Positions 1 through 60,126 are shown, counted from the first letter of the stretch. The stretch is DNA of 60,126 nucleotides from an uncultured Candidatus Marinamargulisbacteria bacterium (GCA_964443005.1 CAYUBI010000002.1:1-60126); one strand, 5' to 3'. Notes: a model not told the origin generated them from the sequence alone. Numbers and translations: made by a program.

Positions 1-54
1 GAGATTAACGCTGCTATTTTTTCGATCTTCATTTTCATTCCTTTTTTTTAAATT

Positions 55-1674
55 TTAGCTTTTATATTTCTCGTAAGCAAGCTTGCGTTGCTCGAAAATT
101 TGTTTTAGTTGATCGTCTGGTGAGAAGTTGCCTTCATATTTTAAAATTTTGCACGTAGGATGCTTGAGTGCTGTTTCAAATGTTTCAATTTCGCTGTTTG
201 GAATAGTTACACTTATTTCCATAAGTTTGCAATTTTTATGGATAAGTGCCCGAGTTAAAATGTGGACTGCTATATTATTGATTTCGTTATAATATAGTAT
301 CAACTTGAAAAGTTTAGAATTTTTATCTTTCATAGAGTCAGCTAATGCTTGAACAGCTATGGTTGAAAAATTATTCCAGCTTAGATCTAAGAAGGTTAGC
401 TTGCAGTTTTCATGTTTAAGGGAATTAGCCAAAGCTTGGACTGCTACATTGGTGAGTTCGTTATAGCCTAGGTCTAAGAAGGTTAGCTTACAATTTTCAT
501 GTTTTAGGGAATCAGCTAAAGCCTTGCAGGCTACATCGCTGATTTCGTCACAACTTAGGGCTAAAGCGGTTAGCTTGCAGTTTTTGTGTTTTAGAGCCTC
601 AGCTAAAGCTTGTGTGCCAGTATCCCGAATATTGTTAAACTTTAATGTTAAGCTTGTCAGCTTACAATTAGGATGTGTAAGCGCCTCCGATAAAAATTCA
701 GTAGCGGTGTCGCTGATGTTATTTTTTATAAAACTTAAATTTGTTAGCATACAGTTTTTGTGCATTAGAGCAGTTGCCAAGGTTTGGATTTCAAGGTTGG
801 TGTAAGCAATATATGCTAGATTCAGATTGGTGTAATTGTTTTTAGAAACGGTTATTTTTTCAATAATTCTTGTTAAGCTAATGCCAGCTGTTGGGCATAT
901 TTTTTCTGGTAGAGTAGATATACCTTTTGCAATAGGTATTGTTTTTTTTTCAGTTGGGGTTACCCTGTTTCTCACAAATTGTTTTTCTTGAGGTGCGGTG
1001 ATTGTTTTAAGATGTTGGTTTGCTAATTCTTGAATTACAATGAAAATAGCATTCTGAAAAATTGCTTTTAAATTTTCATACAACACATCGCTTTGCTGTT
1101 CTATTCCTATCCATAATACCGGCAATAATGTGGTTGCTTCTGAGATAAAGTGAATTAGATTTGCTTGTTTCATGTTGGCACATAGGATTGCGAGGTCTTT
1201 GCAGAATTGGAGCTGGTCAACTGGGGTTTTGTTACCTAGGAAAGCGATTATTTTTTCAAAGGCATCGAGAATATTGGGCGTGGCAATGCCTTCAGCAGTG
1301 GGCAAACCTGCAAGATTGTTTTTCCACAATTGAAATGTAAAAACAATGATTTGTTTTTGTTGACTTGTGCTGAGGCTTGTTTCAGTAGAATGAAGTAGTT
1401 TTGCTAGCTGATTAGCTCTCTTTTTTAATGCTTTATACTGGGCATCGTTAATTTCATTATTTTCTTTTGCGTTTTTCATCGTAACCAGTGCTGTTTTGTC
1501 ATAAGCATATTTTATGGTATTTGCAGCATCATCGAATGCGAGTAGGGCTAGTTGATTTAGCAACGCAAATCGCTCTTTTGACGAATAGCTTGTTGTTTCT
1601 TTTCTAAGTGTAACAGCCATACGGCTAATGGTTGGAGACGGGGCATTGTTTGTTGATACCCGTTTTTGATTCAT
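55..1674 (-). CDS. RNI-type leucine-rich-repeat protein, paralog 1 of 3 (unassigned ~250-aa N-terminal domain, about seven 28-aa LRRs, conserved C-terminal tail)
   Basis: 539-aa ORF. The C-terminal half is a regular 28-residue repeat (LKHxNCKLTxLxLxxNxIxxxxxxALAxx) of the ribonuclease-inhibitor/NLR type. The tail FEQRKLAYEKY is shared with the two upstream paralogs. The ATG overlaps the stop of the upstream gene (ATGA at 1671-1674). Confidence 0.8.
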   Translation of the reverse strand: MNQKRVSTNNAPSPTISRMAVTLRKETTSYSSKERFALLNQLALLAFDDAANTIKYAYDKTALVTMKNAKENNEINDAQYKALKKRANQLAKLLHSTETSLSTSQQKQIIVFTFQLWKNNLAGLPTAEGIATPNILDAFEKIIAFLGNKTPVDQLQFCKDLAILCANMKQANLIHFISEATTLLPVLWIGIEQQSDVLYENLKAIFQNAIFIVIQELANQHLKTITAPQEKQFVRNRVTPTEKKTIPIAKGISTLPEKICPTAGISLTRIIEKITVSKNNYTNLNLAYIAYTNLEIQTLATALMHKNCMLTNLSFIKNNISDTATEFLSEALTHPNCKLTSLTLKFNNIRDTGTQALAEALKHKNCKLTALALSCDEISDVACKALADSLKHENCKLTFLDLGYNELTNVAVQALANSLKHENCKLTFLDLSWNNFSTIAVQALADSMKDKNSKLFKLILYYNEINNIAVHILTRALIHKNCKLMEISVTIPNSEIETFETALKHPTCKILKYEGNFSPDDQLKQIFEQRKLAYEKYKS

Positions 1675-3323
1675 GGTTTATTACCATGCATTTGCTTGTA
1701 TGCAAGCTTGCGTTGTTCGAAAATCTGTTGCAATTTGGTATCATCAGCATAAGGGCCTTTGTAATCAAATATTTTGCAGTTTGGGTCTTTTAACGCCTCT
1801 AGAATTTGTTGCGCGCCATTTTTTCCCATAAAGCAATCAAGGATATTCAAACTTTGTAGTTTACAGTTTTTATGTAGGAGAGCTTCTATCAATAGTTTTG
1901 TTCCTTCAGTATTAATTGGATTATCGTGTAAATCCAGTGCCTTTAGTTTGCCGTTTTCATGTTTGAGCGCATCAGTTAGTGCCTTGATACCCGCGGATTT
2001 AATTATGTTGTCACCTAAAGATAAGGAAGTTAGTTTGCAGTTTTCATGTTTCAAGGCGTTTGCCAATTTAATTGTAGCGATATTTCCGATATGATGATTG
2101 TCTAGGCTTAGGTTTGTGAGCTTGCAATTTCCGTGTATCAGGGTTGTTGTTAACACTTCAATACACTCAATATTAAGAATACCAGCATGAAGATTTGCAG
2201 AATTAGTTATTAATGTTTCTATAAGGCAATTTTTATGAGTTAAAGCGTTGATAAGGTTTTGAAGCTCAGCATTGCTAAACCAGTTTTGTGAGACGTTCAA
2301 AAAGCGTACTTTGTTATTTTCATGTATAAGTGCATTTGTAATTGCATTTATTCCAGCATCATTAATGGCGCTGCGAAAGAGATCTACATCAGTGATATTA
2401 CAATTGATATGCTTAAGCGCTTGTGCCAAAAGGGTCGCGCCAACATCTCCGACGAAAAGCTCATAAGGTCGCTGTCTAAAGCTTAGTTTGGTATATAGGT
2501 TTCCAGGGGCTGATATTTCTTGAATAATTTCCAATATTTCTTGTTTTTCAGCTTCAAATGCTATCGTTGTTTTTTGAGTTTCAGGGATAATTTCTGAATT
2601 TGCTAATAGGTCTTTTATCCCTTTTAGCTTACCAATTTCTTGGTTCGATTTTGCTGTTTCTACTTCGAATAAGCTTTGTGCATTAATTTTATTTTCTAAT
2701 ATTGTTTTTTCTGTTTGAATTAGCGTAGCTAGACTTTTAATGTTGGAATTAACCTCGTGTGCTGTCCCTGCTAGCAGCGCAGGCAGCAATGTGGCAGCTT
2801 CTGAGACAAAGCGAATCATGCCTGCCGTTTTCATGTTAATGCATAATTCGACAAGTTCTCTGCAGAATTGTAGCCTATTGCAAGGGGCTTTGTTGCCTAA
2901 AAAAGTCATTATTTTTTCGATAGCGTCAAGAATGTTGGGAGTGGAAATTCCCTTAGCGGTTGGTAGGCCAATTATGTCGTTTGTCCAAAGTTTGATGGTA
3001 AGAACGATGATTTCTTTTTGTTCTCGCTCGCTTAATCGCGTGTCTCCGGGATAAACCATTGTGGTAAGTTGGGCTGCTCGTTCTTTGATGATGGCATACT
3101 GGCTATCGCTAATTTCGCCAGCAGCTTTTGTCCTTGCGAATTTCTTATATAGCGTTTCATCGTAGGCATATTCAGCAGTATCATTACCCGCGAGTTTTTC
3201 TAGCTGACTCAAGCGTGCCAGTTTTTCTTCTGGAGAATATTGGCTTGTTTGTGTACCCAGCGTAAAAGCCATAGGGCTAATGGTTGGAGTGGCGATACTT
3301 GCTGATATTAGTTTGTTTTTCAT
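1671..3323 (-). CDS. RNI-type leucine-rich-repeat protein, paralog 2 of 3
   Basis: 550-aa ORF. The N-terminal ~190 aa are almost identical to paralog 3. The C-terminal half carries 28-aa LRRs (LKHENCKLTSLSLGDNIIKSAGIKALTDA). ATGA start/stop overlaps occur at both ends (1671-1674, 3320-3323). Confidence 0.8.
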   Translation of the reverse strand: MKNKLISASIATPTISPMAFTLGTQTSQYSPEEKLARLSQLEKLAGNDTAEYAYDETLYKKFARTKAAGEISDSQYAIIKERAAQLTTMVYPGDTRLSEREQKEIIVLTIKLWTNDIIGLPTAKGISTPNILDAIEKIMTFLGNKAPCNRLQFCRELVELCINMKTAGMIRFVSEAATLLPALLAGTAHEVNSNIKSLATLIQTEKTILENKINAQSLFEVETAKSNQEIGKLKGIKDLLANSEIIPETQKTTIAFEAEKQEILEIIQEISAPGNLYTKLSFRQRPYELFVGDVGATLLAQALKHINCNITDVDLFRSAINDAGINAITNALIHENNKVRFLNVSQNWFSNAELQNLINALTHKNCLIETLITNSANLHAGILNIECIEVLTTTLIHGNCKLTNLSLDNHHIGNIATIKLANALKHENCKLTSLSLGDNIIKSAGIKALTDALKHENGKLKALDLHDNPINTEGTKLLIEALLHKNCKLQSLNILDCFMGKNGAQQILEALKDPNCKIFDYKGPYADDTKLQQIFEQRKLAYKQMHGNKP

Positions 3324-3330
3324 TGTGTAG
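2690..3330. repeat. Direct repeat copy A (~640 bp) covering the 5' third of LRR paralog 2
   Basis: Read by eye against 4337-4975. 2762-3239 is identical base for base to 4405-4882 (offset 1643). There is a 3-bp indel near 2750 and a short divergent patch at 3240-3290, then identity resumes through the ATG. Confidence 0.85.
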
Positions 3331-4966
3331 CTCCATGAATTTGCTCGTAAGCAAGGCGGCGGTGCGCTAAAAGTTGTTCCAATTCCGCGTCATCATTATT
3401 AGGGCCCATGTAATCAAATATTTTGCAGCTTGGGTCTTTCAGTGCGGATAGAATTTGTTTTGATCCTTCTTTTCCTATTTGACATGAATCAATAGTAAGC
3501 AGAGTTAGATTACAGTTTTTGTGGCGTAAAGCGTCTGCCAAAAATTGTGCCCCGGAGCCGCCCAACGGATTACGGTGTAAGTACAGTGATTCCAGTTTGT
3601 TGTTTTCGTTTTTTAAGGCTTCAGCTAGTGCTGTCATGCCGCTTGGCGTTATTTTATTACTAAATAAAATTAAATTAGTTAGCATACAGTTTTTATGCTG
3701 TAGCGCCTCTGCTAGCAAAATTGTGCCGAAATCTTTGATATGAGCACATCCTAGGTTAAGCTCGGTTAGCCTGCAATTTTTATGTTTCAACGTCGTTGCC
3801 AAAAGCTGAATGTCTTTTTCGTGAAGTTTGCTTTTCGCATAGGAAAAAATAAAAACTTCTAATTTACAGTTTTCATGAATTAGTGCTTCTCCTAATGGTT
3901 GGAATCCATGTGGGGCAAGATAATTCTCCGAGATATCCAAAACGCGCAACTTGCAGTTTTTGTGTTTTAGCGCGCTTGCGAGTGGTGCTACTCCATGGCC
4001 AGAAATGTTTTGGCGAAACAAATTTAAATCAGTGATATTACAATTTTCGTTCTTAAGTGCATCCGCTAAAAGTTGGGCACCCACGTCTCCGATGCGATCA
4101 CGATCAAGGGGACCACCGGGGTAATCTAGTTCGGTATAGGGATTTCCAGGGGTTGTTATTTCTTGAATAATTTCAAGGATATTTTTGCTGTTTACCTTAA
4201 AGGGTATTCGTGGTCTTTGAGCTAGTGGAACATTTCGTAAATTAACTGATGAGCCTTTTGTTTCAGCAATATCCATAGTCGTTTCTTTTTTTTCTGCAGC
4301 CAAGCGTTCTGCTGCTACGTGTTGGCCGGCAATATCCTTTTCTAATATCATTTTTTCTGTTTGAATTAGCGTAGCTAGGCTTTTAATGTTGGAAACCTCG
4401 TGTGCTGTCCCTGCTAGCAGCGCAGGCAGCAATGTGGCAGCTTCTGAGACAAAGCGAATCATGCCTGCCGTTTTCATGTTAATGCATAATTCGACAAGTT
4501 CTCTGCAGAATTGTAGCCTATTGCAAGGGGCTTTGTTGCCTAAAAAAGTCATTATTTTTTCGATAGCGTCAAGAATGTTGGGAGTGGAAATTCCCTTAGC
4601 GGTTGGTAGGCCAATTATGTCGTTTGTCCAAAGTTTGATGGTAAGAACGATGATTTCTTTTTGTTCTCGCTCGCTTAATCGCGTGTCTCCGGGATAAACC
4701 ATTGTGGTAAGTTGGGCTGCTCGTTCTTTGATGATGGCATACTGGCTATCGCTAATTTCGCCAGCAGCTTTTGTCCTTGCGAATTTCTTATATAGCGTTT
4801 CATCGTAGGCATATTCAGCAGTATCATTACCCGCGAGTTTTTCTAGCTGACTCAAGCGTGCCAGTTTTTCTTCTGGAGAATAGATTGCTACTGGAGTTGA
4901 TGCAGTAAAGGCCATGTGGCTGATGGTTGAAGTGGCGATACTTGCTGATATTAGTTTGTTTTTCAT
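3320..4966 (-). CDS. RNI-type leucine-rich-repeat protein, paralog 3 of 3
   Basis: 548-aa ORF with the same architecture. The LRR part has diverged from paralog 2 while the N-terminal domain is near-identical. It starts 47 nt downstream of the vWA gene on the same strand. Confidence 0.8.
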   Translation of the reverse strand: MKNKLISASIATSTISHMAFTASTPVAIYSPEEKLARLSQLEKLAGNDTAEYAYDETLYKKFARTKAAGEISDSQYAIIKERAAQLTTMVYPGDTRLSEREQKEIIVLTIKLWTNDIIGLPTAKGISTPNILDAIEKIMTFLGNKAPCNRLQFCRELVELCINMKTAGMIRFVSEAATLLPALLAGTAHEVSNIKSLATLIQTEKMILEKDIAGQHVAAERLAAEKKETTMDIAETKGSSVNLRNVPLAQRPRIPFKVNSKNILEIIQEITTPGNPYTELDYPGGPLDRDRIGDVGAQLLADALKNENCNITDLNLFRQNISGHGVAPLASALKHKNCKLRVLDISENYLAPHGFQPLGEALIHENCKLEVFIFSYAKSKLHEKDIQLLATTLKHKNCRLTELNLGCAHIKDFGTILLAEALQHKNCMLTNLILFSNKITPSGMTALAEALKNENNKLESLYLHRNPLGGSGAQFLADALRHKNCNLTLLTIDSCQIGKEGSKQILSALKDPSCKIFDYMGPNNDDAELEQLLAHRRLAYEQIHGATQ

Positions 4967-4975
4967 TGTTTAACT
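4337..4975. repeat. Direct repeat copy B (~640 bp) covering the 5' third of LRR paralog 3
   Basis: Partner of 2690-3330. The two antisense shadow ORFs 2740-3054 and 4386-4697 translate to the same peptide, confirming DNA identity. Confidence 0.85.
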
Positions 4976-5013
4976 CTTTTCATTTTCGTTTTATTTGGCT
5001 GTCTTGCAAGAAC

Positions 5014-7044
5014 TTAACCCTGTTTTTGTGATACTCCAGCTCTAACTACGGCTTCTGCATGTCTGCCGGTTAACTGAACTTTCCCGCCGGAAACAGCATT
5101 AGACAATACTTTGATGGATACTTTTTCCAAATCTCTTAGCGTTTTTATCTTGTAGATGTTTTCGCTAGGAACACCTGCTGTTGTAAAAATTTTTATGGTT
5201 TCTTCTTTATATGCGATTGTGCTATCTTTTTGAGGGGTCAAAAAAATGAGCGACCCACTGGATCGATTAAAGTATTCATGTAAGGCTTTCAGTTTGTTGT
5301 TTGTTACTTCTTGAAATCCTGATAAATCCGTATACCAAATATTAAAATAGGGCATTTTTTCTGCGTTTTGAGAGGCTTCATTGAGTATGTTAGGATGAAT
5401 GTGCGTAAAACCACTTTTATGTTTTAGTAGTGTTGCCACGATTTTGTCTTTGTCACGACTCCAGCCAGTATCAATCACCGAATCATCAAACATAATTAAA
5501 CGTGTCATGACTTTGGGGTTAAGCTTAAACCAGCTAAATATGGCTCTTCCGGGGCCAACTCGAGTTGCAGATAGTTTGCCAAAAGGGGATTCACTGGAAT
5601 CTGACATGTCAACCCAGACCATGAGATTGGGGTATCCTACGCCCTCGGCTCTAGCCTTGCCTTTGATAGGAGAAAACTTTAGGGTTGTAATTCCGGGAAT
5701 TTCTATGCCATGTGTTAATAACGAATGAGCATGATCTGTTTCCGCATAGCGTGAGGCAGGTACTGTTGTTACCATAATGGGTCTGCCTTTGGCTTGGAGT
5801 TGGGGGAATTTTTTAATATCAAAAAGATCCAGCTGCATTAATTTTCTGTATAAAGGATCTAGCGATTCATTGGGTGTGGTTTTGTTGCCAGTAGCTGCGA
5901 TATCTGCAGCTATATCGTTATAATCTGCCTGGGCTTGCCTGTAATCCCTATCTTCTCCGCCTGCACTTCTGGCTTTGCCAATTAATTCGCCAGCGACAAC
6001 ATCCAAGATGCCTTTGATGATATTCTCGTATTCAGGATTATTTTTATCAGGTAATGTATCTAAAATGTTGTTTTTGCCAAAATCAAAACTGGGGATATCT
6101 TCATTTTCAGCAGGCAAATATGGCCCCATTATTTCAATAAAGCGGTCTATGGCTTGTTCGCCAGCCAAATTTCCGGAAAACAAATCGATCAGCTTTTGAG
6201 CTCGTGATTCCAAGTCTTCATCAAAATGATGGGTTGATATTTCTTTTTCGCCTTTGATGGTCATGATAGTTTGCGTAGCTGCAGGGTCGTTGGCATAAGT
6301 ATCTTGCAAAATGGTGTTGTCCGGGAATTTACAAAACTTTTCATAGGACCTTAGAATGATAGCCCAATACGGGCTATGTTTTTGAACTTGTGTATCCTCT
6401 GTTTTTTGTTGTTGTTTTTCATAACGCCATTCTCGTCGAATTCCTTTATAAATTTCTCCAGTTCCTGCAGTGGCTATTTCGTTGTTGGCAATTAATTGAT
6501 GGTCTGCAGTAATAATCGGATAATTAACTTTAAAGTCATTAAAATCATTAGCAATCCTGCTAATTTGTTGCCCGAGAATATTCATTTTAATACCTGCATG
6601 GCTAGCAATGCTTTTTTTTAAATTTTGTCGTTGGATAATTGCAGAGGAATAGGTTCCCGGATCTTTCCCATGATTATATTCATGTCCTATAATTTGAGCT
6701 GTCCAAGGAAAAATGCCCATTTCTAATATTTTGTAGATATTATAAAACGTTTTTCCTTCATGCGGGGGCTTCTGGGGATGGCCAGTCCCTACTCTCCAGG
6801 CTATTTCCTGGCTTAGGTCTTTACCTAAAAAATCGTATTTTTTTGTTTGCGAAGGACTTAAGAAAAAAGTGGGAGGGCCGGTTACGTCTGCATACTGTCG
6901 TTTAGCTGCGTTTTCATAGGCTTGTTGTAGATTTTCCAGTAGGGTTGAGTCTGAAAAATAGTCCCATTTTCTAGCAGAAACAGCACTTATACCCAGGCGC
7001 TTGTCAATATATTCGGATAAGGTTTGGGCGACGATCTTGTGCAT
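5014..7044 (-). CDS. von Willebrand factor A (MIDAS) domain protein with a ~460-aa unassigned N-terminal region containing an HExxH motif
   Basis: 676-aa ORF. The C-terminal ~190 aa fit a vWA fold: NLMVWVDMSDSSES (DxSxS MIDAS, nt ~5604-5618), RLIMFDDSV, GFTHI and NIWYTDLSG. The N-terminal region has IIGHEYNHG (HExxH, nt 6670-6684). It starts 6 nt after the MoxR-like gene. Confidence 0.65.
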   Translation of the reverse strand: MHKIVAQTLSEYIDKRLGISAVSARKWDYFSDSTLLENLQQAYENAAKRQYADVTGPPTFFLSPSQTKKYDFLGKDLSQEIAWRVGTGHPQKPPHEGKTFYNIYKILEMGIFPWTAQIIGHEYNHGKDPGTYSSAIIQRQNLKKSIASHAGIKMNILGQQISRIANDFNDFKVNYPIITADHQLIANNEIATAGTGEIYKGIRREWRYEKQQQKTEDTQVQKHSPYWAIILRSYEKFCKFPDNTILQDTYANDPAATQTIMTIKGEKEISTHHFDEDLESRAQKLIDLFSGNLAGEQAIDRFIEIMGPYLPAENEDIPSFDFGKNNILDTLPDKNNPEYENIIKGILDVVAGELIGKARSAGGEDRDYRQAQADYNDIAADIAATGNKTTPNESLDPLYRKLMQLDLFDIKKFPQLQAKGRPIMVTTVPASRYAETDHAHSLLTHGIEIPGITTLKFSPIKGKARAEGVGYPNLMVWVDMSDSSESPFGKLSATRVGPGRAIFSWFKLNPKVMTRLIMFDDSVIDTGWSRDKDKIVATLLKHKSGFTHIHPNILNEASQNAEKMPYFNIWYTDLSGFQEVTNNKLKALHEYFNRSSGSLIFLTPQKDSTIAYKEETIKIFTTAGVPSENIYKIKTLRDLEKVSIKVLSNAVSGGKVQLTGRHAEAVVRAGVSQKQG

Positions 7045-7050
7045 TTATTC

Positions 7051-16053: not shown

Positions 16054-19000
16054 ATGATTAATTATAAACGAATTAGCTTTAACGAAATTTACTTGTCAAA
16101 ATCTTTGAAAGATTTTAGAGAAGCTGTAGCTGCAATGGATAAAGGGGATGTTGTTGTTTCTCCTTTTCTGGAATCACGTAAAGGCAGGAACAAATCATTC
16201 TTTAAAGATAACGATTATTTATGTTCAGTTGCGGATAAAGTCATTTCTAGAGTCAGCTTTGCTGATATTGCGGGCTTTTCGGAAAAACAAAAAATTATTG
16301 AAATATTTGAGAATAATGAAAATGATAGCCTCTTGGATTTAACTTTTACGAATCCAAAAAATATATATTTACTTTCTAAAGATTTAAACACAAGCTTTGA
16401 TTACATTGATAAAGGATCCAAGGAACAATATTATCAATTAATTAGAGATGTGAAAGGTACTCTTTATAAGTGTCCTAGTATCTCTTTGGGTGAAAATAAA
16501 AAGGAACTTATGCTCCTTAGAGGTAAAACCGCTGTATATACTGATATCAACGAAAATATAAGTTTAATTTCTGACGAGATATATTTAGATAAACGCGGGG
16601 GAATTAATCTATACACGCCTTCGGATTATAGTTTAGGGTCTAATAACAAGAAGATAATCGTTAGAGTTAGTTTTACTCATATTGCAGGCTTTTCTGAAAA
16701 ACAAAAAATCATTGAAATTTTTGAGTATCATAAAGATGATATCATCTCAGATTTAACTCCAAAGAATCTAAAAGTTATATATTTACTTTCTAAAGATTTA
16801 AAAACAGGATTTGATTACATTGATAAAGCTTCCAAAGGCCAATACTACCACGTAATCAAAGATAAAAATGGTATTTTTTATAAGTGCCCTTCTTTGTTTG
16901 TTAATGACAATAAGGAAGAAATTATGTTGCTAAGAGGAAAATCAGCAGTACTTAATCAATCTAATGACAATGAATCTTTTATTTCTGGAATTATTAATTT
17001 AGGTAGCACTGGGTTAGTCGGTCTCTTTAGTGAGACAGATTATCTACTACGTTCAAAAAATAATAAAATAATTTGCCGAGTAAGTTTTGCTAATATTGTA
17101 GGTTTTTCTGAAAAACAAAAAGTTATTGAAATTTTCGATGTGAATGAAAAGATCAGTTATTCTGAGTTGGTTATACAAAATCCAAAAGTTATATATTTAC
17201 TTTCTAAAAATTTAGAAACAGGATTTGATTACATTGAGAAAGGATTCCGCGGACAAAACTATCAATTAATTAAAGATAAAATGGGTACTTTTTATAAGTG
17301 TCTTACTTTAGCAGGTGAAAACAAAAATGAAATAATGCTTTTAAGAGCGAAAACAGCTGCATATACTGATATTACGACAAATAGAAGTTGGATTTCTGGC
17401 GAAATATTTTTAGATAAACATGGGCGAGTTAATCTATACACGTCTTCGGATTATTTTATAGGGTCTAACAACAAAAAAATAGTAGTTAGAGTTAGTTTCA
17501 CGGATATTGTGGGCTTTTCTGAAAAACAAAAAATAATTGAAATTTTTGAATATCATAAAGATGATATCATCTCAGATTTAACTCCAAAGAATCTAAAAGT
17601 TATATATTTGCTTTCTAAAGATTTAGAAACAGGAGTTGATTATATTGATAAAGGACCTAAAGGGTCTAGAGGTCAAAACTATCATGTAATCAAAGATAAA
17701 AATGGTACTTTTTATAAGTGTCCTACTTTAGTTCTAGGTGGAAATAAAAATGAAATTATGTTGCTTAGAGGAAAATCAGCAGTCCTTAATCCTTCGAATG
17801 ACAGGGCCTCTTTTGTTTCTGACGTTATTAATTTAAATAAAACGACGAGTTTATTCAATCCAAATGATTTTCTATTAGTTTTAAGTACTAATCAAATAAT
17901 TTGCAGAGTAAGATTTGTCGATGTTACTGGCTTTTCTGAAAAGCAAAAAATTATTGAAATTTTTGAGTATGATAAACATAATAGTCACTCAGAGTTAACT
18001 CTAAAAAGTCCAAAAATTATTTATGTGCTTTCTAAAGATTCGAAAACAGGATTTGATTACATTAATAAAAAGATAAAAATCTACAAAACTAAAGATAATC
18101 AGTTAATGTCGATGAGTAGAGAAAATAAATATTCTAATAAAAATAAAGCTTTTGAAGAATTAAAAAAAAGAGAGCAATCTGGATATGGGAACAATCTTTT
18201 ATCTATGCAAACTGGACGACATGCTGATATCGAGCTTTTTGAGGCTTGTAGAAAATATAACATAGAATTACCTCGCATGTATGAAGATTCTTTTTTCGAG
18301 GCAGAATATTTAAACGAATCGCTTGTTGAATCAATATTCAGCCCGAATCCTGAAATAGTTTTTATTGAATCAACCGTGGATATAGTGACAACTAAGGTAA
18401 ATTTTATGATGCATGAGTTAGCGGAATTATTTAAAATTGAAACTGACTCTATTTCTATATCTAAATTGAAACACAAAATTTATGATTTACGTAATAGTAA
18501 TTTTGGGAAAGATCATTCGACGCTCAGACAATTTGTCCGTCTAGAAACACCTGATCTCATGGGCGATGATTATAATATTAGTAATAGTTGCTTTGAAAAT
18601 ATCGCTTTGCAAGATGACAAATTTCAAGAAGCAGCAGTTAATATTGCCTTGCATCAAAAATCAAAAGTGATCTTGATTCAAGGGGGTGCGGGTAGCGGGA
18701 AAACAACTGTATTATGTGAAATAGCTCACCAATTTGTAAATAAAGATAAACGTGTTTTGGTTGTTAGCCACAAGAATGAAGCCGTTGATAATCTGCTTAT
18801 CAGATTAAGAAATAGTGGGATTAGTATAAAAAGAGTTGGAATAGTAGAAAATATTCGCGAAGAATTACAGGAGGATATTTATAAAGAAGAAGAAGAGCCT
18901 ATTGAAGCTTATGTTTTGGGTGTTACGGTTGATACTTTAAGCATGTCAAAATCGCTCAAAAACAGGAAATTTGACATTGTCATCATGGATGAAGCAGGAA

Positions 19001-20430
19001 CCATTAATGAAGTAGATACTTTAATCGCTGCTAGCAGAGCCAGAGAGAAAATTATTATAGCTGGAGACCATTTTCAGTTAAAGCCTTTTAGGGATCATCA
19101 ATTCATAAAAGATAGAGCTGAAGAGTTTGTAACTAGCATTACAACAAGCGGAATGGAAACCTTATGGGATACAGGCTATCCTCAAGTATTTTTAGCTAAA
19201 AATTATCGGTGTCATCCTTTAATCAGTATACTTCTGAGCAGGACAATTTATGGTAACAAAATGGTGCCGAAACCGTGGCTATTATTAGAGGAGGATACAA
19301 TAAGAGTTAGAGATATTAAAAAAGACGGCAATAAAGACAATGAAGAAAAAACTACAGAATCTAGACCCTTGTATTTAGAGCTGAACACAAAAAACAAAGA
19401 AAATACAGTTAATAAAAACAGTTATTTTAATAAAAAAGAAGCTGAAGCAGTCATAAAGGAATTTGAAAAAGCTATAGCTTCAGGATATCCCATTGAAGAA
19501 ATCACTATTCTTTCACAATATAATGCCCAAGTAGATGTAATCAGACATTTATTATACGATTATTTAATGAAAAATTATTATAAGGAACAGGAAATTAAGG
19601 ACTCAACATCTATGGCTAATGGTAATGTCGGAATTCGAAGAACGTACATTACAGATGCTGATATAATGCTTGATAAAGGCCTTACTTTAAGTAAGGAGGA
19701 CATTGCATCCTTAGTTAGGAATCAGGTGAAAACAGTTCAGAAATATCAAGGACGAGATAACTCAGTAGTAATTCTGAGTTTTGTAAGAAGTAACAAAGCA
19801 CCTAGTGAAATTGGCGATATTGGCGATATAAATAATGGCATTCTTAATGTTGCACTTAGTAGAAGTATGGACAGATTAATCCTCGTGGCTGATGTTGAGT
19901 TGCTATCCAATCCAAAAGCAAATGCAGAAGGATTTAGAATCCTTTATAAGGAATTAGAAAATATTAAAAAAATAGCTAACAATTTATTTGCAGAACAACA
20001 AAAATATCGAGAATTTAGTCTTAGAGAATTGATTCAATATAAGAATGGCAAATTAGATCGAGAATTATCTGAGACTAAGGTCATCTCAATTGGAGATCCA
20101 AAATATAAGCTTACCCTAGACAATGAAAAATTAGTTGTGATAGAAAAATACTTTTTAAAGCAACTTAAACGAAACAATCACAGTAACACCAACGAATTTA
20201 TGACAGCAAATGAAAGAGAAACCATTGAAAGACTTCATGCTTCAGTAATGTATGGACAAGAAACTCTTAGCATTAACAGCGGAGAAGTTGGAGATTTAGC
20301 AGATAATTTCCCTGATATAGTAGAAGCGAAATATGTACGTAATCGAGCTAATTCCACTAAAACTAATGTTGTTTATATTATTAAATGGATTAAAAATAGC
20401 AAAGGGAATTATTCTACTATTAAGGCTTAG
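16054..20430 (+). CDS. Fusion protein: five tandem ~138-aa modules of unknown family, a linker, an Upf1/DNA2-like SF1B helicase (AAA_11/AAA_12 type) and a ~190-aa C-terminal tail
   Basis: 1458-aa ORF. Helicase motifs: I VILIQGGAGSGKTT (nt ~18682-18705), II IVIMDEAG, III IIIAGDHFQLKP, IV LAKNYRCHP, V VQKYQGRDNSVVILSF, VI LNVALSRSMDRLILV. The N-terminal repeats are described separately. Confidence 0.85.
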   Translation: MINYKRISFNEIYLSKSLKDFREAVAAMDKGDVVVSPFLESRKGRNKSFFKDNDYLCSVADKVISRVSFADIAGFSEKQKIIEIFENNENDSLLDLTFTNPKNIYLLSKDLNTSFDYIDKGSKEQYYQLIRDVKGTLYKCPSISLGENKKELMLLRGKTAVYTDINENISLISDEIYLDKRGGINLYTPSDYSLGSNNKKIIVRVSFTHIAGFSEKQKIIEIFEYHKDDIISDLTPKNLKVIYLLSKDLKTGFDYIDKASKGQYYHVIKDKNGIFYKCPSLFVNDNKEEIMLLRGKSAVLNQSNDNESFISGIINLGSTGLVGLFSETDYLLRSKNNKIICRVSFANIVGFSEKQKVIEIFDVNEKISYSELVIQNPKVIYLLSKNLETGFDYIEKGFRGQNYQLIKDKMGTFYKCLTLAGENKNEIMLLRAKTAAYTDITTNRSWISGEIFLDKHGRVNLYTSSDYFIGSNNKKIVVRVSFTDIVGFSEKQKIIEIFEYHKDDIISDLTPKNLKVIYLLSKDLETGVDYIDKGPKGSRGQNYHVIKDKNGTFYKCPTLVLGGNKNEIMLLRGKSAVLNPSNDRASFVSDVINLNKTTSLFNPNDFLLVLSTNQIICRVRFVDVTGFSEKQKIIEIFEYDKHNSHSELTLKSPKIIYVLSKDSKTGFDYINKKIKIYKTKDNQLMSMSRENKYSNKNKAFEELKKREQSGYGNNLLSMQTGRHADIELFEACRKYNIELPRMYEDSFFEAEYLNESLVESIFSPNPEIVFIESTVDIVTTKVNFMMHELAELFKIETDSISISKLKHKIYDLRNSNFGKDHSTLRQFVRLETPDLMGDDYNISNSCFENIALQDDKFQEAAVNIALHQKSKVILIQGGAGSGKTTVLCEIAHQFVNKDKRVLVVSHKNEAVDNLLIRLRNSGISIKRVGIVENIREELQEDIYKEEEEPIEAYVLGVTVDTLSMSKSLKNRKFDIVIMDEAGTINEVDTLIAASRAREKIIIAGDHFQLKPFRDHQFIKDRAEEFVTSITTSGMETLWDTGYPQVFLAKNYRCHPLISILLSRTIYGNKMVPKPWLLLEEDTIRVRDIKKDGNKDNEEKTTESRPLYLELNTKNKENTVNKNSYFNKKEAEAVIKEFEKAIASGYPIEEITILSQYNAQVDVIRHLLYDYLMKNYYKEQEIKDSTSMANGNVGIRRTYITDADIMLDKGLTLSKEDIASLVRNQVKTVQKYQGRDNSVVILSFVRSNKAPSEIGDIGDINNGILNVALSRSMDRLILVADVELLSNPKANAEGFRILYKELENIKKIANNLFAEQQKYREFSLRELIQYKNGKLDRELSETKVISIGDPKYKLTLDNEKLVVIEKYFLKQLKRNNHSNTNEFMTANERETIERLHASVMYGQETLSINSGEVGDLADNFPDIVEAKYVRNRANSTKTNVVYIIKWIKNSKGNYSTIKA
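16240..18100 (+). repeat. In-frame tandem coding repeat, five copies with a 411-417-nt period (starts 16240, 16654, 17068, 17479, 17896; the last is truncated)
   Basis: Each unit begins (I/V)xxRVxFxx(I/V)xGFSEKQK(I/V)IEIF and contains YLLSKDLxTGFDYIDKG, YKCP and EIMLLRGK. Units 2 and 4 share near-identical DNA (for example 16711-16800 vs 17536-17625, offset 825). Units 1 and 3 share a different tail (I(S/Y)LDK.G.(I/V)NLYT.SDY). This gives an A-B-A-B-(partial) super-repeat. Confidence 0.9.
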
Positions 20431-20482
20431 ATAAATGGCGGATAAATATTAAAATATTCTATAATAAATAGGAGGGTTTAAG

Positions 20483-20923
20483 ATGGATAAATCATTAGCA
20501 ATTTTTGAAGACTATAAAATTAGACGACATTTTGATGAGAAAAAGGAAATTTGGTATTTTTCGGTGGTGGATATAGTTGCAGCACTTACTGGGAGCGTAA
20601 ATCCTCGTGATTATTGGTTCAAGATGAAGATAAGAGGAGAAAGTGAAGATGGTCTTGAACTGTCGACAATTTGTCGACGGTTGAAAATGAAGGCTACTGA
20701 ATGACTGAAGCCGAGTTAATTTTTACTGCTTTAGCGGAATTAACAACTCACAGTATCGCTGAAAACATCGAGGCTAAAGGTATGAGCGAAAACAAAAAAA
20801 GCTGAACAAATTGGCGGTAAAGTAGCCAAAACTGCACGTGTTGACTTTGAGTCGAAAACAGGCAGAAAAGTAATATCAGGAGAGAATTATTTGCAACCAA
20901 GAATTATTAAATTGAGGGGTTAA
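20483..20923 (+). pseudogene. Decayed Bro-N/DinD-like (DNA-damage-inducible protein D / antirepressor family) gene
   Basis: The N-terminal 73 aa (LAIFEDYKIRRHFDEKKEIWYFSVVDIVAALTGSVNPRDYWFKMK) match the Bro-N family. A frame change occurs at 20701 and the middle of the protein appears to be missing. The C-terminal part continues in another frame (TEAELIFTALAELTTHSIAENIEAKG). A second frameshift lies at an A-run (~20795-20805), followed by AEQIGGKVAKTARVDFESKTGRKVISGENYL and a stop at 20921-20923. Confidence 0.6.
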
Positions 20924-20994
20924 GATGGATATAAAAAAACAAAAACAAGCCCGTATCAGGAACTTTTGTTGCATTCAGCTCAGCGTAACTAAGG

Positions 20995-21014
20995 CTAGTA
21001 TGTTACAATACTAG
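20995..21014. promoter_or_regulatory. Palindromic candidate operator overlapping a -10-like box upstream of hicB-hicA
   Basis: CTAGTAT-GTTACA-ATACTAG is a 7-bp perfect inverted repeat with a 6-nt spacer. TACAAT at 21004-21009 lies inside it. It sits ~26 nt upstream of the hicB ATG, and an AAAGGAG Shine-Dalgarno sequence follows. Confidence 0.35.
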
Positions 21015-21039
21015 GATAGTTAATAAAGGAGCATTTATA

Positions 21040-21276
21040 ATGAGTGAAATGATGTTTAATTTACATATCGAAAAATTACCTGAGGGATTATATTTGGCAA
21101 CTAGTGAAGATATTCCAGGACTTGTTGCTCAGGGGCGTACCATAACTGAGACAGAGGAAATTGCTAGAGATGTTGCTAAAAGGTTAATAGAATCTTATCA
21201 TGAACATGGGGATCGGATAACCTTACATAAGCCACAGAGAGTGATGAATCTTCAATTATCCGTTGGGGTTGCTTAG
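21040..21276 (+). CDS. hicB: HicB-like antitoxin (UPF0150 / RNase H-like fold, no appended DNA-binding domain)
   Basis: LHIEKLPEGLYLATSEDIPGLVAQGRTITETEEIARDVAKRLIE matches the HicB N-domain consensus (xGGYxAxxPDLPGCxSQGxTxEEA). It ends 2 nt before hicA. Confidence 0.7.
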   Translation: MSEMMFNLHIEKLPEGLYLATSEDIPGLVAQGRTITETEEIARDVAKRLIESYHEHGDRITLHKPQRVMNLQLSVGVA

Positions 21277-21278
21277 CG

Positions 21279-21500
21279 ATGACCTTGCTGTCCGGGTTTT
21301 CGTATAAAAAGGTAGTTAAAAAAATACGACAATTTGGATTTGTATTTGATAGGCAAGCTGCTGGTAGTCATGAAATATGGTGGAATCCAGTTTCTCGTCA
21401 GCGAACAACTATTCCTAATCATCCTGGAGATATTCCTGCAGGGACTTTAAAGGCAATTTTGAAGCAAGCTGATATTGATGTTAAGGATTTTTTGAAATAG
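21279..21500 (+). CDS. hicA: HicA-family mRNA interferase toxin
   Basis: 73 aa. KKVVKKIRQFGFVFDRQAAGSHEIWWNP...TTIPNHPGDIPAGTLKAILKQADI carries the YcfA/HicA signature (GSH...P.H.g.i..gtl..Il+qa). Confidence 0.8.
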   Translation: MTLLSGFSYKKVVKKIRQFGFVFDRQAAGSHEIWWNPVSRQRTTIPNHPGDIPAGTLKAILKQADIDVKDFLK

Positions 21501-21549
21501 TAAAGTCGGCCGGACATTGCCTCCTAATAAATTTGTCTTTTTTATGCTT

Positions 21550-21576
21550 TTGCAACCTTGTCGAGGGTGTTATAAT
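21550..21576 (+). promoter_or_regulatory. Sigma70-like promoter for the glutamate synthase operon
   Basis: TTGCAA (21550-21555), a 15-nt spacer, then an extended -10 TGTTATAAT (TATAAT at 21571-21576). It lies ~45 nt upstream of the ATG at 21621. Confidence 0.4.
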
Positions 21577-21620
21577 AATTCGCTGTTTAAAATGGCCAAT
21601 TGTTGAAAAAAGGATTGATT

Positions 21621-22727
21621 ATGTGTCGCATTGGGGCTATCAAAAGTAAAAATCCGATTCCTGCATCTCAGGCACTGTATTTAATGCGGTCGCAGCAAAA
21701 AGGCCATGATAATTCTGGATTTGCTATGGTAATGCAAGATTTGGATGGCATATTTAAGCCCTATAAAAAATTTCCGTTGTTGTCTGCTGCAGTTACAGAT
21801 AAAGGCTTGGAAATCTTAAACTTATATTTGACAACTCATGGATGGTCAACAATTTTTTCATGGATGCCACAGCTTAGCACTCGACCTGATTTGGATATTC
21901 AAGCTATGCCTCATTATGTTTTTCGGAATGTTGATTATCCAGATAATGTAAAAAACGCAGCATGGGAACAGAAAAGTAATTTGTTAATGCAAACGCAGCT
22001 TGCTTTACGGTGTTTGCTTGAGTCAACAGGGGAAGGATATATTTATTCGTTTTGGCCAGATATTTTAACGCTCAAGGAAATTGGAAACCCCAAGGATATT
22101 GGGATATATTTTGGTTTATGGGATCAGTCCGATAAAATTTTAGCACGCATGATTATGGTTCAGGTACGACAAAATACGAATTATGAAATTGTAAGGTATG
22201 CAGCACATCCTTTTTTTCTGCAGGGGTATACTGTATGTGTTAATGGAGAAAATACTTTTTATACTAAAAATAAGGAAATGCAGAAAAATTTGCATGTGGG
22301 CTATCTTGGTTTTGAATCGGATTCACAATGTTTGTTATATACCTTGCATTATGTTCTTCAGGAGCTTAAATGGCCCTTGAAATATTATAAACATGTGTTG
22401 ACTCCACTTCCCTTTAGCGAAATTCAGCAACGTACGGATCATGCGGTTTTGTTATCAATTCGGCAATCATTAGCACATTTGGAAATTAATGGTCCAAATA
22501 CAATGATTGGATTTTTGCCAGATGGAACCATGATTACAGTATGTGATTCAAAGAAATTGCGGCCTGTTGTTATTGGACATACTGCTGATACAGTTGTTGT
22601 TACGTCCGAAGTTACTGGGATTAATGATATTTTAGGGAAACGTAATCCCGAAACTGATATTTATCCGAATGAACGCGAGACTTTAGTTATCAATGCTGAT
22701 TTGGAGATACATCGATGGAAACAGTAA
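21621..22727 (+). CDS. Glutamate synthase class-II (Ntn) glutamine amidotransferase domain protein (archaeal-type split GltS, domain 1)
   Basis: I placed the start at the ATG giving MCRIGAI, which exposes Cys as the Ntn nucleophile after Met removal, with AAGGA 7 nt upstream. The ORF track's TTG at 21600 adds 7 residues that would bury the Cys. The gene sits directly upstream of the FMN and GXGXG domain genes. Confidence 0.75.
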   Translation: MCRIGAIKSKNPIPASQALYLMRSQQKGHDNSGFAMVMQDLDGIFKPYKKFPLLSAAVTDKGLEILNLYLTTHGWSTIFSWMPQLSTRPDLDIQAMPHYVFRNVDYPDNVKNAAWEQKSNLLMQTQLALRCLLESTGEGYIYSFWPDILTLKEIGNPKDIGIYFGLWDQSDKILARMIMVQVRQNTNYEIVRYAAHPFFLQGYTVCVNGENTFYTKNKEMQKNLHVGYLGFESDSQCLLYTLHYVLQELKWPLKYYKHVLTPLPFSEIQQRTDHAVLLSIRQSLAHLEINGPNTMIGFLPDGTMITVCDSKKLRPVVIGHTADTVVVTSEVTGINDILGKRNPETDIYPNERETLVINADLEIHRWKQ

Positions 22728-24355
22728 AAAGTTTGGATATTGGTCATAATGACCTTAATTGGAAAATTGGCTATGATTCTGTGCGATGTACGCAGTGTGG
22801 GAGTTGTGTTGCGTCGTGTACGTTTGCAGCAATTAAGGCAAGTGTTGAAAAACGATCCAAAACAATTTCCGAGTCTTCTTTTCCTGAGCCTATTAAAACG
22901 CATCGTGCCGAGTTTGTTATTCGTGAAACTGGAACTGTGGGTAATGCTTGCGTTGGTTGTGGGATGTGTGAAAAAGTGTGTCCTAATAGGGCTATTTGGC
23001 CGTATCGCAATGACGATACTCGGTTTAATTTTGTTGGCAGAGACGGGGGTAGTCCGCTTAAACGTGGAGGGCGTGCTAATTTAAATTCTGCAGATCGTAC
23101 ACTGGATAAAATTGTGGTAGGGCGAATTTCGCAAATGACAGATCCTTCCTTAGATTCAGAGCGACATACATTTGATTTACTAACGCCGTTTGGGCGTGTT
23201 TTAGGTTCCAAACAGTTGCCCTTGAAAACAGATGCTCAAGGGGATTTAGTACTTACCAAAGCTGTGCCACCCTTTCATATGATTTATCCTATTATTTTTG
23301 GTGACATGTCAATTGGGGCTTTGTCTACCCGTGCATGGGAGGCTATTGCAATTGCAACAGCGTATTTGAATGAAAAGCATCAGATGCCAATTCGAATGTG
23401 TTCAGGCGAGGGTGGGATGCCGCTTAAATTATTAACGTCGAAATATTTAAAATATTCGATTTTACAAATTGCTTCTGGGCATTTTGGGTGGAATCGCATT
23501 ATTAAAGCTATGCCTAACATGATTGAAGACCCTGCAGGGGTTTTAATTAAAATTGGACAAGGTGCAAAGCCTGGAGATGGAGGATTATTGCTGGCAGCTA
23601 AAGTAGCTGAGCATATTCAAGCCATTCGTGGAGTACCAAAGTCGGATTTATTGTCTCCGCCCAATCATCAGGGCCTGTATTCGATTGAAGAGTCAGTTCA
23701 GAAAATGTTTTTGTCTTTTAATGCAGCTTTTAAATTTAGGGTTCCTGTTGCTATTAAAACATCTGCAACTGCAACGTCTGTTTCAATTTACAATAATTTG
23801 CTGAGGGATCCATATAATATTGTGGGTGGTTACTTTTTGGATGGAATTCAGGGTGGGACTGGCGCTGCAAATGAGGTTTCTTTAGATCATACTGGGCATC
23901 CGATTGTTTCAAAATTGCGAGATTGTTATCAAGCAGCTGTTGCGCAAGGTAGGCAAGGAAATATTCCGTTATGGGCTGGAGGGGGAATTGGTTTAACTGG
24001 AAATGTGGCAGCTGATGCTTTTAAAATGATTTGTTTAGGTGCAAATGGTGTGTTTATTGGAAAGGCTGTTATTCAGGTCATGGGGTGTATCGGCAATGAA
24101 CGTGGGCGCTGTAATCAGTGTAATACTGGGAAGTGCCCTGCTGGATTAACGACCCAAGATCCTCGGCTTGTTCAGCGTCTTGATATTGATAAGGCTGCGC
24201 AAGCACTGGTTGATTATATGTTAGCTACAGATCAAGAATTAAAGAAATTAATGGCACCTATTGGGAACAGTACGTTGCCTGTTGGTCGAGCAGATGCATT
24301 AATTGCTTTGGATAAAAATATCGCAGATAAGTTGACTATTCAGTTTGGATGTTAA
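22715..24355 (+). CDS. Glutamate synthase FMN-binding domain protein with an N-terminal 2x[4Fe-4S] ferredoxin domain
   Basis: CTQCGSCVASC and CVGCGMCEKVCP are ferredoxin cluster motifs. CSGEGGMP and KIGQGAKPGDGGLL are GltS FMN-domain signatures. The cysteine cluster is GCIGNERGRCNQCNTGKCPAG. Confidence 0.85.
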   Translation: METVKSLDIGHNDLNWKIGYDSVRCTQCGSCVASCTFAAIKASVEKRSKTISESSFPEPIKTHRAEFVIRETGTVGNACVGCGMCEKVCPNRAIWPYRNDDTRFNFVGRDGGSPLKRGGRANLNSADRTLDKIVVGRISQMTDPSLDSERHTFDLLTPFGRVLGSKQLPLKTDAQGDLVLTKAVPPFHMIYPIIFGDMSIGALSTRAWEAIAIATAYLNEKHQMPIRMCSGEGGMPLKLLTSKYLKYSILQIASGHFGWNRIIKAMPNMIEDPAGVLIKIGQGAKPGDGGLLLAAKVAEHIQAIRGVPKSDLLSPPNHQGLYSIEESVQKMFLSFNAAFKFRVPVAIKTSATATSVSIYNNLLRDPYNIVGGYFLDGIQGGTGAANEVSLDHTGHPIVSKLRDCYQAAVAQGRQGNIPLWAGGGIGLTGNVAADAFKMICLGANGVFIGKAVIQVMGCIGNERGRCNQCNTGKCPAGLTTQDPRLVQRLDIDKAAQALVDYMLATDQELKKLMAPIGNSTLPVGRADALIALDKNIADKLTIQFGC

Positions 24356-24365
24356 AGGAAAAGCT

Positions 24366-26705
24366 ATGGTAAAGGTTATTCATACTGTTGATGGAAAAGA
24401 ACGCAAATCAACACAAATGTTATTACAGGAAATTTACGCAGCAATAGAGGCTGGAGAACGAACTTTCGAAATTTTTGCAGATGGGCAGCATGATATTGGC
24501 GGCCCGCTGTGGACTATTGATGGAACTGCGTTAGTTTTCAAAGTACATAATCCTGGCCAACGTGTGGGTTCTATGTGTTTGCCTGGTACAACTGTGATTG
24601 TTGAAACGCCCTGCCCTGCTGATGTCGGCTGGTTAAATGCAGGTGGCGAGATTATTGTGAAGGGCGATGGTGGCGATACAACTGGCCATTGTAGTGCTTC
24701 TGGTCATATTTATGTTGGCGGACGTGGTGGAACACGTACTGGCTCTTTAATGAAGTTTGATCCAGCTTATGCACAACCCGAATTATGGGTTCTTAAAAAC
24801 GTAGGATCTTTTTCTTTTGAGTTTATGTCTGGAGGTATTGCTGTAGTTTGCGGGATAGATAGCGATGATTTTGAGTCTGTTTTGGGAGATCGTGCGTGTA
24901 TTGGCATGGTTGGGGGTATGGTTTATTTTCGGGGTGTTGCCAAAAATGTATCTATAAAAGACACGAAAATCCTGGAACTTGATGAAAAAGATATTCAATT
25001 TTTATCTGTGGGGTTAGCTGACTTTTTAAAAAAAATAGAGCGTCCGACCTTAATAAATTCGCTGACAGAATGGAAAAGCTGGAAAAAAATTGTGGCTTTG
25101 TCGTATCAGGAGCGGCCTAAAAAAGTAGCAACGGATATTCGGGCATTTCGAAAGGGTCAGTGGGTTTCCGGTGGTATTTTTGGTGACGTTTATTCTGACA
25201 ATTTAGAACAGGTAGCTGGATTAGTGATGACCCATGCGTTGCGATTACGCGTACCGCAGTGGGATAATTATGTGTATGCAGCTCCTTGTGAAGACACTTG
25301 TCCGGCTGGTATTCCAACGCAAACGCGTTTTAATTTATTGCGCGAAAACAAGAAAGCTGAAGCGTATCGATTGATTTTAGAATATTCTCCCTTTCCTGGT
25401 TCAGTATGTGGCCAAACTTGTCCGAATCCGTGTATGGAAGCTTGTACGCGGTGTGGTGTTGATTTCCCAGCTGATATTGCTGGCTTGGGTCGAGTATCAG
25501 CAGCTGAGACTGTTGATTTAGCAAAGCCCTTAAAAAAATCAGGAAAAAAAGCTGCGATTATTGGTTCTGGCGTTGCTGGATTGTCTGTTGCTTGGCATTT
25601 GGTGCTTCGGGGACATGATGCTGTAGTTTTTGAAGAAGATAGTCGAATTGGCGGAAAATTAGAGCAGGTTATTCCTAGAGGACGGTTGCCACATCAGGTG
25701 CTTGAAAATGAAATTAATCGGTTAAAGGAAATGGGCGTTGTGTTTAAGTGTTCTACAAAAGTGGATCCAGTTTTATTCAAACAAATTAGCAACGATTTTG
25801 ATGCTGTTGTTATTGCGAGTGGCAGTCATATTTCTAAAATGCTTCCAGTTCCTGGTATAGAAAAGATTCTTAAAGGCTTAGATTTTCTTAAAAAAGTCAA
25901 TAAGGGTGAGAAAGTAGTTATTGGGAAACGTGTCATTGTGATAGGTTGCGGAAATTCTGGTATGGATGTAGCTGTTGGTGCGTATCAAATGGGTGCTGAA
26001 GTCGTCACATGTATTGATGTTCAAGCACCTGCAGCTTTTGAAAAAGAAATTGAGCATGTGCAAGCATTAGGTGGAAAATTATTATGGCCGATTTATACGG
26101 AAAAAGTGACAGCTGAAGGCCTTGTAACTAAGGACGGACAATTAATTCCTGGGGATACTATTATTATAGCGATTGGCGAAAATCCAAAATTGGATTATGT
26201 TGAAAATGGGATTCAGTTTAATCGAGGGTGTGTGGTTGTTGATAATAGTGGGCGTGTTGTGTTGGAATCAGGTGAAGTTGGGCATCAACTATATGCTGCA
26301 GGAGATGTTGTTAAGCCTGGACGATTAGTTGATGCTATTGGTTCCGGGCGAAACCTTGCGTTGCACTTAAATGCACTTTTTTGGGGTGTGCCTTATCAGC
26401 CTTCTGGAAAAAAACGGATTCCTGCAAAAAAATTGCATTCAGCTTATTTTAGACATTTTCATGTAGATGATTTACCTCAACCTGAGGAAGATTATCTTCG
26501 GTGTGTCAGCTGTGGAACATGTAGAGACTGTCAAATGTGTTTAATGTCCTGTCCGCAAGAAGCAATTAGTCGGGTTGTTGATCCAAAAGATAAAACATAT
26601 CAATATGTCGCAGATCCCAAGCGTTGTATTGGGTGTGGAATTTGTGAAGGAGTTTGTCCTAGCGGAATTTGGGCTATGTATGTAAATGAAGCTTCATTAT
26701 CTTGA
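24366..26705 (+). CDS. Glutamate synthase GXGXG (alpha-subunit C-terminal) domain fused to a GltD-like FAD/NAD(P)H oxidoreductase and a C-terminal 2x[4Fe-4S] domain
   Basis: GDGGDTTGHCSASGHIYVGGRGGTRTG gives the GXGXG repeats. AAIIGSGVAGLS and VIVIGCGNSGMDVA are dinucleotide folds. CVSCGTCRDCQMC and CIGCGICEGVCP are cluster motifs. I preferred the start at 24366 (AAGGAAA Shine-Dalgarno sequence). The alternative ATG at 24345 overlaps the upstream stop. Confidence 0.85.
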   Translation: MVKVIHTVDGKERKSTQMLLQEIYAAIEAGERTFEIFADGQHDIGGPLWTIDGTALVFKVHNPGQRVGSMCLPGTTVIVETPCPADVGWLNAGGEIIVKGDGGDTTGHCSASGHIYVGGRGGTRTGSLMKFDPAYAQPELWVLKNVGSFSFEFMSGGIAVVCGIDSDDFESVLGDRACIGMVGGMVYFRGVAKNVSIKDTKILELDEKDIQFLSVGLADFLKKIERPTLINSLTEWKSWKKIVALSYQERPKKVATDIRAFRKGQWVSGGIFGDVYSDNLEQVAGLVMTHALRLRVPQWDNYVYAAPCEDTCPAGIPTQTRFNLLRENKKAEAYRLILEYSPFPGSVCGQTCPNPCMEACTRCGVDFPADIAGLGRVSAAETVDLAKPLKKSGKKAAIIGSGVAGLSVAWHLVLRGHDAVVFEEDSRIGGKLEQVIPRGRLPHQVLENEINRLKEMGVVFKCSTKVDPVLFKQISNDFDAVVIASGSHISKMLPVPGIEKILKGLDFLKKVNKGEKVVIGKRVIVIGCGNSGMDVAVGAYQMGAEVVTCIDVQAPAAFEKEIEHVQALGGKLLWPIYTEKVTAEGLVTKDGQLIPGDTIIIAIGENPKLDYVENGIQFNRGCVVVDNSGRVVLESGEVGHQLYAAGDVVKPGRLVDAIGSGRNLALHLNALFWGVPYQPSGKKRIPAKKLHSAYFRHFHVDDLPQPEEDYLRCVSCGTCRDCQMCLMSCPQEAISRVVDPKDKTYQYVADPKRCIGCGICEGVCPSGIWAMYVNEASLS

Positions 26706-27378
26706 ACATGTTCCCTTTGAAGATCTCAGCAATATAGCTGTTTGGGCGAATAGTAAAAATATACCTGTTAGTCGAACTCGGCTTTATGCAGGGGAGCAGC
26801 TTCCTTCCCTAAATGCGTTTGATATGTTGTGTATTATGGGTGGGCCCATGAATATTTATGAAGACTCCACGTATCCTTGGTTGATAGCAGAAAAAGTGTT
26901 TATTTTAGAAGCCATTTCCGCAAAAAAAAAGGTGATTGGAATTTGTTTAGGTGCGCAGCTGATTGCAGATGTTTTGGGCGGCAAAGTTACACGAAATATA
27001 GAACCTGAAATTGGTTGGTTTCCTGTATGGAAAGCTTTGCAGGGTAATGCTTCGAAATTGTTTCCCATGTTTCCTTCTGAGCTTGTTGCTTTTCATTGGC
27101 ATGGCGATACTTTTTCTCTTCCTCCCCATTGCGTAAAATTGGCTTATAGCGAAGCTTGTGAAAATCAGGCTTTTTCGTATCATGATCATGTTGTAGGTTT
27201 GCAGTTTCATTTGGAGTATTCAGCAGTGAGTATTGAAAGCATGTTACTGAATTGTTCCTGTGAATTAATCGAGTGTCCTTATGTTCAGCAACAAGATGCA
27301 ATTTTGGCTGGGCTCGAAAATTGTAACCAAACGTACAAAATTTTAGCGGAATTATTTGACAGTCTAGCAGGTTATTAA
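26686..27378 (+). CDS. Class-I (triad) glutamine amidotransferase, GuaA-GATase-like standalone protein
   Basis: VIGICLGAQLIA carries the nucleophile Cys, WHGDTF is present, and GLQFHLE gives the His/Glu pair. The gene overlaps the end of the upstream gene by 20 nt. Confidence 0.8.
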   Translation: MKLHYLEHVPFEDLSNIAVWANSKNIPVSRTRLYAGEQLPSLNAFDMLCIMGGPMNIYEDSTYPWLIAEKVFILEAISAKKKVIGICLGAQLIADVLGGKVTRNIEPEIGWFPVWKALQGNASKLFPMFPSELVAFHWHGDTFSLPPHCVKLAYSEACENQAFSYHDHVVGLQFHLEYSAVSIESMLLNCSCELIECPYVQQQDAILAGLENCNQTYKILAELFDSLAGY

Positions 27379-27396
27379 CTTTTTTGACGGATGAAA

Positions 27397-28662
27397 TTAA
27401 ACAATAATTCCTGTCATTAAGTTTTCAGGTGTGACGCTAGCAATTTTTATTTTGATGAGTTGATTGGTTAAGGCAGCAGTTGATTCAATTGTTACGCGTT
27501 GATAATGAGGCGTGAGACCTGATAGTTTTTCGTGCATAGTTGCTTCAACAAGAATTTCAGTAATTGAACCAATATATTGAGTTAGAAAACGTGTTTGTAA
27601 TTCTGTTGCTTGAGCTAGGAGTTGCTTGACCCGACGCTTTTTTACTGATTCTGTTATTTGGTCCGAAAATCGCGCAGCAGCAGTGCCTGTTCGTGGCGAA
27701 TATCCAAACACGTGAAGTTGCGAAAACCCGCATTGAGCAACAAATTTAAGCGTATCTAAAAACTCGTTATCAGTCTCATTTGGGAATCCCGCAATAATAT
27801 CTGTAGTTAGTGCAATTCCTGGAATAGCTTGACGTAATTGATTGATAATGGAGGCATATTGTTCTGTTGAATAGTTGCGGTTCATTCGTTTAAGAACTTT
27901 GTTTGAACCAGATTGCAAGGGAAGGTGAAGGTGCGGCATAATAATAGGAAGATTTTGGAGGCAGTTGATCAGTTCAGGTGTGATGGCAGATAGTTCGATT
28001 GAGCTAAGTCGAAGGCGCATTAGGCCGGAAATTTTTGCCAATTCTGTAAGAACATCAATTAGGTTTTTGTTGGCATTTGTATACATTCCAACATTAATAC
28101 CTGTTACTACAATTTCTTTGGTACCCTTAGCAACAGATTCTTTAGCTTCAGATATAATATCTGAAAATAATCGGGATACCGGTGCTCCCCGAACATACGG
28201 GACTATGCAATAGGTACAATAACAATCGCATCCGGTTTGAATCAGTAGTTGAGTTCGTGTTCGAGGTTGGGGAACTTTTGTTGACAATTGGGTTGAAATA
28301 TTTTTTGCTTCTTTTTGGAGAAAAGCATTTTTTGATAGAAAAGAAATAACCTCTTGCAGATTCATGACCTTCAGTCCCCACAATTGAAATGCCAGAATTT
28401 GATCGTCTGGATTTACTGCGCCACAGCCTGTTAAAATAATGTGTGCATCTGGATTGGTCCGATGTGCTTTGGTCAGCATTTGGCGAGTTTTTTGATCAGC
28501 CACATGGGTAACTGTACATGAATTAATAATATAAATACTTGCAAGGTGCTGAAATGAAACTAGTTCGTATCCTTGAGTCGTTGCAAAGTTGATAATCGTA
28601 GCTGATTCTGCTTGATTAACTTTGCATCCGAGAGTTAGTAGGGCAAGTGTGGGTTGAGTCAT
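27397..28662 (-). CDS. mtaB: tRNA (N6-threonylcarbamoyladenosine) methylthiotransferase MtaB-like radical SAM enzyme
   Basis: N-terminal UPF0004 region TLGCKVNQAES...NSCTVT. Radical SAM motif GCDCYCTYCIVPYVRG. A C-terminal TRAM-like region is present. Confidence 0.8.
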   Translation of the reverse strand: MTQPTLALLTLGCKVNQAESATIINFATTQGYELVSFQHLASIYIINSCTVTHVADQKTRQMLTKAHRTNPDAHIILTGCGAVNPDDQILAFQLWGLKVMNLQEVISFLSKNAFLQKEAKNISTQLSTKVPQPRTRTQLLIQTGCDCYCTYCIVPYVRGAPVSRLFSDIISEAKESVAKGTKEIVVTGINVGMYTNANKNLIDVLTELAKISGLMRLRLSSIELSAITPELINCLQNLPIIMPHLHLPLQSGSNKVLKRMNRNYSTEQYASIINQLRQAIPGIALTTDIIAGFPNETDNEFLDTLKFVAQCGFSQLHVFGYSPRTGTAAARFSDQITESVKKRRVKQLLAQATELQTRFLTQYIGSITEILVEATMHEKLSGLTPHYQRVTIESTAALTNQLIKIKIASVTPENLMTGIIV

Positions 28663-28665
28663 AGA

Positions 28666-29646
28666 TTATATGAAAAAATACGCCAATGAAAAGAACAAGC
28701 TTAGAGTTAGGGTGTCAACAATTGCAAGTACTACTGGGCCAGACGCAATTTTTGGATTAATACGTAAAATATAGACGAGTACAGGTATGATCACGCCAAT
28801 TATGCTGGACATGACAACAGAGGATAAAATACTAATTCCCAAAATGATCGCAAGGGTAGATTGGCCTTTCCATAGCCAGGCAATGATCGCCATTAATGAG
28901 CCAATGGCAGTTCCGATGAGTAAAGAGGTAAGAATTTCTTTACGAAGTAGAGTTTTCATGACACGCCAGATTGTTTTTCTATTAACAACATGATGAATTG
29001 TCATTGTCATAGACTGCATACTCACACTTTCAGCTAAGGTTAAATGAACAGGCATAAATAGAGCCAACAAGGTAAAAACAACTAGTCGTTGTTCAAAAAA
29101 GCCTGCGATGAATGCACAGGTCATGCCGCCTAAAACATTCCAAAGCAACCAGGGAAATCGTTCTCGCAAATAAGTCACAGGAGTGCCTTTTCCAAAATGT
29201 AAATGAACACCGACTAGTTGAAAGAGTTCATCAATTTGTTTTTTTTGAAAAGTGACAGATAAATGATCTGCAAATAATGAAATATCTACAGTACCTAATA
29301 GTTTGTTTTTAGCATCAACAACAGGAAGCGCAAGATATTTGTGTAGCGCAAAAAGTTCGCTAACTTCTAAAACTGTTGCCGTATCATAAACTGAGACAAT
29401 ATCTTTTAGCATAATTTCGGATAATTTTGTAGTTGCGTTAGCTACAAGTAGGCTGCGAACAGGTACAACACCGCATAATTTTTTGTCATGATCAATAACA
29501 TAAAAATAAGAAATATGATCTTGGATATGTTGTCTGCGACGAAGTACGGAAAGTACTTCTTGAATCGTGAGGTGATGATTCAATTGGATGAGTTCTTTTT
29601 TAATATATGGCAGAATAGGTTGATTTAATTCTTTTCGTTTGAGCAT
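28666..29646 (-). CDS. mgtE: MgtE-family magnesium transporter (CBS pair plus MgtE membrane domain, short N-terminus)
   Basis: A CBS pair (YFYVIDHDKKLCGVVPVRSLL; LALPVVDAKNKLLGTVDI) is followed by ERFPWLLWNVLGG...FMPVHLTLAESVSMQSMT and five transmembrane segments. Confidence 0.8.
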   Translation of the reverse strand: MLKRKELNQPILPYIKKELIQLNHHLTIQEVLSVLRRRQHIQDHISYFYVIDHDKKLCGVVPVRSLLVANATTKLSEIMLKDIVSVYDTATVLEVSELFALHKYLALPVVDAKNKLLGTVDISLFADHLSVTFQKKQIDELFQLVGVHLHFGKGTPVTYLRERFPWLLWNVLGGMTCAFIAGFFEQRLVVFTLLALFMPVHLTLAESVSMQSMTMTIHHVVNRKTIWRVMKTLLRKEILTSLLIGTAIGSLMAIIAWLWKGQSTLAIILGISILSSVVMSSIIGVIIPVLVYILRINPKIASGPVVLAIVDTLTLSLFFSLAYFFI

Positions 29647-29658
29647 TGGGTTAGTGTA

Positions 29659-30744
29659 TCATAGAAACACGGAATTGTTGAACCATGTTGAAAATTCATG
29701 ATTGTTTTTGTGTGAAAATCCGTAAACTGATTGCCAAACATCTGCGTTTTCCATACAGAGATATGTAAATTGTTTTGAATGATAGGTCTTCATCGTATTT
29801 CGGAGATGACGAAATAAACGTTCGCGTAATGAGCGAACATAGCGAATTTTCTGATCATCACCTATGATAGTTTCTTGTAAAATCATGTGTTTATTTGTTG
29901 CTTGTTTTAATAATTGAGGTTTTAAATCCTTGGTATAGCGAAGTGCGCCCATTGAAATCCAGATGATGTTTTCTTTTGAAATATAGGAATAAAGCAGTTT
30001 AATAGTATTGGCGTAGTCATTTTCCCATTTTGGATATGCAACAATAGGATCAAAATGAAACGCGAGTTTGTATCCGTGTTTTTGTACTTGTTGGGCTGCC
30101 TAGAGTCGCTGAATAAGACTGGGAAGGCCGGGTTCCAGAGCATTAATGACAGTTTGTGGATTTAAAGACCAGGAAACAACGCTATTACGGGATGCAGGAA
30201 TTAAGAGAAGATTTGCGATGTTGAGCGATTTTGTTTTTAACTCAAGGAGAATATTTGGAAGCGTGCGAAAGGTATTAATTAAAAGTTGGCTGTGGTTTGT
30301 TACAGGGTCAAGTACGAGTGAATCCGTAAATTCGCCAGTTCCGATTCGGCGCTGGCGTGTATCTAACAACTGGCTGATTTCGAGAACGCGTTCAGGAAGG
30401 TTAACGAAAATTGTTAGAAATGGCGTAGTCATGTACGTTTGTAAATAGCAATAAGCACAATTAAATTGACAATTAAGGCCGCTATTTAAAATTTCATATC
30501 CGCAACACAGGTAATGATGTGTGCCTGGGCATGGTTTTAAAATGTCGCCTTTTAGACTGGTAAGTAGCACAATTTTTTTACCTTTATAAAATGCGTTGGG
30601 TTGATTGTTAAATGCATGCGTAGCCTTGCTAATATCATCAATATACGTAACAGGAATTTCAGGCTTAAAGCGTGCGAGAATGACCGGTGTTTCCGGATGA
30701 TTTTCAATGGTTTGATCAACCCAAATTGCAGAAATTGTTAGCAT
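29659..30744 (-). pseudogene. Spore photoproduct lyase-like radical SAM enzyme interrupted by one in-frame TAG (30100-30102)
   Basis: ORFs 30100-30744 and 29659-29952 are in the same frame (both end coordinates are divisible by 3). Translation through the TAG reads ...PSLIQRL*AAQQVQKHGYKLAFHFDPIVAYPKWENDY...IWISMGALRYTKDL... and is continuous with the SPL family. The radical SAM motif is CQFNCAYC. Confidence 0.7.
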
Positions 30745-30748
30745 TGCG

Positions 30749-31699
30749 TTAGAGTATGTTCAAAAGTGCATCAAGTTCGGGAGAAGAAAATAAATGATCA
30801 AGCGTTTGTTTGATTTCACATTTTTGTTCAGGATGTGAGAGCCATAGAGTTAAGCATATTTTTTTTTGTTCAAAATTGGATGCATAGTCTAGATGAACGT
30901 TATGAGTCGCTAATAGTTGGAGATGTTGCTTAAGTTTTGCTTGTTGTGCTGCAATTTCTGGATATCGATGACTAAATAATGCAGCTTTCATTTTTTTGGA
31001 TTGTTCGGAAGTATCGAGTTCGTGATTGTGAAGAATTGTAAAAAAGGGTTTGTTTGCAAGAAGTTCAGTTAAGGATAGTTGGTCGCTAGTCATGATATCA
31101 AGCATTAATTCCAGGAACGTGGTTGCTTGGTTGACATTTAGTTTGAGTTGATCAATTATTGAAAGAATAACGAGAACATCTTTAGGCTTAAACTCTTGTA
31201 TTTGTGGAATTAATTTGAGGTAATGTGGCTGGGTTATGATTTTTTCTTGGATGATTTTCGGCAGATTGATTAGTTCTGCATATTTTTCAAAATTTGCAAA
31301 AGTAGATGCCAGTTTAAGTGTAGGGAAAAAGTTATTTTGAATATCAGAAATTGAATAATGGAGTTGTTTTTGCGCAACAAAAATTAATTGGCTGATTTCA
31401 AGCGGATTAACTAATCGAAAAGAGGCATTTTCCATTAGTTGGGATTGAATTGCAGTTTCTGCAGTTAACTCGTTAGAAACATTGATTATCATGTGCGTTA
31501 CCTTTAGGTGTTGAGTTGCATGAAAGCGCTTGAACCCAGATGCAAGTGTGAGTTTGTTGTTGTAAATTATTGCTGTTGGAGCATTGATAATGCCTACAGT
31601 TTTGATAGACTCAATGATTGGACTATGAAGTGTCGCATTCCAGCACGAGGTGTTGAGTGTTGTAGCGTCAATATCTGTTAATAAGATTGTTTTGTGCAT
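30749..31699 (-). CDS. ParB/Srx-fold N-terminal domain protein with a degenerate arginine patch; function unknown
   Basis: ILLTDID...IIESIKTVGIINAPTAIIYNNKLTLASGFKRFHATQHLKVTHMIINV...LMENASFRLVNPLEISQ follows the ParB-N layout. However, GFKRFHA replaces the GERRxRA motif. Confidence 0.45.
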   Translation of the reverse strand: MHKTILLTDIDATTLNTSCWNATLHSPIIESIKTVGIINAPTAIIYNNKLTLASGFKRFHATQHLKVTHMIINVSNELTAETAIQSQLMENASFRLVNPLEISQLIFVAQKQLHYSISDIQNNFFPTLKLASTFANFEKYAELINLPKIIQEKIITQPHYLKLIPQIQEFKPKDVLVILSIIDQLKLNVNQATTFLELMLDIMTSDQLSLTELLANKPFFTILHNHELDTSEQSKKMKAALFSHRYPEIAAQQAKLKQHLQLLATHNVHLDYASNFEQKKICLTLWLSHPEQKCEIKQTLDHLFSSPELDALLNIL

Positions 31700-32603
31700 A
31701 ACGATATCTCCAGTATGTCCATATATAGCTTAGCCAGGTTTTCCATGCATGACGTTTTTTAGCGCCTATACAAAGAATTTTACTTTTTTTAATAATTGTA
31801 GCATAAACTGCAGTGCGTTGTTCATGATTTAATGGGTGATTGCATAGTTTTTTTAGGGAATATATTCGAAATCGGTCCATGCCCCAAAATTGATGAGAGA
31901 GTTGATCTGCATGGCCTCCAGTTTTGTGAATCAGGGGTTCGTCTACCAGGTGAATTGGGTAGTGTAACGCAATGCGAAGCCATAAATCATAGTCTTCGCA
32001 CGCTAGCATGGTTTCGTCAAAAAGTCCGACGTGATCTAAAATTGAACGACGCAGCATAGTTGCTGAAGGTGAAACTATGCACAGCTCGATAGAGGCCAAA
32101 AAAATATTACCTGAGAGCTTTGTGTGTTTTTTCATTGGATTAACTTGTTTTGAATTTCGAATCCAAATTTCTTGGGTTTGACAAATGTCCCATTTGTTTA
32201 AAATCATCGCGTTGATTTGGCGTTCGATCTTTGTAGGTAACCAAATATCATCACTATCTAGAAATGCAATGAATTGGGCTTTTGTATTTTGAATGCCAGT
32301 ATTTCGTGCTGCAGATACGCCGCGATGAGGCTGTTGATAAACTCTGATTTTTTGTGGATAAGTGTGTTGATAATGTCGCAATAACATGGGGGTATCATCT
32401 GTTGACCCATCGTCAATACAAATGATTTCGAGGTTCTCAAAGGTTTGCGCAAGCACTGATTCAAGACTTGAAGCCATTTTTTGTGCGCGGTTAAATACGG
32501 GTATTATCACAGCAACGCTTACCAATGTTTCAGCTTGTGGATAGGTTGTGGATAAGTTAGTCAATATCGAGCAATACGGGTTGTTGAAAGGCTTGCCCTT
32601 CAT
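31668..32603 (-). CDS. Family 2 glycosyltransferase
   Basis: [44 protein letters not shown] and FLDSDD are GT2 signatures. The start is uncertain: the long ORF (to 32729) would overlap ruvB by 173 nt. ATG 32603, TTG 32564 and TTG 32525 are the alternatives. Confidence 0.8.
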
Positions 32604-33594
32604 ATCGAAAACCCAGGTGTTCATAGGCAAGGCGCGTTGGAATTCGGCCTCTAGGCGTTCGGTCCAAAAATCCGATTTGAAGTAAATAGGGTTCAACAAC
32701 ATCTTCGATTGTATTGCTATCTTCTGCAAGAGTTGCAGCCAATGTGTCCAGTCCTACTGGGCGGCCATTATATTTTTCAATCATAATTGTCAGCAATTGG
32801 CGATCTAATTCATCAAGGCCTAGAGGATCAATGTCTAAAGCAGATAAAGCAGCAAGTGCTGCAGCTTGGGTGATGATATTGTTCCCATGAATTTGGGCCC
32901 AGTCACGGGTTCGTTTGAGCAGGCGATTGGTAATTCGTGGAGTTCCACGGGATCGTTGTGCAATTGTACTAGCGCCTTCTTTATCCAGTGTAACCTTTAA
33001 TATTTTTGCTGAATGAAGGAGGATTTCTTCTAATTCGGCGTGTGTATAAAATTCAAGGCGTCCGATAAATCCAAACCGATCACGTAGGGGCGAGGACAAG
33101 AGGCCTGCTTTTGTTGTTGCGCCAATGAGTGTGAATTTGGCAATATCAAGGCGGATGGAGCGTGCAGATGGACCTTTTCCAATGATAATATCTAAGACAA
33201 AATCTTCCATACATGGATATAAAACTTCTTCAACTGAGCGATTTAGCCGATGGATTTCGTCAATAAATAGAATATCTCCATTTTCAAGGTTTGTTAAAAT
33301 TGCAGCTAGATCTCCAGGTCGTTCAATGGCTGGACCTGATGTTATTTTAATATGAACACCCATTTCATTGGCAATAATATGCGATAAAGTAGTTTTTCCT
33401 AGACCTGGCGGGCCATATAACAAAATATGATCAATGCATTCATGGCGTTGTTTTGCAGCTTTCATCAGTAGCTCAAGATTGCTTTTTATTTTTTGTTGGC
33501 CAATATATTCTTTAAGTAGCTTGGGGCGTAGCGATGTTTCTTGAACATCATTTTCGCGATCAATGTGAGAGGTGATCAGTCGTTCATTTTCCAT
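32557..33594 (-). CDS. ruvB: Holliday junction branch migration helicase RuvB
   Basis: [12 protein letters not shown], Walker [13 protein letters not shown], Walker [10 protein letters not shown], and the full-length RuvB pattern through the C-terminal winged helix. Confidence 0.95.
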
Positions 33595-33597
33595 TAT

Positions 33598-35670
33598 TTA
33601 TATCCTATCATAGATCATTTTATACACCCAGTAATTTTCGAGTACTTTTTTAACATAAAGACGAGTTTCAAGAAATGGAATGTCTTCAACAAATACATCG
33701 ATATCCGTAATTTTTTGATCTTTTAGCCACTTGGTTACATTAGTGGGGCCACCATTGTAGCTTGCTAGAGATAAAATTTTATTGTCATGCCATTGTGTCA
33801 GCATGTTTTTGAGAAAATGTGTGCCCAGTCGAATATTTAAAAATGGTGAATACAATTCTTCTGTAGTCGAATATTTAATTTCACATTTATCAGCTATTAG
33901 TTTTGCTGTTTGTGGAAGCAATTGCATCAGGCCAATAGCCCCTGATTTTGAGGTTGCTGATATTTTGAATTGCGATTCTTCGTGAATAATAGCAGAAATT
34001 AAAAAGGGATCAACTGTGTATTTTTTTGCCATAGTGCGAATTGTGTCTATAAAAAATATTGGATAAAGGAAATATAGATCATGTGGGTTTCGATTAATAG
34101 GATTTTCATCAGAATTATCTATTGAATTGGGGTCCATTATGACGATTCGAGAAGATGAGGAAACCGGAAAGTGTTGGTTATAAGTCGAAAGATAATCGAG
34201 AAGGTGTTGTCGCGAGGGATGATTGGGAGGTAAATATAGTAGTGCAGCTTTTATTTGTTGAAAAGCTTCATTAACTAGGCCTAGAGCTATGAGTTGGTCG
34301 TATTTTTTAAAAGCGAAGGGAGTTAATTGTTTTTTGTGTTTGGGCTGCGGCATGAGTGTGTAGCCAAATCGTTCATAAATACGGTAGCTATAATAACTAA
34401 ATGGATACATTTTCTGAACTTGAAGAAATAATTTTTTGGCTTCATTATCGTGATGCATAGCTAAGGCAACATGGCCTAGCCAGTATAGTGACGGAAGATA
34501 GTAATCGCCTTTATTTCGTTGAACTGCATCTTTAAAATATTTATAACTTGCGGAATAATTTTTCTTTTTGTAATAGATGAATCCAATTTTCCATAATGCA
34601 TCATCTGTTAAGCTGCTATCTGCATATTTATTGGTCAGGAACTGGTAGGTAGTAATTGCTTCTGAATCTTCATGGCGTAGATAATAATGAGTTGCCCAAT
34701 CAAACAAAACTTCAGGAGTTTGTTCGCAATTGGGGAATTCGTGACGTAGCATGCCAAGGTACTGAATTTCAGAGGATTCGTCATTTTGAAAACGGGCAAT
34801 ACGACTGAGTTCAAAAAGCGCTAAAACAGCATGACGTTCGTCAAGATGGTGATGATATAGTTCGCGAAGATCCTGTCGTGCAGTATCCCATTGATTTAGC
34901 TGAATCGAATTTAAAGCACAATAATACAGGATTGTTTGTCTGTGTTCAGGTGAAAGGTTTCGTGATCGGAGATTGTTGAGTAGCATGAGTGCCTCGTGAT
35001 ATTTTCGATTTTTGTAAAGTCGAGAAGTAAAATCTGTGATGGTATTCATTAAGGTTTCGTCTGAAGGAAAGGATTCAATGAGCTGAATTAGAATTTGGGA
35101 GATAGGTCCTGCAATATCTGTTGCATTGTAGCGATGAAGATAGTCGATAAGTTGAGTTTTTACCCAAGCATCTTTATTAAGCGCAAGGTGAATGGTTAAT
35201 CGGTGAAATTCTGAACGACCATTCAGATCTCCAAGGTAATGGTTGTTTAATTGAGAAGAAAAACAGTGATCTGCTTCGTTTAGTCTGCCCATGTCTTCAA
35301 GTAATTGGCCTATATAAAAAAGTTGATAATCGATTAGCGGATCTCCTGTTTTTAAGGCATAACGACATTCGCGTAAGGCTTTTTTAGTATATCCTAACTC
35401 TCCGAAAAGATAGCCTTTAAGAAATTTATAGGTTCGTTTTTCGCTGCCATGTAGGTGAGGGAGTAGCCGATGAACGACGACTAGGGCATCACCATACAGT
35501 TGTTTTTCAACTAAAATCCGAATATGTTGTTTCTCTTGATCAATGAATGGTTTTCGCCACGAATAACCAAAAACCTTAAAGTAGCTGACGATTAATGTAA
35601 GGACTAGGGTAATCATCACCCAAACATATTTTTGACGAAGCGGCGCGAGTTTAGGCCAGATCTTGCGCAT
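33598..35670 (-). CDS. Soluble lytic murein transglycosylase (Slt70-like: TPR/superhelical N-domain plus SLT catalytic domain)
   Basis: The C-terminal region is ISAIIHEESQFKISATSKSGAIGLMQLLPQTA...SYNGGPTNV. The start is set at MRKIWPKL (35670), which has AGGAG 8 nt upstream. A transmembrane/signal segment follows. Confidence 0.85.
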   Translation of the reverse strand: MRKIWPKLAPLRQKYVWVMITLVLTLIVSYFKVFGYSWRKPFIDQEKQHIRILVEKQLYGDALVVVHRLLPHLHGSEKRTYKFLKGYLFGELGYTKKALRECRYALKTGDPLIDYQLFYIGQLLEDMGRLNEADHCFSSQLNNHYLGDLNGRSEFHRLTIHLALNKDAWVKTQLIDYLHRYNATDIAGPISQILIQLIESFPSDETLMNTITDFTSRLYKNRKYHEALMLLNNLRSRNLSPEHRQTILYYCALNSIQLNQWDTARQDLRELYHHHLDERHAVLALFELSRIARFQNDESSEIQYLGMLRHEFPNCEQTPEVLFDWATHYYLRHEDSEAITTYQFLTNKYADSSLTDDALWKIGFIYYKKKNYSASYKYFKDAVQRNKGDYYLPSLYWLGHVALAMHHDNEAKKLFLQVQKMYPFSYYSYRIYERFGYTLMPQPKHKKQLTPFAFKKYDQLIALGLVNEAFQQIKAALLYLPPNHPSRQHLLDYLSTYNQHFPVSSSSRIVIMDPNSIDNSDENPINRNPHDLYFLYPIFFIDTIRTMAKKYTVDPFLISAIIHEESQFKISATSKSGAIGLMQLLPQTAKLIADKCEIKYSTTEELYSPFLNIRLGTHFLKNMLTQWHDNKILSLASYNGGPTNVTKWLKDQKITDIDVFVEDIPFLETRLYVKKVLENYWVYKMIYDRI

Positions 35671-36475
35671 GGTAGGAGCTCCTGACAAGTGGGCCTGCAA
35701 AAACTTTCATTTCGATCGTATTACCAAAATCAGCAAATGCGGAAAATTCGGTTGGCGTAACATAACGTTTCACAGGATAATGATGGTTACTCGGTGCTAG
35801 GTATTGCCCAATCGTAAATATATCCAGTGGAATTGTTGCGACTAAACGAATCATTTCAATGACGTTTTCATTGGTTTCTCCAATTCCAACCATGATTCCA
35901 CTTTTTAGTTTTATGTGTGGAAAGTGTTTTTTAGTATAGTTAAGTAGCGATAACGAGCATTCAAAATTTCCTTGAGGGCGAATGTGTTGGAAAAGTTGTG
36001 GAACTGCTTCTAGGTTATGATTAAAAATAAATGGATTTGCGTTAAGTACTGTTGTTAAGGCTGATATGTTTCCTTGAAAATCTGGGGTGAGTACTTCAAC
36101 GCGAATATTTGGAAATTCGTTGTGAATCATGTTGATGATATCCGCAAATTGTTGTGCACCTCCGTCAGAAAGGTCGTCTCGAGTGACAGAGGTAATAACA
36201 ACATAGGATAAATTGAATTTGCGGATTGTTTCAATAATTCGTTCTTTTTCAGAAGGATCAATTGGATTTGGAATCCCATGGTCAATTGCGCAGAATTTGC
36301 AGCTTCGAGTACAGCGATTTCCAAGTATGAGAAATGTCATTTGTTTGTTTGAAAAGCATTCGCCTCGATTTGGGCATAGTGCTGCTTGGCAAACTGTATG
36401 AAGCCCGTTGGGCAATTGTGAAGCTAAAAAGCGATTCTTGCGAATCGGGTTAATTAAGTATTCTGGCAAAGTCAT
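35651..36475 (-). CDS. lipA: Lipoyl synthase
   Basis: CQAALCPNRGEC is the auxiliary cluster motif and CTRSCKFCAI is the radical SAM motif. An ATGA overlap with lpdA occurs at 36472-36475. Confidence 0.95.
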   Translation of the reverse strand: MTLPEYLINPIRKNRFLASQLPNGLHTVCQAALCPNRGECFSNKQMTFLILGNRCTRSCKFCAIDHGIPNPIDPSEKERIIETIRKFNLSYVVITSVTRDDLSDGGAQQFADIINMIHNEFPNIRVEVLTPDFQGNISALTTVLNANPFIFNHNLEAVPQLFQHIRPQGNFECSLSLLNYTKKHFPHIKLKSGIMVGIGETNENVIEMIRLVATIPLDIFTIGQYLAPSNHHYPVKRYVTPTEFSAFADFGNTIEMKVFAGPLVRSSYHAQDLA

Positions 36476-37848
36476 TGTGACGAAGGAGGTATGGTTTCTG
36501 AAAGGGTTATAAACGCTTTTTCAAGGATTTCTTGTAATGTAGGATGCGCAAAAACAATATTACAGAGTGCACCCAGTGAGATTTTCTCCTGAATTGCAAG
36601 TGTTAATAACGGTAAAAATGTTTCGGCTTCTATTCCTGTGACAAGGGCGCCAACAAGGTGATCGTTTTTAGAATCATAGAGTAATTTGCAAAACCCAGTT
36701 AGTTCGCGTGTGATTTGTGCCCGTCCCATTAGTTGAAATGGAATTGAAACAATGCGATAGCTATGATTTTTTTGAAGATGTTGTTCTTGAAGGCCGATTG
36801 AAGCTATCATGGGTTGACTGTATATAACGGATGGGATTAGTGCTGGCCTGGAATCTGCGACCAAGCTTTGTCCTTGTTGTATAGATAGAATGTGTTCGAT
36901 TGCGCATTTGCCTTGATATGAGGCAGCATGAGCTAGCATGTTAACGCCATTGACATCCCCAATTGCATAGATATAGGGATAATGGGTTTGATAGTATTGA
37001 TTAATAGAAAGATAACCTCGTTGGGTTGTTTTTAGGTCAAGTGAGGTTGCAGGGATTGTTGCACTTCGACCCATAGCTATGAGTACGTGGCTGGCTGTGA
37101 TGGTTGTATTATCATCTAAGGTAATGATGATTGAACCAGACTCTTGGCGAATGAGAGTTTTGACGCTGTGATGTGTAAAACAGTCGATTTTCCGATGGCG
37201 AAAATGATCCATGATAATGGTTGCTGCTTCGATATCTACAGAGGGAAGCAATCGTGATTCTTGTTCAATAATCGTCACTTTAGTCCCTAAAGCTGATAAC
37301 CATTCTGCAGTTTCAATGCCAATAACTCCTCCACCAATGATAACCAGATCTGTGGGAATGCGATCAATTGATAAAAGATCGCGACTCGTAATTGTTTTGT
37401 CTTTAAAAGCAACTGGAACTGTGTCGTGACTGCCAGTTGCTATGATGATGTAATCAACAGCATAAAGTTCGTTGTTAGCAGAAATATGGTGTTCATCTGC
37501 AATAACTGCTGTTGCCTTAACGTATGTTATTTTTGCTTGATCAATGAGGTGATGAATGCCGGATTCTAGGCGAGTTAATAGTCTTTTTTTACTGGCTAAG
37601 AGCTTTTGAAAATCAATGGAAACTTCTTTTACATTGAGCCCGTCTCGTTTTGTTAATGATAGTTGATGAAGATATCCGGTAAGGTGAAGGAGTTGTTTGG
37701 TTGGGATGCATCCGCAATGAAGGCAGGTTCCCCCTAATTTTTCAGACTCAAACAAAATAATGTTGAATCCTTTTTTCGCTGCATGTAACGCAGAAACGTA
37801 GCCTGCAGGACCGCCGCCGATAATTCCAATAGTGGTATTTTTTTGCAT
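36472..37848 (-). CDS. lpdA: Dihydrolipoyl dehydrogenase
   Basis: IIGGGPAGY is the FAD fold, GGTCLHCGCIPTK is the redox disulfide, IIGGGVIGIE is the NAD fold, and a C-terminal HPT interface motif is present. Confidence 0.9.
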   Translation of the reverse strand: MQKNTTIGIIGGGPAGYVSALHAAKKGFNIILFESEKLGGTCLHCGCIPTKQLLHLTGYLHQLSLTKRDGLNVKEVSIDFQKLLASKKRLLTRLESGIHHLIDQAKITYVKATAVIADEHHISANNELYAVDYIIIATGSHDTVPVAFKDKTITSRDLLSIDRIPTDLVIIGGGVIGIETAEWLSALGTKVTIIEQESRLLPSVDIEAATIIMDHFRHRKIDCFTHHSVKTLIRQESGSIIITLDDNTTITASHVLIAMGRSATIPATSLDLKTTQRGYLSINQYYQTHYPYIYAIGDVNGVNMLAHAASYQGKCAIEHILSIQQGQSLVADSRPALIPSVIYSQPMIASIGLQEQHLQKNHSYRIVSIPFQLMGRAQITRELTGFCKLLYDSKNDHLVGALVTGIEAETFLPLLTLAIQEKISLGALCNIVFAHPTLQEILEKAFITLSETIPPSSQ

Positions 37849-37876
37849 GCAGTAATTTTACCGCAAAGCTAGGAAA

Positions 37877-38869
37877 TTAGCTAATTCGTGCAACAGAATT
37901 GCCAATGAGTAGGTTGGCAGATATTTTGATTGTTAAATGTGTTTTACTGAGAAGTTCGAGAAAGTTGTTTTTCATAAATTCAACGCTTTGTTCGCCTAGC
38001 GCAATGCGGTCAACATAGGCTGTTGTTAGTGTAGGCATTGGGGGTTCAAAAAATCGTGGAAGATGAATTCCATCAAAACCTGTAATTGAAATGTCGTCAG
38101 GGATGCGTTTGTTGTATTTTCTAGCCATCATGTATAAATAGTAAGCAGTAAGATCATTAACGCACATGATTGCTGTTACTTTAGGGTTTTGAGAGATAAT
38201 TTTATTCCAGGCGATTTCGATTGTTTGAAGATTATCGTAATCTGCTTGAAATACAAGTTGTGGATCAAAGGTTGGAATCGTTTGGGCAATGGCTTGTAAG
38301 AATTCTTGCTGAATTACTTCGTTGGGAGTATCTCCGAGCAGTACAGCAATTCGGCGATGGCCGCAATTTAGCACAAATTCAGCCATCATTTTAGTAGCTG
38401 CAATACGTTCGATATAGATCGATGGGATTTCTGTTTGTGTTGCGCTAGGGTGGCCGCAGTTTAGAATCGGAATGCTATATTTTAGTGCGCGATCGTAATA
38501 TTTGTCAGGTGTTTTTCCAATGGTTAGGATTCCTTGGATGTCGTATATTTCAGAATAGTCCATATCGAAATTGTCAAGTATGCGAAGCTGAAGATTGTGT
38601 TTGGCAGCTTTGCGAATTGCACCGTAAATGACATCATTATAAAATTCATTTTGATACATTGTCGGGTAATTTGGAATGAGCAGTCCAAGGTGTTGAAATT
38701 TATTGAGTATTTTGTTATAGCCTTGAGTTTTAATTTGGTAGTAAATTTGTTCCCGAACTTGTTTTGAAATTTTGTAGGGTTTGTTAATTGCTAATGACAC
38801 TGTGCTTTCGGAGACGTTACAGCTAGATGCAATATTTTTTAGCGTAATTGAAACAGATGGGTGTGACAT
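37877..38869 (-). CDS. LacI-family transcriptional regulator
   Basis: The helix-turn-helix is ITLKNIASSCNVSESTVSLAINKPYKISKQVREQI, followed by a periplasmic-binding-protein-like sugar-binding fold. The start is set at the ATG at 38869 (AGGAG upstream) rather than the TTG at 38914. Confidence 0.8.
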   Translation of the reverse strand: MSHPSVSITLKNIASSCNVSESTVSLAINKPYKISKQVREQIYYQIKTQGYNKILNKFQHLGLLIPNYPTMYQNEFYNDVIYGAIRKAAKHNLQLRILDNFDMDYSEIYDIQGILTIGKTPDKYYDRALKYSIPILNCGHPSATQTEIPSIYIERIAATKMMAEFVLNCGHRRIAVLLGDTPNEVIQQEFLQAIAQTIPTFDPQLVFQADYDNLQTIEIAWNKIISQNPKVTAIMCVNDLTAYYLYMMARKYNKRIPDDISITGFDGIHLPRFFEPPMPTLTTAYVDRIALGEQSVEFMKNNFLELLSKTHLTIKISANLLIGNSVARIS

Positions 38870-38983
38870 AAAAAGGCTGCTCCTAGAATTCGCGTTTTTA
38901 GTTGTTAACAACAAAGATATCGTTAAAAAACTAAAACTATTTCAGGGTATTTTCTTTTTTTGCCAAACAAATGTATTTATTTT

Positions 38984-40462
38984 TTATGGTTTATTTTTCA
39001 TGTGTGGAAAAAGTAGTACGTCTCGGATGGAAGCGGTATTGGTTGCAAGCATAACAATGCGATCAATACCAATGCCAAGTCCGCCTGTTGGTGGCATGCC
39101 GTATTCCAGCGATGTTACGAAATCATCGTCCATCATTTGCGCTTCCTCATCACCAGCTTCGCGTTGTTTCATTTGGTCTTCAAAACGGCTGCGCTGATCA
39201 ATGGGGTCATTTAGTTCTGAAAAGGCATTGGCTATTTCCATGCCGCAAACGATGGCTTCGAAACGTTCAACAAGTTCAGGGTCATCACGATGTACTTTAG
39301 CAAGTGGAGATGTTTCCAACGGATAATCAGTAATAAATGTTGGCTGAATGAGTTGATGTTCAACATATTTATCATAGATTGTATTAATTAGCGCGCCTTT
39401 GGATGTGATGTCTGTAACTGGCAGGTTTTTGTTTAGGGCTTGTTGCTTAATGTTGTTAAAGGGCTGCCGAATATTGATTCCTGCAAATTGTTGAATGGCT
39501 TTTTCCATAGTTATCCGCGTCCAGGGCGGCGTAAAGTCTAGCGTTTTATCTTGATATGTAACAATCATGCTGCCATAAACGGATTTCATAATTGAGCTAA
39601 TGAGTATTTCTGTTAGCGCCATCATGTCTGTATAATCTGTGTAAGCTTGGTATAGTTCTAAAAGCGTATATTCAGGATTATGTTTAAAGGAGATGCCTTC
39701 ATTGCGAAACACGCGACCGATCTCATACACTTTTTCAAAACCACCCACAATAAGGCGTTTTAGGTGGAGCTCCAGTGCAATACGCAGGTAAAGTTGCATG
39801 TCTAGTGTGTTGTGATAGGTTAGAAATGGTCGTGCAGACGCTCCTCCAGAAAGGGTTTGTAATACTGGGGTTTCGACTTCCATAAATTGATGCTCATGTA
39901 AAAACTGGCGGATTTCATGAATAATTTGGCTGCGTTTAATAAAAACGTCTCGAATTTCAGGATTAGCAATAAGGTCTACGTATCGTTGGCGATAGCGTAG
40001 TTCTTTGTCATGAAGTCCATGAAATTTTTCAGGAAGTGGATTCAGCGATTTAGTTAGGAGTTGGAATGCTTCAACGCGAATCGAAAGCTCCCCTTTGTGT
40101 GTTCGAAAAACTTTTCCTTCAATGCCGAGAATGTCCCCAATATCGAGCGTAGTAAAGATGTCATATTCAGATCCAAGAATGTCTTGTTTGAAATAAAGTT
40201 GAATAACGGCATTTTGGTCACGAATGTTGGCAAAGGCTGCTTTGCCGTGGCCACGTTTTGCAATGAGTCTGCCAGCAATTTTAACTGGTTGTTCTGAAAC
40301 GGCGTCGCCTTCAATATTTTTGTATAGTGTTAATATTTCTTGGATAGGATGTGTTCGATCATAGCGGTATTTAAAGGGATGTTTTTCCTGAAGGTGCAGC
40401 TCTCTTAGTTTGGATCTGCGCATAGCAAATTCATCAATATGTTCTTCGGGTAGTGTTTGCAT
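38984..40462 (-). CDS. lysS: Lysine--tRNA ligase, class II
   Basis: An OB anticodon-binding domain is followed by VFRNEGISFKHNPEYT (motif 2) and GGLGIGIDRIVM (motif 3). The start is set at MQTLPEE, which has AGGAGA 6 nt upstream. Confidence 0.95.
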   Translation of the reverse strand: MQTLPEEHIDEFAMRRSKLRELHLQEKHPFKYRYDRTHPIQEILTLYKNIEGDAVSEQPVKIAGRLIAKRGHGKAAFANIRDQNAVIQLYFKQDILGSEYDIFTTLDIGDILGIEGKVFRTHKGELSIRVEAFQLLTKSLNPLPEKFHGLHDKELRYRQRYVDLIANPEIRDVFIKRSQIIHEIRQFLHEHQFMEVETPVLQTLSGGASARPFLTYHNTLDMQLYLRIALELHLKRLIVGGFEKVYEIGRVFRNEGISFKHNPEYTLLELYQAYTDYTDMMALTEILISSIMKSVYGSMIVTYQDKTLDFTPPWTRITMEKAIQQFAGINIRQPFNNIKQQALNKNLPVTDITSKGALINTIYDKYVEHQLIQPTFITDYPLETSPLAKVHRDDPELVERFEAIVCGMEIANAFSELNDPIDQRSRFEDQMKQREAGDEEAQMMDDDFVTSLEYGMPPTGGLGIGIDRIVMLATNTASIRDVLLFPHMKNKP

Positions 40463-40567
40463 ACGATTTCTCCTGTTGATTATATACATTGAGGATATTT
40501 TTTCATAATTATATCATGAGAATGGCGGACATAATAATATGTTTTGTTGATTCGTCAAAAACTTGGT

Positions 40568-41494
40568 TTATTCGTGATAAGCTTTTTCAAAGTCTGCAAT
40601 TGTTGAAATTGTAGTTGCTAGTTGTCGATAGTGCCCTGCGTTTAAAAGGCCTTTAGTGTATTTTGTTATATATTTTCGAATATGAAAAAGTGCTTTTTTT
40701 TCACCATAAAGTTCTGCGAGCAGTCGACAATGATGCCGAAGTGCTTCAAGTCTAATTTTCGAGGTCACAAGGTGAGGGGAGTTTAAATACTCATTGATAA
40801 TCCAGGGGTTGCCAATGAGTCCTCTTCCAATCATGACAAAATCGACCTGTGTAGTTGTAATCATGTTGTCAATGTCTGCGGCTTCTGTAATGTCGCCACT
40901 TCCACAAATCGGAATGGGAGATACACTTTTAAGTTGTTTCAGGTGTGTCCAATCTGCACGACCTGAAAATCCTTGTTTTTGTGTTCGTGGGTGCAGGGTG
41001 ATGAGGTCAACGCCTTCATTCCACGCCATTGTTGCAACTTCTATAAAGTTAGGCTTGTCCCAGCCTGAGCGAATTTTGATTGATAGTGGAATAGTAATTG
41101 CTTGTCGTACAGCCTGAATAATATTTTTGAGAAGTTCGATATTTTTTAACAGAGCTGCCCCTGAGCCTTGTTTGATAACTTTTGGGACTGGACATCCACA
41201 GTTAATGTCAATCATTGCAGCACCGTTATTTTGGAGAAGGGCTGCTGAGCATGCGAGCTCTGTTGGGTTAGAGCCAAAAATTTGGATGGCAATGGGTGTG
41301 TCATCACGGATAAGTGTCATGTAGGTTGTTTTTTTTTCGTGGCGTGAAAGCCCTGCAGCGCTGATCATTTCGCTAAAAACAAGCCCTACTCCTGCATTAA
41401 GTGCAATTTTGCGAAAGGCATAATCACTTAGCCCGGCTAGGGGCGCTGCAATGAGTCGATTGGATAGCTTTAATGATTTGATATGTGTGGACAT
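40568..41494 (-). CDS. dusB: tRNA-dihydrouridine synthase (DusB-like)
   Basis: LIAAPLAGLSDYAFR, IDINCGCP (catalytic Cys), ITLHPRT and VMIGRGLIGNPW. Confidence 0.9.
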   Translation of the reverse strand: MSTHIKSLKLSNRLIAAPLAGLSDYAFRKIALNAGVGLVFSEMISAAGLSRHEKKTTYMTLIRDDTPIAIQIFGSNPTELACSAALLQNNGAAMIDINCGCPVPKVIKQGSGAALLKNIELLKNIIQAVRQAITIPLSIKIRSGWDKPNFIEVATMAWNEGVDLITLHPRTQKQGFSGRADWTHLKQLKSVSPIPICGSGDITEAADIDNMITTTQVDFVMIGRGLIGNPWIINEYLNSPHLVTSKIRLEALRHHCRLLAELYGEKKALFHIRKYITKYTKGLLNAGHYRQLATTISTIADFEKAYHE

Positions 41495-42348
41495 TGAAAT
41501 ATAGACAATAGCTGATTGAGTTCATTGATTGTTTGGTAAGTGAGAGTTATTTCGCCGCGTTGATGATTGCCTTTGATTTTGACAGGGACTTTTGTGATGT
41601 TAGAAATGGTTTGTTGAAGTGTACTTAGATTGTTGGTATCTTTTTGTGCAGAAGGCACAGGCAGACTTGGTTCTGGATTGTCAAAGGAGCGTGCGATTTG
41701 TTCAACAGAGCGTACTGAAAGCTTTTCAGCTAAAATGCGGTGGTAAATTGTGATTTTTTTTGTGTTGTCTTTAATTTGTAACAGTGCGCGTGCGTGACCT
41801 TCTGTAATTTTTTCTGTTTGAATGCCTTCAAGTATTTCTTGTGGCAGGTCTAGCATTCGAATTAGGTTGGTGACGTAGGTTCTGCTTTTGCTAACTTTTT
41901 GGGATATTTTTTCTTGAGTATACCCAAATTCAATGGCTAGTTTTTGGTAGGCTACAGCTTCATCATACGGGTTTAAGTTGTCTCGTTGAACATTTTCGAC
42001 AATGGCTAGTTCAAGCATTGAGTCTGGTGTTTCGTTGCGAACAATTGCTGGTACAGCTTCCATGTTAAGGAGTTTACATGCGCGAAGACGGCGCTCGCCT
42101 GCAATTAATTGGTATCGGAGGCCTTGTTTAATAACAATAATGGGTTGTATGAGTCCATTTTCTAGGATTGACTGTGCTAATTCTTTAATGGAATCGTCGA
42201 TAAATACTTGACGGGGTTGGTACGGGTTAGCGTCAATGAGTGCTACCTCGAGTTCTCTATATTTTTTTCCAGGCTTCATGTCTTGCCATTCTTCAGTAGC
42301 TTGGGGAAGTAGTGCGCCTAGGCCGCGGCCGAGTTTAGTTTTTGTCAT
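41470..42348 (-). CDS. parB: Chromosome partitioning protein ParB (Spo0J)
   Basis: NPYQPRQ, SILENGLIQPIIV, LIAGERRLRA (CTP/arginine patch) and AIVENVQRDNLNPYDEA, followed by a helix-turn-helix. Confidence 0.9.
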   Translation of the reverse strand: MTKTKLGRGLGALLPQATEEWQDMKPGKKYRELEVALIDANPYQPRQVFIDDSIKELAQSILENGLIQPIIVIKQGLRYQLIAGERRLRACKLLNMEAVPAIVRNETPDSMLELAIVENVQRDNLNPYDEAVAYQKLAIEFGYTQEKISQKVSKSRTYVTNLIRMLDLPQEILEGIQTEKITEGHARALLQIKDNTKKITIYHRILAEKLSVRSVEQIARSFDNPEPSLPVPSAQKDTNNLSTLQQTISNITKVPVKIKGNHQRGEITLTYQTINELNQLLSIFQCPHISNH

Positions 42349-43099
42349 ACATGATCTCCTTTGCTAATGAACGATATGATTTTGCACCTTTGGATCCTGG
42401 GTCATATACGCAAACCGGTTCTCCAAAGCTGGGTGCTTCAGCTAGTTTAACATTGCGAGGAATAATTGTGGAATATAATTGGTCTTTGAAATGGTTTTGC
42501 GCGTCTTTGAGAACTTGCCAGCTGAGTGCTGTTCGTTTGTCAAACATTGTCATGAGAATGCCGCCAACTTCAAGCTGGGGGTTTAGCTGTGCTTGAACGA
42601 GCTTAATGGTGTCCAGGAGTTTTGACAAGCCTTCTAAAGCATAATATTCGCATTGAACTGGAATCAGCACTTCGTCTGCTGCGACTAGGGCATTTAGTGT
42701 AAGCAGTCCCAAGGAGGGCGGGCAATCAATCATGATGAAATCGTAGTTGTCTTTTAGTGGAGCAATAGCTTTTTTGAGTTGTTTTTCTCTTTCAGAAATA
42801 GATACAAGCTCAATTTCTGCGCCTGAGAGATCTCGGGTGGATGGAATAAGATGAAGATTTGGAACTGCAGTTGGATAAATGGATCGAAATATATCTAAGT
42901 GGTCAATGAGCACATCATAAACTGTTGTTTCAATTTGATCTTCGTACACGCCTAAGCCGCTGGATGTGTTTCCTTGGGGGTCAAAGTCAATAATAAGGAT
43001 TCGTTTTCCTTTTTGACTAAATTCGGCACTTAGGTTAATGGCTGTTGTTGTTTTGCCTACCCCACCCTTTTGATTTGCGATTGCGATTACTTTCCCCAT
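42335..43099 (-). CDS. parA: Chromosome partitioning ATPase ParA/Soj
   Basis: The deviant Walker A is IANQKGGVGKTTTAINL, with IDFDPQGN and MIDCPPSLG. A GGAGGA Shine-Dalgarno sequence is present. Confidence 0.9.
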   Translation of the reverse strand: MGKVIAIANQKGGVGKTTTAINLSAEFSQKGKRILIIDFDPQGNTSSGLGVYEDQIETTVYDVLIDHLDIFRSIYPTAVPNLHLIPSTRDLSGAEIELVSISEREKQLKKAIAPLKDNYDFIMIDCPPSLGLLTLNALVAADEVLIPVQCEYYALEGLSKLLDTIKLVQAQLNPQLEVGGILMTMFDKRTALSWQVLKDAQNHFKDQLYSTIIPRNVKLAEAPSFGEPVCVYDPGSKGAKSYRSLAKEIMYDKN

Positions 43100-43109
43100 G
43101 CGTTTCCTC

Positions 43110-43775
43110 CTAGTTTATCGGCTTGTTTTGTGCAAGGCCTTCCCGTCGCGGAAATCGTAACGGTGTTGATTGTGTTTTTGTGAAAAACAGCAAGTCTCGT
43201 TGATGATTATTAATAGAATATGTTTTATGGTCATAGAGAACAGCAAAGAGTTCGTTGATTGCAGCTTGCGCCAGCTCGAGTTCGTTGGCTAGTTGTTCGC
43301 TTTTCATTGCAATAAAAATTCCGTTGATCTTAAGAAATGGAATTGCTAGTTCGATTAAGCTGTCCAGGCGTGCAACGTGACGTGCTAGTACAAGGTCAAA
43401 TTGTTCGCGAAAAGTTTCGGCTGCTGTTTCAGCCCGTTTTGCAACAACTGTGATATTGGGGAGTTCGAGCTCCCTTTTTGCTAGACTAAGGAAGTTTGCC
43501 TTTTTTTGGGTTGACTCAATGAGCGTGACTGCAAGGTCTGGACGTAGAATTGCGCAGATTATTCCAGGGATGCCTGCGCCAGATCCAATATCTGCAACGG
43601 ATTGTTTTTCTTTAATGTATGGGCATAAAATTCGAGAGTCATCTACTAGGTTAACGCGAATTTCTTCTGGAGAAACGAATCCGGTTAGGTTCATGACTTT
43701 GTTGGTTTCATAAATCATTGAGATGTAGCGGGTGATTTTTTCTTCCATTGCCAAGGCTGTCATCGTTTCCCTCAT
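43110..43775 (-). CDS. rsmG: 16S rRNA (guanine527-N7)-methyltransferase RsmG (GidB)
   Basis: VADIGSGAGIPGI is the SAM motif. The gene occupies the conserved position between mnmG and parA. The exact start (M1, M5 or M10) is uncertain. Confidence 0.85.
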   Translation of the reverse strand: MRETMTALAMEEKITRYISMIYETNKVMNLTGFVSPEEIRVNLVDDSRILCPYIKEKQSVADIGSGAGIPGIICAILRPDLAVTLIESTQKKANFLSLAKRELELPNITVVAKRAETAAETFREQFDLVLARHVARLDSLIELAIPFLKINGIFIAMKSEQLANELELAQAAINELFAVLYDHKTYSINNHQRDLLFFTKTQSTPLRFPRREGLAQNKPIN

Positions 43776-43860
43776 TTTTGTTGTTTCACGTGTAACGTTT
43801 GGTTAGTTTAGCTGGGGGTGGGCGTTTCTGCAAGAGGTGAATGCATCGAAAAAGAATAGA

Positions 43861-45759
43861 TTAACCTTGTTTTTTGTTGTGTGTTTTTATGTGGACCAGT
43901 AGAACTGAAATGTCCGCAGGCGTCACGCTTGCCATGCGAGAGGCTTGTCCGACAGTTGTGGGCCGGTGTAGTGCTAGTTTTTCTTTGGCTTCATTGCGAA
44001 AACCTGAAAGCATAGCATAGTCCAAGGTTTCGGGAATAAGTTTGTCGTGAAGATGATGGATGTCGCGTAATTGTTTGGTTTGGCGACCAATGTATTCATC
44101 ATATTTTATTTGGATTTCGACTTGTTCAATAATTGCCGGAGAAAGCCCGTTGAGTAGCTCGGGAAAAAAGGCTTGCAAATGAGAAAGCCGAACATGGACA
44201 CGTTGAAGAAGTGCGTAAAGTGTTGGTTTTCCAGAAATAGATTCTCCAATTTTATGGAAATAATCAATGTTGTCTTGGTTTGCCGTGACTGTATGGCGCA
44301 ATAGTGTTGCGATTGTTGTTTTGATTAAGTCACGTTTTTGGCAAAAGGATTCGTAACGTTCTTTTGAGATTAATCCTATTTTGTGCCCTTCTTCTGTTAA
44401 GCGAAGATCTGCATTGTCTTGTCGTAGCAGTAATCGGTATTCGGAGCGCGAGGTGAACATTCGATACGGTTCTTCAATGTCTTTAGTAATGAGGTCATCA
44501 ATCATGGTTCCAATATATGACGAGGAACGGGCAAGAACAAGGGGCGGTTTGTTTAAGTTTTGACAAGCCGCATTGATTCCTGCAACAATTCCTTGAGCTG
44601 CTGCTTCTTCATATCCGGATGTTCCATTGATTTGGCCTGCACAATATAGCCCGTGAACAGCTTTAGTTTCAAGAGTCGGCAACAATTGATAAGGCTTCAT
44701 AAAGTCGTATTCAACTGCATAGCCAGGCCGTGTTATTTCCGCTTTTTCAAGGCCTGCAATGCTGTGAAGAATCGCTGCTTGAACATCCAAAGGTAACGAG
44801 GTTGATAAGCCTTGCATATAGACTTCATCACTCAGTTCGCTTTCAGGTTCAATAAAGGTTTGATGACGAAGTTTGTCTGCAAAACGGACGGCTTTATCTT
44901 CAATGCTGGGACAATAGCGTGGACCTTTCCCGTTAATCAGCCCTTGATATAACGGTGATCGATCAAGATTCGATAAAATAATTTCATGCGTTTTGGCATT
45001 GGTATAAGCAAGAAAACAAGGAATATTTTTATTTGTAATTGTAGAATCAGTAAATGAAAATCGAGACTTTACTGGGTTGCCGGGTTCTGGCTGAAGATGT
45101 GAAAAGTCAATGCTATTTCTGCGAACACGAGGAGGCGTGCCAGTTTTTAAACGGCCCATGTCAAATCCAGTAGATTTTAAATGATCAGCTAATTGATTCG
45201 CTGGCATTTCCCCTGCCCTTCCAGATTCCATACTAGTTAGCCCAATATGGATTTTCCCTCGTAAAAAGGTGCCAACTGCAAGAATAACACAGGGAGCATG
45301 GTAAGTAATTGCAAAGCTAGTGATAATGCCCTGGATCTGTTGATGTGAATCAATAATTAATTCATTGACCAGTGCTTCGTGCACCCATAAGTTGGGTGTG
45401 TTCATGAGCGTTTTTTTCATTTCAAAATGATAAAGATATTTGTCGCTTTGTGCACGAAGCGAACATACTGCAGGGCCTTTGGATGTGTTCAGCGTTTTCA
45501 TTTGTAAAGCTGTAGCATCTGTTGTAATTGCCATTTGTCCGCCCAGAGCGTCAATTTCGTGAACGAGTTGTGATTTTGCTGGGCCGCCGATTGCTGGATT
45601 GCATGGCATCCATGCAATTTTATCCAGAGAAATGGTTAATACAAGGGTTTTACACCCTAATCGTGCAGCAGCTAGTGCTGCTTCGCATCCGGCATGTCCA
45701 GCACCAACAACAATAACGTCAAAACTAGAATAGGGAGGGCAGTCCGAATTGGTATTCAA
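43861..45759 (-). CDS. mnmG: tRNA uridine 5-carboxymethylaminomethyl modification enzyme MnmG (GidA)
   Basis: [27 protein letters not shown] and [17 protein letters not shown], with full-length family resemblance. Confidence 0.95.
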
Positions 45760-46834
45760 AAGTATATGTTTCCGGCTGATTTCCTACTTTGCGATAATTA
45801 GTAATTAATGTTTGCCAACTATTTACTTTGTAATAAAATTTACCAGTCCACACCTCGTCATTAGTTGGGAAAACTTTTTCATATTGAATGAGTCCTGAGG
45901 TATTATTGATTTCCTTAAAAACAAAAGCTCCTTTTAAATAGGGTTGTTGGCTGGCATAAGCAGTATAGCCGATTGATGCTTTTGCAAAGGATAGTAGGTC
46001 AAAGGTTAATCCACCAAACCAGCCACTAGCTGCAGGAGAGGTTAAGTTTAGGTTAATGGGGGATACTTCATGTGTAGAATTAAAATACGCAGGAACAAAG
46101 TTTTCTTGAAAATTACGTAGTTCAAGCCTGCCTTCAGCTAACGAAAAAAGTTTTGCATTAATTCCTGTAGCTAAGCCAGTGGACTTGTTTGATAATCCGC
46201 CATATTCCATATACACACTCATAATGTCGTCTATAATGCTAACCCCAATGTCGCCTGCATAGCCATAAGTGTTGCGTTGATCGTCTCGCAGATAGGTGCC
46301 TCCAAGAATTAGTGGCTTTTCAATGATAGGAACTTTTGCGAAATCGTAGGTTAATCTGCCGCCATAAACGTTGCTGGCTGTGCTTAGTGCATATATTCCA
46401 AACGGGCTAAAGTTTTTGCTGTAGGCTTTAATGCCGCCTTGATCTGAAGAAAACGAACCTGTGCTAGCTGTTTTGAGTGTTGTATAACGGTCGCAAATTA
46501 GGCCATATCCATAATTGATATTGTCTAATACGCCATATCGTAGGCCAAAGGTTTGATTGTCATATTCAGAATATCGAAAAACTAGCCAGTCTAGTCCAGA
46601 ATCTGCTCGTTTGCTGTCTGGCAAAACAAGGTTTAAATTAACTCCGAGTCCAAAATCTCCAAGATGGACTTCAGGCGCTAGTCCAAGGTTATAGGCTGTG
46701 TCATTGCTTTTTGTTTTGAGTACCATAAATGACAAGGCTGTTCCTGGTTTTTCCAGGTCTGCCAGGCTAAGATCCCCATATCCTGCATAACCTAACACGC
46801 TACATATGACTATTGTTGCTATCCACTTCTTCAT
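45725..46834 (-). CDS. Putative outer-membrane beta-barrel protein (unknown family)
   Basis: The start is set at [18 protein letters not shown] (a signal peptide, with AGGAGG 6 nt upstream). The sequence is a Y/G/N/T-rich alternating pattern. The C-terminus ...[11 protein letters not shown] ends in Phe as in OMP barrels. Confidence 0.5.
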
Positions 46835-46992
46835 TCCGAACCTCCTGAAAAAATCATAATATAATTTCATTATAGGGAGTGAAAGCAATAATTTCAATGG
46901 TACCTTGAATTTATCATTTTGCTTGTCTATTAAACATTTTAAAAATACGTTATAGTAAACTAATATGAACGCTTAATGAAGAAAGGACTTTT

Positions 46993-47577
46993 ATGAGACA
47001 AACAAGTATTTGCCGAAAAACCAATGAAACAGATATTACGCTATCGTTGATTGTTGATGGTATAGGTACGAGTACCATTGATTCTGGAATCAAATTTCTA
47101 GATCATATGTTAGCATTGTTTTGTAAACATGGATTTTTTGATATGAGCTTGTTGGTGAATGGAGATCTGGGCGTTGATGGGCATCACACAGTTGAGGATA
47201 TTGGCATTGTTTTGGGGCAAGCACTGTCGCAAGCAGTGGGTGATAAAAAAGGCATTCGGCGTTATGCTCAGGTGATTTTGCCAATGGATGAGGCCTTGGT
47301 TATGGCAGCAATTGATGTTTCAGGTCGTGCATTTTTAGGATTTGAGGCATGTTTGCTACGAGAAAAAACAGGTGATTTTGATACAGATTTAGTTGAAGAA
47401 TTCCTGAAGGCGTTTGTGCAACATGCTGCAGTAACGTTACATATTCAGGTTATGAAGGGTCAAAATACACATCATATTATTGAGGGCATATTTAAAGCCT
47501 TAGCTAAAGTAGTTGATTTGGCTACGCAATTTGAAGTACGCGAAACTGGCATTCCATCAACTAAAGGACGGTTATAA
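46993..47577 (+). CDS. hisB: Imidazoleglycerol-phosphate dehydratase
   Basis: IKFLDHML and DGHHTVEDIGIVLGQAL, then a second HH motif (NTHHIIEGIFKALA). Confidence 0.9.
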   Translation: MRQTSICRKTNETDITLSLIVDGIGTSTIDSGIKFLDHMLALFCKHGFFDMSLLVNGDLGVDGHHTVEDIGIVLGQALSQAVGDKKGIRRYAQVILPMDEALVMAAIDVSGRAFLGFEACLLREKTGDFDTDLVEEFLKAFVQHAAVTLHIQVMKGQNTHHIIEGIFKALAKVVDLATQFEVRETGIPSTKGRL

Positions 47578-47584
47578 AATTAAA

Positions 47585-48106
47585 ATGAAAAAAATTTTAA
47601 CGGATATTAATATTGACCGGATGATTAAGAAAATGGCGCATGAGATTATGGAAGAGATTGATGATTTTAATGAAGTTGTTGTGATTGGTATTTTACAGGG
47701 CGGACGAGTATTGGCTCAACGATTAGCCTCAGTAATGGCTCAGGAATTAAGCCGGATTATTCCTGTTGGATTTGTGGATGTAACGTTTTATCGGGACGAT
47801 ATTCATCGTGGAACTTTAAAAGCAGCTTGCGAATCAACCATTGCTTTTGATATTAATGATAAGCACGTAATTTTAGTTGATGATGTGTTGTTTAGCGGCC
47901 GTACAGTTCGCGCAGCTTTAAATGCGTTGAATGATTTTGGTCGCCCTAGTCATATCAAATTGGCTGTACTAATTGATCGCGGAAACAGAGAGCTTCCTAT
48001 TAATGCTGATTTTGTTGGCAAAAAGATGACCCCTACCAAAACAGCGAACATCACTGTACAATTCAGCGACCAGAAAATGGACGATGTCATCATAATAGAG
48101 GAATAA
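47585..48106 (+). CDS. pyrR: Bifunctional pyrimidine operon regulator / uracil phosphoribosyltransferase PyrR
   Basis: VVIGILQGG and the PRPP loop VILVDDVLFSGRTVRAAL, then IDRGNRELPI. The start is set at MKKILTD (47585). The upstream extension of the ORF overlaps hisB. Confidence 0.85.
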   Translation: MKKILTDINIDRMIKKMAHEIMEEIDDFNEVVVIGILQGGRVLAQRLASVMAQELSRIIPVGFVDVTFYRDDIHRGTLKAACESTIAFDINDKHVILVDDVLFSGRTVRAALNALNDFGRPSHIKLAVLIDRGNRELPINADFVGKKMTPTKTANITVQFSDQKMDDVIIIEE

Positions 48107-48109
48107 AAC

Positions 48110-49963
48110 ATGATAAATCAAGAAAAAAAGCCAGTTAAAGCAAAAGAAAAATTACCAATTACGCCCAAAAAGAAAACCCCTTTGACTGGACGAAATGTAT
48201 TGTTATGGGTTGCAATTTTTTTGGCAGTGCTTGCCATGTTTTCGCCATTATTGAATGATCATACTGTTTATGAGCCCATGTCGTTTTCTGATTTATTGAT
48301 TCATGTTGAAAAAGGCGAGGTAATGGTTGTTAAAGTAAATGTTGGCAATTCTACAGTTCGTGGAAAGCTAAAAGGTGGGCAAACGTTTAAAACTGCAATC
48401 ATGAATTATCCTGATTTTGTTCCACAGTTGCGGCAATCCGGGGCTAAAATTGAAGTGGATTCTCAGGAAAACAATTTTTTGATTGATATGTTTTTGCAGT
48501 TTTTGCCATTTTTGTTAATTATTGGTATTTGGTTTTTTGTGTTTAAACAAGCGCAAGGTGTGAATAATCAAGCTATTTCTTTTGGAAAAATGCGATCAAA
48601 AGCAAAACAACAAGAAGAGAGTAAAACAAAGTTTAAAGACATTGGCGGCATTGCAGAGGCTGTTGAAGAATTAAAGGAAATTGTTGATTTCTTAAAAGAA
48701 CCAGCTAAGTATCAAAAACTAGGTGCACGCATTCCGAAAGGTGTACTGTTAATGGGTGCTCCAGGAACAGGAAAAACGTTGTTAGCTAAAGGAATCGCCG
48801 GAGAAGCTGATGCCAGTTTTTTTAATTTAAGTGGTTCAGAATTTGTCGAAATGTTCGTGGGTGTGGGTGCAAGTCGAGTTCGGGATTTGTTTGCTCAGGC
48901 TAAAAAAGTTCAGCCGTCTATTATTTTTATTGATGAAATTGATGCAGTCGGGCGTCATCGTGGCGCTGGCGTAGGTGGCGGGCATGATGAGCGCGAACAA
49001 ACACTCAATCAATTATTGATTGAGCTAGATGGCTTTGAGTCTACGGATTCTGTTATTGTTATTGCTGCAACAAATCGGCCAGATATTTTGGACAAAGCCT
49101 TGTTGCGACCTGGAAGATTTGATCGTCAAATTGTGATTGATATTCCTGATGTTAAAGGTCGTGAAGAGATTTTAGCTATTCATATGAAAGAAAAGAAAAT
49201 TAATAAAGATGTTGACGAAAAAGTGTTGGCGCGACGAACGCCTGGGTTTACAGGTGCAGATTTGGCAAATTTAGTTAATGAAGGCGCTTTGCTGGCTGCT
49301 CGTCGTAACAAGCGGTCTGTGTCCTTGGAAGAGCTTGAAGAATCCATAGATCGGGTTATGGCTGGGCCTGCGAAAAAAAGCAAAATGATTGAACAACAAG
49401 AAAAAACAGTTATCGCTTATCATGAAACTGGACATGCCGTGGTTGCAAAAATGCTAAAAAGTACAGATCCTGTTCATAAAATTTCAATTTTGCCTCGGGG
49501 CATGGCTTTAGGTTATACCTTGCAATTGCCGGAAAAAGATAAATATTTGATTCCCAAGCAAGATTTAATGAATCAAATTATTATTTTTATGGGCGGACGT
49601 GCTGCAGAAGAAATTATTATTCATGAAATTACAACAGGTGCTTCAAATGATATTAAACGAGCAACAGAAACTGCGCAAAAAATAGTTTGTGAGTATGGCA
49701 TGAGCAAATTGGGCAATCGAACGTTTGGTAAGCGCCAAGAACAGGTGTTTTTAGGTAGAGATATTTCAGATCATTCCAAAGATTATGGCAATGACTTAGC
49801 CAATCGAATTGATGTAGAAATTACATCGATTATTGATGAAAGCTATGAAAAAGCAAAAGAAATAATTTTGAAAAACTTGCCAATTGTGAAGAAAATCGTG
49901 GATTATCTTCTTGAGCATGAAGTCATGGATTCTGAAACATTTAATAGTTATTTCGCAGCGTAA
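48110..49963 (+). CDS. ftsH: ATP-dependent zinc metalloprotease FtsH
   Basis: Two N-terminal transmembrane segments, Walker A GAPGTGKT, Walker [10 protein letters not shown], second region of homology (SRH) [19 protein letters not shown], and zinc site HETGHAV. Confidence 0.95.
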
Positions 49964-49985
49964 AAGCTTAGTCTAAGCCTCCCTG

Positions 49986-50116
49986 CCCCCATCCCCAGCC
50001 CTTCCCCATCTTCATGGTGAAGGGAGCAAAACTCGTTTATCGTATTCATAACATTTTCCTTATAACTCTTCACCATGAAGATGGGGAAGATGTCTGCTTC
50101 GGCAGACAGATGGGGG
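49986..50116. other. G+C-rich nested inverted-repeat element (candidate structured RNA or mobile/recombination site) downstream of ftsH
   Basis: A 22-bp perfect inverted repeat: 50001-50022 (CTTCCCCATCTTCATGGTGAAG) pairs with 50068-50089. An adjacent 7-bp stem has a TTCG loop (50091-50108, TGTCTGC-TTCG-GCAGACA). An outer 8-bp pairing joins CCCCCATC (49986-49993) to GATGGGGG (50109-50116). No T-run follows. Confidence 0.5.
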
Positions 50117-50312
50117 GATGTGTTGGTTAGTTTATTATTTCCTTAATTTTCTTTAGGTATGTTTAGAATTAAAAAGCTGGGGCATAACCTAAATATATCA
50201 ACAAATATAATATGATCCAAATGCATCTAAAAATATAGATACATTATTTGGTTTGTTAGTTGCGATTACTAAAATTGATAATGAATATGTGGATTAATTT
50301 AGGGGGGCATAT

Positions 50313-51575
50313 ATGAATAATAATAGGCTGCAAGGAAGCCTGAAAAACGTACATAAAGGAAAACAGCTCCTTGTTTTTTTAATAGCAGCTATGCTGTTGC
50401 AGAGTGGGCTATTTGTCAATGCAATTGAAGGTGGAGATGCTTCAGCCTTTTTGAGTTATGGCGGCAATGCACGCAGCTTGGCAATGGGCGGAGCTTTTGT
50501 TGGTTTGGCTAATGATGCGAGTGCTGCATACTGGAATCCAGCTGCTTTAACTCAAATTAAAGCGTTTCAATCTTCGTTTTTAGTAACTCCCTTGTACGAT
50601 TTTTATACGTATTCAGCTTATAATTTTGCAGTGCCTATGGTTGATCAATCCATTGGACTGTCGATTGTGTCCTTAATGTCTAAAGATATGGAAAAACGAG
50701 ATGCCTACAATATTAATACTGGATCTTTTCAGGATTCACGGTTGTCAATTGGGTTATCTGCTGGCAAAGTTATTCTTCCTGCAGTTTCTTTAGGATTTAG
50801 CGGTAAATATATAACGCGCACCTTGGATACTAATTCGGATTCTCGAATTGTGGGTGATTTTGGACTTTTATATACTCCACTGTCGTTTTTATCTATTGGA
50901 TTTACCTTTAAAAACATTATGGATTTTCAGTTAGATCAAAATAGTAAAGATAAATTTGCAACTGTTATGCGGGCGGGAATTGCGTATAAAATCCGAAACT
51001 TGAATATAGCTGTTGATGTAGAAGACAACATGAATCAGTGGTTTTTGGGAGTTGAGTATTTATTGCATCCTATGGTGATATTGCGCGCAGGCATGAGCTA
51101 TTATTCTGTTGGATTTGGCGTAGGCGTTAATGTAGGCGATATTAATTTTGATTATTGTTATAGTACAGATGAATTAGGTGCAAATCATCGGTTTTCATTA
51201 AATTTGGGAATTGGTTCAATTATATCGGGTGCACAGAATTCAAAAGCTATGGAATGGTATGATGGAAGTATTCGGAAATATCAAAGCGGCTTTTTCTTGT
51301 TAGCTTTGGAAGAAATGCGTAAAGCTTATAATTTATTTCCGGAAAATGAAGAAATTCAAAAACGACTTCAAAAACTGGAGAAACTAGAAAATCTAAGCGA
51401 AAAACTGGACCTAGATATTAATCGAGAAAAAACTGCATGGCAATTGTACGAATTAGCACGTAAGGCAGTTATAGAAAAACGAATGTCGGATGCTATAGAA
51501 ATCACGAAAAAAGCATTGAAGATCTATCCACAAAATGCCTTTTTATCCAGTTATTTAGATCAGTTGACAAAATAA
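50313..51575 (+). CDS. Outer-membrane beta-barrel protein (PorV/FadL-like N-terminal signature) with a C-terminal TPR/coiled-coil extension
   Basis: A signal peptide is followed by GGNARSLAMGGAFVGLANDASAAYWNPAALTQ, a motif characteristic of PorV/PorP-SprF/FadL-like barrels. The last ~110 aa are helical and TPR-like. The Shine-Dalgarno sequence is AGGGGGG. Confidence 0.45.
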   Translation: MNNNRLQGSLKNVHKGKQLLVFLIAAMLLQSGLFVNAIEGGDASAFLSYGGNARSLAMGGAFVGLANDASAAYWNPAALTQIKAFQSSFLVTPLYDFYTYSAYNFAVPMVDQSIGLSIVSLMSKDMEKRDAYNINTGSFQDSRLSIGLSAGKVILPAVSLGFSGKYITRTLDTNSDSRIVGDFGLLYTPLSFLSIGFTFKNIMDFQLDQNSKDKFATVMRAGIAYKIRNLNIAVDVEDNMNQWFLGVEYLLHPMVILRAGMSYYSVGFGVGVNVGDINFDYCYSTDELGANHRFSLNLGIGSIISGAQNSKAMEWYDGSIRKYQSGFFLLALEEMRKAYNLFPENEEIQKRLQKLEKLENLSEKLDLDINREKTAWQLYELARKAVIEKRMSDAIEITKKALKIYPQNAFLSSYLDQLTK

Positions 51576-51593
51576 AATGAGTGGAGTCGGAAT

Positions 51594-52169
51594 ATGAACT
51601 TTAAAGATGCGTATCCATTAATAATGCTAACGTTATTTTTAGGATTGATTGTGCCGTGGACTGCGATAAGCGAAGAATCCTCTGATCAGATTGCAAAAGA
51701 TTTGCAAGATCAAAAAGCAGTTTTTAAATCCTTGTCCTCGTTTGTTGATGATAATCCGTTAGCTACAGACGAGTTAGAATATGTTGTTTCGCAAAAAGAA
51801 GAAAATGCCAGAAAAAAAATGGAAATATTGTTGATTCAGGCTGCTGATAATTCCATAGCTTCAAAAAATTCTGCGCAAGAAATAGAGTTATCTGGAGGAA
51901 CCGTTGATTATATTACTCGAAAATTAAATTTAAGTTTAGTTTATTTTTATGAGTCCAAATACTGGTTAACAGTGAAAGAATGTGATAATGTAATAAAAGT
52001 ACAGCCGTCCAATGCCTTAGCTTGGACACGAAGGGGATCTGCTCATTTTATGCTAGGAGACTATAAGGCAGCTATTCAAGATTGGCAAATAGCACTCAAG
52101 TTAAAGCCAAGTCCTAGGCAAGAACAAGAGCTAATTGCATATATTAGTCGAATTAATTCGTATCAATAA
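51594..52169 (+). CDS. Secreted/periplasmic TPR-repeat protein
   Basis: N-terminal signal/transmembrane segment LIMLTLFLGLIVPWTAIS. TPR units: NALAWTRRGSAHFMLGDYKAAIQDWQIALKLKPS. Confidence 0.6.
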   Translation: MNFKDAYPLIMLTLFLGLIVPWTAISEESSDQIAKDLQDQKAVFKSLSSFVDDNPLATDELEYVVSQKEENARKKMEILLIQAADNSIASKNSAQEIELSGGTVDYITRKLNLSLVYFYESKYWLTVKECDNVIKVQPSNALAWTRRGSAHFMLGDYKAAIQDWQIALKLKPSPRQEQELIAYISRINSYQ

Positions 52170-52249
52170 ACCTAGGGTTGTTAGTACGAAATCAGTTTAT
52201 TCGTAGATAATGATTTTAAGGCTATAGCTTTTTGAGAGGTAGGTAGCAC

Positions 52250-55200
52250 ATGAATAATCGCACAGGAGCGAAACAGTCTCTTTTTGTGTGGTTCATTTTC
52301 GTGATAGGTGTGTTCTCATTTTCCGTTGCTGCAGCTAATACCTTTACCGTAGATGGAAAGGATTCTTTGTATTGGTTTATTGGCAAACAACATGTGTTAA
52401 CAATGACTGGAGTACCTTTACAAACAGTTGAAATTACGGAGGGTAGCAATCCTTTTATTAAATTAAGTTGTGATGCAAGTGCAAGTAGTCCCTATTGTGT
52501 TGTTGTTGCCGGAGGCGCGGAAATACAGGTGGATTCTGGAACGCAATTTAATAATGGAATTTGGACTATTAAGTTGACAATTCCTTGGACTGCTTCATCG
52601 TGGGCGCCTTTTTCTTTGTATTCATTAACCGATTTTTCAGATTCTTTCACGTTTACGAATCAACTTAAAGTGCAAGCATTAGTCGTTGCTGCTGATGCAG
52701 ATGTTTCCTATTATAACGGAACCTATTGGTTTAAAGGCGGTATCGGTTATTTTGAAAATGGTTTGGTTATTTCTGGAAATGTTATTTATGATACACTGAG
52801 TACGCAGCTAAGCATTCATCCTCCAGCAGGATCTATTATTGCTAATTTATATTGGGATAATCAGAAAGCGGATATTTCTGATGCTACAGATATAGAGGGG
52901 GATTTTGCGTTTTATTCCGGATATCTTCCCATTGCTGCAACTGGTATTTCTATTAATTTTCCAGTAAAGGTTGTTTTAGGCAATTTAGGCAATGGCGTGC
53001 ATGGTATAGGGAATGAAACAGTTAATCCTTTTTATGTTAATATTGACAATCAAGCCCCAGTCTTGAATCAAGAACACGTTATTTTGGAACCTGACTTAAC
53101 TGATAATGGCAATGATGGTATCGTTCCAAATATCGGCTGGTATGATCAGCCTACGGTTTCTGTACAAATGGACCATTTGGGTTCCGCAATTGATGATGGT
53201 GTTGGTATGGCTGACACGTATTATGTGTTTAATGAGATTCTGGCTGATAAATCGCAATCCGTTGCTTTAACCATTCCAGAAGGTGTTAGCCGAACAATTA
53301 CTGTAAAAGTGATGGATAGAGTTGGTAATTACATAGCAACTACTGTTAATGTTAATGTTGATATGACAGCACCTAATGTGTTTTCCGTTGCGCTTCGGCC
53401 AGATACAGACAATCTCTTTGCACCGTATCAGGTAACCCCAGATGCAGGATGGTATAATGATGATACTATTGATTTTGAGTGGGTGACTCCGTTAGATGCT
53501 ATTGGCAGATTGCGTGCTATGCCGTATCAGGTAAAAAGTGATTATGAATCTGTAACGTATTGCGCTAAAGCAGGTTCAGTATTTACCGAAGGTGCTTTTC
53601 AAGCAACAACTAATGTAACGGGATTAAGAACGAGTAGCCAAGGAATCAATCCTATTAAATTGTTTGTGCGCGCTATTGACGAAGCTGGAAATGTACGAGA
53701 GGCTTATACAACAGTCAAGGTTGATACGCAAAAACCTGTGATTAATTATGTGACGTTATTGCCAGATACCACCTTTAAAACCGGCAACCAAAAACCTGAT
53801 ATTGGCTGGTATAATGATGGTACTGAAGTGCAGTGGAGATGGAGCGCAGTAGATAATGGCGAAAAAGCCTCCCTACCCTATCGGTATCGAAACTTAAATG
53901 GATCCAAAACAACTACAAATATAGGCTGGGAATTTGGCAATGTAGGCTGGACAAATGTAGAAACAATTCTTGTACCTACGTCAGAAGCACCAACAGGTAA
54001 TTATTTTGAATTATGGGTAAAAGATAAAGCCGGAAATATTGTTACGCAAACAGCGCTTGTTTATGTTGATGAAACACCGCCCTTGTTAAATTATTATAAT
54101 ATAACGTTTATACCTGATACGCAAAGTCATCCAGAGATTCCACCGTTTTTTGATCCAACGCACAACAATGTATGGTATGCAAAGCCTACTATTGATTTTG
54201 TATTAACTTGGAATGTGGGTGTAGAAGCTGGAGGCATGGCTTCTTTTAATGTAAAATCAGATACAGATATTGGTTGGATTTCTCAAGCAATTTCGAATCC
54301 CACGTTTAATGGATTTACCGTAGTTCCTCGCGACAGAAGCCCGATTATTATGACTGCGTTATTTTCGGATCATGCTGGATGGACCGTTCAAAAAAATGCA
54401 GCAGTCTATGTTGATGTTACACCACCTCAATTATTTCCGTTATATTTAATTGCAGATACAGACAGTAATAGTGATGGCATTGGTCCAGAGTTAGGCTGGT
54501 ATGATGATCGTACAATTGATTTTAATTGGGATGCGCCATTGGATAGCGGATTATTACGTTCTTTGCCTTATCAGTATAAGATTGGTACGGGTGATTGGCA
54601 GGCTTGGCAAACTAATTTGAAAGTTGAGAATTTGTTGGTTACAGCAGGCTTAGGCATTACTGTGTCAGTTCAGGCTGTTGATATGGCAGGAAACAGCGTA
54701 TCCAATTCGTTTGTTATGAATATTGATACTGTTGCGCCAATAGGATCTTTCTCGTTTATTATTGTTACTGAAACTGTTCAAACAACCCGAAGTGGCATTA
54801 CTCCAGATGCTGGCTGGTATGATAATAATGGCGTGACTGTGATGATTCCAACTTATAATTTGAATGATACGGGTGGCTTGCGTGAGGTAGCAGCAGGACG
54901 ATATTTTTTTAAAAATGATCTTGGAAAAATTAATTTTGGAGAAGGCAGCGTTGCTGCTTCTGCAACTATTTATACAGTTGAAGGCGGGTCAACGTTGCGG
55001 TATTTTACTGCAGCCATTGCAGATCATGCAGGTAATGTGATACAAAAAAATGCGTATAGTTATGTTGACATAAATTCGCCGCAGCGTTTTCATGTGACCA
55101 TTAAACCAGATGCAGGCGCTAATGGTTTTGTGCCGCAAACCGGATGGTATCAACGTACTACTGTAAATTTTCAATGGGATGCTGCGCCAGATGATGGGAT

Positions 55201-58200
55201 GTTGCCAGATAAACCCTATCGTGTACGCAGTGATTCAACGCAATGGTCAGATTGGCAAAGTCAATTATCGTATAATGGTTTGTTTGTGAGTTCAAATGGT
55301 AATATTACTCAAAATATTTATGTTCAAGCCCGTGATAAAGCTGGAAATGCAAGTACTGAAACTGTCACAATCAAGGTAGATGCGGAGTCACCGTTTACGC
55401 AGCTGACTGTGCTTGCAGATACGCTGGAGCCGATTTATCAAGTGACGCCGTTTAAGGGGAATTATCGTCATACAGCAATCCGTGTAACCTGGGATGCTGC
55501 AGTTGATACTGGGCAACTGGTAGATTTGCCGTATCGGCTTAAATGTGACGCAGGGCAAACAACGTATTCTGCATTTCAGTCCAATTTAGAAGCTACAGTT
55601 AATTGTACTGCGCCTGGCTTGCGAACAATAACGTTATTTGCTATAGATAAGGCTGGCAATTTTCGAGAAGTGACAGCAACTGTTAATGTAAATCTTTCAG
55701 ATCCAACTATGAACTTAATGCTAGGCGTGTCTAATCCTGGAAGAACTGTACCCTTTATTACTACGGAAGATAGCGCCTTAATTACCTTAAGTTTGATAGA
55801 GGAGGTGACGATAACTCCCAATTTGGCATACCAATCATTTTTGCAAAATATTATTAGCACAGATGGCAAAAGTTTGGTAGAGGTTTATGCTGACCCTATT
55901 TCTGTGCCTTTGATTCGTTTAACTAATTCTATCTTTATTGCTCATTTTAAATTTCCAAGTATTATAGGCAACGGAAAAATATATTTTATCGCAACTGCCA
56001 ATGATAATGCTGGCAATATTACAACAAAGATTACAGGTAATCTTTATTATATGATGCAAAATGGTGCGCCTCCACCACCAACGGGTTTTAGCGCAGGTGA
56101 CTATCATACGAATGATCCTTTTTATACAAAGTCGAGATGGCAGGTGATGATTACGTTTAATATAGATTCTTCAGTTTCGCAATATTATATTCAGGATTTG
56201 TCTGTTAACCAGCCAGCGCCGTCACAGCCTGCTTACAGTTCCTCCTTGTTTATTCCGTTTGTGCCCGAGATTCATTACAATTTTCAAAATGATATTCCAG
56301 AAACTAAGGTTGTGTATGTGTGGGTTGCAACTAGTCGCAATATTGTATCGCTGATACCTGCCAGCTGTAATATTATTTATGATCCTAATCCACCACGCGT
56401 CGAAGTTCAGGCTAAATTTCCTGGAGATCCGTTGCCTGGCACTTCTGTGTATGTGGTGTCCAAAGGCCTTTATCGTGGGCGTTTATCTGTTTTTGATAGT
56501 GTTCGGCTGCCAGAACAATATCGGGATCAATCATTAATAACGCCGAATTTGCTGATTATGTTTCCGAATGCAGGTTCGTTTGTTACAGTTGATGTGTCCT
56601 CAACTTTACGTATGGATAATTCAGTTGCAGCTAGTGCTAATAATGCAGATTATCATCGGGAATGGTTTTTTGATTATTCTACTTTAGCTGTTTTGAATAG
56701 TGGAACTGCTAATGTGTGGGTGTGGGTAACAGATAATGCTAGAAATAGTGCAAAGGGTACTGCCCTATTTTATATTGATCTTGACGCGCCTGTTGACCCT
56801 ACCCTTTCAATTACGAGTAAGTTAACTCAACGATTTGGATATACGAATAGTGTGAATGTCGATGCGCATATTTCAATGAGTCAGGAAAGTGGACCCAGTT
56901 ATGATTATTATTTAATTAATGAAAGTGCACAAACGTTGCCTGATCCGAATGATGTTCGTCAAAATCCGTGGCCACCTGCTAGTCCTACAGTTAATACAAC
57001 TTATCGGTTGCAGTCCAATTTGATTGAAGAAAATGTTGTAGAAGGTAGTTATAAGGTTTATGCCTGGATTCTTTCAGGCCCAAACATTAACAAAGGTCCA
57101 GTTTATCAAACAGTGATTTATGATAAAACGCCACCTAATTATAGTATTCAAGTCGGGTTATATCAGCAAGCGTCGAATGTATCTGAAGTTGTTTCCATTA
57201 CCTTATCTGTAACTGAACAGTTATGGGCTGCACCTACCATGGATCTGTGGGTACCGATAGGTCCTGGAGTATGTGAATCGCTTCAAACGCATTATATTGG
57301 ACAAACCGTTCAAGGATTTATTTACGTAACAACTGTAAATATGAATTATTCGTATAAGGATAAAATTAATCGGCTAACCTTTACCTTGGAAGATTTTGCG
57401 GGAAATCAAAACCAACAGAATATATTGTATCGACAAACCTTACAAATAACCAAGTTCACAGATGATATCCCAACAAACAATTACGTTAGCAAAGGTGATG
57501 TTGACGTCATGTTGGCTACAATTCAATTGGCACCTGTTGAAAAACCAATCACCTTAACAAGTGTGCGTTTACGATTGTCAGGAACAGCACAAAATACAGA
57601 TGTTAAAGGTTTTAAGTTTTATCGGGACGGAGATAATGACGGGAAATGTAAGCCGTTGGAATACAAAGATCCGCTTTTAAATAGTGGGCAAGATCAAATG
57701 GAGTTGGATGGAACTGCAACGTTACATTTAGCAATCCCTGAAATAATATCACGAACAACGAATTATTGTGTTGCTATTGATGTTGGCGCAGGTGTTGTTG
57801 AAAACCGCACGTTGTCAATTGGCATTGCGTCGCATGACAGTATTATTGTAGACTCGTTACAACTGGTTCAGTATCCCACAGCTTCCATGCAAACAGGTCA
57901 GATTATTTTTACAGGCGCGAAAAGTACAGTTGTTGTTGGCGAATCGGGAATCGTTTTGGATGTTACCGTTAATCAACAAGAACGTAATGTAGTTTTAAAA
58001 GCATTTAATGTGCGAACAGATGTGGGCAGTGTGATTTGGTATGGATTAAAAATATATTTAAATGGAACAACGTGTTCACAAAATATTTTATCAAATATTC
58101 GAATTTACAAAGATAGTACGTATGATGAAATTTTCAATCCAGCAACGAGTTATGGCGAACGAGGGGATATGATGATTTCTTCGGGTGTAGATAATTTTGT

Positions 58201-59935
58201 TGGGAAATCCGAGATTACCCTTAACTTTGTTAATGGGTATCAGCCTATTGAAACCTTCCCTAGTACTTATTTTATAGTAGGTGACATTAGTCGTACTGCT
58301 AGTGAAAATGCAACGTTTAATGTTTATATCAAAACAGGATTTGATTTTGACATTGATCGCAAAAACTCGGTTGCAGATTCTAATTTTCCTTTATATGGAG
58401 GCAATGCGGGTTCCAGTGGATATTTTAAGGTTCATCGATTTGTTTCTACAGTCGAAGCTGTACAAGCTACTTTAGATAACACAACCGTTTATCAGGGTGA
58501 TTCAAAATATATTGTTCAAAAATATACGTTAACAGCAGATGATTCTACAACCTTTCTGAATTGGATTAATTTTGAGCTTGCAGATAGTAGTCCGCGTGCA
58601 ACCTCTTCTGATTTTACTGCCATTACTATTTATAAAACTTCAGCAGAAACAACAGGAACCTCGTTATCAACAGTTACGCGTGATAGTTTGCTTTTTTCTA
58701 CATTAACATGGATTGATGCTACGCATTTTCGATTAACGTTTGCAACGCCTGTCACAATTAATGCGAGTAATTATTTCTTTTTGGTGATGGACATTAATTC
58801 AAATGCAGTTGTTGGCCATAAAATTAATATTGTTCAGCATTTTATTTCAAATACCGGAATTGGTTTTGATGAATATGGACAAACAGGAATTGCAAAGCAG
58901 TTAATGTCAAATGCCATTGAAATTATTGACATTAAAGAGCCGTCGCAGCCAGTGCTAACAGGTAGGGCGTTTTCGTCGCTGATTCAAGGGGTTGAGGTAA
59001 CAATGGATACTAGCACGCGTGCCACTAATGGAATCGGGTCTTATACGTTTAAGTTGGGCAAATCTAAAGGTGCTGGCGATGTCATTCCTGTAGTAACAAC
59101 GAATCGATTAATTTCTAAATCTGGCAGTGCAATGGTGAATGAGCTGATTTTTGTACCTGCAATGTTAGATGATAATACAACCTATTATTTGGAAGCTTGG
59201 GCAACCAGCGCCCCTACCCTTTTGGATCCTCTTGCTTATACTGGAAAGCCAGGATTTTTCTCTTTTCATACAGATTTTTCAGCGCCCCATCTTCCAAATA
59301 ATGCTTTGCAAGTAGTTCAGGAGGTAGGCCAAAATGGTATTGTGCATGATTTAACGTGGGGCGATTTTATTGAAAATGAATCAGGAATCGCTCAATTTAC
59401 ACTTGAGCAATCAACAGGAACTCAGCCTAGGTGGGTTCAAATCGCACAAATTACGCCTAAATCATCAACCGTAGTTTCTGATAGTGATCGTGGATGTACC
59501 TTAACCCAGCGAAATAGTAATGATTCTTACTATTATCGAGTTAAAGCGCTTAATTTGGCAGGAAAAGAAAGCATGTATTTGTTATCAGATGCAGGAATAT
59601 TTGCAACAGTAACTACAAAAATTTTAAGTAATGTGTCGAATTATCCAAATCCCTTTGCGCCGCGACAGGAATTTTCGCGAATTACATATTATTTGCGCGA
59701 GGATGCTGCAGTCGAATTGCGGATTTATGATGCTTTGGGGCATATCGTTCGAACCCTACATTATCCCAAAGGCGATCCAGGCCATGCTTCGCAAGGAACA
59801 TGTAATGTAGATTGGGATGGTAAAAATGATACAGGCAAAGTTGTTAGTAAGGGTGGATATTTTTTGATTATTGAAACGCCTTTTTTATCGGGTGAAGATA
59901 GTAAAGTTAAGCGTTTTATTGGTGTGATAAATTAA
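52250..59935 (+). CDS. Giant (2561-aa) cell-surface protein with tandem Ig-like modules, an FN3-like domain and a T9SS-type / FlgD-Ig-like C-terminal domain
   Basis: Signal peptide. Eight ~112-aa modules. FN3-like region HDLTWGDF...YYYRVKALNLAGKES. The C-terminal region NYPNPFAPRQEFSRITYYL...VELRIYDALGHIVRTL...VDWDGKNDTGKVVSKGGYFLIIE matches the Por-secretion-tail / FlgD-Ig pattern. Confidence 0.75.
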   Translation: MNNRTGAKQSLFVWFIFVIGVFSFSVAAANTFTVDGKDSLYWFIGKQHVLTMTGVPLQTVEITEGSNPFIKLSCDASASSPYCVVVAGGAEIQVDSGTQFNNGIWTIKLTIPWTASSWAPFSLYSLTDFSDSFTFTNQLKVQALVVAADADVSYYNGTYWFKGGIGYFENGLVISGNVIYDTLSTQLSIHPPAGSIIANLYWDNQKADISDATDIEGDFAFYSGYLPIAATGISINFPVKVVLGNLGNGVHGIGNETVNPFYVNIDNQAPVLNQEHVILEPDLTDNGNDGIVPNIGWYDQPTVSVQMDHLGSAIDDGVGMADTYYVFNEILADKSQSVALTIPEGVSRTITVKVMDRVGNYIATTVNVNVDMTAPNVFSVALRPDTDNLFAPYQVTPDAGWYNDDTIDFEWVTPLDAIGRLRAMPYQVKSDYESVTYCAKAGSVFTEGAFQATTNVTGLRTSSQGINPIKLFVRAIDEAGNVREAYTTVKVDTQKPVINYVTLLPDTTFKTGNQKPDIGWYNDGTEVQWRWSAVDNGEKASLPYRYRNLNGSKTTTNIGWEFGNVGWTNVETILVPTSEAPTGNYFELWVKDKAGNIVTQTALVYVDETPPLLNYYNITFIPDTQSHPEIPPFFDPTHNNVWYAKPTIDFVLTWNVGVEAGGMASFNVKSDTDIGWISQAISNPTFNGFTVVPRDRSPIIMTALFSDHAGWTVQKNAAVYVDVTPPQLFPLYLIADTDSNSDGIGPELGWYDDRTIDFNWDAPLDSGLLRSLPYQYKIGTGDWQAWQTNLKVENLLVTAGLGITVSVQAVDMAGNSVSNSFVMNIDTVAPIGSFSFIIVTETVQTTRSGITPDAGWYDNNGVTVMIPTYNLNDTGGLREVAAGRYFFKNDLGKINFGEGSVAASATIYTVEGGSTLRYFTAAIADHAGNVIQKNAYSYVDINSPQRFHVTIKPDAGANGFVPQTGWYQRTTVNFQWDAAPDDGMLPDKPYRVRSDSTQWSDWQSQLSYNGLFVSSNGNITQNIYVQARDKAGNASTETVTIKVDAESPFTQLTVLADTLEPIYQVTPFKGNYRHTAIRVTWDAAVDTGQLVDLPYRLKCDAGQTTYSAFQSNLEATVNCTAPGLRTITLFAIDKAGNFREVTATVNVNLSDPTMNLMLGVSNPGRTVPFITTEDSALITLSLIEEVTITPNLAYQSFLQNIISTDGKSLVEVYADPISVPLIRLTNSIFIAHFKFPSIIGNGKIYFIATANDNAGNITTKITGNLYYMMQNGAPPPPTGFSAGDYHTNDPFYTKSRWQVMITFNIDSSVSQYYIQDLSVNQPAPSQPAYSSSLFIPFVPEIHYNFQNDIPETKVVYVWVATSRNIVSLIPASCNIIYDPNPPRVEVQAKFPGDPLPGTSVYVVSKGLYRGRLSVFDSVRLPEQYRDQSLITPNLLIMFPNAGSFVTVDVSSTLRMDNSVAASANNADYHREWFFDYSTLAVLNSGTANVWVWVTDNARNSAKGTALFYIDLDAPVDPTLSITSKLTQRFGYTNSVNVDAHISMSQESGPSYDYYLINESAQTLPDPNDVRQNPWPPASPTVNTTYRLQSNLIEENVVEGSYKVYAWILSGPNINKGPVYQTVIYDKTPPNYSIQVGLYQQASNVSEVVSITLSVTEQLWAAPTMDLWVPIGPGVCESLQTHYIGQTVQGFIYVTTVNMNYSYKDKINRLTFTLEDFAGNQNQQNILYRQTLQITKFTDDIPTNNYVSKGDVDVMLATIQLAPVEKPITLTSVRLRLSGTAQNTDVKGFKFYRDGDNDGKCKPLEYKDPLLNSGQDQMELDGTATLHLAIPEIISRTTNYCVAIDVGAGVVENRTLSIGIASHDSIIVDSLQLVQYPTASMQTGQIIFTGAKSTVVVGESGIVLDVTVNQQERNVVLKAFNVRTDVGSVIWYGLKIYLNGTTCSQNILSNIRIYKDSTYDEIFNPATSYGERGDMMISSGVDNFVGKSEITLNFVNGYQPIETFPSTYFIVGDISRTASENATFNVYIKTGFDFDIDRKNSVADSNFPLYGGNAGSSGYFKVHRFVSTVEAVQATLDNTTVYQGDSKYIVQKYTLTADDSTTFLNWINFELADSSPRATSSDFTAITIYKTSAETTGTSLSTVTRDSLLFSTLTWIDATHFRLTFATPVTINASNYFFLVMDINSNAVVGHKINIVQHFISNTGIGFDEYGQTGIAKQLMSNAIEIIDIKEPSQPVLTGRAFSSLIQGVEVTMDTSTRATNGIGSYTFKLGKSKGAGDVIPVVTTNRLISKSGSAMVNELIFVPAMLDDNTTYYLEAWATSAPTLLDPLAYTGKPGFFSFHTDFSAPHLPNNALQVVQEVGQNGIVHDLTWGDFIENESGIAQFTLEQSTGTQPRWVQIAQITPKSSTVVSDSDRGCTLTQRNSNDSYYYRVKALNLAGKESMYLLSDAGIFATVTTKILSNVSNYPNPFAPRQEFSRITYYLREDAAVELRIYDALGHIVRTLHYPKGDPGHASQGTCNVDWDGKNDTGKVVSKGGYFLIIETPFLSGEDSKVKRFIGVIN
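53036..55720 (+). repeat. Eight tandem ~112-aa coding modules inside the giant surface protein
   Basis: Module boundaries V.(V/I)D...P occur nine times (VNIDNQAP, VNVDMTAP, VKVDTQKP, VYVDETPP, VYVDVTPP, MNIDTVAP, SYVDINSP, IKVDAESP, VNVNLSDP). Each is followed by (L/I).PDT...(T/V)P..GWY...T(I/V).F.W ... LPY(Q/R)(Y/V)(K/R). The protein-level repeats are diverged, not identical at the DNA level. Confidence 0.7.
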
Positions 59936-60078
59936 TAATGTAACTGGCGCGTTATAGAATAAAGGCAGCTACATTATTCCTGTCGATTTCCTTGACATAA
60001 TTTAAGCTATTTGGTATTCATATTAATAATGGGATTTTTTGTGCTTCAAGCCGAGTAAGTAACGATAGGAGAAAGGGT

Positions 60079-60126
60079 ATGGCGAAATTAGTTCGTTTTG
60101 ATTGGGCTATAAAAAAGATTTTACGT
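60079..60126 (+). CDS. 5' end (16 codons) of a gene whose N-terminus resembles Rpn/PD-(D/E)XK-family putative transposases; truncated by the window edge
   Basis: MAKLVRFDWAIKKILR, with AGGAGAAAGGG 5 nt upstream. The FDWA(I/F)KK(I/L)LR opening is recalled from the Rpn/YhgA-like family. This is too short for a firm call. Confidence 0.3.
   Translation, partial: MAKLVRFDWAIKKILR

Follow-up and report, generated by a model that had tools for sequence, protein, structure and literature searches.

The question raised by this locus is what a bacterial Upf1-like helicase might do with an N-terminal half built from tandem copies of one unassigned module. The gene lies in a window of 60,126 nucleotides (the whole stretch of DNA analysed), where one intact, uninterrupted plus-strand reading frame of 1458 codons occurs exactly at the coordinates given for it in the preliminary description; at this base composition, an open reading frame of such length has a chance probability of ~1e-52. 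The encoded protein consists of five tandem modules of ~138 aa (aa 1-705), a 150-aa linker, a helicase core, and a tail of ~173 aa (Table 1). It is extremely improbable that this layout is an artefact of wrongly assembled repeats or that the gene is decaying into a pseudogene. The contig, a 60,126-bp NCBI entry, is apparently metagenome-assembled, the protein forms a singleton cluster, and repeats are difficult assembly targets, which would fit such an artefact; against it, 1458 codons stay open in DNA of 30% GC, the longest exact repeat within the array reaches only 59 nt, the units differ from one another at 18-33% of their nucleotides, and independent assemblies hold homologues of the same layout.

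Table 1. Features of the gene and of its downstream neighbours (positions counted from the first nucleotide of the window).
Feature	Position	Strand	Residues	Basis and remarks
Whole gene	16054..20430	+	1458 aa + stop	ORF list; BLASTP homology to P0001
Module 0	16054..16458	+	1-135	HMM match aa 1-150, score 167
Module 1	16459..16872	+	136-273	HMM match aa 141-285
Module 2	16873..17286	+	274-411	HMM match aa 285-422
Module 3	17287..17706	+	412-551	HMM match aa 405-563
Module 4	17707..18168	+	552-705	HMM match aa 563-705
DNA tandem repeat under modules	16249..18069	+		TRF, 414-bp period, 4.4 copies, score 1263-1435
Linker	18169..18618	+	706-855	Family-specific; LFEAxRxxxIELP ... (D/A)EEY block
Upf1-like SF1B helicase core	18619..19908	+	856-1285	Pfam, PDB sequence matches, motifs I-VI
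C-terminal tail	19909..20427	+	1286-1458	Aligned across three members, 26-30% identity
Degraded PDC-S13-like / phrog_15286-like neighbour	20483..21000	+		N-terminal 73-aa fragment 20483-20704 + frameshifted remnants
hicB-like + hicA toxin-antitoxin pair	21040..21500	+		hicB-like 21040-21276, hicA 21279-21500

The existence of the five tandem modules, as previously described, is borne out at both the DNA and the protein level, in that the tandem repeat has a period of 414 bp, a direct-repeat search recovers five copies at a spacing of 414/414/411/417, and a module HMM gives five domain matches in the protein, each with E <= 1e-53, with the blocks RVSF..GFSEKQKIIEIFE, YLLSKD, FYKCP, and EIMLLRGK recurring at the stated period. 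In the alignments, module 0 is the most diverged of the five copies and starts at the “YK” strand, like the N-terminus of the homologue P0001, while the second half of module 4 is diverged and merges into the linker. The closest paralogue of module 3 is module 1 (75% identity), and the repeat units of the two share a 204-nt segment at 91% identity. The ratio dN/dS between repeat units amounts to 0.34-0.42, and the modules are therefore under purifying selection as protein. The net charge of the array is +17 across 700 aa, which is modest, with module 0 being neutral.

The statement that the modules fit no known domain also held, as their sequence finds no match in Pfam, PADLOC, NCBIfam, or the PDB, the best SH3 sequence match having an E-value of 0.25. 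Each module of ~110-140 aa is predicted to contain one helix and seven or eight beta strands. Structure prediction on a single module, which had been proposed earlier, yielded an AlphaFold model (aa 120-285; pLDDT 74, pTM 0.73) for which neither the PDB nor BFVD offers a matching fold; the Foldseek matches to OB-fold proteins (SSB, ExoVII, LysRS) are weak and far from significant (best E 0.075-0.88, TM <0.3). It has to be noted that the module models are of moderate confidence (pLDDT 74 and 76) and were built on 6-8 sequences, so that the lack of a fold match in these searches may reflect model error.

The helicase part is well defined. The complete set of Upf1/DNA2-like SF1B motifs listed in the preliminary description was found in the stretch given there (GGAGSGKT at 877, DEAG at 979, GDHFQLKP at 1004, YRCHP at 1051, QGRD at 1232, and NVALSRS at 1265), with motif Ia at 903, such that I, Ia, II, III, IV, V, and VI are all present and motifs I-VI span aa 877-1271. 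Both Pfam domains pass their gathering cutoffs of 27 (AAA_11, 6.6e-23, 82.2 bits; AAA_12, 1.7e-29, 103.3 bits), and the catalytic Lys, Asp-Glu, Gln, and Arg are invariant in the alignment of the three family members described below. With its motifs intact, the helicase is predicted to be catalytically competent. The linker, whose LFEAxRxxxIELP block is kept in all three members (the window protein, P0001, and the L002 ORF), has no Pfam match. The tail, which ends in a short conserved block, likewise lacks a Pfam match, a nuclease signature, and an HxKxxxxD motif, in agreement with its earlier description as nuclease-free, and gives only weak coiled-coil-type matches to the PDB, which suggests a mainly helical region. 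No effector domain was found in either the linker or the tail.

Among solved structures, the best sequence matches are IGHMBP2 (4b3f, E 5e-18), DNA2, and Upf1, with which the protein shares the two-RecA core and motifs I-VI of the IGHMBP2-family/Upf1-like SF1B helicases (AAA_11 + AAA_12, COG1112, TIGR00376). It differs from them in lacking R3H, zf-AN1, CH zinc-knuckle, and DNA2 nuclease domains, and in adding a family-specific linker, a tail, and the module array. Motifs I and II are ~100 aa apart in the window protein, compared to ~170 aa in IGHMBP2, and in the PDB alignment 26 query residues stand opposite a stretch of ~85 residues of IGHMBP2, which we take to be its domain 1C; judged from the sequence, the window's helicase core may have a shortened form of this accessory insertion, or none. 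Membership in the IGHMBP2 family proper was rejected, as the best NCBIfam match, TIGR00376, reaches 159.8 bits in three stretches, below the cutoff of 348.9. DNA2 was rejected in the absence of a match to PF08696 (the N-terminal PD-(D/E)xK nuclease with its Fe-S cluster), the 11 Cys being scattered and unclustered, and Upf1 proper since there is no Cys/His cluster for a CH domain and the N-terminal 705 aa are repeat modules.

The preliminary description had also proposed the gene as a candidate single-gene defense or surveillance factor, with Mokosh as an example, and this comparison stands for the helicase only. Mokosh (MkoA/MkoB) contains a Upf1-like COG1112 helicase and has a demonstrated role in defense (Millman et al. 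2022, bioRxiv 10.1101/2022.05.11.491447); its defining parts are a PLD nuclease, which is fused in type II and encoded by an adjacent gene in type I, and a Ser/Thr kinase in the type I MkoA (bioRxiv 10.1101/2022.05.11.491447). The PADLOC MkoA models do match the window protein (E 4.2e-45), but the match is confined to the C-terminal half that holds the generic helicase (positions 782-1101 of the 1112 in the model). Mokosh was rejected as an assignment, given that neither the protein nor its neighbours have a PLD nuclease (no PLDc Pfam match, no HxKxxxxD); no Ser/Thr kinase appears among the best 25 of 38 Pfam matches of the full protein, in scans of modules, linker, and tail, or among the neighbours. 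With other bacterial Upf1-like fusions (DUF4011/DUF2726/MTES REase/PLD/RecB-like; ProA, PLuB helicase-like, PDC-S37) the protein shares the principle of an SF1B core carrying extra domains, whereas the matches are weak and restricted to the core, with scores far under the family cutoffs (PLuB 103 vs 999, ProA 35 vs 1500), and their accessory domains are all absent; its own accessory part, unlike theirs, consists of unassigned modules in tandem. Ribosomal protein S1 (six S1/OB domains) and multi-KH proteins offer an analogy only, as tandem arrays of small, beta-rich, mildly basic domains with a potential for multivalent binding; the modules resemble OB, S1, KH, or SH3 folds neither in sequence nor, to a significant degree, in structure.

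Relatives were sought in 5.8 billion proteins, 1.84 billion representatives, 185,579 species genomes, 241 million metagenome records, and viral contigs, and only two were found, none of them in the phage and viral collections. The 1091-aa protein P0001 aligns with the window protein over the full length in BLASTP (28% identity, E 1e-110) and has three modules homologous to those of the window. The 3164-aa protein L002 has six modules of similar size and predicted helix-plus-beta make-up at the same position, but no homology between these and the modules of the other two proteins was detected; that L002 would represent the same platform with different modules is suggested by the match in position and size. 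Linker, helicase, and tail are common to all three proteins at 36-39% identity. Module identity within each protein (41-75% in the window protein, 31-43% in P0001, and 44-76% in L002) exceeds that between the window protein and P0001 (18-27%), and the arrays have therefore been separately amplified or homogenised in each lineage. We propose a new three-member, lineage-restricted family characterised by an array (five, three, and six copies of ~110-140-aa modules), a conserved linker, a Upf1-like core, and a tail; each of the three arrays carries a basic net charge (pI 9.0-9.9). The nearest proteins outside of the family are prokaryotic IGHMBP2-like helicases of ~640 aa.

The surroundings of the gene consist of an OMP-like giant ORF, a PDC-S13-like remnant, hicAB, and glutamate-synthase-like genes; the genome of the window is otherwise rich in giant and LRR proteins. 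What had been called a Bro-N pseudogene is indeed a truncated gene remnant, but it matches PDC-S13 (PADLOC, E 2e-24, over positions 5-73 of the 286 in the model) and phrog_15286 (E 7.5e-19) instead of the Pfam Bro-N domain, and of the adjacent hicAB pair hicA is confirmed (Pfam HicA_toxin, 5.8e-20), with hicB being weakly supported (phrog_497, 2.6e-5; Pfam HicB_lk_antitox, 0.027). The high A+T content, which had been taken as a sign of a mobile or defense gene, is real, with 30.6% GC in the gene, lower than in its flanks, compared to 37.9% in the window, yet its GC3 of 0.23, although low, lies within the 0.21-0.39 of the neighbours, much of the low GC being due to codon positions 1 and 2, i.e. 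to amino-acid composition. The P0001 and L002 genes are of ordinary composition, like their surroundings, and one homologue has tilS on one side and a phosphorylase gene on the other; these points weaken the argument from context. The gene occupies different, non-syntenic loci in two related genomes, between which orthologues are 45-80% identical. Toxin-antitoxin genes are found near the gene in both of these genomes, and at locus L003 it lies within an 11-kb insertion that also carries a DUF4258/BrnT-like toxin gene. The L002 gene has housekeeping neighbours and a 2855-aa multidomain ORF downstream. Neither a gene partner conserved across the three family loci nor a recognised defense system in the three neighbourhoods was found. 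The differing loci, the nearby toxin-antitoxin genes, and the abutting PDC-S13-like remnant favour an accessory status of the gene, and the indications of a defense context for the locus are weak to moderate.

In the explanation to which we lean, with a probability somewhat short of even, the protein is a stand-alone, lineage-restricted SF1B helicase or translocase of the Upf1/IGHMBP2 type, whose expandable, mildly basic module array serves as a multivalent binding platform. That the array recognises a polymeric ligand multivalently is a reasonable inference, the ligand most likely being nucleic acid in single-stranded form or a nucleoprotein, to which the array would recruit or tether the motor. 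The motor would then spend ATP on translocation and on unwinding or stripping the substrate, presumably with the 5'-3' polarity of its family, and the tail might contribute to oligomerisation or regulation. As a nuclease is absent, degradation, if it occurs, would depend on other factors in the cell. Consistent with such a platform are the complete motifs, invariant in all three members, the identity of the best solved relatives, the arrays of varying copy number amplified by lineage at the same position, their basic character, the purifying selection on the modules, and the lack of both an effector domain and a conserved gene partner in the regions searched. Less easily accommodated are the modest charge with its neutral module 0, the moderate confidence of the module models, the lack of detectable homology between the L002 and window modules, and the insignificance of the OB-fold matches.

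Some of the same evidence can be read otherwise. A lineage-specific housekeeping helicase of RNA or DNA metabolism, active in processes such as RNA decay or the remodelling of ribonucleoproteins, with modules in the role of repeated S1/KH domains, is rather unlikely: the presence of the gene in two related genomes, the surroundings-like composition of the P0001 and L002 genes, the housekeeping neighbours of the latter, the selection on the modules, and a core closest to the IGHMBP2-family helicases would suit it, but not the extreme rarity of the family, with three members across all collections searched, the lack of synteny between the two related genomes, an array varying in length and even in module type, or the compositionally deviant window copy beside toxin-antitoxin genes and defense debris. 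The differing loci, the adjoining hicAB and degraded PDC-S13-like candidate defense gene, the toxin-bearing insertion at L003, the GC below that of the flanks, and the lineage-specific arrays of variable copy number, together with the resemblance of the core to MkoA, whose Mokosh helicases defend (bioRxiv 10.1101/2022.05.11.491447), would suit a single-gene factor against phages or mobile elements, in which a fast-evolving array senses a phage component and the helicase aborts infection, e.g. by dislodging replication or transcription complexes or by futile ATP hydrolysis. Such a role of the gene in phage defense is plausible, though unlikely in view of the absent nuclease or other effector domain, a PADLOC match to the generic helicase half only, three neighbourhoods with no recognised defense system, homologues of host-like composition (one of them flanked by tilS and the phosphorylase gene), a module dN/dS below 1, and a GC3 inside the range of the neighbours. 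A bolder version, a new single-protein immune sensor-motor, is distinctly unlikely; here the rapidly re-amplified array of unseen fold would form a pattern-recognition surface, by analogy with the LRR/TPR arrays of STAND/Avs proteins, and would gate a Upf1-like helicase able to disable invading nucleic acid with no nuclease involved.

It is very unlikely that the array serves as a spacer or as a scaffold for protein-protein contacts, e.g. by anchoring the helicase to the envelope or to a giant-protein complex, and not as a binder of nucleic acid. The L002 protein does have a hydrophobic N-terminal segment and an extra region of 1650 aa, with the 2855-aa multidomain ORF following it, giant and LRR proteins abound in the genome of the window, and none of the known folds for nucleic-acid binding fits the modules; however, no signal peptide or membrane segment is seen in the sequences of the window protein or P0001, and no partner gene is kept across the loci.

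The Upf1-like clade underlies nonsense-mediated decay, the functions of DNA2 and IGHMBP2, and Mokosh immunity. What is documented here, and documented well, is an orphan architecture of uncultured bacteria, the worth of which is that of a lead rather than a result. If the modules represent a new fold, they would constitute a solution to substrate recognition not described before among Upf1-like helicases, and with arrays of three, five, and six copies, two module types with no detectable relation, and one retained core, the family lends itself as a compact natural experiment on the acquisition and tuning of multivalent recognition by helicases.

The window gene encodes a helicase of the Upf1-like kind to which a new accessory array is joined, and it belongs to a three-member family found in uncultured bacteria. 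Its 1458 codons form a single unbroken reading frame, the chance of a frame of this length at 30.6% GC being ~1e-52, and no overlapping competitor ORF of >125 aa lies across it. The preliminary description of its N-terminal part as five tandem modules of ~138 aa is correct, being borne out by the DNA repeats, with Tandem Repeats Finder reporting a 414-bp period in 4.4 copies (window 16249-18069) and a gap-free repeat search reporting five copies at spacings of 414, 414, 411, and 417 nt, as well as by five domain matches of the module HMM (aa 1-150, 141-285, 285-422, 405-563, and 563-705, each with E <= 1e-53). Each unit consists of a well-conserved core, with the blocks RVSF..GFSEKQKIIEIFE, PKVIYLLSKD, FYKCP, and EIMLLRGK, and a ~40-aa segment that occurs in two flavors; the N-terminal module departs furthest from the others, and the second half of the fifth is degenerate. 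The units are arranged in an ABAB order (U1/U3 65% identity, U2/U4 76%), and U2 and U4 have in common a 204-nt stretch at 91% identity; both features suggest that a block of two units was duplicated recently. As judged from pairwise dN/dS values of 0.34-0.42 (0.17 in one pair that includes the partial fifth unit), the units evolve under somewhat relaxed purifying selection, and positive selection is not seen at this resolution. Because the longest exact repeat within the array is only 59 nt, a gross assembly error in the module copy number is unlikely.

The helicase part is an ordinary and apparently active Upf1-like SF1B motor, with motifs I, Ia, II, III, IV, V, and VI at aa 877, 903, 979, 1004, 1051, 1232, and 1265, Pfam AAA_11 and AAA_12 matches far over threshold, and IGHMBP2, DNA2, and Upf1/Nam7 as the nearest solved structures by sequence. 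The core is nearest to the IGHMBP2-type helicases, yet membership in that family was rejected at 160 bits versus a curated cutoff of 349; the protein is likewise neither DNA2, whose nuclease and Fe-S domain it lacks, nor Upf1 proper, whose CH domain is missing. Mokosh, initially cited as an example of a defence system with such helicases, was also rejected, since it needs a PLD nuclease, plus a Ser/Thr kinase in type I (Millman et al., bioRxiv 10.1101/2022.05.11.491447), both of which are absent, and the PADLOC MkoA match is confined to the helicase half that the two have in common. In the final ~173 aa there is neither a Pfam match nor a PLD motif, the sole PDB matches there being weak and of the coiled-coil type, and nothing credible was returned for the linker and tail from Pfam, NCBIfam, PADLOC, or PHROGs. 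The gene is set apart by this linker and tail, which are specific to the family, and most of all by its expandable array, whose modules are unassigned.

Searches with the modules of the window protein returned nothing credible from Pfam, NCBIfam, PADLOC, or PHROGs, and the N-terminal 749 aa had no match among 5.8 billion proteins. A full HMMER search of 1.84 billion cluster representatives with the five-unit profile recovered the window protein itself only, its sensitivity being limited in that it also missed P0001, the 1091-aa relative described below; the module profile search of PDB sequences gave one SH3 domain (E 0.25) and nothing else. One window module with its flanking hairpins was modeled by AlphaFold2 from an alignment of eight rows, to which the window protein contributed five modules and P0001 three, resulting in a predicted beta hairpin, one helix, and six strands, followed by the next hairpin (pLDDT 74, pTM 0.73). 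Foldseek found no match to this model at E <= 0.001 (best E 0.88 in the PDB and 0.18 in BFVD, all TM-scores <0.3). A module of the third family member, searched against the PDB alone, was modeled at pLDDT 76 as one helix and then seven strands, a make-up comparable to that of the window module, and also matched no PDB fold (best E 0.075); over both models the best E ranged from 0.075 to 0.88 with TM <0.4. Recurrent weak matches to OB-fold and hot-dog structures were non-significant, and both readings were rejected. No known fold is thus recognized in the predicted modules, and novelty is not claimed, because the model confidence is moderate and the alignment shallow.

The C-terminal half retrieved one true relative, the metagenomic protein P0001 (loci L001 and L003), the other matches being generic Upf1-like helicases with scores several-fold lower. 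BLASTP aligns P0001 with the window protein end-to-end (28% identity, E 1e-110); the aligned parts are the N-terminus, three P0001 modules of ~113 aa that are homologues of the window modules, the LFEAxRxxxIELP block of the linker, the core, and the tail. The third member emerged when 185,579 species, each represented by one genome, were scanned; it is a protein of 3164 aa encoded on a 186-kb MAG contig (locus L002). It begins with a hydrophobic segment and ~1650 aa that have no Pfam match. A tandem array of six ~112-aa modules with a 336-bp period comes next, and after it the linker, core, and tail common to the family (38% identity to P0001) and an extension of ~140 aa. Across the common core the three members share 36-39% identity, and the catalytic residues are all invariant. 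Metagenome contigs added only a JGI copy of the P0001 contig; no family member was found in viral contigs, phage genomes, or plasmids, and on plasmids the matches went no further than generic helicase cores (22-26% identity).

The L002 modules show no detectable homology to the modules of the other two members (hhalign probability <1%, negative HMM scores), and two weak same-register BLAST segments between them were not accepted as evidence of homology. The six L002 modules (type B) together give a summed Pfam Pcf11_C match (E 4e-12) centred on an RRFYDE(D/E)LKEW(I/V)YE block; this identity was rejected, since no single stretch is significant and the near-identical repeats probably inflate the sum. 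Module identity is 41-75% within the window protein, 31-43% within P0001, and 44-76% within the L002 protein, versus 18-27% between the window protein and P0001, so the comparison indicates that each lineage amplified, or homogenized, its own array. All three arrays are net basic, though mildly (pI 9.0-9.9).

Features of the window and of the loci of the two relatives
Feature	Location	Strand	Remarks
Run of five ORFs	window 55-8925	-	539-676 aa
fliS	window 9162-9614		adjoins the ORF run
Giant divergent 1722-aa ORF	window 10571-15739	-	upstream of window gene; sub-threshold DUF2460 match only
Window gene	window 16054-20430	+	1458 aa
Degraded PDC-S13-like gene	window 20483-21000	+	73-aa ORF, then remnants in other frames
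hicB-like/hicA toxin-antitoxin pair	window 21040-21500	+	hicA strong Pfam match, hicB weak support
Counterparts of the L003 flanking genes	window 36472-40489		nearly adjoining, single LacI-type gene between
Giant 2561-aa ORF	window 52250-59935	+	Big_13 and FlgD_ig domains
~11-kb stretch with the P0001 gene	L003 8870-19961		
Third family gene	L002 3122-12616		3164 aa
Six type-B modules	L002 8069-10051	+	
2855-aa ORF	L002 12761-21328	+	directly downstream of third family gene

The 1722-aa ORF upstream of the window gene ends in a C-terminal ...KIKF that looks outer-membrane-like. Downstream, the 73-aa ORF previously named a Bro-N pseudogene does not match Pfam Bro-N; it corresponds instead to the first quarter, at the N-terminal end, of the PADLOC defence candidate PDC-S13 (E 2e-24) and likewise of phrog_15286, and is taken as a degraded gene because frameshifted C-terminal remnants come after it. 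The hicB-like/hicA pair directly precedes an operon of glutamate-synthase-like genes. GC content is 26-33% across window 15700-20500 versus 37-42% outside; GC3 of the window gene is 0.23, within the 0.21-0.39 spanned by the remaining genes, and low values are seen at codon positions 1 and 2 (GC1, GC2) as well, so that part of the anomaly reflects amino-acid composition. Elsewhere in the window, the first three of the five consecutive ORFs are paralogous and contain leucine-rich repeats of the LRR_6 (ribonuclease-inhibitor) type, which are unusual in bacteria, and the last two have no Pfam match. Throughout 1-60126, nearly all 1-kb windows have a positive GC skew on the + strand regardless of gene orientation, as would be expected if the whole contig belonged to a single replichore.

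The source organisms of L001/L003 and of the window are relatives, their orthologues in shared blocks being 45-80% identical. In L003 the P0001 stretch is inserted between genes for a pyridine-nucleotide oxidoreductase and an aminoacyl-tRNA synthetase, and it also holds genes for a DUF4258/BrnT-like toxin (overlapped by a 95-aa ORF), for an ATPase of the histidine-kinase type, and for a protein whose domain resembles the RNA polymerase alpha CTD, besides several unknown genes; no recognized defence system is present in it. The L002 gene comes after tilS and a phosphorylase gene, and the 2855-aa ORF that follows it carries CheR-type and other methyltransferase domains and a histidine-phosphatase domain. 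No partner gene is common to all three family loci.

Of the initial idea, the architecture is confirmed and is unusual; its framing as a defence or Mokosh factor finds no support in the membership tests, and the evidence from context is modest. In favor of a defence role, which we consider unlikely, are the lack of synteny, the presence of toxin-antitoxin and PDC-S13-like genes nearby, and the rarity of the family. A lineage-specific housekeeping role, to which the neighbors of the homologues and the purifying selection on the modules would point, together with the host-like composition of the homologues (both P0001 and the L002 gene match their surroundings), appears rather doubtful as well.

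As the best-supported mechanism, though at somewhat less than an even chance, we propose that the array serves as a platform for multivalent binding, whose ligand would most likely be single-stranded nucleic acid or nucleoprotein, and that it may recruit the ATP-driven translocase to that ligand. Because the protein has no nuclease, it would act by unwinding or stripping its substrate, or else other factors would be recruited by it. Structural and biochemical study would be worthwhile for the orphan module and for the way in which each lineage has re-amplified it.
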